Source: a virus
Taxonomy: Duplodnaviria > Heunggongvirae > Uroviricota > Caudoviricetes
Strand: one strand, 5' to 3'
IMG/VR virus record: IMGVR_UViG_3300044984_003074
Length of the DNA stretch: 64,000 nucleotides
Positions 1 through 64,000 of the stretch are shown here, in pieces. The notes beneath the pieces were generated by a model. It did not search any database. It saw only the letters and a list, made by a program, of their open reading frames with translations, and was not told the origin of the DNA. How positions within the stretch are numbered: the first letter of the stretch is position 1; the number at the start of each line of letters is the position of its first letter. The position numbers were made by a program, and so were the translations under genes.

Positions 1-1669
1 TTGTTGGAGTTAATTGTAAAGGTACGTACGGTGCGTAGATGTAACCTGTGTCTAACAATGATGTTCCTTTGTGACCCAATAACACTTGGTTTGGTGGGAA
101 ATAAGGGTCTCTGTACACTTGGTAACGACCTGCTAAAGTACCTACTCTTTCAATACCCATGTTGTATTGGTCTTGCTCAGGAGAAGCGTTTGATACGTGG
201 AAGTATTCTAAATCGTCAAAGATAGCTGAGATTTCAGAAGAAACAACAATCCAGTTAGCTCCACCTCTTAATGTAGATTTGTGGATTTGAGCTGAGATTT
301 GGTTAATCGCTGTGATAAGCGTTTGGTTCCAGTCTTTTTGAGTATAAGGAACTGCAGAAGAACCTAAACGTTTCCAACCATTGTAATCCCAACGTAAGTT
401 CCATGCTGCACCTTTACGTAAATCTCTTAAGATTTCACGGTCGATTTCAGCTGCAACTTGTTCAGATAATAAAGCCGTTAATTCAGCTTCAGCATCAATG
501 TTGTGGAATGCCGCAACGTCTTGTGCCATTTCTGGAGACCATTGTGCTCTTAATTTTCTTTCTGTTACAGAAACTGTAACTGACATAAGGTCGAAAGATA
601 CCTCACCGATTCTATCTTCAAACTCTAAGTTTTTGTAGATTCTATATTTAGCAGTGAACGCACTATCTAAAGCTGTTGTAGATGAGAAAGTTGAACCTGT
701 ATAACCGTCCATTGAACCACCACAAGTGATACAAACCGGTACTTGTAAATCAACCTCTAAGTAAATTTTACCTTGAGCATCACATAAGTTGTCATATTGA
801 CCACCATCAGTTTTACTGTTAGGGAATACTAAAGTTGAGTTATTGTTACCATATTGAACAATACCTTTACCATATCTTTGAGTTACAACTCTAAATAAGT
901 AAGGGTTATTAACATTTGCTGCTGTTGTAGGGTTACCCGCAACACCATAAACTGTTAAATCAGATAAGAACGCTTCGTTATCCATCGGTTGACCGTCAGG
1001 ACCGATTAATTTACCTGCTCCATCAGATGCAAAACCTGACATTACAATAAGAACTTTTCTATAGTTATCTTCACTATAACCTGAAGGAACTAATTGGTCC
1101 GCTAACCATGATACAGTAGTAACCGTAGCTGTGATTGCAGAAAATTGTCCTTTTGAATAGTCAAATAAACCTGGTGGGTCTAAAGCTGGTTCATTACCTT
1201 CGTAGAATCTATCATAAAGGTCTTTAGTGTTGTTATAGTCATAACCACTGTTTGGTGTTTGTGCGTCAGACGCGTTTGGTGAACCATACGGTGCGTAGTG
1301 GATACCTGTGTTTGCGTTTGATTCATCAGTGTATGCTTGAATATTTGGTACGAAGTAGAATAATTTACCGATTGGTAAGTTCATAGCTTGTACTGAAACG
1401 ATGTCATTTGACAAAAGTTTAGAGAATACTCTTCTAACGATTGGGAAAACCACAGTTTCAAATGCACCTGTATCAGATGTAGATGATGCTTCGTTAATTA
1501 AATACGATGCTTGGTTTTCGTAAAGTTGTGCTACGTTTTCTCTCATGTGACCTTTAAGACCCTCTAAGAATCCTAATTTGTCCCATTTGTTGATTGTGTC
1601 TTCTTTGATAACTTTAAGGTGTTTTAACCCGATGTTACCAACTAGACCTGATTCTAATAATGCTCCCAT
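1..1669 (-). CDS. major capsid protein, T4 gp23-like (5' partial; ORF runs off left edge; not in ORF track)
   Basis: Manual translation from ATG (complement of 1667-1669) gives MGALLESGLVGNIGLKHL...TVSVTERKLRAQWSPEMAQDVAAFHNIDAEAELTA...RGGANWIVVSSEIS with no stop down to position 1; gene order after portal/protease/scaffold matches T4 20-21-22-23. Confidence 0.65.
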   Translation of the reverse strand, partial: MGALLESGLVGNIGLKHLKVIKEDTINKWDKLGFLEGLKGHMRENVAQLYENQASYLINEASSTSDTGAFETVVFPIVRRVFSKLLSNDIVSVQAMNLPIGKLFYFVPNIQAYTDESNANTGIHYAPYGSPNASDAQTPNSGYDYNNTKDLYDRFYEGNEPALDPPGLFDYSKGQFSAITATVTTVSWLADQLVPSGYSEDNYRKVLIVMSGFASDGAGKLIGPDGQPMDNEAFLSDLTVYGVAGNPTTAANVNNPYLFRVVTQRYGKGIVQYGNNNSTLVFPNSKTDGGQYDNLCDAQGKIYLEVDLQVPVCITCGGSMDGYTGSTFSSTTALDSAFTAKYRIYKNLEFEDRIGEVSFDLMSVTVSVTERKLRAQWSPEMAQDVAAFHNIDAEAELTALLSEQVAAEIDREILRDLRKGAAWNLRWDYNGWKRLGSSAVPYTQKDWNQTLITAINQISAQIHKSTLRGGANWIVVSSEISAIFDDLEYFHVSNASPEQDQYNMGIERVGTLAGRYQVYRDPYFPPNQVLLGHKGTSLLDTGYIYAPYVPLQLTPT

Positions 1670-1707
1670 TTTTTTGGTTTTTATTAATTTTATTTATTTT
1701 TATTTTT

Positions 1708-3312
1708 TTACCCTAATTTACTCATCAAATCCTTCATTCTCATGAATTGAGGATTTTCGTAAGTTTTAGATTCAATTAGTGTAGATGATGAACCTGAAGA
1801 AACTTGTTTTGTTAATCTTGTTTCTACTGATTCATTAATTGATTTTGTATCTGGTTTAGATAACTCACCTTTAATTGACTGATAAAGATTTTTAGATTCT
1901 TTTAAAGTTTCAACATCGTCAAATCTTCTTAAGATATTTATTTTCTCTTTTTTAGTAGTCGAATGTTCAGTGAACAATCTAGTCGCATACGCTAAGTTTG
2001 AATTGAAGATTGCAACTTCGTTAAGTTTTTCTCTGAAAATATTTAACGCTTTTCTGTATTCTTCATTTTTCTCTCTCAACATATTAACTTCTTGTTGAGT
2101 AGATTCTACTTTTACTCCACTATTACCATAAACATAATTTCTGTTATTAGTAATACCTTTTCTAAGTCCTCTACCTTCTTTGGAACCCATTCCATAAGTT
2201 CTAGCAGCTTCTTTAGTTTCTCTCTTTTCAAAACCTGCGTCATCTCTACGAGCTTTAGTCGTTTTAAGGTCTTTTGAAGCAATTTTACCATGTTTCATTG
2301 CTAACCTTTCATCTTCTTTGTCTTTGTATCCTTGACCTTCTTTTGTTTCTGCCTTAACAACTTTGGATTTTCCTTCCATATTTGCTCCCGCTTTGTATTC
2401 AAATTTTGCTTTACCAGTACCCACTGATTTAGGACCTTGTTTTTTGTCCTCTTTAAATCCACCCGCAGCTTTATCTTTGTAAGTGAATTTAGGTCCTGAG
2501 CCAATTCCAACACCTTTAGGTTTAATTGTTGATTTTGCTTCTCTAACAGTTTTTCTTCGGTTGTAAGATTCGCCCAAATCTTCGTCTTCGTCTTCTTCGT
2601 CTAACATATCGTCATCCTCTTCGTCTAACATATCGTCATCCTCTTCGTCTAACATATCGTCATCCTCTTCGTCTAACATATCGTCATCCTCTTCGTCTAA
2701 CATATCGTCATCCTCTTCAAATTCGATTTCGTACATAACTTCTTCGTCGTCTTGGTCTACTTCAATATCTGAAGCGTCACCGTCTTTAGAAAAGATTGCG
2801 TTAATTACATCTTCTGTATCAACATCGTGTTCTTCATCCATATCTCCATCCATATCTTCGTAATATTCTTCTTCAGATTCACCAAGCTTAACTAGATATT
2901 CTTCATCAGAGTCATTGTCAGTTAAGTGAATATCGTTACCATCTTTTTTTACTATGATGCCATCTTCTTCACCCATTGCTTTAAACACCTTAAGAATTTC
3001 TTCGTCAGAAGCGTCAGTTAAGTCTATCGGACTTTCTTCAGAATCAGTATCCATGTCAAAATCCATGTCTACGTCATCATCTTCATAATCAGTATCAATG
3101 TCAACGTCAACATCTTCCATGTCGTCGTCATCCATATCAACATCTAATTCAACCTCATCATCATCTTGTTCAGATAAAGATTCTTTTACTAACTGATTGA
3201 TTTCTTCCTTCATAGTTGAAGCAAGTATTCCTTTTGCATTTTCGGCTATCGCTTCTTCAACTTGTCTCATTTGAATAAGTGCCTCTTGTACTAATTTGTT
3301 ATTTTCTTGCAT
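1708..3312 (-). CDS. prohead scaffold/core protein (gp22-like), highly acidic with 6x DDDMLDEE tandem repeat
   Basis: 534 aa, >35% D/E, coiled-coil N-terminus, position between protease and capsid genes; repeat visible at nt ~2575-2715. Confidence 0.45.
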   Translation of the reverse strand: MQENNKLVQEALIQMRQVEEAIAENAKGILASTMKEEINQLVKESLSEQDDDEVELDVDMDDDDMEDVDVDIDTDYEDDDVDMDFDMDTDSEESPIDLTDASDEEILKVFKAMGEEDGIIVKKDGNDIHLTDNDSDEEYLVKLGESEEEYYEDMDGDMDEEHDVDTEDVINAIFSKDGDASDIEVDQDDEEVMYEIEFEEDDDMLDEEDDDMLDEEDDDMLDEEDDDMLDEEDDDMLDEEDEDEDLGESYNRRKTVREAKSTIKPKGVGIGSGPKFTYKDKAAGGFKEDKKQGPKSVGTGKAKFEYKAGANMEGKSKVVKAETKEGQGYKDKEDERLAMKHGKIASKDLKTTKARRDDAGFEKRETKEAARTYGMGSKEGRGLRKGITNNRNYVYGNSGVKVESTQQEVNMLREKNEEYRKALNIFREKLNEVAIFNSNLAYATRLFTEHSTTKKEKINILRRFDDVETLKESKNLYQSIKGELSKPDTKSINESVETRLTKQVSSGSSSTLIESKTYENPQFMRMKDLMSKLG

Positions 3313-3417
3313 GAAAAATTAATTATTTATAACTTATAAATAGTTCCAATATGATAAAAATTCAATTTGACCATATTGTAAACAAAGTTTATTTTATTAC
3401 ATAAATATTACCTAAAC

Positions 3418-3452
3418 AAAAAAAGTGGCCCTAAGACCACTTTTTTATTTTT
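3418..3452. terminator. bidirectional rho-independent terminator hairpin (AGTGGCCCTAAGACCACT) with T-runs on both strands
   Basis: stem 3424-3428/3437-3441, flanked by A-run and T-run. Confidence 0.5.
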
Positions 3453-3689
3453 TAAATTGTTAATTAATTACTCAATAACTTCGTCAATTTTACTTTCCGA
3501 TACTGCCGTTATTCTCCACTCATGAGTAAACCCCTCATATTTTTTTGTAACTTTTGCCTCAACATCTGTTACAGAATAACCTTTAACTAACTTCTCTTCT
3601 CTGATTTTTCTAATCTTACCTGTATTCTCATCAGGTAAATCATACTGAATTTTTGCAACAAAATACTTTTCTTCCATGTTTGTGTTTTT

Positions 3690-4406
3690 TTATTTTCCTA
3701 AAAAATCGTTTAATTTTCTCATTAAGTCAACTTCTTTTTCAACAACTCCATTATTTTGTTTGTATTTTTTTTCTTCGTCTAAATTTTCTTCGTACTTATC
3801 TCTATCTTCAGCATTTGAAAATAAGTAAGCTCCTGGTGTTGATGGAGATGACACTAAGTCAAAACAGATTAATTCAAAATCATCTTGTACTTCATTTCTT
3901 TCCCCAACTTTTTTAAGTGAACCAACCCCACGAGATGAAATCCCTAAAGTAACTCCTTGTCTCATTAAGTTTGCTGCTTGGTCTCCTTTAGTTGAAACAA
4001 TCCCTCTTTCGTGAAACCCTGGTGAAGTTAATAATTTTAACTTACCCATTAAAATATTTTTATCCCACCATATATCAGTAATGATGTGGGCTACTCTATC
4101 TAAATCAATAAGAGATGATTCAGGGTGATTTAATTCAGAAGTTGATAACCCTTTAGCAATTGTTTGTTTGTAGTTATCTGCTTCTCTTTTAAGGATTCTT
4201 TCAGGGTATGACCTACCATTTCTGTTTGGTGTATCATATTTTTGTAGTACTGCATAAAATTCAAATGGGTTTCTATAATCCATTTCTTTAGCTTCTTTCA
4301 AAACAATCTCATTGTGTTTCTCTTTAGGGGAAACCCAACCCGCATCTGTTTCAATTAAAATTCCGTGACCAGTCTCACTTGCCTCTAATATTCTTAACTT
4401 TTTCAT
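3690..4406 (-). CDS. prohead core protease (T4 gp21 / S77 family-like)
   Basis: 238 aa; motifs NRNGRSYP, SELNHP, GISSRGVGS typical of gp21-type prohead proteases; gene order. Confidence 0.6.
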   Translation of the reverse strand: MKKLRILEASETGHGILIETDAGWVSPKEKHNEIVLKEAKEMDYRNPFEFYAVLQKYDTPNRNGRSYPERILKREADNYKQTIAKGLSTSELNHPESSLIDLDRVAHIITDIWWDKNILMGKLKLLTSPGFHERGIVSTKGDQAANLMRQGVTLGISSRGVGSLKKVGERNEVQDDFELICFDLVSSPSTPGAYLFSNAEDRDKYEENLDEEKKYKQNNGVVEKEVDLMRKLNDFLGK

Positions 4407-4445
4407 TTAATCTTTTATGATAAATATGCGGTAATCAATAGTTTA

Positions 4446-4883
4446 TTATTCATTAGTTTTTTTTGATGTTGAAAAATCAAAATATTTGTTTTGTAGTATG
4501 TTGTTTCTGAATACTGATTTTACAATTATTTTAATTGAATCTTTAATTTCAATTGATTTAAAATCTAATTCAGAGTTTGTGTATAGGTTGATTTCTAAAT
4601 TAAAAAAAGATTTTTTTCCGTGAGATATTCCACTAGTTCTAAGGTCTAAATCCACAATACTTTTATCTTGAAATAATTTAGTGTTTATTGAGTCATAGAC
4701 AGAATGTTTTATTTCTCTTCCTAAATTAGAAACAATTCGGTTCCAATTATCATAATCTTCTTTTGGGGTTACCCATGATTGTATGTTTATGTAAACAGAT
4801 TTTAGATTTTTAGAATCTACTGTACCGTAGACGGATTTAATTGGATTGTATAAATTTAACTTTACACTTTTTCCCTTTTTCAT
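4446..4883 (-). CDS. hypothetical protein (position of gp68-like prohead core protein)
   Basis: ORF 145 aa between portal and protease. Confidence 0.3.
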   Translation of the reverse strand: MKKGKSVKLNLYNPIKSVYGTVDSKNLKSVYINIQSWVTPKEDYDNWNRIVSNLGREIKHSVYDSINTKLFQDKSIVDLDLRTSGISHGKKSFFNLEINLYTNSELDFKSIEIKDSIKIIVKSVFRNNILQNKYFDFSTSKKTNE

Positions 4884-5166
4884 TAATTTTCATTATTATA
4901 TGTGTTTATGTTCTACAAAAAAATAAGACATATATCTCAAATTGTCAAAATTTTTTTAAAACAACAAGATATTTGTATATTATATGATAATAGTAAAAAT
5001 TAATAGTGGGGATAATATTGAAAGAGCTTTAAAGACTCTTAAGTCCAAAGTCATTAAGACAAAACAAAACCAAAAATTAAATCTGAGAAAAGAGTATACA
5101 AAAAAATCTGTACTTAAAAGAGCACAGATTTTAAAGGCAAAATATATTCAAAGTAAAAAAGATAAT

Positions 5167-5880
5167 TTAGATTGATGATTCAAGATTTTTTAATCTTAAA
5201 AAATTCATTTGGTCAAACTTTTCGTCTTTTAATTTATTAATTGTTTCAGAAATTCTTGTTTTAATTTCATTTTCTTCTTCTTTTTCTAATAATGTTTGAA
5301 GTTTAGAAATCGCACTTTCACGAATAACTTCAAACTTATCTTCCAAAACTTTAGTGTCTTCAGAAACAAGTTGTATAAATTCTTTTTTAGAATTTTCATC
5401 TAAGTTATCCAAATAATTTCTTAATGTTTGGTTAGCGATACTAACCATAGATTTTATGGGAATATTAATGGATTCTTTAACCGTATTAGGTTTAGAGGTA
5501 AGGATAGAAACTATATTTTTTTTAGATTCAATTCTTTCTATTAAGTTTAACTTTTGAGTATAAACTAATGTATCAATATCGTTATAACGGTTTTTAACCG
5601 ATTCTGATATTGTTCTTGGTAATTTAATTGACGGTAAAACTTTTTGTAATAAAGAAATTCCTTCATCCAAAAATTCTTTGGCATCAGACTCACTTAACCC
5701 TTGAGGTGTACTCAATTGGTTGTATAGGTCATAAGCTTTTGACATAGATTTATTACTCAAAACATTATGTTTGAATTCTCTCAATGTCTTCTTGAAATCC
5801 TTCTCATTTTTGTAGGATTCTAGCAGATTATTCTCAATAAAGGATTTAATTTTTCCAAAAGTCATTTTACTCATTTTCAA
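5167..5880 (-). CDS. hypothetical protein (possible prohead core/scaffold accessory)
   Basis: ORF 237 aa, coiled-coil-rich, immediately downstream of portal. Confidence 0.3.
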   Translation of the reverse strand: MKMSKMTFGKIKSFIENNLLESYKNEKDFKKTLREFKHNVLSNKSMSKAYDLYNQLSTPQGLSESDAKEFLDEGISLLQKVLPSIKLPRTISESVKNRYNDIDTLVYTQKLNLIERIESKKNIVSILTSKPNTVKESINIPIKSMVSIANQTLRNYLDNLDENSKKEFIQLVSEDTKVLEDKFEVIRESAISKLQTLLEKEEENEIKTRISETINKLKDEKFDQMNFLRLKNLESSI

Positions 5881-5887
5881 ATAAATA

Positions 5888-7744
5888 TTACGAATTTAAT
5901 AACTTATCAAGTTCTTTTGAAATTTCTCCTAAAGAATCTTGTCCATGACCTAAGTTTATCATAGAAGACCCCTCAATTAAATTGTTTTCTATCAAAATAT
6001 TTAAGTCTTTTTTCTTAGATTCGGGAGCTAATTCAGGCTCCCCTCCCGGTGGAGCTTCTCCTGCCGGTGGTGCTTCAGCTCCAAGGTCAGGTAATTCCTC
6101 TCCTCCCCCAAATGATGGTGGTGAACTTAATTCTTCAGTTCCTCCTGGTGTTGTTTCTGCACCTACTGCTGGTGTTGCACCTGTTGCACTTCCGTATAAT
6201 TTGTCTATGTTATCAAATAATCCTGTTTTAGTAATAACTGTTGCAGTCGCTTTAAGTTCTTCCCCAACTGCTCTTTCAATTCTTTGTTGTTGTAAATCTA
6301 AACGAACTTCTTCATCTGACCATCCAAAAATATGTTTCTTAGCCCATGTAGATGAGGTTGCTTGAATACCATTTCCTGGGTCTGATACTAAGTCTTTGTA
6401 TAATAATACCTTTTCTTTCCAAACATCAATTTTTAATAAATCCGCTTGAGTAGATGGATTTGTAAGACCAATAGTAAAGTTTGAAAGTTCATCTTCAAAT
6501 CCTAATAGGAATAAATGAACAATAGCAATTTTATTTAACTCGGCTAACATACTCTTTTGGATTCTGTTAATTGTACGTGCGAATCTAATGTCTTGTAATG
6601 CCAAGTTTTTACCATCACCAACAACTTCTTCAAAACCTAAAAATGCTTTAGGTACACGAAGAGCGGTTAATAATTTCTTTTGGATATATTCAATATCAGC
6701 AATCTCTGATAAGTTAGTTGCACCAGGTAAAGTAGTAATTGGGTCAGGAGCTGATGGGTCTCTAACAGGGATAAAATAATCTTGGTCAACCGCCATTTGG
6801 TTAAACCTCATATCGACATTACCTGTATTTTTGTCAACAATTTGTTCTCTTTTAAATTTGTTTGCAACACGGTTTACGTATGCCTCAACATCATCATCAT
6901 TCATATTACCCACAAAGACTTTGAACATTCTTCTCTCAGGAGCTCTTGATGTACGATAAATTAACATCGCATCTTCTGATAGTAATAATTGTTTCCAAAT
7001 TCTTCTTGCTTTTTCTAACATTGAAGTTCCGTAAGGAAGTTTTCTATCGTCACCTAATAATCTAAAGTGAGCAATCTCCCATGATTGAAATTCCATATTT
7101 TTATTCTTCCAAGTAAAATGAAGGGATTTTTTGTCTTTCTCTAATTCTTGTGTTATATCAACTGATATTTTTGCACTAACCCCAACCTCATGTCTTTCAA
7201 TTTCTATTGTTGGTAGTTGTTGTACCCCAACAATACCTTTTTCAGGGTCTAATTTTAAGTAAACAAAGTTATCACCATACTTACAAGTGTTTCTTGTCCA
7301 CATTGGTAAGTTGGTATTAATATCTAAAGCATTGTTAAATAAATCGGCAAGTACTCCTTTAATTCTTTTTGATTCAGAATAAATTTGTAAGATGAATCCA
7401 TCTTCATTTGTTGTTGTAGATTCTTCGGCGTATATGTCTAAGGCTGCTGAAATCTCAGGAGTGTATTCCATTGATTCATAATCATATTGTGCAGACAGTC
7501 TTGATGGTTCATAATATATTGCTTGTGAGTAAAGGTTATTTTCAACCTTAGCCCATTGGTTTGTTAAGTAAAAAGTTTGTTGTGCTTGTAATTTTTCTTT
7601 CTCGTATTCTTCTCTACTTTTTGTGCGTAAAAGTTCCTTCTTATCAAATGTGAAAGTAGGGTAATCTTGTCCTAAAAGTGAATTAGGTCCAAATGTTTGT
7701 GATAGTCTTTGCCAAACCGTCAGATTATTATTGTTTTCTGCCAT
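5888..7744 (-). CDS. portal vertex protein (T4 gp20-like)
   Basis: 618 aa; conserved portal-like blocks (DIYAEE, MLEKARRIWKQL, AKKHIFGWSDEEV); follows terminase. Confidence 0.65.
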   Translation of the reverse strand: MAENNNNLTVWQRLSQTFGPNSLLGQDYPTFTFDKKELLRTKSREEYEKEKLQAQQTFYLTNQWAKVENNLYSQAIYYEPSRLSAQYDYESMEYTPEISAALDIYAEESTTTNEDGFILQIYSESKRIKGVLADLFNNALDINTNLPMWTRNTCKYGDNFVYLKLDPEKGIVGVQQLPTIEIERHEVGVSAKISVDITQELEKDKKSLHFTWKNKNMEFQSWEIAHFRLLGDDRKLPYGTSMLEKARRIWKQLLLSEDAMLIYRTSRAPERRMFKVFVGNMNDDDVEAYVNRVANKFKREQIVDKNTGNVDMRFNQMAVDQDYFIPVRDPSAPDPITTLPGATNLSEIADIEYIQKKLLTALRVPKAFLGFEEVVGDGKNLALQDIRFARTINRIQKSMLAELNKIAIVHLFLLGFEDELSNFTIGLTNPSTQADLLKIDVWKEKVLLYKDLVSDPGNGIQATSSTWAKKHIFGWSDEEVRLDLQQQRIERAVGEELKATATVITKTGLFDNIDKLYGSATGATPAVGAETTPGGTEELSSPPSFGGGEELPDLGAEAPPAGEAPPGGEPELAPESKKKDLNILIENNLIEGSSMINLGHGQDSLGEISKELDKLLNS

Positions 7745-7781
7745 AATGTAAATTTACTTATTACTCTGATAATATAAATAC

Positions 7782-9542
7782 TTATCGTGAATGAAATAAC
7801 CAAGAGTATTTTTCATAGTCGGCTCGGGATGGACCTTGATTTATTGGGAATTGTCTTCCCATTTGAGGAACAAGTGGATTAAAATATTCTGATGTGTTTT
7901 TATTCTCATTCATAACACTTGACCATGAATTTAACATCGCTTTGGTATGGTTCACAACCTTTTCTAAAGATTGGAAAGATTTCTCCGCAACGTATATTGC
8001 CATAGAAATACTCATGATACAATCATCATGATGATTTTTTTGGTGGTCAGGTCTACCATTAATGTAAACAAACGTATTCATCTCGTTATAAAGTCTACTT
8101 GAATAAATTCTAAATTTATGTCTCATAGATTCTTCAAACGATGCGATAATTTGAACCCTTTTATTGTTAAAGTTAATACCAGGTATCTTCTCATTCATCT
8201 TAGGGTCAAACTTCCATTTGTTTGTTGTATCGACGTTATCAACGTACATTCCTGCCTGATAACCCATCTCTTGCATTTTTCTAGCTGTTGCAACTCCCAT
8301 ACCTCCTGTTAAATCAACTACACAATAAGCATTGTACATTGTACCCCATTTATAAGCAATTTCCGCCAAAATATCTGGTGGTATTTTTCCAACATATTCT
8401 AAAACTTGTTCTCTTGCATCAAAATCAATAATTTGAATACAAGAAAAATCCTCAGAATCTCCACGAGATACATCAACACCCATAACATATTTATGACCAT
8501 TAACAGGTTCTTTCCAAATCCAAAGTCCACCACCCATCATTTTTGCAATTGGGTCTTTAACTTGGTTTTTAGATATGTCTGTCATCATTTCAGAATCAAA
8601 TACATTATCCCCTGAACCCAAAAAGTTACATTCTAACTCTTGAGCAACCTTACGTCTATCGTATTTTAATTTTTTAACCATTCCTTCAAACCAAGCAGAA
8701 CATGGTTTGTATCCTTGCTCAACATAATCGGTTACTATTGAATGGTCCCTCTCGTATGGATTACTCATTGATAAATCAATGATTACCTCATCAAGGTTAT
8801 ATTCTTCTCTATTCAATAAAAAATGGACTAAATCGTTTGTTTTGACCATATACAAATCTTTTGTATATCTTGGGTCACGGTACCAAAACATTTCAGTAAT
8901 TTTGAAATCATTCATTCCTCTCAATGATTGGTCATAGATTTCATAATAAATTGGGTCATATCCGTTTGGGGTGGATACTACAATTACCTTACCCCCTGTG
9001 GATAAGGATGCCATACAAGCCGCCCAAAAATCTCCGTCAGCTTCAATATACGCAGCCTCATCAAATATTAGAATGGTTGGGGTATAACCCCTCAAGGCAT
9101 CTCGGGATGTTGCAACGGCTTTAACCTCACAACCATTTGTTAATTTAAAATGTCGTTGAGCATTTTTTTCCTGAGAAAATCCAACTCCAACCCAAGCAGG
9201 CCATTGTTCAGTAAATCCTCTAACCTTATTTGCCATCTCCATAGCAGTATCTAATTTGTTGGCAATGATTAGAATTTTTTCAGGTTTGGTTTTTTTGGCA
9301 AAAGCTAGTTTTTTTGATGCCCAAGCGGCAGTAACTGTTGAAACCCCTGCCTGTCGGTACTTTAAGGCAACATTTTCATTGTGGTTATCGTAATCTTCTA
9401 TAAGGGTTACTTGGTCTGGAAATAAGTCTAACGGAACGTATTTGGATACGGTGTTATCGTAAGTCTGTAAATAAGTACGAAGTGCATAAGGAGTATTCCT
9501 CAAACACTTCGTTACTTCTATCATTAATTGTTCTTTAGTCAC
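7782..9542 (-). CDS. terminase large subunit (T4 gp17-like ATPase + nuclease)
   Basis: 586 aa; Walker A-like YRQAGVST, Walker B ILIFDEAAY, coupling VIVVSTPNG, RNaseH-like nuclease MGVDVSRGDSEDFS ... HQKNHHDDCIMS. Confidence 0.8.
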   Translation of the reverse strand: MTKEQLMIEVTKCLRNTPYALRTYLQTYDNTVSKYVPLDLFPDQVTLIEDYDNHNENVALKYRQAGVSTVTAAWASKKLAFAKKTKPEKILIIANKLDTAMEMANKVRGFTEQWPAWVGVGFSQEKNAQRHFKLTNGCEVKAVATSRDALRGYTPTILIFDEAAYIEADGDFWAACMASLSTGGKVIVVSTPNGYDPIYYEIYDQSLRGMNDFKITEMFWYRDPRYTKDLYMVKTNDLVHFLLNREEYNLDEVIIDLSMSNPYERDHSIVTDYVEQGYKPCSAWFEGMVKKLKYDRRKVAQELECNFLGSGDNVFDSEMMTDISKNQVKDPIAKMMGGGLWIWKEPVNGHKYVMGVDVSRGDSEDFSCIQIIDFDAREQVLEYVGKIPPDILAEIAYKWGTMYNAYCVVDLTGGMGVATARKMQEMGYQAGMYVDNVDTTNKWKFDPKMNEKIPGINFNNKRVQIIASFEESMRHKFRIYSSRLYNEMNTFVYINGRPDHQKNHHDDCIMSISMAIYVAEKSFQSLEKVVNHTKAMLNSWSSVMNENKNTSEYFNPLVPQMGRQFPINQGPSRADYEKYSWLFHSR

Positions 9543-9551
9543 AATGTGGTG

Positions 9552-10865
9552 TTATTTAGGCCTCGATATACCTAAACTACCCAAGAAATCATCTAAACCA
9601 TCTTCATCGTCATCGTCACCATAATCGTCTGAATCAGAACCTTCTTCTTCTTGATAATTTTCAAAGTCACTTTTTAATTGTTGTGCTTCTCTCATTATCT
9701 CTTTGAATTTTGATGTTGCTCTTTTAACTTTTGATTCGTCTTGAGAAATGGCGTTTCCAATAATTTCTAAAAATTCTTGTGCTGGTATTTGGTACAATAA
9801 TGTATGAAACCAGTTTATTAATCCTTTATTTGATTCATCGTACATTTCATCAGGTAATGCAAACCTAAGTTTTTCTACAATTTCAGGACCTATTCTAAGT
9901 TGCATTGGCTCGTTAGATAATGTATCTACCTGACCTTGAACTTTTTGTCTTAATGAAGGGTCTTTAGGTAAACCGTGTCTTCCTTTAGCTTCTTCAAGAC
10001 CTTTGATGATTTCATGACATAGGATTGGAAAAATCATACCTTCCGCAACAATTTTTGTGTCTGGTTTTTCTTCTTCACCTTCTTCTCCTTCATCGCCGTC
10101 TTCATCATCGTTATTTTTTAACTCAACTTTTCCCGCAACTCCTTGTCCTGTTTGACTCATCATTTCAATCATTTGTTCCATAGTAAAATATAGGAAATCA
10201 TTGATTGACATAATCCCCAAATAATCTCTGTAAAGAGATGGGTCAATTGCATCTAATCTTGCTTTAATATCAGGTTTTTGAAAAAGGTAATGCCCTTTTT
10301 TTGCTGCTCCCTGAATAATGGCATTAATAATATTTCTTTTGTGTTTTTCTAATTCAAGAAGTTCTTCGTCAGTTAAATCTTCAACATCAAATGATGGAAT
10401 TTCTGGTTTTTCGTCTTCTTCTTCTTCTTCGTCTTCTTCATCTTCAGGATTCATTCTAAAATTACCAGTATCAATAGGTTGTCTATTAAGTAACGCTTCA
10501 ATTTCATACCAATCAGCAGGAATTTCAGTTTCTTCTAAAGCGGCTTCTTTAGCCAACTCTTCTAACTCTTCTCTATGAGCCGCCTCAATTCTCATAATAC
10601 CAGGAAGTTTTCTCATCATTTCTTGATAAACCATTCCTTGAACTTGTTGAGAACTTAAATCATTTATTCCTGTAACCTCACTTAACTTTTCAGCAACTTT
10701 TTGAAATCTATTACTAATTAATCTTTGAACATCTTCCACACCTTTTTTCATGGCAGGATTTTGAGCGTATAAACTTTCAGGACTAGCCAATTTTCTTTCT
10801 AAGTTTGGGTCCATTCTTTCGGGTCTATCTCCGTATTCTATCTGTTCTTTAATCTTATTTGCCAT
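9552..10865 (-). CDS. hypothetical acidic protein upstream of terminase
   Basis: 437 aa, poly-E/D tracts; no recognisable small-terminase motif. Confidence 0.3.
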   Translation of the reverse strand: MANKIKEQIEYGDRPERMDPNLERKLASPESLYAQNPAMKKGVEDVQRLISNRFQKVAEKLSEVTGINDLSSQQVQGMVYQEMMRKLPGIMRIEAAHREELEELAKEAALEETEIPADWYEIEALLNRQPIDTGNFRMNPEDEEDEEEEEDEKPEIPSFDVEDLTDEELLELEKHKRNIINAIIQGAAKKGHYLFQKPDIKARLDAIDPSLYRDYLGIMSINDFLYFTMEQMIEMMSQTGQGVAGKVELKNNDDEDGDEGEEGEEEKPDTKIVAEGMIFPILCHEIIKGLEEAKGRHGLPKDPSLRQKVQGQVDTLSNEPMQLRIGPEIVEKLRFALPDEMYDESNKGLINWFHTLLYQIPAQEFLEIIGNAISQDESKVKRATSKFKEIMREAQQLKSDFENYQEEEGSDSDDYGDDDDEDGLDDFLGSLGISRPK

Positions 10866-10866
10866 T

Positions 10867-11871
10867 TTATTTTTGTAGGAGGTTTAATATTACATCAATT
10901 ACTTTATCTTTTGTTTCTTCTGCTGATGGTTTTTTTGCCTTAGGGGCAGGATTCTCACCAGGGTTAGGATTTTTTCCAGGGTGTGCAGGTCTTTGTGGTT
11001 TTGTACCAGGTTTTGTTGTTGGTTTTGTAGGTGCGGTTTTTGTATCCTCACCCACTTCATTTTTTTTCTTTTCCGCCTTTGGTGCAGGATTCTCACCAGG
11101 GTTAGGATTTTTTCCAGGGTGTGCAGGTTTTTGTGGTTTTGTACCAGGTTTTGTTGTTGGACTTGTTTTTGGTTTTGTAGGCGCGGTTTCAGTACCTGAA
11201 CTTTTACCAAACGATTGTAAATGTTTAGTTGCAAAATTTTCTCCTTCCGAAAGATATTTTACTAAATCTCCTTTTGTAATTCTTGGTGGTAAGTTTTTTT
11301 CTACTATTTTCATAATTTGATTTTCAATGAACAAAGATACAGGATTTTTTCCTTCTCCCAACTGTTTTTTTACAGATTGTACACATCTTTCAAATTTTCT
11401 TGTTCTTTTAGGACCAACTTGTGCGTGACATATAGCCCATGGGTTTGGTTGTCCTGGTTTAAGGTCTGCTTCACTTTCAAACATACCCATACCGTCATCT
11501 CCACCACCAAATCCATCATCACTAGATGGACCGTCGTCATTTCCAACACTATTACCTGCGTAAGGGTCAAAACCACTATCTTTTTCCGCAGAATCATCTA
11601 AATTGTCATCTTCCTCTAATTCAGACTCGTTTGGAGTTGCAACAACATCTCCTGTTGGAGTTTTCATTACATTATACCCTTTTGGTGATGGTGGTAAATT
11701 TCCACCGTCTTGTCCAACTTTATAACTTTTTTTAGTAGGTATTTCTTCAACTTGTTCCCCTAAAAATAATTTTTTATGCAGGATATTAATTTGAGATTCA
11801 TCTAATTTACTAACCGTTTTAGACGATAATCCTTTCTCAATAAGTTCTAATGCTTTTTTATTAATTTTCAT
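10867..11871 (-). CDS. hypothetical protein with 2x ~37-aa PTKPxTKPGTKPQxPAHPGKNPNPGENPAPKA repeat
   Basis: 334 aa; tandem repeat at nt ~10930-11200. Confidence 0.35.
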   Translation of the reverse strand: MKINKKALELIEKGLSSKTVSKLDESQINILHKKLFLGEQVEEIPTKKSYKVGQDGGNLPPSPKGYNVMKTPTGDVVATPNESELEEDDNLDDSAEKDSGFDPYAGNSVGNDDGPSSDDGFGGGDDGMGMFESEADLKPGQPNPWAICHAQVGPKRTRKFERCVQSVKKQLGEGKNPVSLFIENQIMKIVEKNLPPRITKGDLVKYLSEGENFATKHLQSFGKSSGTETAPTKPKTSPTTKPGTKPQKPAHPGKNPNPGENPAPKAEKKKNEVGEDTKTAPTKPTTKPGTKPQRPAHPGKNPNPGENPAPKAKKPSAEETKDKVIDVILNLLQK

Positions 11872-12259
11872 AAATTACTTTCTTTTCAAATTCTAAAATT
11901 AAATCTCTTTCATAGAGTTTATCTTTTATTTGTTGTTCGGTCATTCCGAATCTAAAAACCATACGATTTTGTCCGTTTTCTTCATCGGGCTCCCAGGCTA
12001 ATGCAACAACATCGTCAATTGCATCTATCATAGAAAAAAAATCGGAGTTCTGAATCAATTCCAATTTTATATCAGTATTTCTCAGAACTCCTACTTTATT
12101 AATATATTTTAATTCAGGTGGATTTGGATAACCATTAGATGGTTTACTTTCCCAAGATTCACCCCACACATCAAGACTATCTGAGAAAATGAATTCGTAA
12201 AGATTATCTCCCTTATAGTTAGGTCCTAATCCATTTACGTATATCAAATTACTCATAGA

Positions 12260-13498
12260 TTACAAAATTTGTCCTTTAGGTGTTATTCTTACTTGTTTTC
12301 CTTTATTTTCAAATACTAAATTATCTTTATTGGTTTTACCAACAATTTTTGCCAAAGAATTTTTTTCTAAAAATTTTTGAGAAGCCAATTCTTGTTCAAT
12401 AGTTTCAGTTAATTTAACAACCTCACCCATTTTTTTTCTAACTTCAGAAATTTTTGTTAAATTTTTATTAGCATTTTTTTCTCTATTTTCTAAAATTTCT
12501 TTTTTAGAAACTTCAAAATATTTTGACAACACTTTGTCAACTTTAGATTCTCCAAAAATATGGTCTAATATTGCACCATTTCCAAAATCATCTTCTTCAT
12601 CCACTTCACCTTCCATTGGAATGTCCATGTCAGATTGGATATCTTCAACTTCAGTATCATCGGTAAAATCTTCACCATCCATATCGTCTTCTTGACCAAA
12701 TTCATCAGTTTCATCTTCTTCAAATTTATCAATAATATCATCTTTATCTTCTTCACTTAAAGAACTTAACTCTAAAGATGAAATAACCATATTGATTACA
12801 TATTTGATATCTTCAGAAGTCATTCCTTCTTCGTTTTCTAATGTTCTAATTTTTTGAGTTAACTTACCTGTAAGTTTTTGAATTGTTTTAAAAGTAACAA
12901 CATCGTCATCCCCACTTGGTTCTTCAATGTCAATATCATCATTAACATCAACGTCTCCTTCAGGACCCATTTCTTCAGAATCAATATCCATGTTAAAATC
13001 ATCTTCTCCTCCTAAATCAGAAGTTGGAGATGCAGGTAATTCAGGTGCAGGAATTGCTGGTGGTGCCATTGGTGGAGCCATTGGTGGAGCCATTGGTGGA
13101 GCCATTGAAGGTGCAGGTTTTGGAGTTTTTAATGTGAATTTTTTTTGTTCACCAAACATTGAAACTTCAGTCTCATTTTCATTAATCCTATTTAATTCTC
13201 CGGCAACAAGATTTAATCTTTTTAACGCTTGAGAATACGATGAATAATATTTTCTATTTTTCATCGGTTCCATATAATCAGTTCCAGATTCAGTAATAGT
13301 TCTTTTAAGAATATATCCTTGTCTTTCTTTCACGATTTCATAGTTATTACCATCGGCTAAAGTTCTGTTATATTCAGTTTTCGCAGTTTCATTTATTCTA
13401 CTAGGAATTGTCTCGTTAAAACGAGCAATTTCCATTATTCTATTTAATTTATCTTGACCTTGAAGTTTTTCACTTCCAATTGGTTTTAAATCTGCCAT
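12260..13498 (-). CDS. hypothetical acidic protein with (APPM)x4 repeat
   Basis: 412 aa; internal-head-protein-like composition. Confidence 0.3.
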   Translation of the reverse strand: MADLKPIGSEKLQGQDKLNRIMEIARFNETIPSRINETAKTEYNRTLADGNNYEIVKERQGYILKRTITESGTDYMEPMKNRKYYSSYSQALKRLNLVAGELNRINENETEVSMFGEQKKFTLKTPKPAPSMAPPMAPPMAPPMAPPAIPAPELPASPTSDLGGEDDFNMDIDSEEMGPEGDVDVNDDIDIEEPSGDDDVVTFKTIQKLTGKLTQKIRTLENEEGMTSEDIKYVINMVISSLELSSLSEEDKDDIIDKFEEDETDEFGQEDDMDGEDFTDDTEVEDIQSDMDIPMEGEVDEEDDFGNGAILDHIFGESKVDKVLSKYFEVSKKEILENREKNANKNLTKISEVRKKMGEVVKLTETIEQELASQKFLEKNSLAKIVGKTNKDNLVFENKGKQVRITPKGQIL

Positions 13499-13525
13499 AT
13501 TATGATTTATTTATTATTTAATTAT

Positions 13526-14887
13526 TTAACTATTTAATCCTTGGAAACCTCCAATAGTGATTGCGTTTAATTGTGCTACAGGTATTCCCTCATTATTTGT
13601 AAATATCGGGTGAGGTGCAATTGCTCCTGCAGGCGCCGTTCCACCACTAAAATCACCTAAAATTTCAATAGTGTATGCGTATTGTTGGTCAGCCGAGAAT
13701 CCTGTAAACCAATATGTTGGTGTTGGTGAAGGAGTCACTGCAGGTGTATTTGCAGGTGTTCCTGTTGGTGTATTTGTTGGAGTTTTTGTTGGTGTTGCAG
13801 TATTAGTAGATGTTACATTAGGAGTACCGCTTTTTGTTGGTGTATTCGTTGGGGTCGTAGTTTGAGTTGGTGTATTTGTTGGAGTTTTAGTTTGAGTTGG
13901 TGTATTTGTCGGTGTTTTAGTTTGAGTTGGTGTATTTGTAGGTGTTTTAGTTTGAGTTTGTGTAGGTGTTTGAGTTTGAGTTTGAGTTTGAGTTTGCGTA
14001 GGTGTTTGAGTTTGCGTTTGAGTTTGAGTAGGCGTATTTGTAGGTGTTTTAGTTTGTGTTTGAGTAGGTGTTGAAGTTACTGTTGAAGTAACTGATGGTG
14101 TCGGTGTATTACTTGCAGTATTTGTTGGTGTTGCTGTTGGTGTTGGTGTCGGTAATGGACATGACCCTATTGAAACATAATAACCATCACCATTAATAAT
14201 TGTTATTTCTGTAGAACAAACCACCAATGTTTGATAAGCTTGTACTTGTACTGTATTTATAAATCCGTCACAGTCTTTATAAATAAAAGTTGTATTACCA
14301 GTTCCACCATATAAGTTATATGTTTTACAAACATTAGGAGTGTTACTTGGTGTTACCGATATAGTTGGTGTATTACTTGGTGTTGCAGTATTAGTTGCAG
14401 TGTTAGTTGGTGTTGCAGTATTAGTTGCAGTGTTAGTTGGAGTTGGTGTTTTAGTTTGTGTAGGAGTACTAGTTGATGTGTTAGTTGGTGTTTGAGTATT
14501 TGTTGGTGTTACTGTTGGTGTCGGAGTTGCGGTATTTGTTGTAGTATTTGTTGGAGTTGCAGTATTTGTTGTAGTATTTGTTGGAGTTGCAGTATTAGTA
14601 GTTGTAACAGTAGGCGTTGCAGTATTAGTAGTTGTAACGGTAGGTGTTGGTGTAACAACCGCTTGACAAGTCACACAATCACCATAATCAATTGATATAG
14701 TTAATACAGTGTCAGTACCTGTGTTAGGTTCTGCGTTGTCAATGATATCATAACATCCAGGTGTTGTACCACCAGTAAATGTTAAATAATAATTTCCATT
14801 AACTGCAGGTAACGATGAGCTATCAAAATCAATTAATTTTGCTGGTCCGCCTGTACAAGCGCCTATAAGATATGTAACTAAAGCCAT
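13526..14887 (-). CDS. PT-repeat (mucin-like) protein with two Cys-containing globular domains
   Basis: 453 aa; ~250 aa of TPTNTAT/TQTQTPT repeats separating N- and mid-domains with conserved Cys; possible capsid decoration/adhesin. Confidence 0.45.
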   Translation of the reverse strand: MALVTYLIGACTGGPAKLIDFDSSSLPAVNGNYYLTFTGGTTPGCYDIIDNAEPNTGTDTVLTISIDYGDCVTCQAVVTPTPTVTTTNTATPTVTTTNTATPTNTTTNTATPTNTTTNTATPTPTVTPTNTQTPTNTSTSTPTQTKTPTPTNTATNTATPTNTATNTATPSNTPTISVTPSNTPNVCKTYNLYGGTGNTTFIYKDCDGFINTVQVQAYQTLVVCSTEITIINGDGYYVSIGSCPLPTPTPTATPTNTASNTPTPSVTSTVTSTPTQTQTKTPTNTPTQTQTQTQTPTQTQTQTQTQTPTQTQTKTPTNTPTQTKTPTNTPTQTKTPTNTPTQTTTPTNTPTKSGTPNVTSTNTATPTKTPTNTPTGTPANTPAVTPSPTPTYWFTGFSADQQYAYTIEILGDFSGGTAPAGAIAPHPIFTNNEGIPVAQLNAITIGGFQGLNS

Positions 14888-14942
14888 TTAAGTTTTTTTC
14901 TTTATAAATATATGATTATTTACATTTAGTAAGTAATATTTA

Positions 14943-15674
14943 TTAGTCTTCCATTTTTCTCTCAATAGAAAGTTCTTTATCTACGACATTATTTGCCTTA
15001 TCAAATAGTTTTTGAATATGACCAGACCTTCGTAAAAATTTAAAAACTAAATTTTCATAAGACAATTCTCCTTCTTTTTCAAGACCCGATTGTCTATATT
15101 CTTTTAATTTGTTTTTAATATCATCTAAAGTTTTTTGTTCATCAGACTCAAGAGCTTTATCAATTTTTTCAGTCCAATTTTTAATTTTATTTGATAACAA
15201 ATCTTTATCTATCTCTATTTTAAATTGTTTTGGCTTGGTAACCCATTCATTATTCATTATTGAATAAACTCCTGACGCGTAGTGAGATTCTTCGGAATCT
15301 TGTGCGTATAATTCAACATCATACCCAAATATTTTAATGTTATGCTTATCGTTGAAAACTTGTTTTTTTAAATTAAATAATTCTTTGTATAATTCAGAAT
15401 CATCTTCGTATTGTTGTATGTCAACAATGATATGAAGGTCAAAGTCTGAAAATTCAGACCAATTAAAGTTCGCCAAAGAACCTGTAAGTACAACATCTTC
15501 AACAAATACGTCATCTCCAAGATATTCAATAAATTCATCGGCAATACGTTCAAGAGCCTTTCTAACCTTAGGAACCATAGTTGCTTTGTCAGGGTCATTG
15601 GAATTTTCCCAAACTTTTGGGTTTAAAGTCTTCTTAATTGAAAAACTATTAAGTATTTGTTGGAAGTTGCTCAT
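14943..15674 (-). CDS. Pol-beta superfamily nucleotidyltransferase
   Basis: 243 aa; LTGSLANFNWSEFSDFDLHIIV = hG[GS]x10DhD motif, downstream acidic DVE. Confidence 0.5.
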   Translation of the reverse strand: MSNFQQILNSFSIKKTLNPKVWENSNDPDKATMVPKVRKALERIADEFIEYLGDDVFVEDVVLTGSLANFNWSEFSDFDLHIIVDIQQYEDDSELYKELFNLKKQVFNDKHNIKIFGYDVELYAQDSEESHYASGVYSIMNNEWVTKPKQFKIEIDKDLLSNKIKNWTEKIDKALESDEQKTLDDIKNKLKEYRQSGLEKEGELSYENLVFKFLRRSGHIQKLFDKANNVVDKELSIERKMED

Positions 15675-15686
15675 CCTTTATAAATA

Positions 15687-15929
15687 CTACAGTTTCTTAT
15701 ACTTGTACTTTTTTGATATATCTGTTGTAAAATGTTTTCCTTGAGACTCGGATTTTCTAAATGCAGTGTAGACTTGATGTGGTACAGACTCATATTCATA
15801 TCTCAGCCCATTGTTAAATTCTACGATTAAACTACTTGTTTCAGTATCGTATTCTGTTTTTCTAATGTTTGACGATTTGATTTCATTAATAATCTTCGTC
15901 CCTTTGATTTCCTCTTTTGTAATTGCCAT
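15687..15929 (-). CDS. KTSC domain protein
   Basis: 80 aa; NGLRYEYESVPHQVYTAFRKSESQGKHFTTDI matches KTSC fold pattern. Confidence 0.45.
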   Translation of the reverse strand: MAITKEEIKGTKIINEIKSSNIRKTEYDTETSSLIVEFNNGLRYEYESVPHQVYTAFRKSESQGKHFTTDISKKYKYKKL

Positions 15930-16261
15930 TTTTTAGTGGTGTTATTTCATCTATTTTAGATAGTATTGGTTTTAAATATTCATTAAATTCTTCTCCATCT
16001 ATTTCTAAACCATAATCTTTTACTTGTTGAAGTAAATCTTTTAATTCATTACTAAAATTTTGATGAAGAGACATTAATTGAGGTGAATAATATGGAGGTT
16101 TTTCTAAATCCCTTTCACTCCATCCTTCCGATTGAAAATATCGTCTCATCTTAACATATATTTCAATTATTCGTTGTAGCCCTACACTACTATTTAAAAA
16201 ATTTTCAAATGGTTTCATTTTAATAAATATAAAACCCTCACCGTTTGGTGAGGGTTTAACA

Positions 16262-16648
16262 TTACTTTTTCAAGTTTTTCAACTTGTCCCTAAGTTCAAT
16301 TGACTTTTCAAAGTTTTGTTCTTTAATAGATTCTCTCAATTCTAACTCAAGTTTATCAATAACCTTCTTGTTTGATTCTAATTTTTTAATTGAATCTCTA
16401 AGTTTAACGGCAGATTCAAAATCTTCATTTTCAATTGCGACATTTAATTGAGATTGCAATTTCTCAAATTCATTTGATGGTCTTGATTCTTTAGGGTCAT
16501 TACTCCAATAATGCGTAGTGACTTTAATTGAACCGTCTTCGGATGTTCTGGTTTTTGTTTTCCATTCACCGGTGTTTAGGTTTAATTGTTCAAACATATC
16601 GTCAAATGATTTGAACAGGTCGTTAAAGTTTTTTCTGTTTCCAAACAT
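16262..16648 (-). CDS. small protein with two UVR (UvrB/UvrC-type) motifs; candidate Clp adaptor
   Basis: 128 aa; EDFESAVKLRDSIKKLE and NFEKSIELRDKLKNLKK; divergent from ClpC-like gene. Confidence 0.45.
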   Translation of the reverse strand: MFGNRKNFNDLFKSFDDMFEQLNLNTGEWKTKTRTSEDGSIKVTTHYWSNDPKESRPSNEFEKLQSQLNVAIENEDFESAVKLRDSIKKLESNKKVIDKLELELRESIKEQNFEKSIELRDKLKNLKK

Positions 16649-16816
16649 AATTTATTTTTTTTATTTAATTTTATTACTTACCTTTGTGGTATTCAAATAA
16701 TATACCAAATTAAATAATATGTCAATATGTCATACCAAAAATATTTATCTGACAATTTGACAATTAATTTGGATAAGTATAATATTTGTTATTACTTTGT
16801 AAAAAATTAGAAATAT

Positions 16817-18829
16817 ATGAACGACTTAATGGATGACGACGACAAAACAATGAGTAAAAAACAATCTCAATCAGAAAGCAGTACACCTGTTTTAGATAAC
16901 TTTAGTAGAGATTTGAATAGACTTGCTGAGGAAGGTAAATTAGACCCCGTAATTGGTCGTGACAAAGAGATTTTAAGAATTGCACAAATCTTATCTCGTA
17001 GAAAGAAAAATAACCCTATTATCATTGGAGAACCTGGTTGTGGTAAAACCGCTTTGGTTGAGGGATTGGCAATTAAAATTGTTACCGGAGAATGTCCGAG
17101 AAACTTGGTTGATAAAAGAATTGTAAACTTAGATTTAACTTCAGTTGTTGCAGGTACAAAGTATCGTGGTCAATTTGAAGAAAGAATGAAAGTGATTATT
17201 GAAGAACTTCGTGATAACCCAAACATTATTGTGTTTATTGATGAGATTCACACATTAGTAGGTTCTGGTAATTCTTCAGGGTCAATGGATGGTTCAAACA
17301 TTTTCAAACCCGCATTATCTCGTGGTGAACTTCAATGTATTGGTGCAACTACCCTTGATGAGTTCCGTAAGAATATTGAGAAAGACGGAGCATTGGAAAG
17401 AAGATTCCAAAAAGTAATTGTTGAACCATCATCTGTTGTTGAGACAATTGAAATCCTTAAAAATGTTCGTGACAAGTATGAGTCATTTCATAAAGTCATT
17501 TATAACGATGAGGTTATTGAAGCTTGTGTTAAATTGGCGGATAGATATATCACAGATAGAGAATTTCCTGATAAAGCATTTGATATCTTGGATGAGGTTG
17601 GTGCTCGTATGCAAACCGAGCTTAAGGTTCCTGAAATAATTGAGAAATTAAAAAAGGATGCTTCGGAGATTAAACAACAAAAAATTGATGTTGTTAAAAA
17701 ACAAAACTACGAACAGGCGGCCCAATTAAGGGACAAAGAGAAAAAAGTTTTGGCCAAATTGGAATCTGAAAAACTTAAGTTTGAAGAGTCTATGTCAGAA
17801 AATAAACAAAAAGTTAATTTGGAAGATGTTTATGATGTGGTTTCTAATATGGTTAAGATTCCTGTAAGCAAAATGAATGTTGATGATACTAAGGCTTTAT
17901 TAAACTTGGATAAAGAGTTGATAGGTAAAGTGATTGGTCAGGACGCAGCGGTTATTAAAATTGCAAAATCTATTAAAAGAAACCGTTTGGGTATCAAAGA
18001 CCCAAATCGTCCAATAGGTTCATTTGTGTTCTTAGGGTCAACAGGTGTTGGTAAAACTCACTTGGCCAAACAATTAGCTAAAGAAATGTTTGGCTCTGAG
18101 GATTCTCTTATTCGTGTGGATATGTCTGAGTACCAAGAGAAACACAGTATTTCTAAATTGGTTGGAGCACCTCCAGGATATGTTGGTTATGAAGAAGGTG
18201 GATTATTAACTGAAAAAGTTAAGAACAGACCTTACTCTGTTATCTTATTTGATGAGGTAGAAAAAGCACACAAAGATGTGTTTACAGTTTTACTTCAAAT
18301 CTTGGATGATGGTCATGTGACTGATAGTTTAGGTCGTAAGATTAATTTTAAAAATACTTTGATTATCCTAACTTCAAATTTGGGTGTTAAGAAATTACAA
18401 GATTTTGGTACAGGTATTGGATTTTCTAATAACCCTTATTCAAATGAAGAGGCAAAGAAACAAGTATTGATGAAAGAAATGAAAAACTTTTTCTCACCTG
18501 AATTTATTAACCGTATTGACGATACTATCGTATTTAACTCTTTGACTATTGATGATATCAAAAAAATCACAGAGATTGAGTTAAAAAAATTAACTGCTCG
18601 TCTTAGTGATATGAAGTACAAAGTAACTTATGATTCAACATTGGTTGATTACCTATCCAAAATTGGATTTGATGAATTATACGGGGCAAGACCTTTGAAA
18701 AGAGCAATTCAAGATAAGGTTGAGGATTTATTATCAGAAGAAGTTCTTCTTGGTAAAATGATTGAAGGTAAATCTTATGTTATCAAGGTAGATAATGATG
18801 AGGTTAAAATTCAGAAAAAAGGTAGATAA
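16817..18829 (+). CDS. ClpC/ClpE-type AAA+ unfoldase lacking N-domain, with UVR linker and ClpP-docking loop
   Basis: 670 aa; two Walker A (GEPGCGKT, GSTGVGKT), UVR motif YEQAAQLRDKEKKVLAKLE between D1 and D2, GTGIGF loop, sensor-2 GARPLKR. Confidence 0.8.
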   Translation: MNDLMDDDDKTMSKKQSQSESSTPVLDNFSRDLNRLAEEGKLDPVIGRDKEILRIAQILSRRKKNNPIIIGEPGCGKTALVEGLAIKIVTGECPRNLVDKRIVNLDLTSVVAGTKYRGQFEERMKVIIEELRDNPNIIVFIDEIHTLVGSGNSSGSMDGSNIFKPALSRGELQCIGATTLDEFRKNIEKDGALERRFQKVIVEPSSVVETIEILKNVRDKYESFHKVIYNDEVIEACVKLADRYITDREFPDKAFDILDEVGARMQTELKVPEIIEKLKKDASEIKQQKIDVVKKQNYEQAAQLRDKEKKVLAKLESEKLKFEESMSENKQKVNLEDVYDVVSNMVKIPVSKMNVDDTKALLNLDKELIGKVIGQDAAVIKIAKSIKRNRLGIKDPNRPIGSFVFLGSTGVGKTHLAKQLAKEMFGSEDSLIRVDMSEYQEKHSISKLVGAPPGYVGYEEGGLLTEKVKNRPYSVILFDEVEKAHKDVFTVLLQILDDGHVTDSLGRKINFKNTLIILTSNLGVKKLQDFGTGIGFSNNPYSNEEAKKQVLMKEMKNFFSPEFINRIDDTIVFNSLTIDDIKKITEIELKKLTARLSDMKYKVTYDSTLVDYLSKIGFDELYGARPLKRAIQDKVEDLLSEEVLLGKMIEGKSYVIKVDNDEVKIQKKGR

Positions 18830-18836
18830 TAAAAAA

Positions 18837-18863
18837 GGGGGAATTTAATTCCCCCTTTTTTTA
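18837..18863 (+). terminator. rho-independent terminator (GGGGGAATTTAATTCCCCC + T-run)
   Basis: perfect hairpin right after ClpC-like stop. Confidence 0.6.
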
Positions 18864-18874
18864 TATTTATAATA

Positions 18875-19543
18875 ATGAAAGATTTGATTAAAAAAATTAT
18901 TAAAGAAACATTTGAAAATAATGAGATAAAATCTCAATCAAATCTTGATAGATTAATGAATCATTTTAAATCCCAATTTCCTGACGATTTAAAATCTAAA
19001 GTACCAATAATTGGTAAATTCATTTCAGATTATATCCAAAAAAATAATATTAATGTTAAATTTCTTAATTCTTGTTCAACAGGGTTTTCAGGTGTTAGAA
19101 CTAAGGACCAAGTTATAATTTGTTCTCCAACACAAATGTCAACTATTGGGGATTTTCTTTACACAATTTTTCACGAAATTAGACATGAGCATCAAGTTCG
19201 TGATTTAAAAATGTTAAACCCATTAACTGAATTTGACTTGGAAGATTTTGAGAATCTTGCCGACCAATATTGGGAGATGGAATTAGATGCCGACCAATTT
19301 GCAAAAAATATGGTTGCAAAAATTGTGATTAAATTAGAAATTCCAATAGATATTGCAAAAAATTTATTTTCACTTTCCCTATTTATTGAAAAATATCCTT
19401 TAATGTCTAAAATGGTCAGAGGTCATTTACAACAAATTGTTAACGGAATTAAAGACATAAAAAAATCGGGAGGAGAATATGAAGATATTCAAGACCACCC
19501 GATGGTTAAACGATATATTGATAAGTTAGAAAATTTTATCTAA
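18875..19543 (+). CDS. hypothetical protein with HExxH (HEIRH) motif
   Basis: 222 aa; possible zinc metallopeptidase. Confidence 0.25.
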   Translation: MKDLIKKIIKETFENNEIKSQSNLDRLMNHFKSQFPDDLKSKVPIIGKFISDYIQKNNINVKFLNSCSTGFSGVRTKDQVIICSPTQMSTIGDFLYTIFHEIRHEHQVRDLKMLNPLTEFDLEDFENLADQYWEMELDADQFAKNMVAKIVIKLEIPIDIAKNLFSLSLFIEKYPLMSKMVRGHLQQIVNGIKDIKKSGGEYEDIQDHPMVKRYIDKLENFI

Positions 19544-20378
19544 CAAATCTACTCATTGGGTCATATTGAACTGACTTTTTATAGTGTAATCTATAACCTA
19601 ATCCCTCAATCATTTTTCTACCCATTTCAATTCCATTGAATACATCCTCAATAACAACATACTCGTTTGGTGTGTGGTAATTGTAATATCCAATTGAGAA
19701 GTTAATACAAGAAAAATCAAATTTGTTTCTCAAGGCATAAACATCGGTATATGGATGGACCATGTATTGCATGTCTTCTTTAACCATTCCCTCAGTTAAT
19801 ACTTGGTCAATTTTTTCAAAGAATTCTGTTTCTCTATCAAATAAAATTTGACCAAAACATTTTTCAGTAATCATCCAATTCTCAGGAGCGTCAAATTGAA
19901 TCCCATAACCAACATTGGTAAAGAACTCAGGGTCTGCTTTTTTAGAACCATGACAACCAGTTTCTTCAGATACAAAGAATGCCGCTTTCAAATACGGTAA
20001 TTCTTTAAGTAATGTTAAACAAGCAAAAACTCCGCATTTATCATCACCACCAATCCCTGTAGGAAGACCGTGTAGATTGTATGCTTTAAGTGAATCTTTA
20101 ACTTCACCTTGAGCATTTAATAATTGTTCTTCATGAACAATGATTGTATCTAAATCATGAACTGTGTCTGTGTGGGAAATCACGCATGGGAAAAAGAAAT
20201 CTTCAGGTAATTCCGAATTTTCTTTTTTTGTCGCATAAACATTTTTGTTTTCATCAACATAATGTTCAATATTGTTTTCAGTTAACCAATTAACCAAAAA
20301 TTCAACCATAAGGTCTTCTTTGTATGTTTTACTAGGAACGCTAAGTACTTCCTTTAGTAAGTCTATATTTTGTGTCAT
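19536..20378 (-). CDS. M20/M28/M42-like zinc peptidase family protein
   Basis: 280 aa; ISHTDTVH, GIGGDDKCGV, FFVSEETGCHGS co-catalytic metal motifs. Confidence 0.4.
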   Translation of the reverse strand: MTQNIDLLKEVLSVPSKTYKEDLMVEFLVNWLTENNIEHYVDENKNVYATKKENSELPEDFFFPCVISHTDTVHDLDTIIVHEEQLLNAQGEVKDSLKAYNLHGLPTGIGGDDKCGVFACLTLLKELPYLKAAFFVSEETGCHGSKKADPEFFTNVGYGIQFDAPENWMITEKCFGQILFDRETEFFEKIDQVLTEGMVKEDMQYMVHPYTDVYALRNKFDFSCINFSIGYYNYHTPNEYVVIEDVFNGIEMGRKMIEGLGYRLHYKKSVQYDPMSRFVR

Positions 20379-20398
20379 AGCACAAAGATAATAAAAAT

Positions 20399-21544
20399 TT
20401 AGATTTCTTCCAAATTAAATAATGAAGGTTGATATAATAAATGATTAAAATTTTCCTCACTTAATTTAACTTTTTTAAATCCAAGAGGTGTTTGTAATTC
20501 AACAATGATTTTCATATCATTTCTATCAAATTCTTTAATCTGAAATCTGTATTTTTTGTCTTTAGGTAAGTCGTACCAACTATTTAATTTGAATTTAGAA
20601 GTTATACGAGTTCTAAAATCTAAATATTCTTTTATTCCACCATTAATCTCATCACTGTTTGACTCCAAACTTTCTAACATTTCATCAAATTGTCTACCCA
20701 CATAGTTATTGAAAGATTTTGAATCAAAATACTCAGGGTCTTGATATTCATAACTGTTTTCATACCACCCACCAAATTGACCACCTCCACCGTTATTATC
20801 ACTAGCCCTTTTAAGTACACTAGCAACTAATTCTTTGGCATCACCATTGTATAAATTTGATTGTAAAGCAGCAGCATACAAATCCGACAATTTTATATCA
20901 ATCCTATCAAATCCACTATTAATGTTTGCTCCAACACTTAATAAAACATCATCAAATTCTTCTTTAATTACTTTATTGGCAACAGCATTCATTTCACTTT
21001 CTTTTTCCATTTCAAAATCACCAAGGATGTAGTCAATTTCTTTTGGAAACACATCTAATAAAATTTGAGATAATGCAATTTTAAAATCTTCATTAGTTAA
21101 ATCAAATTCTTTACCCGATAAAAGAATTGAAGAGAGGTCTTTAAGTTTATCTACATTTTCTTCATCTAACTCACCGTACACACCATACCCATCTTTAAAA
21201 TCTTGCTCTATTTGATATGAGTCCATAAAGTCATAACCGTCATATCCATTTAATGCTCTCATAAACCATATGTCATCATCACTCATCTCAAGTAAATTTA
21301 AAAGTTCTTCTTCATTTTTAAACTCTATAGTTAACATTGTTTGACCTAAAGGTGTTTTGGGTTCAATATAGTATATGGAATCATCAATGTCATATAAATC
21401 ATCTTTAGTGATTTTACCTTTAGCATAATTTCTTAAGGCAATAACAAAATTGTCGTTTGGTCCATTTGACTCATCATCAGATTCTTTAACAATTCTTTTA
21501 ATAACCTGAATTAATTCAGACTCACTTAATTTAATTTTACCCAT
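20399..21544 (-). CDS. hypothetical protein
   Basis: 381 aa ORF. Confidence 0.3.
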   Translation of the reverse strand: MGKIKLSESELIQVIKRIVKESDDESNGPNDNFVIALRNYAKGKITKDDLYDIDDSIYYIEPKTPLGQTMLTIEFKNEEELLNLLEMSDDDIWFMRALNGYDGYDFMDSYQIEQDFKDGYGVYGELDEENVDKLKDLSSILLSGKEFDLTNEDFKIALSQILLDVFPKEIDYILGDFEMEKESEMNAVANKVIKEEFDDVLLSVGANINSGFDRIDIKLSDLYAAALQSNLYNGDAKELVASVLKRASDNNGGGGQFGGWYENSYEYQDPEYFDSKSFNNYVGRQFDEMLESLESNSDEINGGIKEYLDFRTRITSKFKLNSWYDLPKDKKYRFQIKEFDRNDMKIIVELQTPLGFKKVKLSEENFNHLLYQPSLFNLEEI

Positions 21545-21622
21545 TAAAAACTATTTTTAATATAAATACCTTTTCTGTTTGGAATCTACATATTTATTTC
21601 TATCTTTGTAGTGTTAAAATAA

Positions 21623-22018
21623 GGGGATGAAATGGAATTGACTGGCATTACTACTTATTTGGGGCACGTAGTCAAACATCATCTATGACTTAAATCTGTG
21701 ATGGTAAAATTCAATTGGCAATACTTTTGCTAAGCTTTCTGCTTTAGGTTTGACTAGAGAAGAAGCTGTTGTTACTGCATAGTTCAGGGAACAACAAGGG
21801 GTCGGTTAGAACATTCAACCTAGCAACAGAAGTTCAGTATACGGGTGACAGGTTAGAGCTCGTTTAAAATAACTCTAAGACCAAGTTGTTTGCAGGTAGG
21901 TTTCTCACATACATCAGACCTGATATTTTGGAACATTGAGAACTAATGTTATCCTAAACGTGTAGTCCTGAACAATTAGGGTGAACAACACTCGGCTTCG
22001 AAGCCGACATCTCCACCA
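21623..22018 (+). ncRNA. ssrA: tmRNA-like (ssrA) gene with encoded CCA
   Basis: 5' GGGGAUGAAAUGGAAUUGACUGG resembles tmRNA 5' consensus; 3' ...UCGGCUUCGAAGCCGACAUCUCCACCA gives T-arm plus 7-bp acceptor pairing with 5' end incl. G3:U70 (Ala identity); ~396 nt; strong terminator follows. Confidence 0.55.
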
Positions 22019-22023
22019 AAAAG

Positions 22024-22050
22024 AAAACCCATCAATTGATGGGTTTTTTA
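22024..22050 (+). terminator. rho-independent terminator (AAACCCATCAATTGATGGGTTT + T-run)
   Basis: hairpin immediately 3' of tmRNA-like CCA; same hairpin core recurs at 25633-25660. Confidence 0.6.
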
Positions 22051-22357
22051 TTTTATTATACTTAACGATTAGATAACTTTCGAAAGTAGATATACAGTCC
22101 AAAAAATAATCCCGCAATACCATACAACACGAAGTTCGCTTTCCATAAACTTCCTGTCAGTAATATTAGGGAATATTGTACGGCATCGAAACCAAAAGGA
22201 TTGAAGAATAATGCGAGCATTAAAAATACCTGTGATAGGTTGTCTTGGAGGCTCCGTCTCCAAGTTTTCATTTTTTTCATCATCCTCCATTTACAGATAT
22301 TTAAAATTTATGTCGTAAGACTTTTTGTTTTTCTTATAAATATCGTATCTTTGTATT

Positions 22358-23059
22358 ATGTTGAAGTGTTATAAGCATATTGGGATAGATAATAATGATT
22401 GGTGCTGGGAATGCCAAGAATTAACTGACGCTATTAGATTTGAATCAATTAAATTATTAAATAAAATGAAAACAAATAAGGTAATATTTTTGGATAATGA
22501 CGGGGTAATCTGTCTCTCCAATAATTGGGGTGGTCGAGCCAAAAAATGGAAGAAGTATAAGAAACTTAATCCTGAAGCAACTAGCGACACTGTAGCACCC
22601 GTTGAAGTACGATTTGATGATTTTGATAAGAAAGCCGTTAAAGTATTAAATGATGTCTTAGAATTAACAGGTGCTGAACTTGTTGTTTCTTCTGATTGGA
22701 GATTACACGCAACATTGGAAGAAATTGGTGAATATTACCTGTCAAAAGGAATCTCAAAGGCACCAATAGCATTCACCAAACGATACATCGGTTGTGATAA
22801 ACCTGATGAGTTTGTATGGAGACGAAGTACAATGCATGAACAACAAAGATGTATTGAGGTTAGACAATATCTAACAGACCATCCCGAAATCACACATTGG
22901 GCTTGTATTGACGATTTACAGTTAGGAGGGAAAGATTCTTATGGTTATGAACAAGTATGGGGATTATCTAACTTTGTTCATACACCAAGAGAAAATGAAG
23001 GAATCAAACAATCTGGTGTTAAAGAAAAATTATTGGAATATTTAACTAATAATGATTGA
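22358..23059 (+). CDS. HAD-superfamily hydrolase
   Basis: 233 aa; motif I VIFLDNDGVI, motif IV WACIDDL. Confidence 0.45.
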   Translation: MLKCYKHIGIDNNDWCWECQELTDAIRFESIKLLNKMKTNKVIFLDNDGVICLSNNWGGRAKKWKKYKKLNPEATSDTVAPVEVRFDDFDKKAVKVLNDVLELTGAELVVSSDWRLHATLEEIGEYYLSKGISKAPIAFTKRYIGCDKPDEFVWRRSTMHEQQRCIEVRQYLTDHPEITHWACIDDLQLGGKDSYGYEQVWGLSNFVHTPRENEGIKQSGVKEKLLEYLTNND

Positions 23060-23438
23060 TATAAAAAAAATTATTGAGGAAAGAGGACCAATGGGTAAAT
23101 TAAAAGGTATTGCACCTGAAGGATTTCTATTGGTTCATGAAGATACTTTAACAGAATTAAAAGATTTTGAAGTTTGGAAAGAATGGAAAAATAATCAAAT
23201 TTCTATTGAGGAATTAAACAATAAACACTTTGATAAAATATAAACATTATTATCATTGTGTCATAATTAAAATCGTTGGGTTTATGAGCACTTGAATTGG
23301 GGTAGAACCTAACAAGGTAAATCATAACACTTCAACGTATGGTGGTCAAACTAGTGTAATTTGCTGCAGCGATGAACGGAAGTGCACTCTTAGGGTTAAT
23401 CCCACTAGTCCCTGACCACTTTTATATCAAAAAAAAAT

Positions 23439-23624
23439 ATGAAAAAATTATTTAGAAAAAGAAATTCAAAATTTGCAGGTATCTGTTCAGGTCTTGCAGA
23501 TTATTTAGGCATTGATGAAAGTGTGGTAAAAGTTATTTTTATAGTTGCAATTTTTACCCCAATCCCAATTATTTTTACTTATCTTGTACTTTGGATGGTA
23601 ATACCAAAAGAACCAAAAATTTAA
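23439..23624 (+). CDS. PspC-domain membrane protein
   Basis: 61 aa; RKRNSKFAGICSGLADYLGIDESVVKVIF then TM helix. Confidence 0.5.
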   Translation: MKKLFRKRNSKFAGICSGLADYLGIDESVVKVIFIVAIFTPIPIIFTYLVLWMVIPKEPKI

Positions 23625-23625
23625 T

Positions 23626-24021
23626 ATGAGTACGGTAATTAAAAATCCAACCCTTTTTGTTGATATTGATGGTACTTTAGTTAAGTACAGAAAATTCAGT
23701 GAACTTGCGGAGTCAGTATTAACTCCAATCCAAGATGTTATTGATTTTGTTAATGGTCATTTTAACTCAGGAGCTGTTATTATTATCACAACTGCTCGCC
23801 CTGAATCATATAGAGAATTTACAGAAAACGAACTAAACATCCTTGGGATTAAATTTAATCAAATAGTTATGAATTGTGGCCGAGGGACAAGAGTTGTTTT
23901 AAATGACGTTGACCCTGACAAACCAGAATTACCAAGAGCTATTGGTATAAACTTAAAAAGAGATGAAGGTTTGAAAGATATCCAAATACCATCTAATATT
24001 AGTCCTTATGAATCAAATTAA
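23626..24021 (+). CDS. small HAD-like phosphatase
   Basis: 131 aa; LFVDIDGTL motif I, IIITTARP motif II. Confidence 0.4.
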   Translation: MSTVIKNPTLFVDIDGTLVKYRKFSELAESVLTPIQDVIDFVNGHFNSGAVIIITTARPESYREFTENELNILGIKFNQIVMNCGRGTRVVLNDVDPDKPELPRAIGINLKRDEGLKDIQIPSNISPYESN

Positions 24022-24349
24022 AGTATCCGCTAAACGACATTTAGCAAAAACAATTAGTTATAGAATAATCAGTACCGCAGTTGGATTTTTAATCATGTGG
24101 TGGGCAACAGGTAATATAACATTTGGTGCCGCTTTTGGGGTTGCCGAATTATTGTACAAACCTATTCAATATTATATTCATGAAAGAGTTTGGTACCGTT
24201 TTATTAAGTTCGGTTTAGTTGAAGATAAGCCTATTAGAAAAATTAAATCTGAAAAAAAGACCCCGAAGGAATCTACGTTATTAACGGGATTACCTGAAAA
24301 AACTCAAGAAAAAATTAAAAGATTAACTTATTCTAAAAAGACCAATTAA
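24008..24349 (+). CDS. DUF2061-like membrane protein
   Basis: 113 aa; AKTISYRIISTAVGF...YYIHERVW signature. Confidence 0.4.
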   Translation: MNQIKVSAKRHLAKTISYRIISTAVGFLIMWWATGNITFGAAFGVAELLYKPIQYYIHERVWYRFIKFGLVEDKPIRKIKSEKKTPKESTLLTGLPEKTQEKIKRLTYSKKTN

Positions 24350-24389
24350 TAGTTGGTCTTTTTTTTATGTAATTAAGGTATTTATTATT

Positions 24390-25628
24390 ATGGGAAAAGA
24401 ATCAAAATTAGTCAATGAAATTTTATCATTGTATAAAACCATTTTAGAAAACAAAGAATTGGTTGAAGCTTCTGATGTATATGATAATGTAGATTTTAAA
24501 GATAATGTTGTTGGGAAAAGTACTCCTTCAAAAGATAATATTAACACCGCACTTTTACAAGATATACAAACAGCAGCAAAATCTGCAGGACTTAAAGTAG
24601 ATATTACAACTGCGGTTAGTGGTCATGATACAGGAACAAGACACGAATCGGGTAATGCTGTGGACATTGCAATGATTAATGGTAGGGCGGTAAGTACTTC
24701 TAACAGAGCCGACGCCGATAAGTTAGTTGGGGTATTAGTTCAAATGGGATACAAAAAAAATGTTGAGTCTGGTAACGAAAAAGCGGTTTTAACTTTTGGA
24801 TTTCCAGGACATAACAATCATGTACATGTTTCAAATAAAGGTGGTGCATCATCAGTAACACCATCAGGAGATACCGCATCAGATACAGCATATAAAGCGG
24901 CAACCAAACCTGAAGGAGTTAGTCAAGCAACATTTTCGGCATTTAATAACCCTAATGCGGCAACAGACACTCTTTTACTTGACCCTAGTTCACAAGTAAA
25001 ATCCCTAAAGAATTTAGCAAATGAAACTCGCCAAATTAAAGAAAATAAACATTTTGGTAACAACATATCAAATAGATATGGTAGATTAATTATCCCAAAA
25101 GATTCTAACCCAAAAATAAAAAGCCCAATTTCAGGTGAAATTATTAACAAATATTCACCAAGTTGTAAAAACCAAATTACAGTAAAAAGTAACGGTAAAA
25201 AAACAACTTACCTACAATTTTGTGGAATAAGTCACCCTTCTGTCAGAGTTGGACAATCAATATCAAATGGTGATATATTAGGTAAAACTGATACAGATGT
25301 TGAAGTAACAATGTATGATGATACTTGGAATACAATTAAAATTAGTGACAACTCAAACACTAAAGAATATGATGACGTTAAGAAAAAAGATAGAAATTCA
25401 GGACAGTCATTTTCTGACCCATTAACCGCTATGATGGCATCTGTACCTGGAAAAATTTTTAATAAAGTACTTGGAGACAAATACGATAAAAATGGTAATA
25501 GAACTCAAAAAAGGTGGGGCGGTGTTGCAGATAAAGAACCTGTTGACCCTTGGCTTTTAGATTTAGTTAAAAGTCCTTTTAAAAAGAAAGTTACTGAAAA
25601 TATAAAAAGAATTAAAAAATTATTATAA
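24390..25628 (+). CDS. M15-family zinc peptidase domain protein (putative peptidoglycan L-Ala-D-Glu/DD-peptidase; virion lysin or endolysin)
   Basis: 412 aa; SGHDTGTRHESGNAVDIA (H-x6-D) and HNNHVHVS (HxH) zinc ligands. Confidence 0.45.
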   Translation: MGKESKLVNEILSLYKTILENKELVEASDVYDNVDFKDNVVGKSTPSKDNINTALLQDIQTAAKSAGLKVDITTAVSGHDTGTRHESGNAVDIAMINGRAVSTSNRADADKLVGVLVQMGYKKNVESGNEKAVLTFGFPGHNNHVHVSNKGGASSVTPSGDTASDTAYKAATKPEGVSQATFSAFNNPNAATDTLLLDPSSQVKSLKNLANETRQIKENKHFGNNISNRYGRLIIPKDSNPKIKSPISGEIINKYSPSCKNQITVKSNGKKTTYLQFCGISHPSVRVGQSISNGDILGKTDTDVEVTMYDDTWNTIKISDNSNTKEYDDVKKKDRNSGQSFSDPLTAMMASVPGKIFNKVLGDKYDKNGNRTQKRWGGVADKEPVDPWLLDLVKSPFKKKVTENIKRIKKLL

Positions 25629-25632
25629 TAAA

Positions 25633-25660
25633 AAAACCCATCAATTGATGGGTTTTTTCT
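25633..25660 (+). terminator. rho-independent terminator (CCCATCAATTGATGGG core) duplicate of the post-tmRNA hairpin
   Basis: identical 16-nt palindromic core plus T-run. Confidence 0.55.
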
Positions 25661-25677
25661 TTCCTAATAGAATGTAA

Positions 25678-25917
25678 TTATTTTTTTACTTCTACGGCTG
25701 GTGTTTCAGCTTTTACTGAGTCCACAATTACTGATGTAGAATCCACTTTTACTGAGTCTACAGTTACTGTAGTTGAGTCTGTTAAGTCAGAGTTAGTTTC
25801 ACTTGATTTTTTGTTTCCACAAGAGGATAACGATACGATTGCAACAATTGCAAATAATGCTACGATTTTTTTCATAATTTTTTTTGTTTTATTTATTATT
25901 AGATTATAAATATACAA
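25678..25917 (-). CDS. small lipoprotein with VDSVKV repeats
   Basis: 79 aa; signal peptide + SSCG lipobox. Confidence 0.4.
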   Translation of the reverse strand: MYIYNLIINKTKKIMKKIVALFAIVAIVSLSSCGNKKSSETNSDLTDSTTVTVDSVKVDSTSVIVDSVKAETPAVEVKK

Positions 25918-25959
25918 GAACTATACTGATATGTCAATTTTTCTTACATATTTTTTCTG

Positions 25960-26044
25960 CGGAAAATGAGAGACTCGAACTCTCGCATCATTTTATCGAT
26001 GTACGGTTTAGCAAACCGCTGCATTACCACTCTGCCAACCTTCC
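25960..26044 (-). tRNA. tRNA-Ser (anticodon GCU), type II
   Basis: GGAAGGTTGGCAGAGTGG...loop TTGCTAA, long variable arm, T-arm GAGAGTTCGAGTCTCTC. Confidence 0.7.
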
Positions 26045-26049
26045 TTATA

Positions 26050-26394
26050 TTATATTAGGTGTAGTAAGATATATGACAATTTATATCCTGTAAAAGCGCC
26101 CAATGCGGATGGTATTGGGAATACAATTAATTTACCTAAATCAGTTACGTATTTTGGTCTATTTACAATTTTACCCATAAAAAAGTAATATATTAAATAA
26201 CCCATTAAAACCGCAATATCTGTACGTGTTGCAATAAAAACTACTAAAGTGGCCCCTAAGAACCCAAAAGTAAAATTATCCCTTACACCTTCCCAAACTT
26301 CTTTAGTTGATGCACTTTTATATTCTTTTACAATCTTTTTGAATTGGGCTTTATGCCCCTTTTTCTTTTTTTCTATTATTTCTGTTGTTTCCAT
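26050..26394 (-). CDS. hypothetical membrane protein
   Basis: 114 aa, two TM segments. Confidence 0.3.
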   Translation of the reverse strand: METTEIIEKKKKGHKAQFKKIVKEYKSASTKEVWEGVRDNFTFGFLGATLVVFIATRTDIAVLMGYLIYYFFMGKIVNRPKYVTDLGKLIVFPIPSALGAFTGYKLSYILLHLI

Positions 26395-26395
26395 G

Positions 26396-26470
26396 TTGGA
26401 ATAGATGGACTCGAACCATCGACTTTCACCGTATCAGGATGACACTCTAACCAACTGAGTTATATTCCAT
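26396..26470 (-). tRNA. tRNA-Ile (anticodon GAU)
   Basis: D-arm CTCAGTTGGTTAGAG, loop CTGATAC, T-arm GATGGTTCGAGTCCATC. Confidence 0.65.
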
Positions 26471-26561
26471 TATTATTTTTACAAAGATAGTTAATTTATC
26501 CCATAAAAAAAATCCCCCTGACTTTTAATCAGAGGGATTTAGTATTTAAATCTCTTCTATA

Positions 26562-27140
26562 TTAAAAGTATGTTTGTTCAAAGTATAATACTTGGAACTT
26601 ATCTTTACTATCAATTAAACTCAATGCATTAATTAAGTCGTTATACTCAACTACGGCACCTTTTTGAATTTTTCTAAATTTAGTTAAAACATCAAATGTT
26701 GTAATATCATCAGAAAATACTGTTTGTGAATCTTTGTTATATGCTTTCATTAATGCCAATTCCATTTCATAAGCTCCATTAATAATTTCTTCCAAACTAT
26801 TGAAAGTATGACTAATTTTTGCTGATGGGATTTCAGGGATAATATTGAAATCGGTCATATATTGTTGTAAAATCTCAGAATGACCTAATTCATCTTTTGC
26901 CTCATTTTCAAAAAACGCTGCCGCTTTTTTGTAGTTCATATCCGCACACCAGTTAGTTGCCGCTCTGTAATAATAATGTGCAGTATATTCGTCTTTGATT
27001 CTATCAGTTAAGATTTTAATTGTCTTATCTGATAACGAGTATAATTTAGGTGACTTTGTTAAACCTGGTTTGTTTTCCGCCTCATTCAAGTGCATCACTT
27101 TAAATAATTGTTCCTTTGTTAATGTTAATTTCTTTTCCAT
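26562..27140 (-). CDS. ferritin-like protein (start at internal Met; ORF-track N-terminus is read-through of tRNA-His)
   Basis: EYTAHYYYRAA ... NEAKDELGHSEIL ... ferritin ExxH/di-iron motifs; 5' part of listed ORF 26562..27287 overlaps tRNA gene. Confidence 0.5.
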   Translation of the reverse strand: MEKKLTLTKEQLFKVMHLNEAENKPGLTKSPKLYSLSDKTIKILTDRIKDEYTAHYYYRAATNWCADMNYKKAAAFFENEAKDELGHSEILQQYMTDFNIIPEIPSAKISHTFNSLEEIINGAYEMELALMKAYNKDSQTVFSDDITTFDVLTKFRKIQKGAVVEYNDLINALSLIDSKDKFQVLYFEQTYF

Positions 27141-27176
27141 ACTAATAAATAGTCGGTATAGATGAAAAATATTAGG

Positions 27177-27249
27177 GTGACTAACGGGAATCGAACCCGT
27201 GACAACTTGGACCACAACCAAGCGCTCTACCAACTGAGCTATAGCCACC
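27177..27249 (-). tRNA. tRNA-His (anticodon GUG)
   Basis: GGTGGCTATAGCTCAGTTGGTAGAGC, loop TTGTGGT, discriminator C. Confidence 0.75.
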
Positions 27250-27254
27250 ATATG

Positions 27255-27324
27255 TTGCGTGTTTGGGTTTCGAACCCAATTGACCATCCTTATGAGAGAT
27301 AGTTCTTTTCCTCTAAGTCACGCA
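27255..27324 (-). tRNA. tRNA with CAU anticodon (Met/fMet/Ile2), short atypical D-arm
   Basis: acceptor TGCGTGA/ACACGCA, AC stem TATCT/GGATG loop CTCATAA, T-arm TTGGGTTCGAAACCCAA. Confidence 0.45.
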
Positions 27325-27330
27325 GTTTAG

Positions 27331-27403
27331 AGGTTCTATTAGGATTCGAACCTAAACTCCGAATTCCGTAGATTCGTGTGCTAATCCGTTACACCATAAA
27401 ACC
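27331..27403 (-). tRNA. tRNA-Arg (anticodon ACG)
   Basis: AC stem CGAAT/ATTCG loop CTACGGA; T-arm TTAGGTTCGAATCCTAA. Confidence 0.7.
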
Positions 27404-27485
27404 CTAATTACCGATTATTGTCCCATTTAACAATTATCATCAAAACAATCCACAAAATTAAAAACCACATACTTTATTTATTTAG

Positions 27486-27556
27486 TTACCCGACCAAGAC
27501 TCGAACTTGGAACGACTGTACCAAAAACAGTTGTGTTACCATTACACCATCGGGCA
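27486..27556 (-). tRNA. tRNA-Gln (anticodon UUG)
   Basis: AC stem ACTGT/ACAGT loop TTTTGGT; T-arm CCAAGTTCGAGTCTTGG. Confidence 0.7.
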
Positions 27557-27562
27557 ATACTG

Positions 27563-27636
27563 TGGACCATCCAGGACTCGAACCTGGGACCTTCTCGTTA
27601 TGAGCGAGCTACTCTAACCGACTGAGTTAAAGGTCC
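27563..27636 (-). tRNA. tRNA-Met (anticodon CAU)
   Basis: D-arm CTCAGTCGGTTAGAG, loop CTCATAA, T-arm CCAGGTTCGAGTCCTGG. Confidence 0.65.
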
Positions 27637-27786
27637 AAAATTGACTACTACCTGACTCCTTTCGAACTTTGCAGGCTCGTATCATTCAATAATAGTAGTC
27701 CAAGGCGTTACGCACCCATCTGATAACTTTACTTCTCTTGAGTCCGGATAAGCGCTTACCAACTCAGGGGTTGTTTCCTTGTTTGT

Positions 27787-27866
27787 GGGAGTGGAGGGAT
27801 TCGAACCCCCAATGTCGTAGACCACAGATTTACAGTCTGCTAAGCGACCAATTGCTCAACACTCCC
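27787..27866 (-). tRNA. tRNA-Tyr (anticodon GUA), long variable arm
   Basis: GGGAGTGTTGAGCAATTGG..., loop CTGTAAA, T-arm TGGGGGTTCGAATCCCTCC. Confidence 0.7.
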
Positions 27867-28168
27867 AATTATAAAACAGACAATGAGGATTCTCCGATAT
27901 TTCAGTCTTAGGGGACTAGACGGGCATCATACCCGTGTTTACCCTCGGCGGTCTCTTGGTTTGGTTGATTACTCCGAACCTCACCCCTACACTACCACTG
28001 ACGTAAGTTATAGGTCTGTCTTAATTCTTTTAGGAAAACAGAAGATGGTTGCGTGGACATCTGTTTTTACGATTAGCGTTACTTAGGTGAATACCTCCCA
28101 ACTCCGATTGTACTAGCCGGCATTCACTCTCGAACTATTAGTACAATCATTCCCCAATCAACCTTTTG
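27867..28168 (-). ncRNA. GC-rich structured non-tRNA segment inside tRNA array (stable RNA or intron-like)
   Basis: ~300 nt at ~50% GC vs ~33% genome; multiple hairpins (CGGGCATCATACCCG; GTGAAT/ATTCAC); no convincing ORF (listed 67-aa ORF rejected). Confidence 0.35.
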
Positions 28169-28249
28169 CACGCTTGGAGGGATTCGAACCCCCACCAACG
28201 GTGTTGGAGACCGTGATGCTACCGTTGCACTACAAACGTATTTATTTAC
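28169..28249 (-). tRNA. tRNA-Trp (anticodon CCA)
   Basis: AC stem ACGGT/ACCGT loop CTCCAAC; T-arm GGGGGTTCGAATCCCTC. Confidence 0.7.
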
Positions 28250-28253
28250 TGCT

Positions 28254-28297
28254 CAAATTTAAGAGTATTTACTGCTCAAATTTAAGATTTTTGAGGT
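28254..28297. repeat. 2x tandem direct repeat of 21-23 bp (ATTTACTGCTCAAATTTAAGA) between tRNA-Trp and tRNA-Cys
   Basis: copies at 28254-28274 and 28277-28297. Confidence 0.8.
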
Positions 28298-28303
28298 CGG
28301 TAC

Positions 28304-28376
28304 AGGATTTGAACCTGTGTGAATAGTTTTGCAGACTACCGCCTAAGCCACTCGGCCAACCGACCCTATCTAATTT
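28304..28376 (-). tRNA. tRNA-Cys (anticodon GCA)
   Basis: GGTCGGTTGGCCGAGTGGCTTAGGC, loop CTGCAAA, T-arm ACAGGTTCAAATCCTGT. Confidence 0.7.
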
Positions 28377-28746
28377 AAAGAACTTCAGTTAGTATTCTCC
28401 ATTCTTTTAATGTGTTTCCTTCAAAGGTAACCTCAACCGGTTTCCCTTTTAATTTATCCACAGAGTCAACCTTAGCTTCCTTCAGTAAAGTCGAAACATA
28501 TCTCATAATCTCAGAATACCATCCATCCCTATCTTCTTCAGACCATTGGGTGTGTTCCGTCCATTTTATTTGTTCTGAATCCCAATTGGCTCTTGAATCA
28601 CCAACACCCCAACTTCCACCACTTAATGTGACGTGAAGACCTAACATTGCTCCTTGATATCCACCAAGACCAAAACTTACCGACTCAATTTTCCCTAATT
28701 TCTTTTCCATATTCTTTAATTTTAATATCCTTAAGGGCTTCCTCAA
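28375..28746 (-). CDS. hypothetical protein
   Basis: 123 aa ORF (start may be internal Met at ~28710). Confidence 0.3.
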   Translation of the reverse strand: MRKPLRILKLKNMEKKLGKIESVSFGLGGYQGAMLGLHVTLSGGSWGVGDSRANWDSEQIKWTEHTQWSEEDRDGWYSEIMRYVSTLLKEAKVDSVDKLKGKPVEVTFEGNTLKEWRILTEVL

Positions 28747-28845
28747 TTTGTTTTCCTAACCATTCTTTCCACTCGTCAAAGGTAAACTTTGAATTTGGAT
28801 TCTCCAAGAGAAAGTTTTTATATTGTGTTTCTAATGTTGCCATAA

Positions 28846-29445
28846 TTAATCTAAACTATTTGGGTAATATAATAATGTTGGGTTCTTCTTTTGGATATCA
28901 ATTTCAGGATATCTATCACTAAATGATTTGACATCAAATCGAGATGTAATTAAATGTCTACCATTTTTGGTAGGTATTACTTTTTCAACCTTAAATCCAA
29001 TTGGTCTAAGGTCTTTAATAAAATCGGCGACTTCATATAAAAAATCAGGGTCAGTAGTATCAATATCAACAATCCATCTTTTTTCTTTAGTCTTTATTTG
29101 ACCAACAACTGAATCAAATAACCCTTTTTGGTTTTGAACCCCATTCTTAATTCTTTCCGCCAAATTTGACAACATATCCAAAGAAACATCTTTATGATTT
29201 TGTTTTTGAATATGAATATAAGCTCTTGCTTTAAACATTTCACAAAGTTGTTTTACCTCATCGTACCTTCTTTCCAAATGGTCAATTGAATCAATACAAT
29301 ATGTTTTAATTGTTCTAACCGATTGATGATTATCTCTTTCATTTTCAGGTTGGTCTTTCTTACGTTTAAACACATACAACATATAGAAATCACCCTTTTC
29401 TTCAAAGTTTAACAACGGTTTTATTATCTCTAAATTATCTATCAT
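28846..29445 (-). CDS. hypothetical protein
   Basis: 199 aa ORF. Confidence 0.3.
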   Translation of the reverse strand: MIDNLEIIKPLLNFEEKGDFYMLYVFKRKKDQPENERDNHQSVRTIKTYCIDSIDHLERRYDEVKQLCEMFKARAYIHIQKQNHKDVSLDMLSNLAERIKNGVQNQKGLFDSVVGQIKTKEKRWIVDIDTTDPDFLYEVADFIKDLRPIGFKVEKVIPTKNGRHLITSRFDVKSFSDRYPEIDIQKKNPTLLYYPNSLD

Positions 29446-29998
29446 ATCTTTTTATTTTTTTATACTGTAAATTTGAAATAATTAGTTCCATCAAAATCAA
29501 ATTCCGCAATTACATCATTAGTTCCCCAAACAAACCTAATATAAGAACTAATGTTGGAATAAAGATTACCTGAATTTCCAGGAAATTGGATTATAATTTT
29601 TCTCAATTTTCCAACAACAATGTTATTAATTCCAGGTTCCCCATAAATGTTTTTAACTTCAGTGGTAATTCTAACCCCACTATAATAAATTGGGTTTTGA
29701 TGTTTTAATATTTTTCGGAAATAATCAATCTCTTTCATTTTAATATCCTATTTCTTTTTTAACTTCCCATTGTTTATCGATAGGAATTCTTTCAATTCTT
29801 TCAACAGGTACAAACCCGTCAAACCCTTTATCTTTAACATCCTCAAAATGTTCTATGGTATCCAATTGGAACCCGAACTTATATCGGATGTATTGGAACT
29901 TTTCTCCGTCCCAATATGCCATGTGGTTGTTCCTACAAAATCCATTGTACCAACCTTCAACCATTTCATTTTTTGGTATCATAATTTCTATTTTTTTG

Positions 29999-30072
29999 TG
30001 ACCCCTCCGAGACTCGAACTCGGGACTCCTTCATTAAAAGTGAAGTGCTCTAGCCAACTGAGCTAAGAGGTC
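29999..30072 (-). tRNA. tRNA-Lys (anticodon UUU)
   Basis: GACCTCTTAGCTCAGTTGGCTAGAGC, loop CTTTTAA, T-arm CCGAGTTCGAGTCTCGG. Confidence 0.75.
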
Positions 30073-30476
30073 TTTTTTTCGTTCAATCATTTCTGACTGT
30101 CCCCAATACCGAATTTCAGCGGCAACCCACTTACGTGAGGGGTTAGAACTTGTGTGTTAACTTACTCCTGTTAATGGTACACTAACCAACCGACTTAGAC
30201 TCAAGTAATCGGCTCAGGTCCCCATGGTTGTAAAACCACTTCTCATCGTTCGGGAGCAAACTAGTCGTATACTACTCGACTCGTGTAGTCGACACGGGAC
30301 TCGAACCCGCACAAGGCAACCTTACAACTCCATAGTCAACACAAGTGTCTGTGACTATTGGTCTTGGGGGTTTGGGACCTTCCCTCATTACACAGTCGAC
30401 TAACAACCCCACTTCACCAGGTTAATGGACTGGCTGCCATATGGGAGTGGGGGTTTCCCGTTAATTCGGGACTCCG
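30073..30476 (-). ncRNA. ~400-nt GC-rich structured segment including a 118-nt tRNA-like minihelix (8-bp acceptor around a GTCGAC palindrome + canonical T-arm, no canonical anticodon arm)
   Basis: minihelix approx 30286-30403: 5' TAGTCGAC ... GCGGGTTCGAGTCCCGT GTCGACTA 3'; remaining sequence forms many hairpins; no ORF support. Confidence 0.35.
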
Positions 30477-30549
30477 TGGTAACGGTCAGAATCGAACTGA
30501 CGACACCTTGTTCTTCAAACAAGTGCTCTACCGACTGAGCTACGTTACC
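30477..30549 (-). tRNA. tRNA-Phe (anticodon GAA)
   Basis: GGTAACGTAGCTCAGTCGGTAGAGC, loop TTGAAGA, T-arm GTCAGTTCGATTCTGAC. Confidence 0.75.
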
Positions 30550-30697
30550 AAATAAAGATAATGATGGAGTACCCGTCTCGCTCCAATCTTAACTGCTTTC
30601 CTGAGTTTTATGAGGCCTCGGCAGAAAGGGTGATGAACTATTGCTCCATTCGGAATTGTCGACATTCCATTGAATGGTTAGAACCATTATCTTAGTA

Positions 30698-30770
30698 GTT
30701 CCTGTAGGATTCGAACCTACGACTGCTTGCATGTAAGGCAAGAACTCTTCCACTGAGCTAAGGAACTGTA
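30698..30770 (-). tRNA. tRNA-Val (anticodon UAC)
   Basis: GTTCCTTAGCTCAGTGGAAGAGT, loop CTTACAT, T-arm GTAGGTTCGAATCCTAC. Confidence 0.7.
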
Positions 30771-30774
30771 TTGT

Positions 30775-30846
30775 AGCCCTGCCGGGAGTCGAACCCGACT
30801 TTCCAGGATGAAAACCTGGCGACCTAACCGATAGTCGACAGGGCCA
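30775..30846 (-). tRNA. tRNA-Glu (anticodon UUC)
   Basis: AC stem CCAGG/CCTGG loop TTTTCAT; T-arm TCGGGTTCGACTCCCGG. Confidence 0.65.
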
Positions 30847-30908
30847 TAAATAAATCTTTTACAAAGATACAATCAATATTTCAAAGAGCAAAAGATTATA
30901 GAATAAAA

Positions 30909-30940
30909 AAACCCCGAACCTTAATTAAAAGTTCGGGGTC
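30909..30940 (-). terminator. hairpin CCCCGAAC...GTTCGGGG with T-run on minus strand
   Basis: perfect 8-bp stem; T8 run on minus strand. Confidence 0.5.
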
Positions 30941-31130
30941 TGATATGATATAAATTTATATTATTATCCTACGATTACATCCGAACTACATAGCAGCATA
31001 CGCTCATACCAACAAACTATTTGTTGTTTACTAAAGACCATATGTTGTATTGTAGTTTTCATTGTTTCTATAATTATATCAAAGATAGTCAAAATCTTCA
31101 ATTTGTCAAATATTATTTTTTTTTGTACCC

Positions 31131-31203
31131 CAAGAGAGACTCGAACTCTCAAAATCTTGTATCTAAAACAAGCGTGTCTGCCATTCCACCATCGGGGCAT
31201 ATA
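31131..31203 (-). tRNA. tRNA with UAG anticodon (Leu-reading) but short type-I variable arm
   Basis: AC stem CTTGT/ACAAG loop TTTAGAT; T-arm GAGAGTTCGAGTCTCTC; D-stem weak. Confidence 0.45.
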
Positions 31204-31297
31204 TCACATCGTACAGGCATTCTGGTTCTCGCCAACAGAAATTCCATCTTACTTAGCCCACCCTGTGCGATAGGGGTACCTGAGGATATGATAATTG

Positions 31298-31371
31298 TGA
31301 TTCGGATAGGATTCGAACCTATGACCCCAAATTTAGAAGATTTGTGCTCTATCCAGCTGAGCTACCGAACC
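31298..31371 (-). tRNA. tRNA-Arg (anticodon UCU)
   Basis: GGTTCGGTAGCTCAGCTGGATAGAGC, loop CTTCTAA, T-arm ATAGGTTCGAATCCTAT. Confidence 0.75.
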
Positions 31372-31589
31372 ATTTTCCACCAATGAGATTATTTTGGTGT
31401 AGATATCTACAGTTTTCCTATTCAAAACCCATCGCGTCTTACCGCTTAAAAGTCAACCATATACTCGGAGGTCAAGATGGTTCTCTTGCCGTTTTTCCGA
31501 CGACTCCCTCTGTAAAACCGTTTGGAGTACCAGCTACATCATTGTTTAAGTAACGATGCCAAATCTATTGAGTATCTCTATCTCAATCG

Positions 31590-31669
31590 TAGTCAGGACA
31601 GGACTCGAACCTGTAATTCCGGTTAAACCCCTCAACGGGGCCGCGTCTATCCAATTCCGCCACCCGACT
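31590..31669 (-). tRNA. type-II (Leu/Ser-like) tRNA, anticodon arm non-canonical (reads UGA by alignment)
   Basis: D-arm TGGCGGAATTGGATAGACGC (Leu-like), T-arm ACAGGTTCGAGTCCTGT; anticodon region GCCCCGTTGAGGGG forms 5-nt loop. Confidence 0.45.
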
Positions 31670-31808
31670 ATTTTAAAATTCAATTGTGGACTTCCATTTC
31701 CACTCCGATAACTGTTGTCAATGTGATTTGTGCTATTGTACTTCTAGCTTAGACACATCGGGACGCACCATAAACATATGTCAGGGTCTTGTCTTTAATT
31801 GAATTTAG

Positions 31809-31908
31809 TAGTCAGGACAGGACTCGAACCTGTGAGGATATTTAAACTTCAGCAATGATAAAGTACCTTAAAGCGTCTACCAATTCCGCCACCTAACTAT
31901 TTTGAGGT
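31809..31908 (-). tRNA. paralogous type-II tRNA-like gene, 100 nt, aberrant/extended anticodon region (possible pseudo-tRNA or small intron)
   Basis: same acceptor/D/T arms as 31590-31669 but ~20 nt longer; no canonical 7-nt loop. Confidence 0.35.
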
Positions 31909-32253
31909 TGAGAACTCCTCGTGTTGTGCAAATATAGACATAAATCTTTTCAAAATTTATAATCTCACCCGACTATTTCATTCCTATCTCACAGGAACAA
32001 CACATTTTACTTCCACTGAGTTTTTCGGTTATACTTCCAAGTTTTATGTTCTCTGTATTTGTGAGAAAATTGTCCTTTTCTGTAATGAACACCCTCATCC
32101 CAATAAGAAGGGTATTCAAACTTTAACCAAATCAATCTGTAATCTTTTGAACAAGTTGCCTTCTTCAATTTCATTCTGTTTGTATTCACACTCATAATCT
32201 TGAGTCTGTTGTTTAGCAGACCTCAAAGATTATCAAATACCTTTTTCATAATT

Positions 32254-32334
32254 TTAAATTTTGTATCGAGAGAGGGAGTCGAACCCTCACGCCTTATGGC
32301 AAGGAGTCTTAAGCCCCTCGTGTCTACCATTTCA
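32254..32334 (-). tRNA. tRNA-Leu (anticodon UAA), type II
   Basis: AC stem AGGGG/CTCCT loop CTTAAGA, long variable arm, T-arm GAGGGTTCGACTCCCTC. Confidence 0.7.
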
Positions 32335-32534
32335 CCACCTCGATATTTCTTCTACAAAGATAGTAAAATCTTTGATATAACCATAAAAAAACCCCAAACT
32401 TTTCAGTTCAGGGTTAAGTCTCTATAAATAGAATGGCTCTGAACAAATTACCGCATAAGTCTTCTTAACAGACCTTGTCTATTAAGTAATAATGTATGTA
32501 ATAATATTGTTCTCATTGTTTTTATAAATATATC

Positions 32535-33251
32535 TTATTCTGTAAAACTTTCTTCATATAAAGTATTACTATCGTTTGATTCAATATTGTCAGTATGGTC
32601 TAATGTAACAATTTTATTATTAAAGTCAAATATAAATTGACCATCAGACCCTTCATTGTTTTCCCAACCACCAAAATTTGTTGAAAGTTGAGTGTAACAC
32701 CAATCTTCAATTCCCGCAGGTACCGCACTACCATTTTGGTCAAATCTATCTTCCAAATATCCTGAATCTCCAGACCCATTATATGTTACGGTTAAAATAC
32801 CATCATTTGGTATTTCAACATCGGAAAACTCGTTTCCTTCCCATCGTTTAAATTTTTCAATGTCTTCATCAGAATCGAACTCAATCGAACTTCCATCACC
32901 TCTTTCATAAAAAGACCACCATTTACTAAACACGATTTTTTTATCTTTTACATCAATATCAAACTCAACTCTTTGGTAATTAATCATATCCATATCAAGG
33001 TGCTCAAAATTGTTTTGATTATCAACATAGTTAACAATCTTTTGAAGTATTGGAATTAATCCTGATGGGATATCCGCTCTATAATTGTTTGAAAAATGGG
33101 TTATTTCATCCCAATCAATATCGTTGGGGTCAAATACTGAATAACTATCAATATCAAACTCAATATTACCATCATACATCCCTAATGAATTAAGATAATT
33201 GGTAACTCTTCGTAAATATTTTTTTTCTTCTGGTGTTAAAATTCCTTTCAT
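32535..33251 (-). CDS. hypothetical protein
   Basis: 238 aa ORF. Confidence 0.3.
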   Translation of the reverse strand: MKGILTPEEKKYLRRVTNYLNSLGMYDGNIEFDIDSYSVFDPNDIDWDEITHFSNNYRADIPSGLIPILQKIVNYVDNQNNFEHLDMDMINYQRVEFDIDVKDKKIVFSKWWSFYERGDGSSIEFDSDEDIEKFKRWEGNEFSDVEIPNDGILTVTYNGSGDSGYLEDRFDQNGSAVPAGIEDWCYTQLSTNFGGWENNEGSDGQFIFDFNNKIVTLDHTDNIESNDSNTLYEESFTE

Positions 33252-33267
33252 AAACTATAAATATCCT

Positions 33268-33615
33268 TTAATCATCTATTTTTAATGTTCTTAACATCCA
33301 TTGTGGTCGTTTATTCTCGGAAAGGTTATTAACCCACTCTTTGGCCGATGGGATATAGTTATTACAGTCTTCTTTTACATGTTGTTCACCAACATATCTT
33401 GTGTAAACTATTTTACCATCACTATTGGTGAATTCCGTACCAAATCTTTTTTCCATTTCAAAAATCCCTTCACTATGATGTCTAAACATTCTGTGGAGTG
33501 AGTCACCAAACCAAGATTTGGTTTCATCTAACCATTCGTGTAAATGGATATAATCTTCAGGTTTTCCACCAAATTTCTTAGCGGATGATTTTGCATGTAA
33601 ATTTGGATGTGCCAT
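33268..33615 (-). CDS. hypothetical protein
   Basis: 115 aa ORF. Confidence 0.3.
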   Translation of the reverse strand: MAHPNLHAKSSAKKFGGKPEDYIHLHEWLDETKSWFGDSLHRMFRHHSEGIFEMEKRFGTEFTNSDGKIVYTRYVGEQHVKEDCNNYIPSAKEWVNNLSENKRPQWMLRTLKIDD

Positions 33616-33628
33616 AGTTTTATTTTTG

Positions 33629-33703
33629 TGGAGCTAGTGAGAATCGAACTCACCTCAGAGACATTGCAAGTGTTTCTCGCCAAGCCTTGGAACATGTAAC
33701 CCC
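33629..33703 (-). tRNA. tRNA-Ala (anticodon UGC)
   Basis: acceptor GGGGTTA/TAGCTCC with G3:U70, loop CTTGCAA, T-arm GTGAGTTCGATTCTCAC. Confidence 0.55.
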
Positions 33704-33710
33704 TTATTTG

Positions 33711-33783
33711 AGCCTCCTGTCGGAATCGAACCAACGACATCAACATTACAAATGTTGCGCTCTACCTGCTGAGCTAAGGAGGC
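33711..33783 (-). tRNA. tRNA-Thr (anticodon UGU)
   Basis: GCCTCCTTAGCTCAGCAGGTAGAGC, loop TTTGTAA, T-arm GTTGGTTCGATTCCGAC. Confidence 0.75.
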
Positions 33784-33842
33784 GTTTGTGGGTATATGCT
33801 CATCACATATTCTTGGGTTCCCACACACCCCTTGAGCAGATA

Positions 33843-33914
33843 GACGGAATCGAACCGTCGTCTCCAGATTGGAAGTCTGGAGTAATAACCCCTATACGAT
33901 ATCTGCATTTGGCG
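33843..33914 (-). tRNA. tRNA-Gly (anticodon UCC)
   Basis: AC stem CCAGA/TCTGG loop CTTCCAA; T-arm GACGGTTCGATTCCGTC. Confidence 0.7.
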
Positions 33915-33917
33915 GTC

Positions 33918-33993
33918 CCGACGGGATTCGAACCCGTACCTCACACCGTGACAGGGTGGAATTGTAACCATTCAACCACGGGACCAAAATTTC
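33918..33993 (-). tRNA. tRNA-Asp (anticodon GUC), CCA encoded
   Basis: GGTCCCGTGGTTGAATGG, loop CTGTCAC, T-arm TACGGGTTCGAATCCCGT, 3' GCCA. Confidence 0.7.
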
Positions 33994-34107
33994 AATTCAA
34001 AGGTGACAATCCTATAACAATTGAATGAGAAAGAACCGTGTTTCTCGGGTAGTGACTTCCCGTATTCTGTCTTTCTGTTTTTTATGGGGAGTCTCAACCC
34101 AATCTTT

Positions 34108-34596
34108 TTAGTTAACTAATATGTCCTTATGTTCTTCGATTACTCGTTTTAAACTACTGACATATCTTTTGTCTTGTGCGTATATTTTACCAAGTAACGC
34201 AAGGTACTCTTTTTTTGTCAAATCATTCTTGTTTTTTAACATATAATTCTGCCATAAGGAGTAATCATACACACTAAACACCCAATCTTCATAACTTGAA
34301 TACCCACTTTTGGTTTGACCGTTTGCGGATGACTCTCGTTTTTTTGGTATTCTCATACCAAATAGATTGTTCGCTGATTTGAACAATTTGGAAGTAAATT
34401 GACCTGATTCTAATACCGCTTGTGCGAATACCACATCAGGAAATTTAATTCCGTGATTAATTATCTGCTCATACAAATTTTGTCTTGTGATACTATTTTC
34501 AATAGTTGTTTCACTTTGTAATTGCTTCTCTTGTGCTTTGATTGTTAATGTTCCTAACAATAACAATCCAGTCAATAAGAATGTTTTTAACTTCAT
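34108..34596 (-). CDS. secreted GH73-family N-acetylglucosaminidase (FlgJ-like) peptidoglycan hydrolase
   Basis: 162 aa; N-terminal signal peptide; VFAQAVLESGQFTSKLFKSANNLFGM GH73 motif. Confidence 0.6.
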   Translation of the reverse strand: MKLKTFLLTGLLLLGTLTIKAQEKQLQSETTIENSITRQNLYEQIINHGIKFPDVVFAQAVLESGQFTSKLFKSANNLFGMRIPKKRESSANGQTKSGYSSYEDWVFSVYDYSLWQNYMLKNKNDLTKKEYLALLGKIYAQDKRYVSSLKRVIEEHKDILVN

Positions 34597-34667
34597 TTCT
34601 TTCTTTTTGTCTGTTTATGCTTCAGGATTACTCCATCCACGATACCACAACATTGGAAATTTTCCAC

Positions 34668-35228
34668 CTACCCCACTTGTAATAATTCAACTAAACCGTC
34701 GTGTATTTCAGAATGACAATTAGAACATACTAATATACATTTGTCTACCTCGTCTTTTAGTTTTTCAAAACTAACACTTTTTCCTGAAATTGAAAAGTCT
34801 TTTTCTTCAGGATTGAGATGATGAAATTGTAAAGCTCTGTTACATTTTTTATATCCACATAATTCACATTCACCACCCTTATAGTCAATTAATTTTTGTT
34901 TTGTTCGTTTTCTCCATTCAATAACTGCTTCAGTTTTTGAAACTGTTTTATTTTTATTTGTTGTTACAACATATTTTAAAACAGTGTTAATTGCATGTCC
35001 TTTTAATTTTGCAATTTTTTTAACAGAACCAATTTCATCATAAAGTTTTTGTAATTCTAATTTTTGTTCATCTGTCAATCTATCACTATGACCACCCATT
35101 TTATTGAGTTTACAGTGATATGATACTGTTGAAATTGCACAATGTAATTCTTTACAAATTTCTTTATAGGTTTTACCCTGATTTCTTAATTCTATTATTT
35201 TTTCGAAGTATTTACTCATTATTAACAT
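34668..35228 (-). mobile_element. HNH homing endonuclease with N-terminal HTH domains
   Basis: 186 aa; C-terminal HHLNPEEKDF...CILVCSNCHSEIH HNH motif. Confidence 0.6.
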
Positions 35229-35269
35229 TATTAGTTAATAATAACTATCACAAATATTCGAAAAGTAAA

Positions 35270-35354
35270 GCTGACACGGTAGGATTCGAACCTACGTCGG
35301 ATTTTACTCACCAGATTAACAGTCTGGACCATTCGACCTCTATGGCAACATGTC
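35270..35354 (-). tRNA. tRNA-Asn-like (anticodon GUU) with unusually long variable region
   Basis: AC stem CCAGA/TCTGG loop CTGTTAA; T-arm GTAGGTTCGAATCCTAC; 15-nt variable. Confidence 0.5.
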
Positions 35355-35360
35355 AATAAT

Positions 35361-35433
35361 GTCGGGGTGGCAGAAATCGAATCTGCTCGATGTCCTGGTC
35401 CCAAACCAGGCGACTAACCTTTAGTCCACACCC
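35361..35433 (-). tRNA. tRNA-Pro (anticodon UGG)
   Basis: CGGGGTGTGGACTAAAGGTTAGTC, loop TTTGGGA, T-arm GCAGATTCGATTTCTGC. Confidence 0.75.
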
Positions 35434-35448
35434 CGTAATAAATAAAAA

Positions 35449-35475
35449 AAACCCTGAAGGATTAGTTCAGGGTTT
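35449..35475 (-). terminator. hairpin CCCTGAA...TTCAGGG with T8 run on minus strand, upstream of tRNA array
   Basis: 7-bp stem plus T-run. Confidence 0.5.
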
Positions 35476-36152
35476 TAAATTTTTGGCTAATATAATATTA
35501 CTCAAAAATTATGTCTGAACTCATACGAATAGTGCCCGCATCCCCATTAGGAGTTGTCGGTGTGTCAAGATTTGTATTTGTGTTCATCGTTTTCATAGTA
35601 CAATATTACAATAAATATATCAAAAATCCAATAATTATAAATATTTTTTAAAAATATTTTGAATTACCTGTTCATCCTCAGAACTTAAAGAGTAATATTT
35701 CTCTTTAAGTTTATCTAAATTTTCATTAAAATCAGTTTCATATCTTCCCAAATTTTCATTTGGATTTGTTCCAATTACGTTTTTAGGAAGATAACCATCC
35801 TCAACTAAACACTCTATTAATTCTTGTATTTCTCTTTTACTACAAGAAGATACAAATTCGTCAACATCTACATCAACATAAGATTCAAATTCTGGCATAA
35901 TAATTTGTTTTAATTTTTTACAAAAGTAATTAAATAATTTGACTTCCCAAACTTTTTTCAGATATTTATTAGTATGATAATAGACAAAATATAAGGTGTC
36001 TTTTGGGAACTAACCTATCATATGAGAACTTAGATGTTTTGGGGTTTGGAAAATTTCAATTCATAAAAAAATACTAATTATTAGTTTTATAAAAGGGTCA
36101 ATATTGACCCTTTTTTTGTTTTTATATTTTAAATCACTTATGTTTGTAAAAA

Positions 36153-36650
36153 TTGAAAGGAATGAGCACGGTATTGGTATTAAATTATGATTATACTCCT
36201 TTGAATGTCACAAGCATTAGGAGGGGATTTGTATTGGTAGATAAGGGTAAAGCTGAAATTATAAAATCAGATGAAAACCCAATTATCTCAGGATACAATG
36301 AATATGTACGCCCCGTTATTATCCGACTTTTAAAATACATAAAATACCACGCAAGAGGACTAAGACCAAATAGGTCAAGAATATACAGAAGAGATAATCA
36401 AGAATGTGTTTATTGTGGTTCAAAAAAAGATTTAACATTAGACCATGTATTACCTAAATCAAGAGGGGGAAAAAATGAATGGACAAACTTGGTAACATCT
36501 TGTTTTAAATGTAACCTTAAGAAAGGGAACAGAACTCCTGAGGAAGCAAAAATGAATTTAAAAACAAAACCTTTCGCTCCAACATTAATTAATGAAAACG
36601 CAGTACTTCATAAAATTTGGATTGATTACCAAAAATCATTTGTTTATTAA
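36153..36650 (+). mobile_element. HNH endonuclease
   Basis: 165 aa; CVYCGSKKDLTLDHVLPKSRGG...NLVTSCFKCNLKKG. Confidence 0.65.
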
Positions 36651-36682
36651 AAATCTTTATTAGATTTTAAAAAAAAATACAA

Positions 36683-37015
36683 ATGCAAGAAAATTACACA
36701 AATCCAGAAAAAGCAGGTCAAGGACAAGACCCTCAAGATTTATTAAATGCTTCATTAATCTTTGCAAGAGCATTAGGGTTAATCCTTAATGATGGTGAAG
36801 GTATTGTTGTTGATATCGTTGGAGATATGAATTTAGGTGAAGACATTAAGAAAGTTATTGTTTTTGAACATAATGACCAAGTTCACATTTATAAGTGTGA
36901 AGAAGACATTCCTGAAGGAAGCGCCGTTAATATGAAAAGTAACGAACAAACTGAAACAAACCCAGCAGAAGAAGGAGAATCTACAGGCGCTGACGTAACT
37001 GGCGAAGGATTTTAA
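36683..37015 (+). CDS. hypothetical acidic protein upstream of clpP
   Basis: 110 aa ORF. Confidence 0.3.
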   Translation: MQENYTNPEKAGQGQDPQDLLNASLIFARALGLILNDGEGIVVDIVGDMNLGEDIKKVIVFEHNDQVHIYKCEEDIPEGSAVNMKSNEQTETNPAEEGESTGADVTGEGF

Positions 37016-37068
37016 AAAAAATTAGGATAATTAATTATTTTTAAATACATTTGTCAAAAATATAAAAT

Positions 37069-37749
37069 ATGAATATAGGCGAAGATTTTAAAAATTATTA
37101 TGTAAAACATTTAGGTAAACCATCTTTGGATTTACATAATTTTAATTCTCAAATTGAGAATTCGATGACTCCATACATTTTGGAAGAAAGAGAAATGAGA
37201 GTAACTCAAATGGATATCTTTTCAAGATTAATGAGAGACCGAATTTTATGGGTTGCTGGACCTGTTAATGACCACATGTCAACAATAGTCCAAGCTCAGT
37301 TAATGTTCTTAGATTCATCAGATAAATTGGACATTACGATGCATATCGACTCTCCTGGTGGAAGTGTTAAGTCAGGACTTTCAATGGTAGATGTTATGGA
37401 TTACATTTCTTGTGATATTAGAACAATTAACACAGGTATGGCGGCATCTATGGGGTCCGTATTGCTGGGGGCTGGAACTAAAGGTAAAAGAAGTTCATTG
37501 AGATTCTCAAAAACCATGTTACACCAATCTTCAGGTGGTGCAGGAGGTAATATCCAAGATGCTCGTATCAATATGAGGGAATGGGAAAAAACAAATAAAA
37601 TTCTTTTTGATTTGTTAGGTTCTTATTGTGGTAAAACTGCGGAACAAGTTACTTTGGATGCTACTCGTGATTTGTGGTTAACTGCGGATGAAGCACTTGA
37701 ATACGGGATTATTGATGAAGTTGTTACAACAAAAAAGAAGGGTGTTTAA
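37069..37749 (+). CDS. clpP: ATP-dependent Clp protease proteolytic subunit ClpP
   Basis: 226 aa; HIDSPGGSV, catalytic Ser in TINTGMAASMGSVLL, His in MLHQSSGGAGG; terminator overlaps stop. Confidence 0.8.
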   Translation: MNIGEDFKNYYVKHLGKPSLDLHNFNSQIENSMTPYILEEREMRVTQMDIFSRLMRDRILWVAGPVNDHMSTIVQAQLMFLDSSDKLDITMHIDSPGGSVKSGLSMVDVMDYISCDIRTINTGMAASMGSVLLGAGTKGKRSSLRFSKTMLHQSSGGAGGNIQDARINMREWEKTNKILFDLLGSYCGKTAEQVTLDATRDLWLTADEALEYGIIDEVVTTKKKGV

Positions 37750-37851
37750 CCCTTCTTTTTTTTTAGACTTTAGAACACCCCCTTTATTTTTGTTCGTCAG
37801 TTTATAGAGACAACTTTTTACTTTCATCTCGGCTAAGAATAGAATTGTGTT

Positions 37852-38634
37852 CTATTCAGTTGCTCCTATTAGTCCACCTATTCCGGTGTCACTTGTAACA
37901 CTACTTTTTAATTTGTCATAAACTCCGGATGCTTTATCATTCATTTTTCCAAAAAGACTACATACTGTACTACTAAGTTGTTTTTCTAATGATTCAACAA
38001 ATTTATAGTCTTTAACCGCACCACCTAAGGCATTTCTAATAAAAGTGTATCCTTGTCCGGATAATCCTTTTTCTCTTTGTATCATCATAATAACAGCTTC
38101 AGTTAAAGATTCTGCTATTAATTTAGTTAATTCTTCACAACTCTTAAGAGCTTTTGCAAGTCTTAATGGGTTTGATGTAATAAACGACACTAAGAAATCT
38201 TTAAAATAACCTCCAAGTCCAATTGAACTTAATAAAGAATTAACTAATGGTTCAACAATAGTTTGTGCAACACCACCAACGGAATTTCCAAAAATTTTAC
38301 CTAAAAAATCCCAAACTTGTTCGGTCATTAAACCTTGTTCTTCAAGATAACCAATTTCTTCAAAAATAGAGTATGATATTTTAAATTGTTTTTCTTCTGA
38401 TAATAAATGAAAATTTTTCATATTACCTTCAGATTCAACAATCATCATGATTCTACTTTTAACCAATTTTTGCTCGATTAATTGTTTTTCTTTTCTTTCT
38501 TTAGTCTCTAATAACGACTTTTTTATATCTTTTTTTAACATAGTTTTTTTATTGAATTCTCCATTTTGAATCTGCACCATATGATGATGGTCCACCAACT
38601 TTATCTCCTCTAAGAATTGCAACATAATCGTCAA
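37852..38634 (-). CDS. hypothetical protein
   Basis: 260 aa. Confidence 0.3.
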   Translation of the reverse strand: MTIMLQFLEEIKLVDHHHMVQIQNGEFNKKTMLKKDIKKSLLETKERKEKQLIEQKLVKSRIMMIVESEGNMKNFHLLSEEKQFKISYSIFEEIGYLEEQGLMTEQVWDFLGKIFGNSVGGVAQTIVEPLVNSLLSSIGLGGYFKDFLVSFITSNPLRLAKALKSCEELTKLIAESLTEAVIMMIQREKGLSGQGYTFIRNALGGAVKDYKFVESLEKQLSSTVCSLFGKMNDKASGVYDKLKSSVTSDTGIGGLIGATE

Positions 38635-39535
38635 TATTACTTAAAATACCTCCCCATTTACCGTCAAATTCGTTAGCACATGCCTGAACTTTTTCTTTCA
38701 TTGGTTCAAAAGTGTTAGGTTCAATTCGTTTTTTAGTTTTAAACGCTTTGTAGTAAGCCTCAATAGTGTTTCTACAATCTTTCTTACTTGTCGGTGTTTG
38801 ATTTGTGATAGCCTTATTAAATTCGGCTTCAACATTACCTCCTTGTGTTCCTACAACATTTTCAGGTGGAAAAAACATAATTAAATCTTGGGAAAAATAT
38901 CCTTCGCTAGCAGGACTAACAACTCTTGAAGTCCAAGTTTTAGCCTCTTCAGGGTCTAAATCTTTTCTTAATTTAGCACCTTTACTATTCCATTTTTCAA
39001 TTATTTTTGTTTGGTCAGAAGTTAATCCTCCTGTAATTCCTTTTTCAGGAACACTTCTGTACAATGTAACTCCATTAACAACTTTCTTTTCAAACATTAA
39101 TGGGTTTTCTAAATTTTCACGAGTTGTTTTAATGTCTTTAGCTTCTTGCCACCCACCTTCTTGTTGTACTAAAGTAGTGTCTGCGGCAGCTGAAGCCGTT
39201 TGTTGCGCAGTTTGTGCCGCGGTCGCAGCCATTTGGGCAATTTTATCACATTTCCATTTACCTGTTTTAGAACCATCTCCAAAGGAATAATTCATATCCG
39301 CAGTGAAATCTACAGTTTTACCACTTTTAGTAGTTGCTCTGTAAACATATTTGGTTTGGTTGGCGTTTGTTAAAATTTTACCATTTTTTAAACATCCTGC
39401 ATCAATTGCTTTACGTAATTTTACTAAATCACTAGTAACATCTAAAGACAATTTTTTTTCATCTTGTTCTTTTAATGACTTGTGCATTGATAAAATTTCT
39501 TTTATTTCTAATTCGCTTATTAAATTCTTTTTCAT
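38549..39535 (-). CDS. hypothetical protein
   Basis: 328 aa. Confidence 0.3.
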   Translation of the reverse strand: MKKNLISELEIKEILSMHKSLKEQDEKKLSLDVTSDLVKLRKAIDAGCLKNGKILTNANQTKYVYRATTKSGKTVDFTADMNYSFGDGSKTGKWKCDKIAQMAATAAQTAQQTASAAADTTLVQQEGGWQEAKDIKTTRENLENPLMFEKKVVNGVTLYRSVPEKGITGGLTSDQTKIIEKWNSKGAKLRKDLDPEEAKTWTSRVVSPASEGYFSQDLIMFFPPENVVGTQGGNVEAEFNKAITNQTPTSKKDCRNTIEAYYKAFKTKKRIEPNTFEPMKEKVQACANEFDGKWGGILSNIDDYVAILRGDKVGGPSSYGADSKWRIQ

Positions 39536-39541
39536 ATTAAA

Positions 39542-40507
39542 TTACATGTTTAAAATATCCTCCACATTATCAGCATCAACTTGTGTAGTGAATTCATCTT
39601 TAGGTTTTTCTATTGTTGTTGTTGTTGTTGAACATATTTTTGGTATATCTTTATCTGTAAATGTTGTAAAACCTTTACCGCTCAAGGCAGCTTTAGTTTT
39701 TGGACCAAATTTACCGTCAGTTGTTAACCCTAAACATCCTTGTACTTCTGCAATTGCGTTAGCTTTACATCCGTAAGAATACGTACCAGAACATGATTTA
39801 TATTTACTGGTTTTTCCACTACTGTTACCACCTGTTTTAACACCAACTTTTTTCTGTTCTTGAGGTGTTAATACTACTTCAGTATCTTCAATCATTCCAG
39901 CTAAAGGTCTTGTAAACATTTTCCATTCGTCAGGACTTTCAGTTAAATTATCTAAAAATTCAAGAAGACCTCCTGTAACTTTCTTATCAACAGCACAAAG
40001 GTCCGCAATAGACTCAATTTTTTGTAATGCCGAAGCAATTGCATTTTCGTCATCATTCCACTGTCCTTTAGCATCTTCTATTGAATATGCAATAGCTCGT
40101 GTTTCACTTTTTGACATTTTTGGAACTAATTTAGACGCCCCTGATGATTTACAGGCACTCATTACTTGTTCAAATCCAGATTTTCCATAATCTTTATTAG
40201 AGTACCATTGCATTAACATACCAACTCCAACACCTGCTAAAGCGCCTATTGCTGTACCAACAACAGGAAACACACTACCCGCAGTAGCTCCTGCTGCGGT
40301 TGCTGCTGCAATACCACCACCCGCTAAAGTTGCTCCATACGCAGCACCTGTCGCACCATATCCTAAAGTTAATGGGTCTGCCACGTTACCTGCGGTTTGT
40401 TCTGATATCATTTCTTTATTCTCATCTAAAGTTTTAGATGAATCATATTCCATCATTAACTTTATTCTTTGTAACGCCTCTTCAGGGCGATATTTTGGTT
40501 GTACCAT
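39542..40507 (-). CDS. membrane-anchored protein with C-terminal peptidoglycan-binding (PG_binding_1-like) domain
   Basis: 321 aa; Gly/Ala-rich hydrophobic segment; GCLGLTTDGKFGPKTKAAL. Confidence 0.4.
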   Translation of the reverse strand: MVQPKYRPEEALQRIKLMMEYDSSKTLDENKEMISEQTAGNVADPLTLGYGATGAAYGATLAGGGIAAATAAGATAGSVFPVVGTAIGALAGVGVGMLMQWYSNKDYGKSGFEQVMSACKSSGASKLVPKMSKSETRAIAYSIEDAKGQWNDDENAIASALQKIESIADLCAVDKKVTGGLLEFLDNLTESPDEWKMFTRPLAGMIEDTEVVLTPQEQKKVGVKTGGNSSGKTSKYKSCSGTYSYGCKANAIAEVQGCLGLTTDGKFGPKTKAALSGKGFTTFTDKDIPKICSTTTTTIEKPKDEFTTQVDADNVEDILNM

Positions 40508-40862
40508 GTGAAAGTATTTTAATTATAAATATATTGTTATTACCAAATTTGATTTGCTGCTCCTCGTGTTATTCCTGTTTCCCATTTTTCTCCCGCAAGA
40601 CCTAACTTATTTGCTTTACCTCTTGTTAAGGTATATGTGTCGGCCCATTTAGGAACTGAACCTCCACCACCTCCTGTGGATGGCGCTGCCGATGCTGCTG
40701 CATCTTGTTCACCCATTTCTTCTTTGTTGTTGTCAGTGGTATGTTTGTTAAAAAACCCTATTAAAAAATCTACATCTAAATTCATTCTAATAAATATTTT
40801 AGATTTATTGAAAAAAAACATTATATTTGCCTTATTGAAATTAATAAACTAAATCTTACTTT

Positions 40863-41396
40863 ATGAAAAAACTATTTTTATTATTCATTGTTTTATTTTT
40901 GGTATCTTGTGAACAATATGTCACAGAAAAACCAACCCTTACTTTAAGTGGAAAATATGTCGTTTCTAAATTAGATATTACAAATGTTGACCAAAATCAA
41001 ACAAGAGATTCATTATATCTTGTTGGTACCTCATATAACAATAATTTATTACCAAAACCATTTGACGTAATTTCTATAAATCATTTTTATATCCATATTG
41101 ATTATTCAACGGTTAGAATGAAATTATTAGGTGTAACTCCTGCAGGACAAGACATATGGAGATATGGTACATCTCCTAATGAAATATTTTATAATACTTT
41201 TGGGGGTAACGCATATAATAATGGTTATATGCAATTTAATTATGTTACCGATGATGGTTCTTCAAGATTAGTCACCTTTTTGATTGAAGATGATGGGTTT
41301 GAGACCTTACAGTTGAAGAGTTCAGGTGCATGGTTTAATGGAAAATTTGGTCAAAAACAAGTTATGACATTATCATTAACAAGAGTGGGTCCTTAA
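40863..41396 (+). CDS. lipoprotein
   Basis: 177 aa; MKKLFLLFIVLFLVSC lipobox. Confidence 0.4.
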   Translation: MKKLFLLFIVLFLVSCEQYVTEKPTLTLSGKYVVSKLDITNVDQNQTRDSLYLVGTSYNNNLLPKPFDVISINHFYIHIDYSTVRMKLLGVTPAGQDIWRYGTSPNEIFYNTFGGNAYNNGYMQFNYVTDDGSSRLVTFLIEDDGFETLQLKSSGAWFNGKFGQKQVMTLSLTRVGP

Positions 41397-41802
41397 TAGA
41401 ACTCACTCTTTGGTAATGCATTAGGATTAACAGTGTAATATTCATTTAAAAATATTACTAATTCTTCTTCGTCCAATTCAATTTTTTCTTCTTCAAAGAT
41501 TTCATCATCTTCAAATTCTTCACCAAAAAAATCAAATGATTCTGACACAAGGTCAAATCCATAATCTTCAACATGAGTATAATCTATACTGTCAGTTCTT
41601 AAAACTTCTTCACTATCTTCAATTGTTCTAAACGAAACATCTAAAACATTTGTATCAGGATTTAAGAAGTATGATATAATTTCATTAATTTCCATAATAT
41701 GTTAATTTATAAAGAAATATATTTAAACATAGTAAAAGTCATTTTATTTCTTAAAATATTTTTTTAATAATAAAAAACCCCTCCGATTAGAGGGGTTTGA
41801 TA

Positions 41803-42942
41803 TTAATTGTATCTGTTAAATCTGTTAAACATTTCCATGATTTTATTTTTTTGATTTTTGAAGTCTTCTTGTAAATCATCGTCAATTTCTTCCCATTCAT
41901 CATCCATATCTTCCATATCTTCATCGTCCATATCGTTATGTGTTGTTCCATAAGAAAATTCTTGGTATGGACCACCTTTACCTGGTCCGTCACTATCAAA
42001 ATCAAATGCTGGGTCCATGTCTCCATAAATTCCTTGAGAACCTGAAATATCCACTTCTTCTAACTCATCATCAGCCCACGCAGATTCCATTGCTTCATAT
42101 TCTTTTACAGGATAAACATCTCCAGGTCCTTCTGATTCAAAATCGTAAGCTGGTTCAACAGAATCAGTATCCATATCATCAACATTTCCACCTTGTTCTC
42201 CAAGTTCTTCTCCTGCCTCTAAATCTTCAAATCCATCATTTTCATTATCAGGGTCTTCAAAGTTATCATCGTAATTTACAAATTCATCTGATTCATCTTC
42301 TTTATAAAGATTTTTGTGCATTCCTTCAAAAGTACCATAGTCATTTCCACCACCTTCAACATAGTCAAAATCTCCATGTTTTAAGTTTAAATCTCTAACA
42401 CTATAAATGTCATCTAAATGGCCTGTTTCTTCTTCCATTCCGTGTTTTGCAGAAATCTTATTTACTTTTTTAATTGCTTTGTCGGTTTTTGAACCTTTAG
42501 GTTTTACTCCTCTACCTTTCAAAATATCGGCATAAGTTACTTTACCATCACCCGTTAAATCAGGAAATTTTTTGCCTTCTCCCATTTCACCACCTCTGTA
42601 ACCACATTCCATACATTCTCCTTCACTCATTTGCATTGCACCACATTCATCACAAACTTCATTAGTTTCAACTTGTTCGTTGATTCCCATGTTTGTATAT
42701 CTTTTAACTTCGCCCTTATTATTAACGACTAAACCTTCTTTATCACCTGCAAAATCATACACAGTTAATGGTTGTGTGTTTGACACTTGTGGCTGCATAG
42801 TTTGGTAACCATTATAAACACTTTTATGTTGGTCTAAAATATCTGACTTCTCAGATGCTGATAATTGACCTAATCCAAAATATCCTCTCATAACTATTAT
42901 TTTAATATAAATAGTTTTTAATTTTGAATTTTCGTTTGACAT
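41803..42942 (-). CDS. acidic protein with CxxC...CxxC zinc-ribbon
   Basis: 379 aa; CDECGAMQMSEGECMECGY. Confidence 0.3.
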   Translation of the reverse strand: MSNENSKLKTIYIKIIVMRGYFGLGQLSASEKSDILDQHKSVYNGYQTMQPQVSNTQPLTVYDFAGDKEGLVVNNKGEVKRYTNMGINEQVETNEVCDECGAMQMSEGECMECGYRGGEMGEGKKFPDLTGDGKVTYADILKGRGVKPKGSKTDKAIKKVNKISAKHGMEEETGHLDDIYSVRDLNLKHGDFDYVEGGGNDYGTFEGMHKNLYKEDESDEFVNYDDNFEDPDNENDGFEDLEAGEELGEQGGNVDDMDTDSVEPAYDFESEGPGDVYPVKEYEAMESAWADDELEEVDISGSQGIYGDMDPAFDFDSDGPGKGGPYQEFSYGTTHNDMDDEDMEDMDDEWEEIDDDLQEDFKNQKNKIMEMFNRFNRYN

Positions 42943-44065
42943 ACCAAAATAGGTTATCTATCTTTAATTAAGACAAGTGATGTTTGACAATTCATCTGAT
43001 AGTATCTTGGTAATTTACCTATCGCCTAAATTATAAACTCACTTGTTTTTTTAATTTTACTACTATGATAATCAACAATTACGATATAGAATCTTACTGT
43101 GAAGGAGCTGTTATGTTAGACGGCCTTGATGAAGCAATTGTTGGTATTGTTGAGGATTTCCACGGTCCTCGTATACTTTACTCCCAAAGTAAAATTATTA
43201 ACATCCTACAAGAACGAGACCTTATGACTATGGGTGAGGCTGAAGAGTTTTATGACTACAACATTAAAGGTTTATATGCCGGTGAACAAAATCCTGTTTT
43301 TTTAATTACTATTTCAGAATAATTTTATTATCTTTGTCCCATAAAATTATTTAATTATGGAAAATATCTTTAAAGTTGCCAAATACGAAAAAACTGAAAC
43401 AGGATTTAATCGTAATGGATATGACGAATATGTTATTACCTATGGTAAGGCGAGAAAGGTTCATTTACTTAGATTGATTATCAACGGACAATACACAAAC
43501 CACACCATAAATTTAATTGATGGGTCTAGTGGATATAAGAAAACTATTCTTACCGCAATTAGTGATTACAAAAATGGTAGATTAAAAGGTGACCCAACTC
43601 AGATTGTAAAGAAAACAATAACCTTTAGTGAGATAGTCCAAATTTACAGTAAACCAATTGTTAGTAATGTTAAAAATTATTTATTGGGAATTAACAAAGA
43701 AGAAAGAAGAGACACATTAACAAAATTTGAATTGATATGAGCGGAGGAGCATTTGACTACAACCAATATAAAATTGGATACATCGCAGACCAAATAGAGG
43801 AGACAGTATTCAATAATGGTCGTGAAAAAACACGAGAAGAGATAAAAAACGACTGGCATAATGATGAATGGTATGAAAAATACCCTGAGGATAAATTCCA
43901 TTACAAATATTCGGATGAAATTATTGAGAAAATGAAAGACGCTGTTAAGGCTCTTAAGATTGCTCAAGTATATGCACAAAGGGTGGATTGGTTATTGTCA
44001 GGTGATGATGGTGAGGACTCATTCTTAAGTCGATTAGAAGACGAATTAAAAAAAATTGAATCGGT

Positions 44066-44719
44066 ATGATAAAAATAGATAAAGATAGAAAGGTATGGAT
44101 AATCTCCGATACGCACTATGGACATAAGAATATATGTCGTGGTGTGACTGCATGGAGATTACCTGACGGTAGTATCCCATTATCCCAAACCAGAGATTTC
44201 AAAACTATTGAACAAATGAACGAATCTATTGTAAACAATATTAATAGTGTTGTTGGTCAAGATGATGTTTTGATTCACTTGGGTGATTGGAGTTTTGGAG
44301 GGTTTGAAAATGTAAAAATTTTTAGAGATAGAATTGTATGTCAAGAGATACACCTTATATTAGGTAATCACGACCACCACATTGAAAATAACCGAGGGGA
44401 TTGTCAAGAATTGTTTGCAAGCGTTAATCACTACACAAAATTGATGTATAAGTTTGGAACTTTTGTTTTGATGCACTATCCGATGGCATCGTGGGATGGT
44501 TTAAATAAAGGACACGTACACCTTCACGGACACGTACACCTTCCAACAAATCTTAGATTTGGAAAAGGTAAAAAAATGGATGTTGGGATTGATGGTAATC
44601 CAAATTTTGGTGTTTATGACATGGACGATATTGTAAGAATGATAATCAAACGTGAAATTGTGTCGGATATGTTATTTGACCACCACACAGATGAAATAAT
44701 AAATAAAGACAATGGATAA
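44066..44719 (+). CDS. calcineurin-like metallophosphoesterase
   Basis: 217 aa; SDTHYG, GDWSFGG, GNHDHH, GHVHLHGHVH. Confidence 0.6.
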   Translation: MIKIDKDRKVWIISDTHYGHKNICRGVTAWRLPDGSIPLSQTRDFKTIEQMNESIVNNINSVVGQDDVLIHLGDWSFGGFENVKIFRDRIVCQEIHLILGNHDHHIENNRGDCQELFASVNHYTKLMYKFGTFVLMHYPMASWDGLNKGHVHLHGHVHLPTNLRFGKGKKMDVGIDGNPNFGVYDMDDIVRMIIKREIVSDMLFDHHTDEIINKDNG

Positions 44720-46034
44720 TACAAAATTATATTATACACCTGCAAGAGACACCACTTTCAATGAAGTTAAAGAAAAGGCAATTGAAATTTGGAAAACTTA
44801 TGATGATGAGTATGGATATGCAACCGAAAAAGTCAATGGTATTAAAGACCTTAAGAATGTTGGGGATAATCTTATGTTTATTGTATCACAATTTGACCAT
44901 TGGAATAAGATAAAACTATCAAAAATGTTATCTTTGGAGGCGTCAAATGACATTAGTATTAGAATGATTGCAGGTGGGTATTCGGAAGAATATGATTCGT
45001 TTAACATTTGGATGAGAAAGTAATGAGAACACCGGAAAAATTACAAGAAGGGTGGGTAAAATATTCACGATTTAATTGTACCGAAGGGTGTATTGATATT
45101 TGGAGTGGTGATTGTGCCGATAATCCAAACAGAGATATAAAATCCAATTGGAATCTAAACTCCTTTGCAACATTTATTAGATTAAATGGTAAGGGTGAAT
45201 GGTTCTCAACTAAAAATGGTGTTAAAGGATTCACCGGAGAAATGTGTGAAACAAAAACATCTCAAGAAATTTGGGATGAATTACCAAAAGATAATTATGA
45301 AGAGTGATGAAAAAAGAATATATTTTATGTGCTGCAATTTGGTATAAAGACATACCTCTGAAAAAGGTTATTAATGGTGTTCTCCCAAAAAATTGTGATA
45401 GGGGATTGGTGGTATTAGGGCATAGACACGGGCAGGCATTATGGACGATGGGTAGTTTGACAGGATTAAGAACTTGCACATTTGGTGAAGATTGTTCCGG
45501 AGAACACGAACAAGGATTCTTAACAAACACAAATAGATTTGTGGACAGAGAAGAAGGTGGGCAAATAGCATTTGATGCTGGTCAAACAGATGATTTAAGA
45601 ATAACATTATATTCGGAAGACCTATATTAAGATTATGTGTAAGAAACCTTGTAAAGAATGCCCTTGGACGATTAGAAATCATTTTAACGATATGATTATT
45701 AATCATTCCAAAAAACATAATAAACCTCACAATTGTCATATGATATCCCCTGATAAAAGAGGGGGGTTGTGGGAAATAAAAAAAGAAAAAAATATTTGTA
45801 ATGGCAGAAAAAAATTTGAAACGGAATACAAAAATAACAATTGAATTAAACGATAAACAACAAGAAATGTATGACGAGTGGATGTCACACGTTAAAGGAT
45901 TATATGGCAAATACGGAAAAATGACTTGGTCTGTATCAGATTGTGGTATTGGTCAAACAATATCTGTCTACAGTGAATTAGCTCAAGTAGACTTAGATTT
46001 AACCGATTCAGATTCATGGTAAAATAAAAATAAT

Positions 46035-46445
46035 ATGGAAAAAAAATTATACATAGTAAGAGGAGTTCCTGGTTCAGGTAAATCAACCTTTGCGAAATCA
46101 ATTGCCAAATCGTGGCAAATATTTGAGGCGGATGATTATTTTGTTAAAAATGGTAAATACGAATTCAACTTTAGTCATTTGAGAGACGCTCACAATTCTT
46201 GTAAAAGAAAAGTTCATAAATCAATGATACCAAGTTTGTTTAACTCAATATTTTATCGTAATATTGTAGTCTCAAATACATTTACCCAAGAATGGGAAAT
46301 GAAGTTTTATCAGACAATTGCAAAAAAATACGGATATACAGTTTATACCGTTATTGTTGAAAATCGTCATGGTGGCGTAAATAAACACGGAGTACCTGAA
46401 GATAAGGTAGATGTGATGAGAAAAAGAATGGAAATTAAATTATAA
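46035..46445 (+). CDS. P-loop kinase (AAA_33/polynucleotide-kinase-like)
   Basis: 136 aa; Walker A GVPGSGKST. Confidence 0.5.
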   Translation: MEKKLYIVRGVPGSGKSTFAKSIAKSWQIFEADDYFVKNGKYEFNFSHLRDAHNSCKRKVHKSMIPSLFNSIFYRNIVVSNTFTQEWEMKFYQTIAKKYGYTVYTVIVENRHGGVNKHGVPEDKVDVMRKRMEIKL

Positions 46446-46913
46446 AAACAAAAACAAAAAAAACATGCAAACACTATTATTTAACACAGCAACAAAAACA
46501 GCAAAACTTTATTTAAATAAAGCTCAAGATTCGGAAATTCTTTATGAATTTACTAATGTACCAACAGTAAAAGTAGAAGATGGTTTCTACCAAGTATTAC
46601 AATTGGATAACACCTCCACAGAAGAAAAAAGAGTTCCTGTTGCAAGATTCCCAATTGCCAACACAAACATGTTAATTGCAAAATAACATATGAAAAATTT
46701 TATCAAAAATTATGTTAATGTGCCCTTCCTAAAAGGTTCATTACTTACAATCTCGGTCATTCTTATTTTAATGTATGTTGTATTTCCGGGATTAACCGCG
46801 GCAAACATTGTATTAAATGTAATATCGGTATTGACATTAATATTAACAGGTATGTTTGTTGTAAAATACGTACAAAATCAATTATCAAAGAAAAATTAAA
46901 AAAAAAACAAATT

Positions 46914-47765
46914 ATGAAAAAAGTAGTATTAGGATTATTAGGGTTATTAATGTTGTCGGCAACATCTTGTACAACAGCAGATTCTTCAGAAGTCGCATTA
47001 GTTGTTGACCAAATAGGTAACGACAAAGGGGTTCCAAACATTGAGATGAAATCGGGATTTATTTTCTATTTCCCTCCAACTCAAGATGTATACATGTACC
47101 CAACATCAGTTCAACATAAAGTGTGGACTGCATCAGTAGATGAGGATTCTCCAACAGATGAACACATTGATGTAACATCAGGAGATGGTGCAACATTTGG
47201 TTTAGACGTAGCAATTAACTTACAATTAAAACGAGAAATGGCACCAACTTTATTTACAAAATATAGAGTAGAGATGGATGAGTTAATTAATACAAGAGTT
47301 CGTAATATTGTAAGAAAAGAGTTATTAGATAATGCTGTGTCATTCGCTTCTGATAGTTTATTACAACATAGAAATGTATATGAAGCAAATGTCACAAAAT
47401 CATTATCAACATCTTTAGATAAAGAAGGGTTTGTTCTGAATAATATTGCAATCTTAAAAATGGCGATTCCTGAATCATATAGAAAAGCTATTGAAAATAA
47501 AATTAAAGTTATTCAAGAAACTGCAACAATTAAATCTCAAACAATTCAAGCCGAGCAAACGGCTCAAAGAAAAGTTGCGGAGGCGAAAGGTAATTACGAG
47601 GCAGCCATTTACGATGCCAAAACAAAAGAAATTATGTCTCAACCAAAAATGTTGGAATTATACAGAGCAGAGACGGATAGAATATGGGCACAAAAAGGTA
47701 AATCTCCTTACGGACAAAACAATGTTTTTGGGACTACATCAGGATTATTAATTAATAGAAACTAA
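46914..47765 (+). CDS. SPFH/band-7 (prohibitin/HflK-like) lipoprotein
   Basis: 283 aa; lipobox; C-terminal AEQTAQRKVAEAKGNYEAAI coiled region typical of SPFH. Confidence 0.4.
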   Translation: MKKVVLGLLGLLMLSATSCTTADSSEVALVVDQIGNDKGVPNIEMKSGFIFYFPPTQDVYMYPTSVQHKVWTASVDEDSPTDEHIDVTSGDGATFGLDVAINLQLKREMAPTLFTKYRVEMDELINTRVRNIVRKELLDNAVSFASDSLLQHRNVYEANVTKSLSTSLDKEGFVLNNIAILKMAIPESYRKAIENKIKVIQETATIKSQTIQAEQTAQRKVAEAKGNYEAAIYDAKTKEIMSQPKMLELYRAETDRIWAQKGKSPYGQNNVFGTTSGLLINRN

Positions 47766-48326
47766 AAATATGTTAGTAAATCTTAGTAGAAGTTCTTGGC
47801 ACTCAAAGTATTATAATTTCGTTAAAGGATATTATCCTACTTACGAATTTAAAAGTTTATGTCCATATTTTTGGACAATAGTAACATTAATTTTGTTACT
47901 ACCTGTAATTTTGATTTGGAAAGGGTTTAAAACTTTAATAGTTTCTCCAACCAAAAAGATTGTGAAAATCACAAAAAAAGAACCAAAAAACAAACCATAT
48001 AAAGAACCAACTAAGTTCATAAAATGGTGTCAAAGAAATGATTCAAAAATAACAAAAGGGTTTCAATATTTGTATTTTGGACTTATGGGTGGATTATTAG
48101 TTCTTATGATTACCGCTGGTCTATATGATTTATTTTCAACTAAAGGGTTTTTAATGGGATTAATTTATATCTTTGCAGGGATTGGAGCATTAACCACATC
48201 AGTATTATCAATATGGGGTATTATCTCTTTTTTTGAAACTGATAGTTGGAAAATGATTAAAGGAATGTCATATTCAATAAAAAATAAAGTATGTCCCATG
48301 ATAACTTGGGAATAAAACAATAAAAA

Positions 48327-49409
48327 ATGACCGTAGATATAAACATATTAAACGATTACATAGAAAGAGGGTTGGTGGTTAAAAATGACCACCCAACCCT
48401 TCCTATTTCAATATACAATTATTCTCGTACTTGTCAGTATGAGAATAACTGGGATAGTGTTACTAAAATTTGCCGAGGGCTTATCTTGGATAATGAAGGT
48501 AATGTTGTTGCAAAATCATTTAATAAGTTTTTCAACTACGAAGAATTAACCTTTAAAGACATCCCCGAAGAAACTTTTGAAGTATATGAAAAATTAGATG
48601 GTTCTTTAGGTATTTTATTTTGGTTTAGAGGAAATTGGATTTTGGCAAGTAAAGGTTCGTTTATTTCTGACCAATCAATTAGAGGGACTAAGATATTAAA
48701 TGAAAAATACAATGTTGAAGTTTTACCAAAAGGTTATACTACCGTTGTAGAGATTATTTACCCTGAAAATCGTATTGTTTGTGATTATGGTGATGATGAA
48801 GAATTGGTTGTATTATGTATGATAAGTAATGTCTCAGGTAAAGAATTAGATTATACTTCAATGTTATCCATCAATGAAGTAAGTGGTTTACCAACCGTTA
48901 AAAAATACGATGATGTAACCGATTACGACATACTTAAATCTCAAATAACTCAAAACCGCGAAGGTTATGTTATTCGTTTTAGAAACGGATTTCGTATGAA
49001 AATAAAAGGGGAAGAATATGTTCGTTTACATAGAATCTTAACTGGATTCTCAAATGTTGACATATGGGAATATCTAAAAGATGGTAAAGATGTCTCTGAA
49101 CTATTAGATAAAGTCCCTGATGAATTTGATAAATGGGTTAAAAATACCATTAGAGATTTAAGATATGGGTTTTTTCAAATATCTGAAAGAGCTGGTAAAC
49201 TTCACGATGGATTCCGTTATGGAAAATATGGTGATGTGGACCCTGAACCAACAAAAAAAGAATTTGCGGAGTTTGTATTAAAACAACAAGAAGTATTACG
49301 ACCAATAATGTTTGCCATGTGGGATAAAAAACCATATGATGAGATTATTTGGAAATTGATTAAACCACAATATAGTAAACCGTTTTGGCAAAAAGAAATT
49401 GAACCATGA
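48327..49409 (+). CDS. ATP-dependent RNA ligase, T4 Rnl1-like
   Basis: 360 aa; motif I YEKLDGSL (KxDGSL), VVEIIYPEN, EGYVIRFRNGFRMKIKGEEY (motif IV/V KxK). Confidence 0.6.
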   Translation: MTVDINILNDYIERGLVVKNDHPTLPISIYNYSRTCQYENNWDSVTKICRGLILDNEGNVVAKSFNKFFNYEELTFKDIPEETFEVYEKLDGSLGILFWFRGNWILASKGSFISDQSIRGTKILNEKYNVEVLPKGYTTVVEIIYPENRIVCDYGDDEELVVLCMISNVSGKELDYTSMLSINEVSGLPTVKKYDDVTDYDILKSQITQNREGYVIRFRNGFRMKIKGEEYVRLHRILTGFSNVDIWEYLKDGKDVSELLDKVPDEFDKWVKNTIRDLRYGFFQISERAGKLHDGFRYGKYGDVDPEPTKKEFAEFVLKQQEVLRPIMFAMWDKKPYDEIIWKLIKPQYSKPFWQKEIEP

Positions 49410-49836
49410 AAAATAAATTAGAAGAAATTTACGAATCAAAAATCGTACATAATTCATTCTTAGATAAAGATTCTGTTATTGACGCAATGACAGAATCTTA
49501 TGTCTTTGGTATAAATGAATCCGAACAAAAATATAATAAACTTAAATTGGCGTTTGAGTCCCTATTGGATTATTGGGGCGACTACGGAAACTACAACGCG
49601 TCAAGAAACCATATGGAAGAAATGTGGAGAGAGGAGGCAGGAATACTATGACAAATGAAGAAAGAGTTGAGGAGCGTTTAGTACACGCCCATGAAAGAGG
49701 TTATTACAACAAAGTAATGACCCGAATGAAAGAAATGCAAATGAAATACCCAAAATTAGACAAATATGATTTATATGATATTGTTTGTGATGAGGTTAAA
49801 TCAGAATGGTTAAAAGAAATAACTAATAATAAATAA

Positions 49837-50268
49837 ATGGGTATGGAGTTATTAAATACACACCCGATTAAAAAATCGGATTTAGGATTTCATGGAAATT
49901 TGTTTGGTGGAAAACTACTCGCATGGATTGATGCCGCTGCTGCGGGGTATTCTATGCAATTATGTGATACACCAAGAATGGTTACAGTTTCAATAGATAA
50001 ATGTTATTTTGAAAAACCAGCTAAAGAAGGACAATTACTTAAAATATATGGTAGACCTTCTAAATTGGGTATCACCTCTGTAACATTATACATGGAGGCG
50101 AGAGCACATAATGTTTACACGAGTAATCAAGTAATTGTCTTAAAAACTAATATACGATTTGTTCGTATTGACGAAGAAGGAAATCCAATACCAATCAATG
50201 AAAAAGGTAGAAAAAAAATAGAATTATTAATTGAAGATTATTTGAAAACTAACGAAATACAAAATTAG
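49837..50268 (+). CDS. acyl-CoA thioesterase (hotdog fold)
   Basis: 143 aa; HGNLFGGKLLAWIDAAAA. Confidence 0.5.
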   Translation: MGMELLNTHPIKKSDLGFHGNLFGGKLLAWIDAAAAGYSMQLCDTPRMVTVSIDKCYFEKPAKEGQLLKIYGRPSKLGITSVTLYMEARAHNVYTSNQVIVLKTNIRFVRIDEEGNPIPINEKGRKKIELLIEDYLKTNEIQN

Positions 50269-50274
50269 GATAAG

Positions 50275-50676
50275 ATGAAAAAAAATACACGAATAGCGGT
50301 AATTGCTCACGACGGGAAAAAAGCGGATATGGTTGCCTTTATTATGAAGAGATTAGATTTCTTTAGAGAGGTTGATGTTATGGCGACAGGTACAACTGGA
50401 AAACATATTGAACACGCAGGACTTGATGTAAATTGTCTTAAATCAGGTCCTTTAGGTGGTGACGCACAAATTGCTTCGTTAATATCTGATGGTGAAATAG
50501 ACGCTGTTATATTTTTTATTGACCCACTAGGTCTTCATCCCCATCAGGTAGATGTGAATATGTTATTACGAATTTGTAATGTTTATAATATACCATTGGC
50601 AACAAATTATTCCACAGCGTCTTTATTAATAAGCGGACTAAAAAAAATTAAAACACATACAGATGACATACGATGA
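50275..50676 (+). CDS. mgsA: methylglyoxal synthase
   Basis: 133 aa; IAVIAHDGKK...ATGTTG...GPLGGDAQI...IFFIDPLGLHPHQVD. Confidence 0.65.
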   Translation: MKKNTRIAVIAHDGKKADMVAFIMKRLDFFREVDVMATGTTGKHIEHAGLDVNCLKSGPLGGDAQIASLISDGEIDAVIFFIDPLGLHPHQVDVNMLLRICNVYNIPLATNYSTASLLISGLKKIKTHTDDIR

Positions 50677-51244
50677 ATTAGAAATTTGGCAATCAGTCCA
50701 ATACAGAATGGATGAAGAAGGTTTTGACTACTGCTTTGAAAGTTATTCCAATTGGGATGAAATTGAAGATGAGGAATTTCACAGATTAAGATTAGGATTC
50801 TTACAATCTATGAAAGAACTTCGTGAATACATTGATAGTAAAGTTGAAGAAGGTGAAAATTTTGAATTAGATGGGGGGTTTGACGAAGAATAATGGGTGG
50901 ATTATATGAATTAATTGATTTGGGTATTGCTCAGGGATTGGGTGTCTCAGTAGAAACTTACATTGATATAATTGAAAAATGTACTGAAGAAGAAGCGGAA
51001 TTTATTATTAACACCATTTTTGATGAAGATGTTGAAAATTTAGATAAAGCAAAGGAAACATTTAACAAATATTTGAATGAGTAATCCACAAACCGACGAT
51101 GAATTGTGGGACTATTACAGTGGGTTACCAAATCCAATGTGGTATCAACATATTGAAGGAATAAAAGATGAGGAAGAAAATACAAGTGATAGTGATGATA
51201 CTGAAATTACTACTGAATAAAATAAAACGAAAAAGAAAAAGTAT

Positions 51245-52669
51245 TTGGGATTTATGAACAATATAGATAAAAAATATCAAGAGCTATTACAAGACATCTT
51301 GGATAATGGAACCCCTAAATCTGACCGTACTGGTACAGGAACAATCTCAGTATTCGGAAGACAAATCCGTCACAATATGAAAGATGGGTTTCCTTTACTC
51401 ACCACCAAAAAAATGCCGTGGAAAACAATCGTAACAGAATTACTTTGGTTCCTTAGAGGTGATACAAATATTAAGTATTTAATTGAAAATGGTTGTCATA
51501 TTTGGACAGGAGATGCTAAAAAAAGATATGATGAAAACTATTCAAAGTACTGGACTGCAGGAAACAATTCACCAAAGTTTGCTAATATTTCTACTAAAGA
51601 ATTTGAAAAACGAATTATAAATAGTGATGAGTTTGCTAACAAGTGGGGTGAATTAGGGCCAATTTATGGTAAGCAATGGAGAAATTGGGGTGGATGGACA
51701 GATACCAAACAAACGGGTTTTTTACACAAAACTGATAATGGTTGGACTATTAAGTGGAGTGATTTACATTCATTTGCTAATGGTACTGAGTGGTTAACAA
51801 CACCGATACAGGATTCTGACCAATCTCTTTACAGTGATGAAGATGAAGGTAAAAAAGTTTACTATAAAAACATAACACTTGGTTATAATGAATCTTTTTG
51901 CCCAGTTCAAGTTGCTAAAGTAATTGATGATAAATTTGACAAATATATTGGTGGGAAAGACCAAATCCAAAACCTAATCAACGACCTTAAAACAAATCCA
52001 GACTCAAGACGATTAATGGTTAATGCTTGGAATGTTGGAGAATTAGACCAAATGGTTCTTCCACCTTGTCATTATGGATTTCAAGTTTATACAAGAGAGT
52101 TGAGTTTAGAAGAAAGAAAAAAATTAGCTAATTATGATTCTGAATTTGTATCACCTATGACGGTTGAATCTTGGGATAGAAGTAACATCCCAACCAGAGC
52201 AATCTCGTTAATGTGGAATCAACGTTCAGTAGATACATTCTTAGGTTTACCATTCAACATTGCTTCATATGGTTTATTATTAGAAATAATTGCAAAAGAA
52301 GTTAATATGGTTCCTGAAGAGTTGATTGGAAATCTAGGAGATGTTCATTTATATTCAAATCATATTGAACAAGCAAAAGAACAGATTGGAAGAAAATACA
52401 CTCACGAAGAAAGAACAGAATTGTTAAAACAAGCGATGGGTGAAGAAAATTATAATAAAGCGGTTGATGAATTAATGCCGTTTGGTGGTGGATTAAGTGA
52501 ATATTATGATTCATATAAAATTCCTTATAAAACAAGAGAACCTTATCGATTACCAACATTAGTAATGGTTACTAACCCCGATTTAAAGTTTGATGAATAT
52601 GTTTATGATAATTTAAAACTTGTAAACTATCAATCACATCCAACAATTAAAGCACCTTTAAGCAATTAA
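51245..52669 (+). CDS. thyA: thymidylate synthase (ThyA) with large insertions
   Basis: 474 aa; SDRTGTGT, PLLTTKK, PPCHYGFQVY (catalytic Cys), NQRSVD, DVHLY; ~190 aa longer than canonical ThyA. Confidence 0.8.
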   Translation: MGFMNNIDKKYQELLQDILDNGTPKSDRTGTGTISVFGRQIRHNMKDGFPLLTTKKMPWKTIVTELLWFLRGDTNIKYLIENGCHIWTGDAKKRYDENYSKYWTAGNNSPKFANISTKEFEKRIINSDEFANKWGELGPIYGKQWRNWGGWTDTKQTGFLHKTDNGWTIKWSDLHSFANGTEWLTTPIQDSDQSLYSDEDEGKKVYYKNITLGYNESFCPVQVAKVIDDKFDKYIGGKDQIQNLINDLKTNPDSRRLMVNAWNVGELDQMVLPPCHYGFQVYTRELSLEERKKLANYDSEFVSPMTVESWDRSNIPTRAISLMWNQRSVDTFLGLPFNIASYGLLLEIIAKEVNMVPEELIGNLGDVHLYSNHIEQAKEQIGRKYTHEERTELLKQAMGEENYNKAVDELMPFGGGLSEYYDSYKIPYKTREPYRLPTLVMVTNPDLKFDEYVYDNLKLVNYQSHPTIKAPLSN

Positions 52670-53492
52670 AAATGTTAATTCATATTCAGACACGGGAATT
52701 GGAAAAAGAGTTTATAAATCCGGTTAAAAATGGGTTTGTGTCTCATCCGGCGATTGATTACCAAACAAATGCCATCCACGCACAATACGAAGGAAAAGAT
52801 GTAATAATCTTTAACTTCAAAAAGTATGGATGGTTAAACGATAACAGATTTAACACCTACAACCTATCATTAGGACCAGCAGGTATAACAATTGAAATAT
52901 TATTATGACTATAACACAAATAACGACACCTACTTTTGAATATGACGGTGAAAAATATAGTGTATTTATCCGAAGGTTTATAGATTTTAATGATTTTCAA
53001 AATTACTTGGAAAGAAAGGAAAAATTAGGTAAAACAAAATTATTCATTCATTCCATATTTACATTACCTGAACAAACAGAAATTTGGATTAAATATCAAA
53101 TACTATTATGATAGTTAACGAAAAGGTGGATGATAAAGGTAGAGTTGTTGAAAAGAAAATAACAGGTTCTTACTATAATTCCATTTGGAGTTATATCTAT
53201 GACGATAAAAATCAAACCGTAACCCAAAAAAGAAGTGACTCACCTTTTTATAAAATTATTACGGATTTAATAAGTAAAACAAGTAAAATCGTTTGGAACG
53301 ATGGTAAAGAAGAACAAATAATATGAAAACAGAAAAAGAAATAAGAGAGAAGTACGAAGAAATGTTGAAACATACCGAAGATTTAGATGATATGGTCAAA
53401 AATCCAAATACCTACAGTGGTATCACTGTTGAAAATATTCAAAATCATATCAGAATAAGAGAAGAACAATATCAAATGAATGCGTTAATTAA

Positions 53493-54038
53493 TTGGATAT
53501 TAAATTAGATATGAAAAGTCCATTAACCGGAAAAGAAATGAAACTAATGTCGGAACCATCCACATTAAATTACAGAGGAAAACAATACAATGTGAATCAT
53601 CACTTCTACCTATGTGAATTATCAAACGAACAATTCACGACAACAGAATTAGATGAACAAAATTTACAAGAACTTAACAAACAAGTTAAACTTGAGTTTA
53701 GTGATATTAGACCATGGGGATTTTACGAAATCTTATTAGACACCGATTATACTAAGGTAAAACAAATTACGGTAAATCCAGGTCAAAAATTATCATACCA
53801 ATATCATGAAAAAAGAAAAGAATATTGGACAATCGTTAAAGGTTCTGCAACAATAATTTTGAATGATGAAAAAGTGTTTAGAAATCAAGGAGAATCAATT
53901 CACATTCCTTTAGGTTCAAAACATAGAATAATTAACGAAAGTGATGAAATATTAATTTTTATCGAAGTTCAAACAGGAGAATCTTTTGACGAAGAAGATA
54001 TTATAAGACTTGAAGATGATTATGGTAGACAGGATTAA
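53493..54038 (+). CDS. cupin-domain protein, mannose-6-phosphate isomerase type II C-terminal-like, with N-terminal Cys/His cluster
   Basis: 181 aa; RPWGFYEIL...NPGQKLSYQYHEKRKEYWTIVKG...IPLGSKHRIIN...IEVQTG. Confidence 0.5.
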   Translation: MDIKLDMKSPLTGKEMKLMSEPSTLNYRGKQYNVNHHFYLCELSNEQFTTTELDEQNLQELNKQVKLEFSDIRPWGFYEILLDTDYTKVKQITVNPGQKLSYQYHEKRKEYWTIVKGSATIILNDEKVFRNQGESIHIPLGSKHRIINESDEILIFIEVQTGESFDEEDIIRLEDDYGRQD

Positions 54039-56025
54039 TGAAATGTCATGTATAATTGAACTATTTTTGTTGCCAATTTACCAATAGTTCTATTAACTTT
54101 ATCTAATTCAATCTCCATACCTTGAGATTCCATCCATTTAATGGTTCCCTGAACCATTTTATCTTTAGCCTCTTCAGCATTATTGAGAACATCTTGGAAG
54201 TCTTCATTGTCTTCCAAGTTTTCTCCGTAATATCGGTCAATCCATTGTTTACCTGAGTATAAAAATGGCCCTGATTGAAACATGTTAACGGGGCTCGCCT
54301 TTCTTACTTTATAAAGATAATCTCTTAAAAATTTCCAATCAAAATTTTCAAAAATTTCTGGATTATCCGCAAAAAAGTTATATTCGTTTGATAATGTATT
54401 CGTTTTAGCCTCCTCAATTTGTTTTTTTGATAATTTCCAAGCGTCCGTTACACTAACCAATGATAATCTACTATCATTATCCCAATCAACACTAATAATT
54501 AAATCATCCTCATTCGGTTCAAATGGGTCTTTTTGAACTTTAGTTACAGTTCCTTCAGTACCAGGAGGTACTCCAGTTTCTCCGTCCATATGGTAACAAA
54601 TCACTCTATCACCTACTTTTAATTTTGGATTTAATTCACTCTTCATAACAATAAATATAAGCAGTATATTTATTGTTATATGGATTTTTTAATTAACGAA
54701 TCTCAACTGAGAACAATTTTAACGGAACAAGATAAATCTAAGATGACAGATTATATGAAAGTACTATATTCTTTCACAAATAATCTTGTTGGTAGAGTAC
54801 TAAAAGTTTATGGGTTTAACTTAAAAATGTTATTAACTTGGGGTACCTCTGTTGGAGGTATGGTTATGCCATTAGACAACTTTATCAAAACAGGAAATTT
54901 TGATTTAACCGATGACCAACGATATTTAATTTTAGCGGGAGTCGCTTTCATTATATTTTTTGAAAGTAAAAAAGGACTTGTAAACATTTTAGAACAAATT
55001 AAAGAAGAGGGTCTTGAAGACACTTTTAGAATCGTTTTAGAAAAAGCTAAAGATTTAAAATCTTCATTTAAAGGATTTCTTAATTCGTTAAAAGTTACAT
55101 CAAGTAGTTTCATGGAAACCGTTGCTTATAGTTTCTTAATACCAATTATTTTAGATATCCAAACTATTGCTTATAACACCTCTGACCCAAAAGAGGCTGG
55201 AATACATATTGCAGAAAGACTTATTGCTTCAGGAGTTGTTGTTATTGGGTCACAAGTATTATCTCAAGTACTTAGAAAAATAATAGAAAGACTTAGGTAA
55301 ACATTTCATCATTAATATCAAAATGATTGGCTGTTGGGTGAACGTCTAAACCATCTATTGATTTAACATACCACAAGGGTTGTACGTATAAGTCATCAAT
55401 TTTTAATAAATTAATTTCATCTCGTAATGTACTATAAAGAATATTTTCTACCTCATCTTTAAATCTATCCGAATCATACATCATATCACTAACAACGCCC
55501 GCCAACTCATCTATCATGTCTAAATTAGGTGATACTGTTTTACCGTTTATTTTAAAATTTGATAATTTAAGGTAAAAATAAAAAGTAATATAATCCCCAT
55601 CAAAATTACTAAAATAACCATCAGATGGTTCCCAATGTATGTTAAATTTTAACCAATTTGTTTTATTTGTAATAAGTTCCGCAGTTTGAATTCGTTGTTG
55701 AATTTTTTTTAATACTTTTTGTTCCTTCTCAGGACTAATATAAACACCACCTTTAACAGGTTGTTTACCATTAACCAGTATGTGAGCATTTATTGATATT
55801 GTAGCATCAAGATACTTTGATATGTTATCAATAATATCATCTATATGACTTTCAAAAACTGGTATTGCATATGATTGATTTTTTTTAGGTAAAATAACAT
55901 TTATAGTGACATCATATATGGGTATAAACCCTGTCTCATCAAGTTTAATTTTAATAAAATGATATTCACATCCATCCTCTAAAAAAGGGTGGGACATTAA
56001 CATTTTTTTAAGAACATTAGATAAA

Positions 56026-57006
56026 TCAGACATTATTTAAAATTTTTGCAATGACTTTTTCTTTTTGAGTCGGATTCAATCTATGTTTATGAGGATTTTT
56101 TTCAAACCAATTCCTAACCAATGTTTCAAAATCTAATTTTGTTGTTTTAGATTTTCTATTAAATCCTGCTCTTTGTGCTTCTAACTCATGTTGTTGCGTG
56201 TAATAAATTTCAGGGTCTTCAGTTTCTTCCTCTGGTGTTTCAAACCCTTCATCATGTTGTTTAACATGTTCCAATTCATGACGAATAACCTCATTTAATT
56301 CGTGGCTTAATTCCTCTAAAATAGAATATCCCGCATTTGGATTTGAAATGATGGTAACAATCACATCATCATCGTCATATCGTAATTCAGCGTCTACATC
56401 TACAGTATCCACATCATCACTCAATTCTAAATTCAATTTAATAACAAATCCTTCAATTCCAGGGTAAGTATAAACCATCTCATCCCCATTAATATCTTCA
56501 GGTAAAGTGAACTCACCTTCTCTTTGATACTTGAAAAAATTTATAATGTCTTTTACCAATACTCTGGTTAATTTATCTAATTTTCCTTCAACAAGTATTG
56601 ATTCGTTCAATTTGTCCTCAGCAACTTCATTTATCACTCTAGTGCATATCGCCTTTTTTTCCACACCAAAATATTGTAAGAAATCAGTTAACTTCTCGTT
56701 CATTATCCATCTAATGTTTGCATATTGTTGGCTAGTGGTATTAATTGAAACTTTTTTACCATAGATATCACCATACAATTTACTCCACCTGTCTGAGGTT
56801 TCATTTGTAGGTAGGATATAGATAGTATATTCAACATGTGGTTTCTTATCGCCCACATGATAATAATCTTTCACACCTGTTAATTTTACTTTAACATTTG
56901 TTGGCACAGAATAGTCCTCATCATGTGTAGGTTGTAAATAAACCTCAAATGTATGGTTGGCAAAAAATTCGTTAATTCTTTCTATTGGAAAATCTATAAA
57001 ATTCAT
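56026..57006 (-). CDS. hypothetical protein with HELEH (HExxH) motif
   Basis: 326 aa. Confidence 0.25.
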   Translation of the reverse strand: MNFIDFPIERINEFFANHTFEVYLQPTHDEDYSVPTNVKVKLTGVKDYYHVGDKKPHVEYTIYILPTNETSDRWSKLYGDIYGKKVSINTTSQQYANIRWIMNEKLTDFLQYFGVEKKAICTRVINEVAEDKLNESILVEGKLDKLTRVLVKDIINFFKYQREGEFTLPEDINGDEMVYTYPGIEGFVIKLNLELSDDVDTVDVDAELRYDDDDVIVTIISNPNAGYSILEELSHELNEVIRHELEHVKQHDEGFETPEEETEDPEIYYTQQHELEAQRAGFNRKSKTTKLDFETLVRNWFEKNPHKHRLNPTQKEKVIAKILNNV

Positions 57007-57489
57007 TACCTATAAATACTACCGAATTGGGATTGATAACCCCACACCATAATTAATTCCATTCATATAGTTTACACCTAATGTAAAATCAGGTCCTTCT
57101 TTAACATCTAAGATGATTCTAAGTGGATAAATTTTAACCCAAACATCAGGTTTGAACTTAACTTCATCTAAGTAATTTTCAAGGAATACTCCACCCATGA
57201 CAGATACCTTATGATTGGTAAGACTTATACCAGCTCGGTTCATTCTTGATTGAGGAGTTGTGTAGATATATGGTTGTGGAAACGATGTGGTGATGTATCC
57301 ACCAACATAAAAACCAAGACCATTGTAATTATTATTGTATGTTACGACGGCACTTTTGTCGTTTGGCACATACATCACATCAGAGGTTTGTCCATTCACT
57401 AATGAACAAATAAAAAATAAAATAAGGGTAAGTGTTGTTTTCATAGTACAAATATATTACTTTTGTATCAGAATAACAAAAAAAATATT

Positions 57490-57577
57490 GGAAAGATGGC
57501 AGAGTTGGCCGATTGCGTCAGTCTTGAAAACTGAAGACCTCGTAAGGGGTCCGTGGGTTCGAATCCTACTCTTTCCG
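57490..57577 (+). tRNA. tRNA-Ser (anticodon UGA), type II, plus strand, isolated from main array
   Basis: GGAAAGATGGCAGAGTTGGCCGATTGCG, loop CTTGAAA, long variable arm, T-arm GTGGGTTCGAATCCTAC. Confidence 0.75.
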
Positions 57578-57730
57578 CAAAATCAATAGTGCTGTACGCG
57601 ACAGAGACAAAAGACAGGAGTGAAAGAGCTGTCCCTATTGATTTAAAACAAAAATACCTCATAGAAATATGGGGTATTTTTTTTGACTAATAATTTTATT
57701 TAAATTATATTTTTAAAAAAATTAAAACCT

Positions 57731-58753
57731 ATGTCTAGAATAGATGAATTAAAAAAACAGTTTCCTGAATTAAACATTACTATGTTTGATTTGTTCAAAA
57801 GGATTGACACTTCAAACACTTACAAATATTTCCCAATTTTATGTAAAATTTTAGGGGTAAGATTTAATATAAAACATAATTACGGAACTAACAGACAAAG
57901 ACTTGATGAAGCAAAATTAGATTTACATTCAAGTTTATTGGATAGGGGTATTTCTACGGATAATCTTACCGATAACGAATTATTTGCACTTTACAATCTT
58001 ACGGATTATCTTGTTACTGACCATCTTACAACAATAAAAGATTTTATCAGATACATGGATAAAAATCTAATTGAAAATAAAGATGTTACTTCTTATTCAA
58101 CAATAGATGATTTAAGAGCTGGGATAACATTAGCATCAATGAAAGAATTTAATAAAGACCTTGAAGGTCAAGTAATTAAAGAGTTTGAAGATGAAAAATG
58201 GTTAGTAGTTAGACCATTAACTTTTCAAGCGTCTTCCAAATATGGTGCAACAACCAGATGGTGTACAACATATAAAAGAGACAAACATTATTTTAAAAAA
58301 TATTGGGAAAAAGGTATTTTAGTTTATTTCATTAATAAACAAAGTGGGTATAAATTTGCCGGATATAAAGGATTAAAGAACGATGATGATTTTAGTTTTT
58401 GGAATTCTGAAGATAGTAGAGTTGATTATTTAAATGTTGAGGCTGACGATTATTTATATTCTATTGTTAAACAAATATTTAAATCTGACAAAACAAATAA
58501 AGATTTATGTAGTGAAGAAGTATCAAACCAAGTTATCAAAGAATGTAATGATGATGTTAAACGTTTGTACTCGGAACCTCAGGTTGAAGAAATAGAAGTT
58601 AATGCTCCACGATACATGGGTGAAGCTATGATGGGTATGGACGAACAAATACGAGAAGAAATTGACCGTGATGTTGTAAGACAATTAAGGGAGGTTGCAA
58701 GAGAACATTATCCAGAGGATTCAATCTCAGAATTAATACCAATGAGAGCGTAA
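57731..58753 (+). CDS. hypothetical protein
   Basis: 340 aa; followed by strong terminator 58759-58790. Confidence 0.3.
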   Translation: MSRIDELKKQFPELNITMFDLFKRIDTSNTYKYFPILCKILGVRFNIKHNYGTNRQRLDEAKLDLHSSLLDRGISTDNLTDNELFALYNLTDYLVTDHLTTIKDFIRYMDKNLIENKDVTSYSTIDDLRAGITLASMKEFNKDLEGQVIKEFEDEKWLVVRPLTFQASSKYGATTRWCTTYKRDKHYFKKYWEKGILVYFINKQSGYKFAGYKGLKNDDDFSFWNSEDSRVDYLNVEADDYLYSIVKQIFKSDKTNKDLCSEEVSNQVIKECNDDVKRLYSEPQVEEIEVNAPRYMGEAMMGMDEQIREEIDRDVVRQLREVAREHYPEDSISELIPMRA

Positions 58754-59800
58754 AATAAAAAACCCACTATAAAGTGGGTTTTTTATTTTTATAAAGGTCT
58801 TTGGTTCCAATAAATGTGTAAACTGTTATCAAGACCTAACATTTTAAAAAAATTTTTAATATCTGTGTTGATTTTATAAGTATAACTACCTTTTGTCCAA
58901 TCAGGGTCCATATCTAAGAAAAAATTTATTCTATTAGGATTTGCAATTCCATAAGTTATTTTATGAACACTAAGTTTGATTGGCTCATCGTCTTCACCAA
59001 CTAATTCGTTGTTAATTTCAGGTGTTAAGACATCGTCAAGATAAACTTGCAAATATTTTTCAATTTTATCTATTTCCATTATTAAGAATTTGAAGAAGAT
59101 AATCCCAATTGTTTAGCGTAACGACCAACATTACAAGACCAATATCCTGCAGTTGTTTTATCTGTTTTTTGAGAACATTTATTAAGAGTTCTAAATGATT
59201 TTGTGTCTTTTTTGTTTGTGGTTTTATTTTTTAAGTTAGAGTCTCCAAATGTTACTTTTTTAACACCATCTGTTTTACTTTTAACATAAACCGCAAATTT
59301 CTTAGGACCACCTGGTGTTCTATGTGGTTTATTTAATTCAACATTTTTACCGTGAAGTTTTGCTTCTCTTAAAATATCTTCTTCCGTTTCTGTTTCATAA
59401 ATGTATGGGGCATCAAGGTAAATAAGTCTTTTACCTATTTTAACTTTTTTACCTAAATCAGACTCAACCATTAAAGTATCATCTTCATTTAAGTCAATTT
59501 TACCTTCATTCCAAAGTTCTCTAACTTCATTAACCAAATTAAAATATGATTCAGAATAAACTCTAAATACATTATTAGTTAATGTCATGTTATTATCAAT
59601 ATGATATTTTAACTCATCAGACACTTCAACATTTTCTTTCAAAATCAAAGATTTGTCAAAATGTGACTCTAAAGACTCTTTTATTAATTCTCGTAAACTA
59701 TCCATTTTATATTTGATTGGTATTTTAATTGTGTATTTATAATAAATAGTCAATAACTATAAGTTTATAAACTATTTATTGGTTATAAACCCAAATTACT

Positions 59801-60622
59801 ATGTTATTAAAAATTAACTCAAAAGGAGAAGAAGTAAAAAAACTTCAATCAAAATTAGGAACAACACCTGATGGTACTTTCGGCCCTGGAACTGAAAAAT
59901 TGGTTAAAGAATGGCAAACCAAAAATGGTTTAACCCCTGACGGAATTGTCGGTGACGGAACTTGGAACAAAATGTTTCCTGTCAAAATAATTAAAGAAGA
60001 TGTTGTCATTCCAAAAGATAGTCCATTCAATTTAGAAAAATTAAAAGGTCATATTCCTGAATCAGTAATTGCTCAGATTCCTGAAACTGCGGTAAAATTC
60101 AATATCACTAGCCCATTAAGATTGGCTCACTTTTTGGCCCAATGTGGTCATGAATCGGGAGGTTTTAAAGCGGTATCAGAAAATGTTAACTATTCTGTTG
60201 ATGGTCTTAAAAAGATATTTCCAAAATACTTTCCTGGTAACTTAGCAGAATCTTACGCAAGAAACCCTGAAAAAATTGCATCAAAAGTGTATGGTGGAAG
60301 AATGGGTAATGGAGACGAATCAACAAAAGAGGGATTTAAATTTCGTGGAAGAGGATATATCCAATTAACTGGTAAAGACAACTATAAAAACTTTGCGAAG
60401 TTCATTGGTGAGGACACTGTGTCAAATCCTGATTTAGTTGCTACCAAATATCCGTTAGCGTCTGCAGCATTTTTCTTTGATTCAAATAAATTATGGTCTA
60501 TTTGTGATAAAGGGGCTGACGCCATTACTGTAACTGCCGTTACGAAAAGAGTTAATGGTGGAATTATTGGACTTGTAGATAGAATAAAACATTTCAAGGA
60601 ATATTATAATTTATTAAAATAA
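59801..60622 (+). CDS. endolysin: N-terminal peptidoglycan-binding domain + GH19 lysozyme/chitinase-like catalytic domain
   Basis: 273 aa; LQSKLGTTPDGTFGPGTEKLVKEWQ; AHFLAQCGHESGGF GH19 signature. Confidence 0.7.
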   Translation: MLLKINSKGEEVKKLQSKLGTTPDGTFGPGTEKLVKEWQTKNGLTPDGIVGDGTWNKMFPVKIIKEDVVIPKDSPFNLEKLKGHIPESVIAQIPETAVKFNITSPLRLAHFLAQCGHESGGFKAVSENVNYSVDGLKKIFPKYFPGNLAESYARNPEKIASKVYGGRMGNGDESTKEGFKFRGRGYIQLTGKDNYKNFAKFIGEDTVSNPDLVATKYPLASAAFFFDSNKLWSICDKGADAITVTAVTKRVNGGIIGLVDRIKHFKEYYNLLK

Positions 60623-60623
60623 T

Positions 60624-61031
60624 TTGGAACCTTTAATTTTTAATAGCGAATTTTTACCTGACGTACAAATCGCAGTTGTTCTATCAGAGCATCCTCAATA
60701 CGAAGACCTTAAACCAATTTTTGATGAATATGGTTATGGTTTTATGGTGCCTGGTAAAAATCTAATAATTATAGATGGAGAACAATTCATTAATAACTTT
60801 AATGCTGATGTTCTTAAGTTTATAGAAGCCCATGAAGTATCTCATATTATTTTAGGACATGATGGACCAAGAAACGACAATGAAGAAATGGACGCCGATT
60901 TAGGTGCATATTTATTACTTAAGAAAATAGATAGATTAGGTTCTATTAAAACTCTTTTAAAACATTTTAAAGAGCGTCATGGTGTTGAATTTGATGAAAA
61001 ATTATTGGATAGAGTAAAAAATTCATTCTAA
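60624..61031 (+). CDS. ImmA/IrrE (DUF955)-like HExxH metallopeptidase
   Basis: 135 aa; EAHEVSHIILGHDG. Confidence 0.4.
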   Translation: MEPLIFNSEFLPDVQIAVVLSEHPQYEDLKPIFDEYGYGFMVPGKNLIIIDGEQFINNFNADVLKFIEAHEVSHIILGHDGPRNDNEEMDADLGAYLLLKKIDRLGSIKTLLKHFKERHGVEFDEKLLDRVKNSF

Positions 61032-62055
61032 CGCTAGTTAAAAGTGGACTTTTTTAAATAATTTTCATATTTATTTGTTACACATCGCTCCACAAGGAGT
61101 GTTCTCATATATCTTTCCAAAAGACCCGTGAATTTAGTTTGACGGGTCTTATTTTTTTACTATCTTTGTAAAAAATAATTATGGAACCAGAAAAAGATAT
61201 ATTTGACCAATGGGCTGAGAAGCGTGAAAAAGAATCTTGGATTATAAGAAAATTAAAATTTATTCCATCGTGGTGGAATCACGATGGTAGATATTACCAC
61301 AAATACATTAAGGAAGGAGTAAAAAACCTAATTTATTGGATTCCAATCATATGGAAAGACCGAAATTGGGATAGTCATTACATCTTTGATATAATGAAAC
61401 ACAAATTATCCGCTCAAGCCGATTATATTGGTCGTAGAGATTTACACACTCGTGCTCAACAAGATGCTCGTAGAATGAGACTTTGTGTAAAATTAATGGG
61501 ATTGGTTCAAGAAGAGTTTTATTCCTCAGAATACTCCGATTTTCATAAAACTAAACATTGGTTTGAACCGGTTCCGGGTGACGAAAGATTATCATCTTGG
61601 GAGTCACGATTATTAGAAGAAAATTTTGATGATTACTTCAAAAAATACCCACTTATTTACAAAAGAGTAATCAATGGTGAGGGTGTTTTTGGTAGAGAAG
61701 GTCGTAAAGACGATAAACAAATCATTGCAATGAATATTGGACACATAAATCACGATAGAGCAAGAAAATTGTTATTCAATATTATGAGTGACAATATTGA
61801 GGGTTGGTGGGATTAAATTAAAAAAAAATAAGTTATGATAGGAGTTTATGTAATTATGTTTTTTGTTGTTTTAGGTATCTCAGCCCTTTGGGTTAAAGGT
61901 ATCACCGATATGCACGAAAAACATCCCGATTATAGAGGTGAAGATTTATTTGGGGACGGATTTAATTTTGATGACAAAAAAGAAGACGAAGAAGATAGAA
62001 AAGATTATGACGAAGATTAAACTATTTTTACTATCTTTGTAAAAAAATAGAAATT

Positions 62056-62748
62056 ATGAAAATAACAATGTTGAGTGATACTCATAATAAACACAAACAA
62101 GTTACATTAGATTTACCTGGTGGAGACTTGTTGGTACATAGTGGTGATATCTCTTCAATGGGTTACGAACATGAAATCAGAGAGTTCTGTAAATGGTTTA
62201 ATGGTATTGAGGGTTATACTCACAAAGTATTCATTGCGGGAAATCACGATTGGGGCTTTCAAGATAATGTTGACAAAGTAAAAGAAATATTAGATTTCTA
62301 CACTGGAATAACTTATCTTCAAGATAGTGAATTGGTAATCAAAGTTGGTGATGAAAGAGAAGTAAAAATTTATGGTAGTCCTTGGCAACCTTGGTTTTAC
62401 GATTGGGCTTTTAATCTTCAAAAAAATGGTATTGGATTGGCATCTAGATGGGAAGCAATCCCTGATGATACTGATATCTTATTAACTCATGGACCTGCAT
62501 TTGGTATATTAGATACCGTTGAAGGTAGAAGACACGATAATTTGGGTTGTGAGTTATTAGCAGAAAGATTAGAAAGATTGAATGTTAAACTTCATAATGT
62601 TGGTCATATCCACACAGGTTATGGTTATGTTAGAAAAGGAGATACACATCACTTCAATACTGCGGTTTTAGATGAAAGATACACTTATACTCAAAAACCA
62701 ATAACTATTGATTGGAACCCTGAAACAAACGAGGTTACTTATGATTAA
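62056..62748 (+). CDS. calcineurin-like metallophosphoesterase (second copy)
   Basis: 230 aa; LSDTHNKH, VHSGDISSMG, IAGNHDW, LTHGP, GHIHTGYG. Confidence 0.55.
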   Translation: MKITMLSDTHNKHKQVTLDLPGGDLLVHSGDISSMGYEHEIREFCKWFNGIEGYTHKVFIAGNHDWGFQDNVDKVKEILDFYTGITYLQDSELVIKVGDEREVKIYGSPWQPWFYDWAFNLQKNGIGLASRWEAIPDDTDILLTHGPAFGILDTVEGRRHDNLGCELLAERLERLNVKLHNVGHIHTGYGYVRKGDTHHFNTAVLDERYTYTQKPITIDWNPETNEVTYD

Positions 62749-63064
62749 AGAACTATGTGAATGTGGTAAAGTTGCTGTATGGTGTTACATGCCAGGATAT
62801 TCTTCTGGCAGTAGCCCATACTTTTGTGACGAATGTGTCCATCGTGGATGTGACTGTCATTATAGACATATTGATGTTAATACATATCATCCTCCATTAT
62901 ACGAGCAAGAATCACCTGAAGGGATAGAAAGTGTTGATTGGAAATGGGTGGAAGACAACAAAGTTTGGACACCCATTGATGATAAAGGTCGGGAATGGCC
63001 CTGTTCCGAATATGACCAAGAATTAGAAGGGTATGAAAGAGAAATTAATCCACATATAATATGA
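62708..63064 (+). CDS. Cys/His-rich putative zinc-binding protein
   Basis: 118 aa; CECGK...CDECVHRGCDCH. Confidence 0.3.
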   Translation: MIGTLKQTRLLMIKELCECGKVAVWCYMPGYSSGSSPYFCDECVHRGCDCHYRHIDVNTYHPPLYEQESPEGIESVDWKWVEDNKVWTPIDDKGREWPCSEYDQELEGYEREINPHII

Positions 63065-63373
63065 AACAAGATAACGATAAAGAGATTTTACTTTGTAACT
63101 GTCATTCAACTGACCATCAATTAGTAATACTCTACAGTGAAGATGAATTAGACAATGGTAGTAAATACCCAATGGTATATGCACACATACATTTAAACAA
63201 ATTGCCATTTTGGGAGAGATTAAAATATGGTTTAAAATATATTTTTGGTCATAAATGTAGATATGGTGCGTTTGATGAGTTTATTTTTAATCCTGAGGAT
63301 GCAACCAAATTAAAAGAAGTGGTAAAATACTTAAAAAAAGAAAAAACTAAAAAAACTAAAAAACTAAAAAAAA

Positions 63374-63778
63374 ATGGTTAAAATTTATTTAGATGATGTT
63401 AGAACACCTGTTGATAAAGATTGGACCGTAGTTAGAAACTACGAACAATTTGTTGACACAGTTACTTACATCGGATTGGAAAACATTGAGTTAATCTCTT
63501 TGGACCATGATTTGGGAGATACTGCAATGGCTGAATGGCATAAAAATGTTTATCACAACTATACTTTAAATTATGATAACATTTTAGAAAAAACTGGGAT
63601 GGATTGTGTGAAATGGTTAATCAATCAATGGTTAGATGGACAACCTGTAGTTGAAGTGGTAGTACACTCTGCAAATGCCGTTGGTAGTGCGAATATGATG
63701 GGATACATAAACAACTACAGACACATTCACAGATTACCTCAGAATTGTGTTAGAGTTCAAATTGAACATACAGTATAA
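63374..63778 (+). CDS. hypothetical protein (possible cyclic-phosphate-processing receiver-like domain)
   Basis: 134 aa; MVKIYLDDVRTP...SLDHDLGD acidic motifs. Confidence 0.25.
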   Translation: MVKIYLDDVRTPVDKDWTVVRNYEQFVDTVTYIGLENIELISLDHDLGDTAMAEWHKNVYHNYTLNYDNILEKTGMDCVKWLINQWLDGQPVVEVVVHSANAVGSANMMGYINNYRHIHRLPQNCVRVQIEHTV

Positions 63779-64000
63779 AAAGGCGGAGAAATCCACCTTT
63801 TTTGATATTTATTAATATGGCAGACCAAAGTAACTTTTCAAGATTCCCAAAAAAACAATTAGTTTTTATTGCAAGTAAAATTGTTGATGATGGATTTGAT
63901 TGGCAATCATTAGATAATGATTACGAAAATGAATATGAAGATTGTGAAAAAACACTTAAAAATGTCTCCTCATACTTTAATGAACCAGTTGTTGAAGAAG

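What the first reader, a model, noticed from the sequence alone, without database searches (positions are those of the whole stretch)
27638..32253. GC-rich structured non-tRNA segments interspersed in the tRNA array
Several inter-tRNA spacers of 90-400 nt sit at ~45-50% GC against a ~33% GC genome. The affected spacers are 27638-27785, 27867-28168, 30073-30476, 30550-30697, 31372-31589, 31670-31808 and 31909-32253. They are dense in hairpins, lack credible ORFs and are not foldable as tRNAs. The 30073-30476 block contains a 118-nt minihelix with a perfect tRNA-type T-arm (GCGGGTTCGAGTCCCGT) and an 8-bp acceptor stem built on a GTCGAC palindrome, but no anticodon arm. Spacers 27638-27785 and 28088-28165 each carry 8-9-bp inverted repeats (GACTACTA/TAGTAGTC; TTGTACTA/TAGTACAA) around a TTCGA-containing core. 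Phage T4 encodes stable RNAs of unknown function (species 1 and 2) inside its tRNA cluster. These may be analogous processed sRNAs, degenerate tRNAs or small introns.
Basis: partly seen in the sequence, partly recalled or inferred. Interest (0 to 1): 0.75.

Follow-up and report, generated by a model that had tools for sequence, protein, structure and literature searches.

The report
Small structured RNA genes between phage tRNAs
The "spacers" in this phage's tRNA cluster are mostly a dozen separate, conserved, folded small-RNA genes packed flush against the tRNAs, an expanded version of phage T4's two long-unexplained stable RNAs, and none of them matches a catalogued RNA family.

Summary
Five of the seven listed spacers are GC-enriched (40-48% against 32%). 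Two are not, and one of those (31909-32253) holds a conserved 62-aa gene.

The spacers are not continuous. They resolve into discrete modules of 50-215 nt on the minus strand, the tRNA strand. In related uncultivated phages the same modules sit 0-7 nt from different tRNA pairs and shuffle like tRNA genes.

- M1, M2 and M4 show strong compensatory base-pair covariation; M3 and six further modules show some. Module M11 and the T1 insert have no comparative support.
- None matches any Rfam 15 family, apart from two aberrant tRNA-model hits.
- M1 is a 70-nt double pseudoknot that starts one base after a tRNA 3' end.
- M2 carries self-complementary elements whose covariation can only form between two molecules, which implies homodimers.
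- M8, T1 and T2 are tRNA-like. T1 and T2 belong to a large family with a near-invariant tRNA-Leu scaffold and hypervariable inserts in place of the anticodon arm.

Best model: the modules are co-transcribed with the tRNAs and released by tRNA-processing enzymes as stable small RNAs, as in T4 rnaC/rnaD. Their function is unknown. The intron, junk-spacer and known-ribozyme readings are not supported.

The parts
27643..27700 (-). M6b: 58-nt hairpin RNA. A GACUACUA/UAGUAGUC closing stem encloses a GUUCGAA-containing core.
   Evidence: Fold z-score -2.75. 43 homologues and 20 distinct sequences. 7 of 17 consensus pairs show compensatory changes.
27701..27785 (-). M6a: 85-nt module that starts 0 nt after tRNA-Tyr.
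   Evidence: 19 homologues and 7 distinct sequences. 3 of 13 pairs are compensatory. Weakly supported.
27872..28023 (-). M5: ~150-nt multi-hairpin module closed by an ACAGAC/GUCUGU-type 10-bp terminal stem.
   Evidence: 9 homologues at 88-100% identity. 46 consensus pairs are 98% paired, but only 2 are compensatory. In relatives it is not flush with tRNAs.
28031..28165 (-). M4: ~130-nt RNA with conserved 5' and 3' parts (GGUUGAUUGGGGAAUG ... GUAAYGCCAAUCRUAAAAG, then a hairpin with loop UGUCCACNNAACCAUCU). Its central domain is replaceable. Usually upstream of tRNA-Tyr, and tandemly duplicated in some phages.
   Evidence: 72 homologues and 36 distinct sequences. 26 pairs are 98.6% paired against 38-63% when partners are slid; 12 pairs are compensatory against 2-4. 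Tandem copies appear in L020, L022, L024, L028, L029, L037 and L046.
30073..30284 (-). M9: ~210-nt GC-rich multi-hairpin module that ends 2-4 nt before the next tRNA.
   Evidence: 12 homologues and 10 distinct sequences. 50 consensus pairs are 99% paired and 7 are compensatory.
30285..30402 (-). M8: 118-nt tRNA-like RNA with an 8-bp acceptor stem, a canonical T-arm, an elaborated D/anticodon region and no anticodon loop. Relatives carry an extra variable-arm hairpin.
   Evidence: Fold z-score -2.33, with the acceptor stacked on the T-arm. In 13 distinct homologues the acceptor covaries as AGUCGAC, AGUCAAG or GUCAGG. 7 of 19 pairs are compensatory. No Rfam tRNA hit.
30407..30475 (-). M1: ~70-nt H-type double pseudoknot. 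Its parts are P1 GGAGU/ACUCC, an optional hairpin P1a, S2 CCCCAC/GUGGGG and P4 with loop UCCRUUAAS. It begins one nucleotide (an invariant C) after the tRNA-Phe discriminator base.
   Evidence: 111 homologues and 48 distinct sequences. 101 of the 111 lie within 12 nt downstream of a tRNA, mostly Phe or Asn. 20 pairs are 91.6% paired against 32-60% when slid; 7 pairs are compensatory, including in the pseudoknot stem. M1 is 98.6% identical in phages whose neighbouring protein is only 72-74% identical.
30555..30693 (-). M2: ~135-nt RNA with a covarying closing stem (GAUAAUGGU/AUCAUUAUC). A 5' hairpin presents a self-complementary loop (GUCGAC), and a central perfect palindrome of 8-10 nt follows. 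Invariant UAAAACU and a UGGAG-CGAGAYGGGUA-CUCCA hairpin complete it. Most often it lies just upstream of tRNA-Phe.
   Evidence: More than 119 IMG/VR contigs. 152 homologues and 89 distinct sequences. 27 pairs are 96.6% paired against 26-55% when slid; 17 are compensatory against 3-6. Palindrome variants are listed.
31202..31293 (-). M10: ~92-nt module between tRNA-Arg(UCU) and tRNA-Leu(UAG), closed by UAUCAUAUC/GAUGUGAUA.
   Evidence: Fold. 23 homologues and 15 distinct sequences. 4 of 10 pairs are compensatory.
31374..31588 (-). M3: ~205-nt ornate RNA. The loop of its 5' hairpin (GAGAU) pairs with the loop of its 3' hairpin (AUCUC). It has several internal hairpins, one with a GUAAGA loop.
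   Evidence: 74 homologues and 48 distinct sequences, between many different tRNA pairs. The loop-loop helix was picked by RNAalifold with GC to AU and UA to CG changes. Other helices have 3 pair types. MAFFT alignment limits the full model.
31590..31669 (-). T2: 80-nt member of the tRNA-Leu-scaffold family. ARAGORN calls it 'tRNA-Gln(UUG)', but the anticodon arm is a 6-bp stem with a 5-nt loop.
   Evidence: Rfam tRNA 35.6 bits, with 5 nt in place of the 7-nt loop. Close relatives differ at the 'anticodon' (UUG against UCG) with an identical body. 100% identical over 75 nt in L002, where the adjacent M3 is 83% identical.
31676..31806 (-). M11: ~130-nt segment closed by a 10-bp AAAUUCAAUU/AAUUGAAUUU stem. 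Status uncertain.
   Evidence: Fold z-score -1.55. GC is 36%. The only homologue is 98.6% identical, on one other contig, so no comparative test is possible.
31809..31898 (-). T1: 90-nt member of the tRNA-Leu-scaffold family, with 22 nt in place of the central anticodon arm.
   Evidence: Rfam tRNA 37.5 bits. Missed by ARAGORN. Family analysis.
32007..32195 (-). Conserved 62-aa basic small-protein gene, which fills most of 'spacer' 31909-32253.
   Evidence: The ORF is intact in 10 of 11 distinct relatives, and substitutions are biased to the third codon position (142, 51 and 41).
30862..30891 (-). Bacteroidota-type promoter (TTG...TAnnTTTG) that drives tRNA-Glu through the M2/M1/M8/M9 block. 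Further minus-strand terminators at 32390-32415 and 26510-26540 bound the transcription units.
   Evidence: Motif scan: 9 matches against 2.6 expected. Terminator scan. No promoter or terminator lies inside the modules themselves.
30909..30941 (-). Minus-strand intrinsic terminator that ends the small ORF/sRNA unit just upstream of this promoter.
   Evidence: Terminator scan: 14-bp stem (6 G-C pairs), 5-nt loop, then a T-run.
27249..27329 (-). Related element outside the finding: an 81-nt tRNA-like minihelix (GCGUG/CACGC stem plus a UUGGGUUCGAAACCCAA T-arm-like hairpin) between tRNA-His and tRNA-Arg.
   Evidence: Fold z-score -3.21. 37 homologues and 12 distinct sequences.
33784..33833 (-). 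Related element outside the finding: M13, a ~48-nt H-type pseudoknot with an embedded hairpin (loop UGAUGAG). It has the same topology as M1 and lies between tRNA-Gly and tRNA-Thr.
   Evidence: 45 homologues, 40 of them within 12 nt downstream of a tRNA. 7 of 12 pairs are compensatory. The pseudoknot pairing GGUGGA/UCCACC against GUGGG/CCCAC can be read from the sequences.

Best explanation
The GC-enriched 'spacers' are a mosaic of independent small structured-RNA genes, about 50-215 nt each, embedded in polycistronic tRNA transcription units of a T4-like phage that probably infects Bacteroidota.

**Proposed mechanism**
- Each module occupies a slot equivalent to a tRNA gene. It begins 0-3 nt after the discriminator base of the preceding tRNA and ends 2-7 nt before the next tRNA.
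- RNase P cleavage at the downstream tRNA, plus 3'-end processing of the upstream tRNA (RNase Z type; none of these tRNAs except tRNA-Asp encodes CCA), would therefore release each module as a discrete RNA.
- The ends of each released RNA are buried in a terminal helix (M2, M5, M6b, M8, M10, M11), a pseudoknot (M1, M13) or a 5'/3' loop-loop contact (M3). This should make the RNAs stable.

**Sub-kinds**
- M8, T1, T2 and the 27249-27329 element are tRNA-derived scaffolds. They keep the acceptor, T-arm and (in T1/T2) the tRNA-Leu D-arm, but replace the anticodon arm with other sequence.
- M2 very probably acts as a homodimer or higher oligomer through two self-complementary elements.
- M1 and M13 are compact pseudoknots fused to tRNA 3' ends.

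**What is shown and what is inferred**
- Shown: discreteness, conservation, strand, secondary structure with covariation, and absence from Rfam.
- Inferred: co-transcription, release by tRNA-processing enzymes, stability, and action in trans.
- Unknown: the biological target, as for T4 rnaC and rnaD.
For: - **Discrete shuffling units.** The same module lies between different tRNA pairs in different phages, with gaps of 0-7 nt, the same as tRNA-tRNA linkers. M2 occurs between Glu and Val, Val and Phe, or Tyr and Phe. M3 occurs between Leu and Arg, Thr and Leu, or Gly and Gly. M4 occurs as tandem copies.
- **Purifying selection.** M1 is 98.6% identical in phages whose adjacent 199-aa protein is 72-74% identical.
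- **Covariation against slid-partner controls.**
  - M1: 91.6% paired against 32-60%; 7 compensatory pairs.
  - M2: 96.6% against 26-55%; 17 compensatory pairs against 3-6.
  - M4: 98.6% against 38-63%; 12 against 2-4.
  - M3: loop-loop helix with compensatory changes.
  - M6b, M8, M9, M10 and M13: 4-7 compensatory pairs each.
- **Strand.** G.U pairs occur on the minus strand only, which places the RNA on the tRNA strand.
- **Not coding.** Indels are mostly not multiples of three, and M2 and M3 show no codon periodicity.
- **No own promoters or terminators.** Bacteroidota-type promoters and intrinsic terminators bracket the tRNA-plus-module blocks instead.
- **Precedent.** T4 rnaD and rnaC lie 1 nt and 6 nt from their neighbours in the T4 tRNA cluster, and rnaC has a T-arm and acceptor like M8. 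Both accumulate in infection and their function is unknown (PMC9697503).
- **M2 dimer signature.**
  - The 7-nt hairpin loop carries GUCGAC in 79 of 89 distinct sequences, and GUGCAC, UGGCCA/GGCC or GCGC in variants.
  - The central element is a perfect 8-nt palindrome, usually flanked by C and G to give 10 nt, in 10 different sequence versions, plus G.U-wobble versions.
  - Its innermost positions covary (G-C, U-A, C-G) although they cannot pair within one molecule.
- **Scaffold family.**
  - 200 distinct RNAs of 54-191 nt share AGUCAGGUGGCGGAAUUGGUAGACGC ... ACAGGUUCGAAUCCUGUCCUGACUA.
  - 189 of the inserts fall into 154 unrelated clusters.
  - Only 39 get any ARAGORN call, spread over 28 different 'anticodons'.
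  - The D-arm region is 22/22 identical to E. coli tRNA-Leu genes.
Against: - There is no expression or end-mapping data, so release and stability are inferred only from anatomy and from the T4 precedent.
- Thermodynamic z-scores are weak for the whole spacers and for the scaffold inserts (mean -0.65).
- M11, and T1's own insert, have no comparative support.
- M5 is not tRNA-flanked in relatives, so tRNA-punctuated release cannot be the whole story.
- RNAcofold gives only a modest dimer advantage for M2 (-13 against -9 +/- 3 kcal/mol in shuffles).
- Invariance of the scaffold's 3' 22 nt is partly by construction, because that sequence was the search pattern.
- Related sequences share ancestry, so the shuffle controls overstate significance. 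The slid-partner controls are the fairer test.
Confidence: 0.72

Rival explanations
1. The modules are cis-acting processing elements for their neighbouring tRNAs rather than trans-acting RNAs. In particular, M1 and M13 could be new self-cleaving ribozymes that cut at their own 5' end and so generate the tRNA 3' end. This would be analogous to the HDV-like theta ribozymes found directly downstream of phage tRNAs. The other modules could act as folding insulators or as RNase P/Z guides.
For: - M1 lies within 12 nt downstream of a tRNA in 101 of 111 cases, a tighter link than to the downstream tRNA (68 of 111). It travels with tRNA-Phe or tRNA-Asn. M13 does so in 40 of 45 cases.
- M1 is a compact double pseudoknot in which 37 of about 72 positions are invariant, many of them unpaired. 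This is typical of catalytic or ligand-binding cores.
- Theta ribozymes set the precedent in phages of Bacteroidota and Bacillota (PMC10879173).
Against: - M1 does not fit the HDV fold. There is no room for P3/L3 between the P2 and P1 strands (only 9 nt in the minimal type B), and J4/2 (UGAA or GGAA) has no catalytic C (sequence inspection).
- No HDV, hatchet, pistol, twister or hammerhead model hits at E<=10.
- The invariant C before M1 is shared by most tRNA trailers in the array, so it is not specific to M1.
- Large modules (M3, M9, M5) and tandem M4 copies are hard to explain as processing aids.
- M5 is not adjacent to tRNAs.
Confidence: 0.17
2. The segments are selfish or mobile DNA-level elements (miniature insertion elements, intron remnants, or cargo of the homing endonuclease) that insert between tRNA genes. 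On this view the RNA structure is incidental, or serves only their own mobility.
For: - Presence/absence polymorphism and changes of position occur between close relatives: M2 is absent in L028, L029 and L046, and sits in different slots in L026 and L020.
- M4 occurs as tandem duplicates.
- Terminal inverted repeats close many modules.
- An HNH/HTH endonuclease gene lies inside the array at 34668-35228, as segB does in T4.
Against: - Covariation includes G.U pairs on one strand only. This points to selection on an RNA, not on a DNA palindrome.
- There are no target-site duplications and no flanking exon halves.
- No group I or group II intron model hits.
- Modules are single-copy per genome rather than dispersed, and are restricted to tRNA operons.
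- Internal non-helical positions are highly conserved.
Confidence: 0.07
3. The segments are decaying tRNA pseudogenes or compositionally odd neutral spacer with no function.
For: - Several elements are visibly tRNA-derived: M8, T1, T2 and 27249-27329.
- Whole-spacer MFE z-scores are not significant.
- M11 has no detectable conservation beyond one near-identical contig.
Against: - Conservation exceeds that of the neighbouring protein genes.
- Compensatory covariation occurs in ten modules.
- The families are spread over 79 to more than 120 IMG/VR contigs.
- The scaffold halves are nearly invariant while the inserts differ, which is the opposite of uniform decay.
Confidence: 0.03
4. The segments encode small proteins.
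For: - One listed spacer does: the 62-aa ORF at 32007-32195.
- Stop-free runs of 25-63 codons exist in the modules.
Against: - For M1-M4 the gap lengths are mostly not multiples of three. M2 and M3 show no third-position bias (p=0.99 and 0.18).
- M8 and M9 homologues differ by 13-22-nt indels.
- Covariation explains the pattern of conservation.
Confidence: 0.02

Closest known systems
Phage T4 stable RNAs rnaC (species 1, 139 nt) and rnaD (species 2, 119 nt)
   Same: - They are non-tRNA small RNAs inside a phage tRNA cluster. They lie on the tRNA strand, 1 nt and 6 nt from their neighbours, with a homing endonuclease gene in the cluster.
- rnaC has a canonical T-arm, an acceptor-like terminal stem and a long variable-arm hairpin, like M8.
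- Their function is still unknown (PMC9697503).
- This phage has a T4-type portal, a T4-type terminase and an Rnl1-type RNA ligase.
   Different: - No sequence similarity: nhmmer with 11 module profiles against the T4 region gave no hit at E<=10.
- T4 has two such RNAs. This window has about a dozen, in at least ten unrelated families, including pseudoknots and a putative dimer.
- The host lineage differs.
GOLLD and ROOL RNAs (large ornate phage RNAs near tRNA islands)
   Same: - They are phage-encoded, often beside or around tRNA arrays, with tRNAs sometimes inside GOLLD.
- They are pseudoknotted, of unknown function, and work as homo-oligomers (PMC12286853).
- M2's covarying self-complementary loop and palindrome suggest homo-oligomerisation as well.
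   Different: - No hit to the Rfam GOLLD or ROOL models at E<=10.
- The modules are 50-215 nt, against about 580-800 nt.
- Oligomerisation here is inferred from sequence, not observed.
Theta ribozymes (minimal HDV-like ribozymes directly downstream of phage tRNAs)
   Same: - They are compact double-pseudoknot RNAs that start within a few nucleotides of a phage tRNA 3' end, in phages of Bacteroidota and Bacillota.
- They are proposed to process the 3' trailer (PMC10879173).
- M1 and M13 occupy the same position.
   Different: - M1 and M13 lack P3/L3 and the J4/2 catalytic cytosine.
- The order of the helices differs.
- No HDV-family model hits.
- Cleavage is untested.
tRNA-like non-decoding RNAs: bacterial and phage YrlA Y RNAs, the tmRNA tRNA-like domain, and engineered tRNA scaffolds
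   Same: - T1, T2 and M8 keep the acceptor, T-arm and D-arm features that tRNA enzymes recognise.
- YrlA is modified by tRNA enzymes, and the M. smegmatis YrlA is cut by RNase P and receives CCA (PMC4201824).
- Replacing the anticodon arm by other RNA is the architecture of tmRNA. From my own knowledge, it is also the architecture of the Ponchon-Dardel recombinant tRNA scaffold.
   Different: - In YrlA the RNA ends lie in the Ro-binding stem at the 'anticodon' position, and the acceptor is closed by a loop. Here the ends are in the acceptor stem.
- No TROVE/Ro gene was seen among the 30 ORFs scanned.
- There is no G3:U70 pair and no tag ORF, so this is not tmRNA.
- The hypervariable inserts on a constant tRNA-Leu body have no described counterpart that I could find.
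Functional tRNA-operon spacers and viral tRNA-linked small RNAs (E. coli 3'ETS-leuZ sponge; murine gammaherpesvirus 68 TMERs). Cited from my own knowledge, not checked here.
   Same: Non-tRNA RNAs are released from tRNA precursors by RNase P, RNase Z or RNase E and then act in trans.
   Different: Those RNAs are short, largely unstructured sponge sequences or pre-miRNA hairpins. The modules here are larger, pseudoknotted, independently conserved families.

Membership tests
tRNA (Rfam RF00005) | Score at or above the Rfam gathering threshold (29 bits). | tested here: met
   Met only for T1 (37.5 bits) and T2 (35.6 bits). Modules M1-M11 and M8 give no tRNA hit at E<=10.
tRNA (functional decoder) | A 5-bp anticodon stem with a 7-nt loop, U33, and an anticodon consistent with the body of the tRNA. 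| tested here: not met
   T2 has a 5-nt loop, or a 7-nt loop with G33. T1 has 22 nt in place of the central 9. Across the family, ARAGORN finds a cloverleaf in only 39 of 200 members, with 28 different 'anticodons' on one tRNA-Leu body.
T4-type stable RNAs of tRNA clusters (rnaC/rnaD) | A non-tRNA RNA gene on the tRNA strand, flush with tRNA genes in a phage tRNA cluster. | tested here: met
   Gaps of 0-7 nt to the flanking tRNAs here and in relatives. In T4 the gaps are 1 and 6 nt.
T4-type stable RNAs of tRNA clusters (rnaC/rnaD) | Sequence homology to rnaC or rnaD. | tested here: not met
   nhmmer with 11 module profiles against T4 68-76 kb gave no hit at E<=10. Only architectural similarity exists, between M8 and rnaC.
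T4-type stable RNAs of tRNA clusters (rnaC/rnaD) | Accumulation as a discrete stable RNA, processed by RNase P and 3' trimming. | not testable with these tools
   No transcript data are available.
HDV-like / theta ribozymes | A nested double pseudoknot (P1-P2-P3/L3-P1.1-P4) with a catalytic C in J4/2. | tested here: not met
   By manual threading of M1 types A and B, the P2 5' strand abuts the P1 3' strand with no P3/L3, and J4/2 is UGAA or GGAA. No Rfam HDV-family hit.
HDV-like / theta ribozymes | Location within 5 nt downstream of a phage tRNA. | tested here: met
   M1 starts 1 nt after the discriminator base. 101 of 111 copies lie within 12 nt of a tRNA end.
HDV-like / theta ribozymes | Self-cleavage at the 5' end of P1. 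| not testable with these tools
   This requires an in vitro transcription and cleavage assay.
Other known self-cleaving ribozymes, riboswitches and group I/II introns (all Rfam 15 families) | A match to the covariance model. | tested here: not met
   Neither the gathering-threshold scan nor the E<=10 scans of 25500-36000 and 30270-31910 gave a hit in any module.
GOLLD / ROOL | A match to the covariance model and a size above 500 nt. | tested here: not met
   No hit. The modules are at most 215 nt.
GOLLD / ROOL (works-like: homo-oligomeric phage RNA) | Self-association through defined inter-subunit contacts. | tested here: inconclusive
   The M2 loop and palindrome remain self-complementary through sequence change. 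The innermost palindrome positions covary although they are sterically unable to pair in cis. The RNAcofold gain is only modest against shuffles.
YrlA / bacterial Y RNA | A tRNA-like domain, with the RNA ends in a Ro-binding helix and an adjacent rsr (TROVE) gene. | tested here: not met
   The ends are in the acceptor stem. No Rfam hit. No TROVE domain among the 30 ORFs scanned, but not all ORFs were scanned. The architecture of YrlA is taken from PMC4201824.
tRNA-Leu (identity set for LeuRS) | A tRNA-Leu type D-arm plus the A73 discriminator. | tested here: met
   Scaffold positions 5-26 are 22/22 identical to annotated E. coli tRNA-Leu genes. The base after the acceptor stem is A in all members. 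Whether they are leucylated cannot be tested here. That LeuRS ignores the anticodon arm is from my own knowledge.

The most novel reading that the evidence does not exclude
T1 and T2 are members of a previously undescribed, widespread phage RNA system. A near-invariant tRNA-Leu-derived scaffold (acceptor, Leu D-arm, T-arm, A73) displays hypervariable cargo sequences in place of the anticodon and variable arms, often with several different cargos per phage.

The scaffold would secure RNase P/Z processing, CCA addition, stability and perhaps leucylation. The fast-evolving cargo would act as decoy, aptamer or guide in phage-host conflict.

In the same operons, M2 would be a self-assembling (dimeric or cage-like) RNA, and M1/M13 a new class of tRNA-3'-end ribozyme.
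Probability: 0.3. Interest if true: 0.9.

Novelty: new variant of a known kind. Interest (0 to 1): 0.74.

Why it matters
Phage T4's species 1 and species 2 RNAs have had no known function for about fifty years, partly because there were only two of them and few informative relatives.

- **Comparative material.** This window and its relatives provide about a dozen families with deep, covarying alignments. M2 occurs in more than 119 contigs, M1 in 79, and the tRNA-Leu scaffold in at least 120.
- **Structure models and boundaries.** These can now be defined precisely enough to synthesise and test the RNAs.
- **Three directly testable ideas:**
  - dimerisation of M2 through covarying palindromes;
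  - self-cleavage or 3'-end processing by the tRNA-fused pseudoknots M1 and M13;
  - a natural "tRNA scaffold" that presents hypervariable RNA cargo and may be leucylated.
- **Annotation.** tRNA finders both miss these genes (T1, the divergent tRNA-Ala) and mislabel them (T2 as tRNA-Gln). This inflates or distorts phage tRNA repertoires used for host and codon-usage inference.

Tried and rejected
1. **Rfam 15.** The whole window was scanned at gathering thresholds, and two sub-regions at E<=10. Nothing hit in the modules. The weak hits (Pseudomon-1, trpB, Plastid-ycf2 and others) are a terminator or antisense tRNAs.
2. **Whole-spacer MFE z-scores.** These were uninformative because each spacer is several modules.
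3. **Threading M1 and M13 onto the HDV-like fold.** Rejected: no P3/L3 and no J4/2 cytosine.
4. **Hammerhead reading of M13's UGAUGAG.** Rejected: the motif sits in a hairpin loop, not in a junction.
5. **tRNA-Sec reading of the 8/5 acceptor/T geometry of M8.** Rejected: 84 nt lie between the acceptor and the T-arm, and neither ARAGORN nor Rfam gives a hit.
6. **Homology to T4 rnaC/rnaD by nhmmer.** None found.
7. **Cultured phages.** blastn of the 5-kb region and of M1 and M2 against INPHARED found only tRNA matches.
8. **Cellular homologues.**
   - The M1 pattern is absent from 185,579 GTDB species genomes.
   - The M2 pattern occurs only on three tiny MAG contigs.
9. **Antisense targets.** For the T1, T2 and M8 inserts, complementarity within the window is no better than for shuffles.
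10. **A closing helix on every scaffold insert.** Not found: 16% against 17% in shuffles.
11. **M2 pseudoknot ACCC/GGGU.** All positions are invariant, so it has no covariation support.
12. **RNAcofold for M2 dimers.** The gain was only modest.
13. **De novo helix finder on the MAFFT alignment of M3.** It recovered only the loop-loop helix, so a structure-aware realignment is needed.
14. **Literature searches for a prior description of the modules or the scaffold family.** None was found in the searchable library, which omits most subscription journals.

Full report
**Setting.** The window is 32.4% GC. It carries a T4-type portal and large terminase, a ClpB-like ATPase and a T4 Rnl1-type RNA ligase. 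Promoter-like TTG...TAnnTTTG motifs of the Bacteroidota type occur 9 times against 2.6 expected. On the minus strand between 25959 and 35435, ARAGORN finds 22 tRNAs. All structural analysis below therefore uses the minus strand. No GenBank phage resembles the region outside the tRNAs. A 199-aa ORF inside the array (28846-29445) retrieved 80 related IMG/VR loci at 65-97% amino-acid identity. Pattern scans later added about 270 more loci.

**Checking the observation.**
- Five of the seven listed spacers are GC-enriched (39.9-48.3%). 31670-31808 (36.0%) and 31909-32253 (32.5%) are not.
- The last spacer is mostly a real gene. The 62-aa ORF at 32007-32195 is intact in 10 of 11 distinct relatives, with third-position-biased substitutions.
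- The named motifs are all there: the 118-nt acceptor-plus-T-arm element and the two inverted repeats.
- Whole-spacer folding energies are no better than shuffles, so thermodynamics alone would not have validated the finding.

**The spacers are concatenations of discrete modules.**
- blastn and iterated nhmmer against the related loci split each spacer into units with sharp boundaries:
  - 27638-27785 = M6a + M6b
  - 27867-28168 = M4 + M5
  - 30073-30476 = M1 + M8 + M9
  - 30550-30697 = M2
  - 31372-31589 = M3
  - 31670-31808 = M11
- In relatives the same unit lies between different tRNA pairs. It typically starts 0-3 nt after the upstream tRNA and ends 2-7 nt before the downstream one, the same linker lengths as between adjacent tRNAs.
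- M2 is found between Glu and Val, Val and Phe, or Tyr and Phe. M3 is found between Leu and Arg, Thr and Leu, Gly and Gly, and others. M4 is sometimes duplicated in tandem. Some close relatives lack a module altogether.
- The units therefore behave as genes equivalent to tRNA genes in the array's layout.

**They are structured RNAs under selection.**
- M1 is 98.6% identical in phages whose neighbouring protein is 72-74% identical.
- Covariation, judged against the slid-partner control that preserves relatedness, is strong:
  - M1: 91.6% of cells paired against 32-60%; 7 compensatory pairs against 0-2.
  - M2: 96.6% against 26-55%; 17 against 3-6.
  - M4: 98.6% against 38-63%; 12 against 2-4.
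- M3 shows hairpins with three pair types. A long-range helix joins the 5' hairpin loop (GAGAU) to the 3' hairpin loop (AUCUC), with GC to AU and UA to CG changes. Its full structure needs a structure-aware alignment.
- M6b, M8, M9, M10 and M13 have 4-7 compensatory pairs each. M6a has 3. M5 has 2, in a shallow alignment.
- G.U pairs fix the strand.
- Indel lengths, and the lack of codon periodicity, argue against coding.
- M11 has only one near-identical homologue and remains unverified.

**Identity against known families.** Rfam 15 gives nothing for any module, at gathering thresholds or at E<=10. That excludes membership of the known ribozymes, riboswitches, introns, RNase P, 6S, GOLLD, ROOL and YrlA as far as covariance models can see. 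M1 and M2 are absent from GenBank phages at blastn sensitivity. They are essentially absent from 185,579 GTDB species genomes but common in IMG/VR (79 and more than 119 contigs).

**Anatomy of the main modules.**
- **M1 (30407-30475)** is an H-type pseudoknot.
  - P1 is GGAGU/ACUCC, which switches to GAGGU/ACCUC.
  - S2 is CCCCAC/GUGGGG, which switches to CCUUAC/GUGAGG.
  - P4 is a hairpin with conserved loop UCCRUUAAS, which can pair with the invariant AUGG of the preceding junction.
  - An optional hairpin P1a is absent from a 58-nt minimal form that follows tRNA-Asn.
  - 91% of copies follow a tRNA directly, mainly Phe or Asn.
- **M13 (33784-33833)** has the same topology.
- **M2 (30555-30693)** has a covarying closing stem, a 5' hairpin, a central palindrome and a 3' hairpin with an invariant 11-nt loop.
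  - The 7-nt loop of the 5' hairpin is GUCGACA in 79 of 89 distinct sequences. In structural variants it becomes GUGCAC, UGGCCA/GGCC or GCGC, which are always self-complementary.
  - The central element is a perfect palindrome of 8 nt, usually flanked by C and G to give 10 nt, in ten different versions: GAGGCCUC, UGGGCCCA, GAUGCAUC, GGUGCACC, UGUGCACA, AGUGCACU, GAGCGCUC, AAGGCCUU, UAGGCCUA and AACGCGUU. G.U-wobble versions also occur.
  - Its two innermost pairs covary although they would enclose 0 or 2 nt and cannot form within one molecule.
  - The simplest reading is an intermolecular duplex, that is, homodimers or larger assemblies. This is an inference. RNAcofold support is modest.

**tRNA-like members.**
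- M8 (30285-30402) folds as an 8-bp acceptor stacked on a T-arm (z-score -2.33). Thirteen homologues covary in the acceptor, and some add a variable-arm hairpin.
- T1 (31809-31898) and T2 (31590-31669) pass the Rfam tRNA threshold but have 22 nt and 5 nt where the anticodon loop should be.
- Searching the shared T-arm/acceptor sequence showed that T1 and T2 belong to a very large family:
  - There are 200 distinct RNAs of 54-191 nt (median 102), in at least 120 IMG/VR contigs, with up to six per locus.
  - The 5' part is near-invariant (AGUCAGGUGGCGGAAUUGGUAGACGC). The 3' part is ACAGGUUCGAAUCCUGUCCUGACUA, but its last 22 nt were the search pattern.
  - Everything between the D-arm and the T-arm is different. 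189 inserts fall into 154 clusters, of which 133 are singletons.
  - ARAGORN calls only 39 of them, with 28 different 'anticodons'.
  - Scaffold positions 5-26 are 22/22 identical to E. coli tRNA-Leu genes, and the discriminator base is A.
- Some insert subfamilies covary (the 99-103-nt group). T2's insert is better conserved than the adjacent M3. The inserts are therefore not simply drifting, although as a class they are only mildly more stable than shuffles.
- One relative (L048) carries at least three such RNAs in tandem, with no canonical tRNA in the 20-kb locus.

**How it most likely works.**
- No module has its own promoter or terminator.
- Bacteroidota-type promoters (30862-30891, 31080-31109, and one read by eye just upstream of tRNA-Leu at about 32360) and strong terminators (32390-32415, 30909-30941, 26510-26540) bracket long tRNA-plus-module-plus-ORF units.
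- Given the flush spacing, the enzymes that cut out the tRNAs would release each module as a discrete RNA.
- The released ends are sequestered in terminal helices, pseudoknots or loop-loop contacts, which should confer stability.
- This is exactly the arrangement of T4 rnaD and rnaC. Those two RNAs accumulate during infection and are still of unknown function.
- I commit to this model with confidence of about 0.7: trans-acting stable small RNAs produced by tRNA-punctuated processing.
- The main rival is a cis role in tRNA maturation. It includes the possibility that M1 and M13 are new 5'-cleaving ribozymes analogous to theta ribozymes. I give it about 0.17, because M1 fails the defining HDV features but sits in precisely the right place.

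**Novelty.** The phenomenon (non-tRNA stable RNAs in phage tRNA clusters, and ornate RNAs beside phage tRNA islands) is known. The families here are not in Rfam, and I found no description of them in the searchable literature. The tRNA-Leu scaffold with hypervariable inserts and the palindrome-covarying M2 are the most unusual elements.

Noticed in passing
window 21623-22018 (+), promoter-like motif 21579-21608 (+): A phage-encoded tmRNA candidate. It gives a full-length Rfam tmRNA match at 47.9 bits, just above the gathering score of 47, and is preceded by a TTG...TATCTTTG promoter motif. ARAGORN did not call it.
   Followed up: no
window 33626-33703 (-): A divergent tRNA-Ala(UGC) with G3:U70 and an aberrant D-arm (CCAAGGCUUGG). 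ARAGORN missed it, and Rfam hits it only through the tmRNA model (22 bits). It is homologous to genes called tRNA-Ala in L082 and L047.
   Followed up: partly
window 33784-33833 (-): M13, a 48-nt pseudoknot with an embedded hairpin (loop UGAUGAG) between tRNA-Gly and tRNA-Thr. It has 45 homologues, 40 of them directly downstream of a tRNA, and the same topology as M1.
   Followed up: partly
window 27249-27329 (-): An 81-nt tRNA-like minihelix (6-bp terminal stem plus a UUGGGUUCGAAACCCAA hairpin) between tRNA-His and tRNA-Arg. It has 37 homologues and a fold z-score of -3.21.
   Followed up: partly
window 30909-31109 (-): A self-contained unit with its own promoter (31080-31109) and strong terminator (30909-30941), conserved in 26 loci. 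It contains a 32-33-aa ORF (MKTTIQHMVF...SSDVIVG) that is kept in frame across an in-frame 3-nt indel. It could be a small protein or an sRNA.
   Followed up: partly
window 34668-35228 (-): An HTH + HNH endonuclease gene inside the tRNA array. It parallels the segB homing endonuclease inside the T4 tRNA cluster, and may drive the shuffling of array units.
   Followed up: no
window 48327-49409 (+): A T4 Rnl1-type RNA ligase (PF09511, E=5e-19). It suggests a tRNA-repair counter-defence in the same phage.
   Followed up: no
window 51245-52669 (+): A thymidylate synthase of 474 aa that matches the Pfam model in two stretches spanning residues 9-393. It is about 200 aa longer than usual, so it may carry an insertion.
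   Followed up: no
window 28240-28292 (-): An AT-rich (21% GC) spacer between tRNA-Cys and tRNA-Trp that consists of a direct repeat of AAAUUUGAGCAGUAAAUA. It has 9 homologues.
   Followed up: no
L048 18970-19467 (+): A related phage locus with no canonical tRNA in 20 kb. It carries three tandem tRNA-Leu-scaffold RNAs of 141, 108 and 106 nt, plus a fourth of 123 nt elsewhere in the locus, with 50-79-nt inserts.
   Followed up: partly
L184/L194/L202/L179/L155 and L189, L230 (M2 variants): M2 homologues with a rebuilt 5' domain. Its hairpin loop is GCGC, GGCC or GUGCAC instead of GUCGAC. In several cases it lies directly downstream of a scaffold RNA and upstream of tRNA-Phe.
   Followed up: partly

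Follow-up and report, generated by a model that had tools for sequence, protein, structure and literature searches.

We uncovered a very large family of phage-specific RNAs, missed by the first-pass annotation of this DNA, to which belong two tRNA-shaped elements, here termed units B and C, of the window (i.e., the whole 64,000-nucleotide stretch of caudoviricete DNA that was analyzed). On balance, and with moderate confidence, we interpret them as representatives of a phage-specific and widespread family of RNAs that derive from tRNA but do not decode, in which a tRNA-Leu top half bears exchangeable functional domains and which would be matured like tRNAs. The four tRNA-like loci that had originally been flagged in this region all exist and all lie on the minus strand, with small errors in the coordinates first given for them:

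31126 to 31198, minus strand: tRNA-Leu(UAG), type I, 73 nt, called by ARAGORN; Rfam tRNA score 56.3 bits
31590 to 31669, minus strand: unit B, 80 nt, called "Gln(ttg)" by ARAGORN; Rfam tRNA score 35.6 bits
31809 to 31898, minus strand: unit C, 90 nt; Rfam tRNA score 37.5 bits
35271 to 35355, minus strand: tRNA-Asn(GUU), 85 nt, called by ARAGORN; Rfam score 46.2 bits

The suspicion voiced in the first-pass annotation that units B and C are out of the ordinary held up, in that neither is a regular decoding tRNA, and the type-I leucine tRNA and the long-variable asparagine tRNA are likewise truly unusual. The Rfam tRNA scores of B and C lie little above the gathering score of 29, and ARAGORN at its default settings makes no call for C. 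The span first assigned to unit B was correct. That of unit C had been extended to 31908, thereby taking in 10 nt of its leader; hence, C exceeds B by 10 nt and not by the 20 nt that had been claimed. The two units are built as follows:

31898 to 31892, minus strand: unit C, acceptor 5′ strand AGUUAGG, followed by U8 and G9
31889 to 31873, minus strand: unit C, Leu-type D arm
31872 to 31834, minus strand: unit C, cargo of 39 nt, UUUAAGGUACUUUAUCAUUGCUGAAGUUUAAAUAUCCUC
31833 to 31817, minus strand: unit C, T arm
31816 to 31810, minus strand: unit C, acceptor 3′ strand, with A73 at 31809 and C74 at 31808
31669 to 31663, minus strand: unit B, acceptor 5′ strand AGUCGGG
31660 to 31643, minus strand: unit B, D arm
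31642 to 31615, minus strand: unit B, cargo of 28 nt, GGCCCCGUUGAGGGGUUUAACCGGAAUU
31614 to 31598, minus strand: unit B, T arm
31597 to 31591, minus strand: unit B, acceptor 3′ strand, with A73 at 31590

Both units display a 7-bp acceptor stem, a D arm with G18G19 and a T arm with a UUCRA loop. They share the T arm ACAGGTTCGAGTCCTGT, the acceptor 3′ strand CCTGACT and A73; their acceptor 5′ strands (AGUCGGG/AGUUAGG) differ at two positions, and the same 3′ strand pairs with both. Thus, the identity that had been reported for their D and T arms is true of the T arms, whereas the D arms are both Leu-type and differ solely by one added nucleotide in the D loop of B. The set of elements recognized by leucyl-tRNA synthetase (LeuRS), namely A73, U8-A14, a 3-bp D stem with A15 and G18G19, U48 and U54-A58, is present in B, in C and in most units of the family. 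Neither B nor C has a leucine anticodon (NAG or YAA) or a long base-paired variable arm; real leucine tRNAs at the same loci have both. In unit C, constrained folding yields no standard anticodon arm, as had been proposed for both units. In B the cargo is a 6-bp hairpin with a 5-nt loop, which is also the best fold of its anticodon region, trailed by an 11-nt tail; here a 5-bp/7-nt arm can be drawn after all, though with G33 in place of U33. Both units therefore lack the hallmarks of a decoding tRNA, i.e., a 5-bp stem and 7-nt loop with U33 and a purine at position 37, and a stable anticodon. On a covariance model of the family (R1), C scores 76.8 bits and B 67.4 bits, partly by construction since both are in the training alignment, and the genuine tRNAs of the window score at most 38 bits each. 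Unit B has near-identical orthologs in seven other loci (L004, L091, L114, L042, L080, L096 and L048), with 1–3 substitutions in its 80 nt across five phages against flanks that are 83–92% identical. The cargo of C is an orphan with no homolog in viral or metagenome contigs.

The family itself emerged from the exact 25-nt sequence spanning the T arm and acceptor 3′ half of B and C, for which more than 119 viral contigs gave a match. In a set of 185,579 cellular species genomes, only 18 contigs contain the same 25-mer, all from metagenome-assembled genomes and scattered in taxonomy, and we accordingly rejected a cellular origin: the scaffold is that of no cellular tRNA-Leu. It is absent from cultured phages, and one metagenomic GenBank record carries the scaffold. 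A matching 5′ half accompanies 124 of 128 exact matches at a variable distance. With mismatches allowed, we recovered 245 units, 213 of them unique, ranging from 55 to 259 nt and occurring in co-oriented arrays of up to eight; the scaffold is near-identical across the 213, an apparent invariance that is inflated by ascertainment through the 25-mer. Units score 55–76 bits on R1 (55–74 bits for members outside the training set) and real tRNAs at most 48.5 bits. In Rfam searches of the window and seven array loci at E-value thresholds, the units give only weak tRNA matches. Full-text searches of the openly accessible literature turned up no description of such an RNA family. A search for a dedicated partner protein, by clustering the ORFs within 3 kb of units, returned a commonest family found in just 15 of 138 loci. 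In one locus (L035), a phage tmRNA adjoins a unit. Many of the contigs stem from the freshwater Lake Mendota series.

The constant scaffold is a bacterial tRNA-Leu reduced to its top half, in which a class-specific insert, the cargo, replaces the anticodon and variable arms. It comprises a 7-bp acceptor (AGUCAGG/CCUGACU) with A73, U8 and U48, a D arm with a 3-bp stem, A14, A15 and G18G19, and the T arm ACAGG-UUCGAGU-CCUGU. The core consensus, into which B and C fit, reads AGUCAGG...GGCGGAAU(U)GGUAGACGC...cargo...U-ACAGGUUCGARUCCUGU-CCUGACU-A-C. Pairing is retained in 97% of pair cells and double-sided changes occur at 9 of the 15 pairs, which none of 500 shuffles equaled; these compensatory changes establish the scaffold as an RNA structure. 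Of the single positions, U8 and C74 are kept in 212 of the 213 units each, A73 in 204 and U48 in 171, U54 and A58 are maintained, and A14, A15 and G18G19 occur in most D arms. A minority of units feature non-Leu D arms (e.g., GUAGCUCAGUUGGUUAGAGC) or hairpin inserts in the D loop, and nine have G73; as all of these retain the acceptor and T arm, the universal core is the acceptor–T minihelix rather than the leucine set. Among non-canonical tRNA-shaped elements, 188 have the family acceptor versus 39 with any other, and the real tRNA-Leu genes in the same loci use about 25 different acceptor stems. This near-invariant acceptor and T-arm sequence hints at a sequence-specific partner or at homogenization by recombination.

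In contrast to the scaffold, the middles of the 213 unique units fall into 168 unrelated cargo classes. Members of one class have a cargo identity of 0.77–0.98, as against 0.46–0.73 for the 40-nt flanks, and each cargo is conserved together with its scaffold between phages whose flanks cannot be aligned, suggesting that the cargo is under selection and is not debris. Cargo replacement is cassette-like: one orthologous site is occupied by three different cargos or by a tRNA, and in L114 the cargo of B sits between the flanks of C. The cargos have no generic structure (folding energies near those of shuffled cargo, with a median z of about -0.6), no excess of closing helices (11% versus 15% in shuffles) and no motif common to all, there being a mild excess of AGGT/GAGGT and CCCT, consistent with G/C-rich stems, and a depletion of GATC. 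Searched against about 1.4 Mb of loci, cargo representatives have next to no matches beyond the units themselves. We also considered antisense pairing and rejected it for B and C, as the longest complementarity of their cargos within the 64-kb window is 10–11 nt, no better than that of shuffled cargo.

The gene neighborhood of B and C in the window features further conserved elements:

30286 to 30401, minus strand: unit D, 116 nt, the third tRNA-shaped unit and a diverged one, found by a T-arm scan; 32.1 bits on R1
31373 to 31588, minus strand: conserved non-coding module of about 215 nt, directly 3′ of unit B
31899 to 31985, minus strand: conserved leader 5′ of unit C, with the hairpin GAGGAGUUCUCAACCUC, ending in CAAAAU just before position 1
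30909 to 32415, minus strand: probable transcription unit, delineated from a terminator scan and the tRNA coordinates

From high to low coordinates, the probable single transcription unit would encompass Leu(UAA), a 62-aa ORF, C, B, the 215-nt module, Arg(UCU) and Leu(UAG), flanked by predicted intrinsic terminators at 32415–32390 (the end of the preceding unit) and 30941–30909 (its own end). By alignment, the same leader precedes cargo C in the window, cargo B in L114, a third cargo in L044 and a normal tRNA-Arg in L120. The 215-nt module accompanies B in other phages (83–92% identity in L004, L091, L080, L096 and L042) and displays several conserved hairpins and two double-sided changes; it has no Rfam match. 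Modules of this kind lie behind B and D, but no downstream companion RNA is common to the family. Compared with the core scaffold, unit D shows covariation in its acceptor (AGUCGAC/GUCGACU) and in its T stem (GCGGG/CCCGU). The Leu-type D arm is missing, and the structured cargo, of about 80 nt, has homologs in L050 and L110, where it is borne by xGUCAGG/CCUGACA acceptors. Exact matches to the 3′ 25-mer of unit D are confined to three viral contigs.

The two other flagged loci are best understood as functional tRNAs of unusual form, to judge from their canonical cloverleaves with compensatory changes among homologs. The leucine tRNA had been placed at 31131–31203, which is slightly off; the short variable arm noted for it is real, a 5-nt loop (AUUUU) that makes it type I. 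It has G1-U72, A73, a Leu-type D arm and the canonical anticodon loop UUUAGAU, and decodes CUN leucine codons rather than a stop codon. The proposal to look for unusual TAG usage hence rested on a mistaken premise, as the anticodon UAG reads CUA/CUN leucine codons and not the TAG stop; the count itself (TAA 54, TGA 8 and TAG 3 among the ORF stops of the window) gives no sign of reassignment. Phages carry eight distinct versions of this tRNA, the stems of which change in a compensatory manner, the 3′ 25-mer is found in 21 viral contigs, related phages have a type-I tRNA-Leu with the anticodon UAA, and type-II sisters of 82–83 nt share the same acceptor and T arm; the type-I form arose by loss of a short variable hairpin inside a phage tRNA lineage. 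Streptomyces coelicolor likewise has a type-I tRNA-Leu with a 5-nt variable loop alongside type-II tRNA-Leu (PMC6614811). The phage tRNA resembles it in being bacterial-type, with a 5-nt variable loop and coexisting type-II tRNA-Leu, and departs from it in being phage-encoded with the anticodon UAG (UAA in related phages). For the asparagine tRNA, the reported 15-nt variable region is borne out (UGAGUAAAAUCCGAC), with the span shifted by one from the 35270–35354 first given. It also has an 11-nt D loop and G73; in a homolog from L147 the acceptor stem is fully covaried, as is one D-stem pair, and the close relative L120 has a different, 73-nt Asn gene at the same place. An alanine tRNA with an aberrant D arm is also among the non-canonical but functional tRNAs.

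Several observations tie the units to tRNA operons. Wherever a canonical tRNA lies within 2 kb of a unit (116 units), the two point the same way, and none of 58 arrays is of mixed orientation. A U occupies position -1 in 83% of units, and U(-1) and C74 likewise occur in the real tRNAs of the window. Upstream of the units, there is no enrichment of TAnnTTTG, a promoter motif of Bacteroidota. We propose that the units are transcribed within tRNA operons and would be excised by the host tRNA maturation apparatus, with RNase P cutting at the 5′ end (after the U at -1), 3′ trimming and CCA addition following C74. The product would adopt an L-shaped fold, the elbow and acceptor end of which would confer stability and make it tRNA-like to cellular factors, and the bottom half would present a non-decoding RNA domain responsible for the specific function of that unit, for instance by binding some factor, or an RNA, of host or phage origin. 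Given that bacterial LeuRS ignores the anticodon arm, the units would probably be bound by it and might be leucylated. In Aquifex, deletion of the tRNA-Leu anticodon arm lowers LeuRS affinity by only 2.5-fold, and A73, U8-A14, G18-U55, G19-C56 and U48 are critical (PMC2377443); the identity set of the E. coli tRNA-Leu is given in PMC6614811. The near-identical halves might double as homology arms, whereby cargos could be exchanged or replaced through recombination. For stability alone, any tRNA body ought to suffice, and this carrier model does not account for the near-invariant acceptor and T-arm sequence.

Of the competing interpretations, the one that seems to us scarcely credible is that the units do decode, as true tRNAs that contain short introns or enlarged anticodon loops or that have a recoding function. 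A few units do resemble real tRNAs (e.g., a Leu(UAA) in L036), and at a lowered threshold ARAGORN forces C into a "Phe(gaa) plus a 15-nt intron", with a loop CUGAAGU that has U33 and R37; yet the window already has a Phe(GAA), and default ARAGORN with the intron option, contrary to the first-pass suggestion of intron-containing genes, finds nothing in C. Across the family, a 5-bp/7-nt anticodon arm occurs at positions 27–43 in 3 of 160 units versus 1.2 expected from shuffled cargo. ARAGORN makes no call in 162 of 215 units and spreads the remainder over more than 35 "anticodons", and its intron mode produces 56 different isotype/anticodon calls, many with A34. To our knowledge, A34 anticodons are essentially unused in bacteria, and we know of no bacterial or phage mechanism for removing inserts of 15–150 nt. 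A self-splicing group I intron in the anticodon loop, with its P1–P9 core and a total length of about 200 nt or more, is incompatible with the 28- and 39-nt inserts of B and C, which match no Rfam intron family, and Rfam gives no group I signal. The recoding role that had been floated is contradicted by the anticodon-like loop of B, which is UUG or UCG depending on the phage in close orthologs, and by the ordinary stop usage. That the units are decaying or chimeric tRNA-Leu pseudogenes, neutral recombination debris in tRNA arrays, is very unlikely. Recombination between units is real (L114), some contain nested T-arm-like pieces (L026, L039, L040 and L098), and there is little predicted structure in the cargo; against this, decay would not be expected to randomize the middle alone while sparing both halves, and 213 unique units occur in co-oriented arrays and unrelated phage contexts with a near-invariant, 97% paired scaffold that undergoes compensatory change and with cargo better conserved than its flanks. 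For these reasons, we rejected the pseudogene status suggested in the first pass. Just as improbable is a DNA-level element, in which the halves would serve as sites for recombination or integration, or would delimit a small mobile cassette, and would not belong to a functional RNA. The 8-bp inverted repeat at the unit ends (UAGUCAGG...CCUGACUA), the unrelated contexts and the in-place swapping of cargo would suit such an element, but the stem changes are compensatory at the RNA level, G-U pairs included, D-loop/T-loop tertiary partners are conserved, orientation always follows the neighboring tRNAs and no recombinase is associated.

Two further interpretations accept that the units are functional RNAs. 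In one, which we regard as unlikely, they are decoys that soak up host nucleases or toxins attacking tRNAs, working alongside the phage tRNA set and Rnl1-type repair genes. The Rnl1-like ligase noted in the first pass is indeed present at 48327–49409 (PF09511, 69 bits), and the window also has an RNA-repair HAD domain, a metallophosphoesterase and a weak nucleotidyltransferase match; moreover, the diversified arrays in a variable accessory region are reminiscent of arms-race loci. Toxins directed at the acceptor end or the elbow recognize the tRNA top half, which the units retain. Anticodon nucleases recognize the anticodon loop, which the units lack, and a pure decoy would need no conserved cargo, whereas the cargo is conserved within classes. 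No contig-level association with the ligase emerged: it has 254 relatives in viral contigs, and of the best 80 contigs one is among the scaffold contigs listed, the contigs on both sides being fragmentary. The other interpretation, which partly overlaps with our preferred one and strikes us as doubtful, is that the units act by their leucine identity, either as non-decoding leucine acceptors or as sponges for LeuRS or other readers of the top half, with the cargo tuning or targeting them; variants of this idea include leucine donors for non-ribosomal transfer and molecules directed at EF-Tu or the ribosome. It accords with the retention of the published bacterial LeuRS identity set, with C74 in 212 of 213 units and with leucylation that does without the anticodon arm (PMC2377443). 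But the 168 cargo classes are left unexplained, D-arm and elbow features are to be expected in any L-shaped descendant of tRNA-Leu, and the units with non-Leu D arms, D-loop hairpins or G73 still keep the acceptor and T arm.

Returning to the preferred reading of a leucine top half with exchangeable domains, it can be extended, tentatively, to the possibility of a modular RNA "display" in phages of freshwater bacteria, in which one fixed, probably leucylatable tRNA top half might take on three roles, acting as a handle for processing and stability, as the link to a host machine that binds tRNAs and as paired homology arms; on it, well over 100 unrelated RNA effector domains (e.g., inhibitors of host defense or gene expression) would be expressed in arrays and shuffled between phages.

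Comparable tRNA-shaped, non-decoding RNAs processed by tRNA enzymes include the vtRNAs of MHV68, in which the tRNA part expresses linked small RNAs, and the mascRNA of MALAT1. Another non-decoding tRNA-like RNA is tRNA-Other of Bacillus cereus (PMC3399842). The units are similarly tRNA-shaped and not for decoding; however, those RNAs represent a single gene or small set of cellular or eukaryotic-virus origin, and none combines a constant scaffold with a large repertoire of exchangeable cargo. Fusions of a tRNA top-half mimic to a non-tRNA domain, as in the units, are seen in tmRNA and in the bacterial Y RNA-like YrlA (PMC4201824), both of which occur in phages. Unlike the units, tmRNA has alanine identity (G3:U70), pseudoknots and a tag ORF, and YrlA ends in a Ro-binding stem instead of an acceptor stem. 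As candidates for B and C themselves, both were rejected: the acceptor has U3-A70 and not G3:U70, with neither an ARAGORN tmRNA call nor an Rfam match at B or C, and at these loci there is no match to RF02553 (E ≤1) and the RNA ends in an acceptor stem. Laboratory constructs offer parallels as well. Minimalist tRNA-Leu molecules, with A73, an intact elbow and no functional anticodon arm, are still leucylated in vitro (PMC2377443, citing Larkin et al., 2002). The units share with these LeuRS substrates the leucine top half, A73, the intact elbow and the want of a functional anticodon arm. In the engineered tRNA scaffold of Ponchon and Dardel, the acceptor, T and D arms are kept, the anticodon stem-loop is replaced, and RNAs of up to about 250 nt are processed and protected in E. 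coli (PMC3753655). The units follow the same plan in swapping the anticodon stem-loop for another RNA, and that capacity matches the range of their cargo; in the engineered version, cellular tRNA-processing factors supply precise ends and nuclease protection. The man-made scaffold bears its insert on a designed closing hairpin, whereas the units have no generic closing helix and replace the variable region too; they also use one specific Leu-type body, form arrays and exchange cargos. With these differences, the family may be regarded, by analogy, as a natural counterpart of the engineered scaffold.

If this is correct, phages would have reached the biotechnologists' tRNA-scaffold trick on their own and would use it at scale. 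It would also mean that small phage RNAs, structured or regulatory, form a large pool that is still unexplored, the units recovered here numbering at least 213 distinct ones in 168 cargo classes, with as many as eight arrayed in one genome; as each class is conserved, each would presumably have a function, and the near-constant sequence tag of the scaffold makes the units easy to find. Annotation pipelines miss them or assign them arbitrary anticodons, thereby distorting phage tRNA counts and arguments from codon usage. The type-I leucine tRNA, the long-variable asparagine tRNA and the alanine tRNA with the aberrant D arm, in turn, lengthen the list of non-canonical functional tRNAs. Finally, the family raises the questions of whether non-decoding RNAs might nonetheless be charged with leucine, and why one fixed acceptor and T-arm sequence should be used across unrelated phages.

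The window is a low-GC (32%) segment of a tailed-phage genome, with genes for a portal protein, large terminase, prohead protease, ClpP, a Lon-like protease and thymidylate synthase, and we found no close relative of it among 50,697 GenBank phage records. ARAGORN, with Rfam concurring, places 22 tRNA genes on its minus strand, all within 25.9-35.4 kb, and a single one on the plus strand. The four odd tRNA-like loci picked out by the first-pass annotation all exist, every one on the minus strand. Two of them, here units B and C, very probably belong to a non-decoding, phage-specific family maintained by selection, in which a constant Leu-type top half (the scaffold) carries a variable middle insert (the cargo). 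The relevant features are:

31590-31669, minus strand: unit B, 80 nt
31809-31898, minus strand: unit C, 90 nt
31899-31985: conserved leader ahead of cargo C
31373-31588, minus strand: non-coding module (~215 nt) immediately following B
32007-32195, minus strand: 62-codon ORF (MSVNTNRMKLKK...), flanked by Leu(UAA) and C in the tRNA operon
32415-32390 and 30941-30909: terminators bracketing this operon
30286-30401, minus strand: unit D, a diverged tRNA-shaped unit between tRNA-Phe and tRNA-Lys

B had been delimited correctly, and C does exist as its paralog; the end of C had been set at 31908, taking in ten leader bases, so that C exceeds B by 10 nt and not by the 20 nt claimed. The T arms are identical as described, as are the 3′ acceptor strands and A73; the D arms, also described as identical, are both Leu-type, with one nucleotide's difference in the D loop. 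Two positions distinguish the 5′ acceptor strands, yet both pair with the identical 3′ strand, and the middles (28 nt in B, 39 nt in C) are unrelated to each other. ARAGORN labels B as Gln(UUG) and makes no call for C; the Rfam tRNA model gives B only 35.6 bits and C 37.5 bits.

The 25-nt T-arm and 3′ acceptor sequence common to B and C has exact matches in >119 viral contigs, and in 124 of 128 exact occurrences it is preceded, over a varying distance, by the matching 5′ half (AGTCAGG TG GCGGAAT(T)GGTAGACGC); control 25-mers from the window's Leu(UAG) and from unit D occur in 21 and 3 viral contigs, respectively. Allowing ≤4 mismatches yielded 258 3′ halves, of which 245 could be matched to a 5′ half; the unique units number 213 and measure 55-259 nt (median 103). 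Depending on the tally, 55 to 58 unit-carrying sources have two or more units, with arrays of up to eight within 2-3 kb. A search of 185,579 species genomes of bacteria and archaea found the 25-mer in only 18 contigs, all MAG and of scattered taxonomy (eight Bacteroidota), several with multiple units; the scaffold is not a cellular tRNA. None was found in cultured phages, one metagenomic GenBank record carries the scaffold, and Rfam has no model for it, weak tRNA matches apart.

The family acceptor stem is A1-U72, G2-C71, U3-A70, C4-G69, A5-U68, G6-C67, G7-C66, the T stem ACAGG/CCUGU and the T loop UUCGA(G/A/U)U, with a Leu-type D arm in most units. U8 is present in 212/213 units and U48 in 171/213; position 73 is A in 204/213 and G in the remainder, C74 (212/213) is followed by an A-rich trailer, and position -1 is U in 83%. 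In an alignment of 71 scaffold sequences 97% of pair cells are paired, acceptor pairing having been a criterion for selecting units and T-stem and D-stem pairing not, and slid registers are only about 31-39% paired. Double-sided changes occur at 9 of the 15 pairs, and none of 500 shuffles attained the observed values; the notion of units as DNA-only elements is contradicted. R1, a covariance model of the scaffold with both B and C in its training set, scores units outside that set at 55-74 bits and real tRNAs, including real Leu tRNAs, at ≤48.5 bits; B and C are the only ones to score at family level within the window. Real tRNA-Leu genes in unit-bearing loci have about 25 different acceptor stems, and non-canonical tRNA-shaped elements number 188 with the family acceptor versus 39 with any other. 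Thus, cargo carriage is a property of this particular scaffold.

Diverged relatives have fully covaried acceptors (AACAGAG/CUCUGUU, AGUCAAA/UUUGAUU and unit D). Unit D combines a covaried acceptor, AGUCGAC/GUCGACU, and T stem with the absence of a Leu-type D arm, and its cargo of ~80 nt recurs on related acceptors in two other phage contigs (L050, L110). The 403-nt Phe-Lys spacer around it (30076-30285 and 30402-30475, minus strand) is a mosaic of conserved non-coding pieces patchily common to other phages: ~200 nt after unit D recur behind family units in L088 and L044, and its opening 75 nt are found again in L027, L148 and L080.

The cargo occupies the place of anticodon arm and variable arm alike. 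Nor is it itself an anticodon arm, since a 5-bp/7-nt arm at positions 27-43 is possible in only 3 of 160 units, a distribution as in shuffled cargo; the units are thus devoid of a decoding arm. Default ARAGORN makes no call for 162 of 215 units and spreads the others over >35 “anticodons”, among them two- or four-base ones and A34 types, the last to our knowledge essentially unused in bacteria. The earlier suggestion of intron-containing genes is contradicted by ARAGORN with introns allowed, which scatters 132/213 units over 56 different isotype/anticodon combinations, and that of recoding tRNAs by the B loop, where UUG in some phages is UCG in close relatives. The cargos of 238 units form 168 classes, 131 of them singletons. 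Within classes, cargo identity is 77-98% versus 46-73% for the 40-nt flanks, the lower flank values being about those expected for unrelated sequences; B shows 1-3 substitutions per 80 nt across five phages whose flanks are 83-92% identical. Thus, the cargo is not junk, and pseudogenes, as which the units had also been considered, are contradicted both by this conservation and by the paired scaffold with its double-sided changes. No generic structure, closing helix or motif was found in cargos across units, no complementarity of B or C cargo to the 64-kb window, and no protein family regularly encoded near units. The module downstream of B, with several conserved hairpins and no Rfam match, is conserved along with B, at 83-92% identity, in five further contigs from phages; the region of the 62-codon ORF has 84% identity in L080.

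Units are co-oriented with the nearest canonical tRNA in 116/116 cases, and 0/58 arrays are of mixed orientation. Between the window's two terminators lie Leu(UAA), the small ORF, C, B, the module, Arg(UCU) and Leu(UAG). The leader ahead of cargo C precedes cargo B in contig L114, with the downstream flank of C retained, a third cargo in L044, and an ordinary tRNA-Arg in L120, which is without B and C. Hence, cargos are replaced in place, cassette-like, within constant halves that are long enough to act as homology arms. At L003 4124-4186 (plus strand), inside an array of tRNAs and scaffold units, a stretch falls just short of the threshold for the freshwater-1 RNA motif (RF02979; 70.1 bits versus gathering 72). 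A phage-encoded tmRNA gene (L035 11841-12227, minus strand) immediately adjoins a scaffold unit.

The other two loci, Leu(UAG) and Asn(GUU), are functional tRNAs of unusual shape. Leu(UAG) does have the short variable arm ascribed to it (5-nt loop, type I), at 31126-31198 by ARAGORN and Rfam, five bases from its first placement. It had been called a UAG reader; its anticodon decodes CUA/CUN, not the TAG stop, so that the proposed check of TAG usage is inapplicable. TAG is in fact not used unusually: long ORFs and stop counts of TAA 54, TGA 8 and TAG 3 point to the standard code, and CUN codons number 310, including 63 CUA. The anticodon loop is canonical (U33, A37), and across eight distinct versions in related phage contigs all stems show compensatory changes. 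Sister genes (82-83 nt) have the acceptor and T arm in common with it and retain a short variable hairpin; the type-I form thus arose via hairpin loss within a phage tRNA lineage. Genes ~80% identical to it, annotated tRNA-Leu, occur in T5-like Vibrio phages. Type-I tRNA-Leu, rare among bacteria, is on record in Streptomyces coelicolor, where it can be charged (PMC6614811). Four related contigs (L004, L091, L096, L088) have a type-I tRNA-Leu(UAA) of 74-75 nt, and some of these phages lack the long variable arm in both leucine isoacceptor families. Two further features adjoin or belong to the array:

34668-35228, minus strand: HTH-HNH endonuclease gene, adjoining the Asn/Pro tRNAs
33629-33703, minus strand: tRNA-Ala(UGC) with aberrant D region (CAUGUUCCAAGGCUUGGCG), G3:U70, A73 and anticodon loop CUUGCAA

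The 15-nt variable region reported for Asn(GUU), at 35271-35355, was borne out; its one homologue, in L147, has a similar 15-nt region, a fully covaried acceptor stem and one covarying D-stem pair. At this position L120, the window's closest relative and otherwise 88-98% similar, has an ordinary, unrelated 73-nt Asn gene; together with the adjoining HTH-HNH gene, this points to replacement of a tRNA gene close to a homing endonuclease. The array's only Ala tRNA, missed by Rfam and default ARAGORN and called only at -ps90, is conserved in L120, L158, L110, L027, L150 and L157, with covarying acceptor, T and anticodon stems. Within the array a ferritin/rubrerythrin-like ORF (26562-27287, minus strand) overlaps by its 5′ end tRNA-His (27175-27248) and a T-arm-like motif (27263-27279). 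Recurrent non-canonical tRNA-like types in related contigs include a 92-nt one with a D-loop hairpin insert and a CGAAAG tetraloop hairpin replacing the anticodon loop (L005, L019, L051), a 90-94-nt ‘ACUGACG...’ type (L039, L050, L079), and one of 76 nt whose anticodon loop has 6 or 8 nt and contains UUUAAA (L050, L076, L098, L110).

The window also encodes an RNA-repair-type gene set:

48327-49409, 22358-23059 and 44066-44719, plus strand, and 14943-15674, minus strand: RNA-repair-type genes

These comprise an Rnl1-like RNA ligase (48327-49409; PF09511, 69 bits; 254 relatives among viral contigs), a HAD domain as in ‘Swiss Army Knife’ RNA-repair proteins and a metallophosphoesterase, plus a weak match to the nucleotidyltransferase NTP_transf_2. 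Such genes are consistent with the units being decoys against tRNA-targeting defence, which we nevertheless consider improbable, as it leaves the conserved cargo unexplained and anticodon nucleases require a loop that the units are without. A function centred on LeuRS overlaps the carrier model; against it speak units that retain the acceptor-T core despite a non-Leu D arm or G73. For the fixation of the exact acceptor and T sequence, a sequence-specific partner and homogenisation by recombination are candidates.

tRNA-like non-coding RNAs are already known, namely tmRNA, YrlA, tRNA-Other, viral vtRNAs and mascRNA. In the full-text literature searched we found no published description of a family that, across phages, combines a single fixed Leu-type top half with well over a hundred interchangeable inserts and organisation in arrays. 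The engineered tRNA scaffold retains the acceptor, T and D arms and has its anticodon stem-loop replaced, giving precise processing and nuclease protection for inserts to about 250 nt; the logic proposed for the phage units, with their predicted maturation, is the same (PMC3753655). We lean, if only somewhat, towards this carrier mechanism, in which units would be part of tRNA-operon transcripts and be cut by RNase P, trimmed at the 3′ end and given CCA; U at -1 and C74, as in the window's real tRNAs, and the leader common to a real tRNA point to such tRNA-like maturation. The L-shaped top half would then lend stability and access to tRNA-binding machinery, with LeuRS binding, and even leucylation, being plausible, and the cargo would act as a functional, class-specific domain.

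Follow-up and report, generated by a model that had tools for sequence, protein, structure and literature searches.

A predicted RNA repair gene set in a tRNA-rich T4-like phage: an Rnl1-family ligase, a polynucleotide-kinase-like enzyme and a linked metallophosphoesterase

Overall organization of the gene set

The window, a stretch of 64,000 nucleotides from an uncultivated T4-like phage rich in tRNA genes (IMG/VR record IMGVR_UViG_3300044984_003074), encodes an Rnl1-family RNA ligase, a stand-alone polynucleotide-kinase-like kinase and a calcineurin-like metallophosphoesterase (MPE). We estimate a probability of roughly 60% that these proteins act in a distributed pathway that mends RNA breaks, most likely in RNAs such as host-cut tRNAs. 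RNA-repair gene sets of this kind have already been predicted in phages by Iyer et al. (2021, 2022).

A sequence-only reading of the window had described the ligase, the kinase and two HAD phosphatases as a T4-style repair set. All four ORFs are found where that reading placed them, and their family matches, as scored by profile searches, are far beyond chance; conserved homologues are numerous for each of the four, and those of the kinase and of the ligase fill more than 3,900 and more than 7,400 protein clusters, respectively. The Rnl1 ligase, the polynucleotide-kinase-like kinase and the proposal that the healing activities are split over separate small genes all stand, with kinase and phosphoesterases on separate ORFs; the part of the interpretation with little support is the HAD proteins as the 3'-end healers.

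The window encodes T4-like portal, prohead protease and terminase genes along with 23 tRNA genes detected by ARAGORN, 22 of which form an array on the minus strand (25959..35435) that includes a tRNA-Lys(UUU) (29998-30072, minus strand). An additional single tRNA lies at 57490-57578. These tRNAs are candidate substrates for repair, or could represent a parallel strategy of tRNA replacement.

The ligase is a member of the Rnl1 family

The predicted sealing enzyme (48327..49409, plus strand, 360 aa) carries the KxDGSL motif noted from the sequence in the form EK89LDGSL, with K89 as the motif I lysine. It scores well above threshold against Pfam RNA_lig_T4_1 (E = 5e-19, 69 bits; cut-off 28) and matches phrog_562, the T4 RnlA family, across residues 13-352 (E = 1e-66), while PF09414 (RNA_ligase) reaches 21 bits and stays under its threshold. 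T4 Rnl1 entries are the sole matches in a PDB sequence search (E = 5e-13), and the top three Foldseek matches to the ligase model, which is of moderate quality (pLDDT 72.7, pTM 0.50), are all T4 Rnl1, aligned along its full length (E ~1e-14, ~378 columns). When the two proteins are aligned, R50, K67, F69, K89, G92 and K109 of the ligase correspond to T4 Rnl1 R54, K75, F77, K99, G102 and K119, and E142, E212, G213, K225 and K227 correspond to E159, E227, G228, K240 and K242. These are the 11 positions that we take to be essential in T4 Rnl1, and 11 of 11 are kept. We therefore assign the ligase to the Rnl1 family and predict that it is an RNA ligase. It is not a close orthologue of T4 RnlA, because it scores 71 bits against an NCBIfam equivalog model with a cut-off of 242.

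Assignment to the DNA ligases, Rnl2 or Rnl3, each of which would have implied other substrates, was considered and rejected on the Pfam, PHROG and PDB sequence matches, which point to Rnl1 alone, on the residue alignment and on the fold search. In the fold search the TM score to Rnl2 is 0.29, and DNA ligases appear with E values above 8e-4.

The kinase resembles polynucleotide kinases

The second component (46035..46445, plus strand, 136 aa) is a P-loop kinase with the motif GVPGSGKST, and the separation of 1.9 kb from the ligase that had been read from the sequence is accurate, as 1,881 bases lie between the end of the kinase and the start of the ligase. The protein exceeds the threshold for Pfam AAA_33 (E = 6e-9) and matches both phrog_2071 (E = 2e-37) and phrog_505, annotated 'polynucleotide kinase' (E = 3e-9). 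T4 Pnk is the best match in a PDB sequence search (E = 0.002), a tblastn search reaches an annotated pseT gene directly, and a profile of the kinase family aligns to residues 1-113 of T4 Pnkp (E = 5e-10), in agreement with the proposed relationship to Pnkp. In the AF2 model (pLDDT 83.7, with low confidence for residues 110-136), ranks 1-13 of the Foldseek search are all the kinase domain of Clostridium thermocellum Pnkp (CthPnkp), which is the top match, or T4 Pnk, with TM scores of 0.63-0.72. Adenylate and UMP/CMP kinases score below 0.5, and a (d)NMP kinase identity is disfavoured by this ranking and by the sequence matches to polynucleotide kinases. In both fold and sequence the protein is thus closest to the polynucleotide kinases, and we predict that it is a 5'-OH kinase.

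Invariant residues of the kinase family include K16, D33 (T4 D35), S80-N81-T82, R111, H112 and H118. The position of T4 Pnk R38, which we take to contact the phosphate 3' of the acceptor nucleotide, is instead a near-invariant phenylalanine (F36), and therefore acceptor binding must differ from that of T4 Pnk. The window kinase is also shorter than the T4 and Cth kinase domains by ~15-35 residues.

Directly downstream of the kinase, comparison of loci reveals a conserved 73-aa ORF (46465..46686, plus strand) that matches no Pfam, PHROGs or NCBIfam family. It follows the kinase at a median distance of 20 bp in 10 of 80 kinase loci, and it is also present in the closest relatives of the window (L005-L007), where it is the sole gene separating the kinase from the ligase. 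In the window itself, a block of SPFH and membrane-protein genes is inserted between the two.

A metallophosphoesterase travels with the kinase and ligase

The MPE (44066..44719, plus strand, 217 aa) is missing from the sequence-only reading. This calcineurin-like, dinuclear enzyme matches Pfam Metallophos (E = 1e-7) and phrog_547 (E = 3e-43), and its metal-binding motifs (D15-x-H17, G73-D74, G100-N101-H102-D103, H137 and G155-H156) show at least 95% conservation across 42 distinct homologues. In the PDB the sole relative of the MPE is the uncharacterised Aquifex protein aq_1665 (E = 7e-4), and neither the CthPnkp phosphatase nor lambda phosphatase is detectably matched by its sequence. Hydrolysis of 2',3'-cyclic phosphates has been shown for lambda phosphatase and for the metallophosphoesterase domain of CthPnkp (PMC2190708).

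We analyzed gene linkage in 80 IMG/VR viral loci that contain a kinase homologue, scoring neighbours within 10 kb. The MPE is present in 53 of these loci, always on the same strand as the kinase and on either side of it, at a median distance of 208 bp. The ligase is found in 30, again always on the same strand (median gap 711 bp), and is the second commonest same-strand neighbour of the kinase, often abutting or overlapping it. Because many of the loci that lack an MPE (27/80) or an Rnl1 ligase within 10 kb (50/80) are short, these counts are lower bounds. For comparison, 14 other window ORFs tested in the same way (13 neighbours of the kinase or ligase, together with the second HAD protein) were found in 0-18 loci each. 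Where all three genes occur, 17 loci have the order MPE-kinase-ligase and nine have ligase-MPE-kinase. The three also lie together in cultured phages that belong to unrelated genera, namely Pakpunavirus PaP1, Pseudomonas phage NoPa, Plateaulakevirus phiA009 and Saclayvirus D22 (AbaM_D22), with the MPE gene adjacent to those of the ligase and kinase, and the treatment of kinase and ligase as one set is supported, as they are adjoining genes in many unrelated phages. Furthermore, a single profile of 737 positions, phrog_8238 ('RNA ligase'), is matched by the kinase (2-109), the MPE (191-259) and the ligase (421-676), which suggests from profile positions that fused versions exist. In the window the three genes sit inside one tightly packed same-strand run (43737-51084), consistent with co-transcription. 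The MPE is the best-linked candidate for the 2',3'-cyclic phosphodiesterase and 3'-phosphatase that would heal the 3' end.

The same neighbourhoods bear on two other explanations. It is distinctly unlikely that the kinase, perhaps with the MPE and the cRec protein described below, acts on nucleotides, NAD+/ADP-ribose derivatives or cyclic-nucleotide immune signals within a nucleotide-centred anti-defence island, with the ligase independent of it. Such a role would fit the absence of T4 R38, the occurrence of the NAD-kinase toxin AvrRxo1 and shikimate kinase at ranks 14-16 of the fold search with the kinase, the many loci that have kinase and MPE but no nearby Rnl1 ligase, and the genes annotated as ribose-phosphate pyrophosphokinase, nicotinamide phosphoribosyltransferase and a Macro-like 'phosphatase' that follow the kinase in PaP1 and NoPa. 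Iyer et al. also label the rV5-type neighbour 'a nucleotide kinase', in a neighbourhood placed among NAD+/ADP-ribose-linked systems (PMC9503650). However, the 13 polynucleotide kinases at the top of the fold search have clearly higher TM scores (0.63-0.72 against 0.43-0.52); T4 Pnk comes first in the sequence searches; the ligase adjoins the kinase too often; and no sirtuin, KptA, Nudix or MazG gene is present among the ~85 window ORFs scanned.

We consider it very improbable that tRNA repair is incidental, with the ligase either serving as a tail-fibre attachment factor or acting on DNA with the kinase and MPE, as in the PdeM/Lhr damage response. T4 Rnl1 is also annotated as gp63, the tail-fibre attachment catalyst, and the window phage is T4-like; T4 Pnk acts on DNA too, as seen in PDB entries with ssDNA; and the best NCBIfam match of the MPE is the DNA-ligase-associated damage-response protein PdeM (E = 5e-5). 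That match is weak, however, at 23 bits against a cut-off of 150, and in fold and family the ligase groups with RNA ligases, with DNA ligases distant. All nucleotidyl-transfer residues of the ligase are strictly conserved, which disfavours a purely structural role, as such a role would not need them, and the linkage of ligase, kinase and MPE is kept in phages that are not T4-like, including PaP1, phiA009 and D22.

HAD phosphatases and a cRec protein

Both of the small HAD phosphatases described from the sequence exist and both adjoin the tRNA array, though the DxDGT motif ascribed to them is found only in the second. HAD1 (22358..23059, plus strand, 233 aa) has DNDGV as motif I and belongs to the 'Swiss-army-knife' (SAK) family HAD_SAK_2 (E = 4e-17, 63 bits; cut-off 27.5), with D46, D48, S111/S112 and D185-D186 at least 95% conserved in 46 homologues. 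HAD2 (23626..24021, plus strand, 131 aa) has the motif DIDGT and matches two 'polynucleotide kinase' families, phrog_415 (E = 2e-10) and phrog_505, the T4 Pnkp family, in the phosphatase part (profile positions 161-240, E = 5e-5). Its scores stay below all Pfam thresholds (HAD_PNKP, 18 bits; cut-off 27.6), and it has no significant PDB match.

A further gene, absent from the sequence-only reading, encodes a cRec (cyclic-phosphate-processing Receiver) domain protein (63374..63778, plus strand, 134 aa) that matches Pfam cREC_REC (E = 8e-23, 81 bits; cut-off 27) and phrog_1479 (E = 1e-27) and has conserved residues D7, D8, D44, H45 and D46. Proteins of this type are predicted to open 2',3'-cyclic phosphates (PMC7824862, PMC9503650). 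In 13 of 80 loci the cRec gene and the kinase gene are no more than 10 kb apart, and in two of these they are directly adjacent.

These genes could be arranged differently, with HAD1 and HAD2 providing the 3'-phosphatase and cyclic phosphodiesterase half of a split, DxDxT-type Pnkp alongside the kinase and Rnl1, while the MPE does another job. HAD1 is a bona fide member of a family proposed to strip terminal RNA phosphates and found stand-alone in jumbo phages (PMC7824862), both HAD proteins keep their catalytic aspartates and lie beside the tRNA array, and HAD2 shows the match to the Pnkp phosphatase noted above. In addition, cRec often accompanies HAD1 in relatives (within 1 kb in 10 of 80 HAD1 loci, within 10 kb in 29). 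We nonetheless regard this arrangement as rather unlikely. Only 15/80 kinase loci have HAD1 within 10 kb, with a median distance of 7.6 kb and in some cases on the opposite strand, a linkage no better than that of unrelated neighbour ORFs, and none of the 80 HAD1 loci contains an Rnl1 ligase. HAD2 falls short of the curated family thresholds, is found close to the kinase in 0/80 loci and accompanies HAD1 and the tRNA array in eight close relatives only. The MPE, at 53/80, is a far tighter partner, and the claim that the HAD proteins stand in for the Pnkp phosphatase has little support. Since the MPE travels with the kinase and ligase and the HAD genes are loosely linked or unlinked, 3'-end healing is more likely to follow the chemistry of bacterial Pnkp and lambda phosphatase than that of the T4 DxDxT enzyme. 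HAD1 is possibly a 2'/3'-phosphate monoesterase and may belong to the repair set, and a link between HAD2 and RNA repair is doubtful.

Proposed pathway

We propose that the pathway acts on breaks whose ends are a 2',3'-cyclic phosphate and a 5'-OH, as produced by metal-independent RNases, host anticodon nucleases among them. The 3' end would be converted to a 3'-OH, with the MPE as the main candidate, acting as both cyclic phosphodiesterase and monoesterase as in CthPnkp and lambda phosphatase; cRec and HAD1 may divide this labour with it, as helpers or as alternatives for other end chemistries. The kinase would then phosphorylate the 5'-OH using K16 of the P-loop, with D33 as the general base. 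Finally, the ligase would be adenylylated on K89 and seal the 3'-OH/5'-PO4 nick, for which a tRNA anticodon loop is the most plausible site. Such a pathway may serve the phage as an anti-defence system.

Comparison with known systems

The pair formed by T4 Pnkp (pseT) and Rnl1 (rnlA/gp63) shares with the window a ligase of the same family that retains the presumed essential residues and a C-terminal helical region aligning in the fold search, a kinase that falls in one clade with the N-terminal domain of Pnkp, and T4-like structural genes. The gene arrangement is also similar, as a loose same-strand run with unrelated small genes in between (T4 pseT and rnlA are 1.4 kb apart). In contrast to T4, the window kinase is free-standing at 136 aa, has no fused DxDxT phosphatase and has Phe in place of R38, and it is accompanied by a metallophosphoesterase rather than a HAD enzyme. 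The window HAD proteins come from other HAD subfamilies and are encoded separately, at a distance of 22 kb, and the ligase is only ~20% identical to T4 Rnl1 in a structure-based alignment, under the RnlA equivalog cut-off.

Phage neighbourhoods with a T4-like tRNA ligase, cRec, a kinase and a calcineurin-like phosphoesterase have been described (PMC9503650, section 3.7.3), including an rV5/Mydo type that combines T4-like tRNA ligase, cREC, kinase, MazG and sirtuin with or without the calcineurin-like enzyme, as have stand-alone SAK-HADs in jumbo phages (PMC7824862, section 3.4.9). The window has the tRNA ligase, small kinase, calcineurin-like phosphoesterase, cRec, stand-alone SAK-HAD and many tRNAs, and homologues of its kinase are present in rV5-like phages. 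It differs in that no sirtuin, MazG, KptA or Nudix gene is detected in it, in that its components are spread over ~41 kb (22.4-63.8 kb) instead of one neighbourhood, and in that the metallophosphoesterase, an occasional member there, accompanies the kinase more constantly here than any other gene.

Fungal and plant Trl1 is a single polypeptide that needs Tpt1 and has a GTP-preferring kinase and a 2H phosphodiesterase leaving a 2'-phosphate, features not evident in the window. Both systems nevertheless combine an Rnl1-clade adenylyltransferase with a P-loop polynucleotide kinase and an enzyme that opens cyclic phosphates, as predicted activities in the case of the window, and Trl1 ligase domains (8rbj, 9qw7) are among the top fold matches of the window ligase.

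Compared with bacterial Pnkp-Hen1 (Clostridium thermocellum Pnkp) and Pnkp1-Rnl-Hen1, the window has three separate genes, a ligase of the Rnl1 type and not of the Pnkp C-terminal type, an MPE whose sequence does not detectably match the Cth phosphatase domain, and no Hen1 methyltransferase among the ORFs scanned. The likeness lies in the combination of a P-loop 5' kinase, a dinuclear metallophosphoesterase and an ATP-dependent ligase, in the CthPnkp kinase as the top fold match of the window kinase, and in the single-chain kinase-MPE-ligase profile phrog_8238, which all three window proteins match.

An uncultivated T4-like phage and its packed gene run

The window comes from an uncultivated, T4-like phage whose genome is probably very large, as it carries T4-like structural genes (Portal_T4, E 3e-75; a prohead protease, Peptidase_S77; and a large terminase), a megablast search of 40-55 kb against INPHARED (50,697 phage records) returned no close cultured relative, and viral contigs with relatives of HAD1, the HAD protein encoded at 22358-23059 (+), reach 430 kb. 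The sole match in that search was 146 bp (~51958-52103) of the thymidylate synthase gene of Flavobacterium phages, 96.6% identical to thyA of Flavobacterium phage "immuto", and the weak phage affinities of the window, which has a G+C content of ~32%, are to Flavobacterium and Tenacibaculum. Fifteen metagenome contigs, among them contigs of JGI assemblies, encode the identical ligase protein and share the local gene order.

The four ORFs that the sequence-only reading had assembled into a T4-style RNA repair set, an Rnl1-like ligase, a P-loop kinase and two HAD phosphatases, are all present as described. The ligase and kinase genes lie in a run of plus-strand ORFs that abut or overlap throughout 43737-51084, and this run also holds a metallophosphoesterase gene (MPE; 44066-44719, +) that the earlier reading had missed. 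A scan of 43-51.5 kb found no convincing plus-strand terminator between the MPE and ligase genes, and it counted 35 sigma-70-like sites, fewer than the 47 in shuffled sequence, with Bacteroidota-type promoters falling outside its models; the scan says nothing firm about transcription units. Co-transcription of the run fits the packing of the ORFs and the absence of terminators, without being proved by them.

Several other genes of the window deserve mention. Twenty-two of its 23 tRNA genes form one array (25959-35435), which is interspersed with genes for a ferritin-like protein, an HNH endonuclease (34668-35228), a glucosaminidase, and DUF6915 and DUF6878 proteins; a second HNH endonuclease (36162-36650) lies just outside. 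The ferritin ORF (26562-27287, 241 aa) overlaps the same-strand tRNA-His and matches Pfam only from residue 90 onward, so its true start is probably downstream. There are two tRNA-Gln(UUG) calls, one of which (31589-31669) is unusually long at 81 nt. A 670-aa ClpB/ClpC-like double AAA+ chaperone (within 16262-18829), a divergent upstream gene for a 128-aa protein with two UVR motifs (possibly McsA-like), and a ClpP protease gene 18 kb from the chaperone (37069-37749) suggest a phage-borne Clp proteolysis system. The thymidylate-synthase-family protein at 51254-52669 is unusually long (471 aa; 376-382 aa in relatives), and its Pfam match is split into two stretches over residues 6-390 against a 266-position model. 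Insertions are one possible explanation, an enzyme of the dNMP hydroxymethylase type another; one of the shorter relatives is followed by a GIY-YIG homing endonuclease.

The ligase is a divergent member of the Rnl1 family

The 360-aa ligase (48327-49409, +) passes the Pfam threshold for RNA_lig_T4_1 (PF09511) with 69 bits against a cut-off of 28, is covered by phrog_562 (the T4 RnlA family) over residues 13-352 (E 1e-66), and in a PDB sequence search matches only three entries, all T4 Rnl1 (E ~5e-13). Its score against the NCBIfam equivalog TIGR02308, "T4 RnlA family", is 71 bits and below the cut-off of 242, and we therefore regard it as a divergent family member that is no close orthologue of T4 RnlA. 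The motif I lysine is present, as E88-K89-L-D91-G-S-L94 aligns with T4 K99-EDGSL, and K89, D91, G92, S93 and L94 do not vary among 41 homologues. In a MAFFT alignment with T4 rnlA from NC_000866, the ligase is identical at all 11 of the T4 Rnl1 residues compared (R50, K67, F69, K89, G92, K109, E142, E212, G213, K225 and K227), whose T4 counterparts beyond the motif I lysine, in motifs III, IV and V and the Rnl1-specific upstream region, are R54, K75, F77, G102, K119, E159, E227, G228, K240 and K242; we take these to be the essential residues defined by Shuman-laboratory mutagenesis.

An AlphaFold model of the ligase is of moderate quality (pLDDT 72.7, pTM 0.50). Its best three Foldseek matches are T4 Rnl1 (5tt6, 2c5u and 9do4; E ~1e-14 over ~378 columns), although with a model pTM of 0.50 the superposition on T4 Rnl1 has a TM score of only 0.52 and an rmsd of ~14 Å. 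Fungal Trl1 and archaeal Rnl3 ligases rank next, T4 Rnl2 reaches a TM score of 0.29, and DNA ligases are much weaker than Rnl1. An Rnl2-type assignment (PF09414, RNA_ligase) scores 21 bits, below threshold, and by sequence and fold together Rnl2, Rnl3, Rnl5 and DNA ligases all fit clearly worse than Rnl1. The Rnl1 identity proposed in the sequence-only reading thus holds against the families that might have displaced it.

The activity that marks the Rnl1 family is ATP-dependent joining of 3'-OH/5'-PO4 RNA ends, preferentially at breaks in the tRNA anticodon loop, and the all-helical C-terminal domain of T4 Rnl1 confers tRNA specificity. The model of the window's ligase has helices between residues 229 and 344 (pLDDT 79-93); in the C-terminal part, sequence similarity to T4 Rnl1 is low by MAFFT, and we would not read a tRNA specificity from the sequence.

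The small P-loop protein is of the polynucleotide-kinase type

The 136-aa protein encoded at 46035-46445 (+) passes the Pfam AAA_33 threshold and matches phrog_2071 ("ATPase", E 2e-37) and phrog_505 ("polynucleotide kinase", E 3e-9). Its closest PDB sequence is the kinase domain of T4 Pnk (E 0.002), and a profile of 35 family members can be aligned to residues 1-113 of T4 Pnkp (E 5e-10 in a single comparison). AlphaFold models residues 1-110 well (mean pLDDT 83.7), and Foldseek ranks 1-13 are all the kinase domain of CthPnkp or T4 Pnk (E 1e-5 to 5e-4), with shikimate, gluconate, APS and NMP kinases ranking below them. TM scores are 0.63-0.72 to polynucleotide kinases, at most 0.65 to other kinases and below 0.5 to NMP kinases. 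The alternative that this is a (d)NMP kinase finds matches to thymidylate kinase PHROGs at only E 3e-3 to 4e-3, and adenylate and UMP/CMP kinases stay below a TM score of 0.5; we therefore reject it, as PHROGs and Foldseek alike favor the polynucleotide-kinase type that the earlier reading had supposed.

The ORF encodes a kinase only, and nearly all metagenomic clusters of the family are 135-155 aa long. Invariant across the family are, among others, the P-loop K16, D33, S80-N81-T82 and an ENRH...HGVP motif. K16/S17 and D33, invariant or nearly so, align with T4 K15/S16 and D35, the P-loop Lys/Ser pair and the general base of an active site that also comprises Arg38 and Arg126. The position of T4 R38 is not conserved, being occupied by a nearly invariant Phe (F36), so that acceptor binding cannot be identical to that of T4. 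The alignments stop at residue 109, and the invariant R111 of the ENRH motif may be the counterpart of T4 R122/R126. The family is very common: its members are found in 633 INPHARED phage records, among them Pakpunavirus, rV5-like and phi92-like coliphages and phages of Campylobacter, Vibrio and Acinetobacter, and metagenomes add over 3,900 protein clusters. Our literature searches found no biochemical study of it.

A metallophosphoesterase is the most constant partner of the kinase

The 217-aa MPE passes the Pfam Metallophos threshold (33 bits against 21.5) and keeps every metal-binding motif of the superfamily (DxH, GD, GNH(D/E), H and GH): D15-T-H17, G73-D74, G100-N101-H102-D103, H137 and G155-H156 are at least 95% conserved in 42 homologues. 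With E values up to 1 allowed, a PDB sequence search gave only Aquifex aq_1665 and an endoglucanase at E 0.3, the latter treated as a chance match. Because neither the CthPnkp phosphatase nor lambda phosphatase was among these matches, homology to them was set aside and only the analogy is kept.

Gene linkage was assessed by searching the window proteins against 80 IMG/VR loci that carry a kinase homologue of 52-79% identity; as many of these loci are short or mutually related, the counts are descriptive and do not represent independent events. MPE lies within 10 kb of the kinase in 53 of the 80, always on the same strand, with a median gap of 208 bp (40 within 500 bp), and is found upstream in 36 loci and downstream in 17. 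The Rnl1 ligase lies within 10 kb in 30 loci, again always on the same strand (median gap 711 bp), and each of 13 other neighboring window ORFs does so in 0-18. Of the loci with all three genes, 17 have them arranged as MPE-kinase-ligase and 9 as ligase-MPE-kinase.

The small kinase also adjoins an Rnl1-family ligase in cultured Pseudomonas, Aeromonas and Acinetobacter phages, whose ligases and phosphoesterases were checked by Pfam and tblastn. MPE, ligase and kinase are three contiguous genes in Aeromonas phage phiA009; PaP1 and NoPa have an HD hydrolase and MPE followed by ligase and kinase; and Acinetobacter phage D22 has ligase and kinase followed by a phosphoesterase. That the linkage survives rearrangement and spans unrelated cultured phage genera argues for MPE, kinase and ligase as a functional unit. 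The three window proteins moreover match successive stretches of the 737-position profile phrog_8238, "RNA ligase" (kinase at 2-109, E 1e-8; MPE, weakly, at 191-259, E 5e-3; ligase at 421-676, E 1e-18), which suggests that fused kinase-phosphoesterase-ligase proteins exist with the domain order of bacterial Pnkp.

Close relatives show the order MPE, three or four small ORFs, kinase, a 73-aa ORF and ligase. In the window, the stretch between kinase and ligase contains a block at 46690-48315 that encodes a 69-aa membrane protein, a 283-aa SPFH/Band 7 lipoprotein (phrog_200) and a 181-aa membrane protein. Since close relatives (loci L005-L007, L010 and L011) lack the block, we conclude that it was inserted into the cassette, apparently as a polymorphic moron that possibly serves superinfection exclusion; a homologue of the SPFH protein is present in locus L009.

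The surroundings of the cassette vary. Between MPE and kinase, a 108-aa ORF (45304-45630) is labeled T4_Y16D in metagenome gene calls and matches phrog_839 (E 1e-19); it had no Pfam match in our own scan and is another T4-like small gene of unknown function. Directly downstream of the ligase, 49837-50676 encodes a 4HBT thioesterase (143 aa), which is kept in relatives, and an MGS-like domain protein (133 aa), both auxiliary metabolic genes. In a more distant relative, whose kinase is 64% identical (L004; JGI contig Ga0620986_01448, 8886-10408), a gene for the tmRNA-binding protein SmpB directly precedes the MPE-kinase pair, an adjacency that links the pair there to ribosome rescue; no Rnl1 was called within 10 kb of it. 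In NoPa (L001) and PaP1 (L003), ligase and kinase have as flanking genes those annotated as ribose-phosphate pyrophosphokinase, nicotinamide phosphoribosyltransferase, a Macro-like "phosphatase" and an HD hydrolase. The arrangement resembles an NAD+-reconstitution anti-defence module, and this likeness places the cassette in an anti-defence island in Pakpunaviruses.

The HAD proteins are at best peripheral

The two HAD proteins had been cast as the 3'-phosphatase halves of the repair set, a role that the linkage data do not bear out. HAD1 lies within 10 kb of the kinase in 15 of the 80 loci, on the same strand in 11 of the 15 and with a median gap of 7.6 kb, and HAD2 (23626-24021, +) does so in none; at best they are peripheral. 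HAD1 belongs to Pfam HAD_SAK_2 (63 bits against a cut-off of 27.5) and keeps the motif I DxD (D46, D48), S111/S112 and the motif IV acidic pair D185-D186. The family, which stands alone in jumbo phages, has been proposed to remove terminal RNA phosphates (Iyer et al., PMC7824862). HAD2 has a DIDGT motif and matches the phosphatase part of Pnkp-type PHROGs; it passed no curated family threshold, and sequence searches found no significant PDB relative of either protein. HAD2 occurs with HAD1 and a tRNA array only in eight close relatives, a grouping that may simply reflect shared ancestry.

A further end-processing candidate is the cyclic-phosphate-processing Receiver domain protein cRec (63374-63778, +), which matches Pfam PF20274 (E 8e-23; 81 bits against a cut-off of 27), conserves D7-D8 and D44-H45-D46, and has the marks of family membership, including the lack of a histidine-kinase partner. 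The family is experimentally uncharacterized (PMC9503650), and its members are predicted to open 2',3'-cyclic phosphates and are linked to RNA ligases (PMC7824862, PMC9503650). cRec lies within 1 kb of HAD1 in 10 of 80 HAD1 loci and within 10 kb in 29, and within 10 kb of the kinase in 13 of the 80 kinase loci, directly adjacent twice. Two genes upstream of it is a second calcineurin-like metallophosphoesterase (62056-62748, 230 aa, phrog_1649), unrelated to the MPE at 44066 (BLASTP E 0.03), which we left out of the repair set because it is seldom near the kinase (7/80 loci).

On the minus strand, 14943-15674 encodes a 243-aa Pol-beta-superfamily nucleotidyltransferase (NTP_transf_2, E 1.5e-4; phrog_36119, E 1.5e-43) with homologues ~9-10 kb from HAD1 in 3 of 80 HAD1 loci; it is a candidate enzyme for RNA 3'-end addition or RNA repair, along the lines of CCA-adding or RlaP-like proteins. 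A Pfam scan of ~85 window ORFs, with some small ORFs lying outside it, detected no Hen1, sirtuin, KptA, RtcB, 2H, Nudix or MazG protein and no methyltransferase.

A proposed pathway for RNA repair

From the family assignments and gene linkages that our analyses establish, we infer the activities, RNA substrates and biological roles that follow. MPE would heal the 3' end to a 3'-OH, a role assigned by analogy to the phosphatase domain of CthPnkp and to lambda phosphatase, which are demonstrated cyclic phosphodiesterase-monoesterases (PMC2190708); the kinase would phosphorylate the 5'-OH; and the Rnl1-type ligase would seal the nick via a K89-AMP intermediate. cRec and the SAK-type HAD may form an alternative, two-step route of 3' healing. 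A bolder and less likely reading, to which we give a probability of about 0.3, is that kinase and its near-constant neighbor MPE constitute a widespread two-protein functional replacement of T4 Pnkp, with acceptor recognition that would differ from that of T4 Pnk because a Phe replaces Arg38. If so, MPE, cRec and SAK-HAD would in this phage be three parallel 3'-end-healing routes, each matched to the ends that a different host RNase produces. The many tRNA genes, tRNA-Lys(UUU) among them, are consistent with pressure from tRNA-targeting defences and offer a parallel strategy of replacement.

Phage RNA repair is a classic counter to tRNA-cleaving host defences, as in the case of PrrC and T4 Pnkp with Rnl1. 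The window would apply the same logic with separate parts, in an abundant environmental T4-like phage lineage. The compact MPE-kinase-Rnl1 ligase cassette recurs in cultured phages and the kinase itself is also found in many E. coli phages, so these carriers provide an easy experimental entry to a very common kinase family.

Comparison with known systems

In T4 Pnkp, an N-terminal kinase is fused to a DxDxT (HAD) 3'-phosphatase, whereas in the window the kinase stands alone and the HAD proteins are separate and 22 kb away. The window set would work like T4 Pnkp and Rnl1, yet it includes no Pnkp, lacking both the kinase-HAD fusion that defines one and a conserved R38. The likeness to bacterial Pnkp-Hen1 is one of chemistry only: that system joins its activities in one polypeptide acting with the Hen1 2'-O-methyltransferase, while the window has three separate genes and no Hen1 among its ~85 ORFs; the bacterial ligase is of a different type, and the window MPE has no detectable sequence match to the Cth phosphatase.

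Among published descriptions, the nearest is a predicted neighborhood prototyped by phage rV5, which contains a T4-like tRNA ligase, cREC, a nucleotide kinase, MazG and a sirtuin, and, at times, a calcineurin-like phosphoesterase (PMC9503650, section 3.7.3). A related description lists, for jumbo phages, RNA ligases, polynucleotide kinases and phosphatases of the HAD, calcineurin-like or HD type (PMC7824862, section 3.4.9). As comparative genomics had already foreseen this type of neighborhood, the window set is a member of a computationally predicted type and introduces no new principle. What we add are the evidence from predicted folds that the "nucleotide kinase" is of the polynucleotide kinase type, the correction that assigns the HAD proteins a marginal place, and the figures that make MPE the most constant partner of the kinase.
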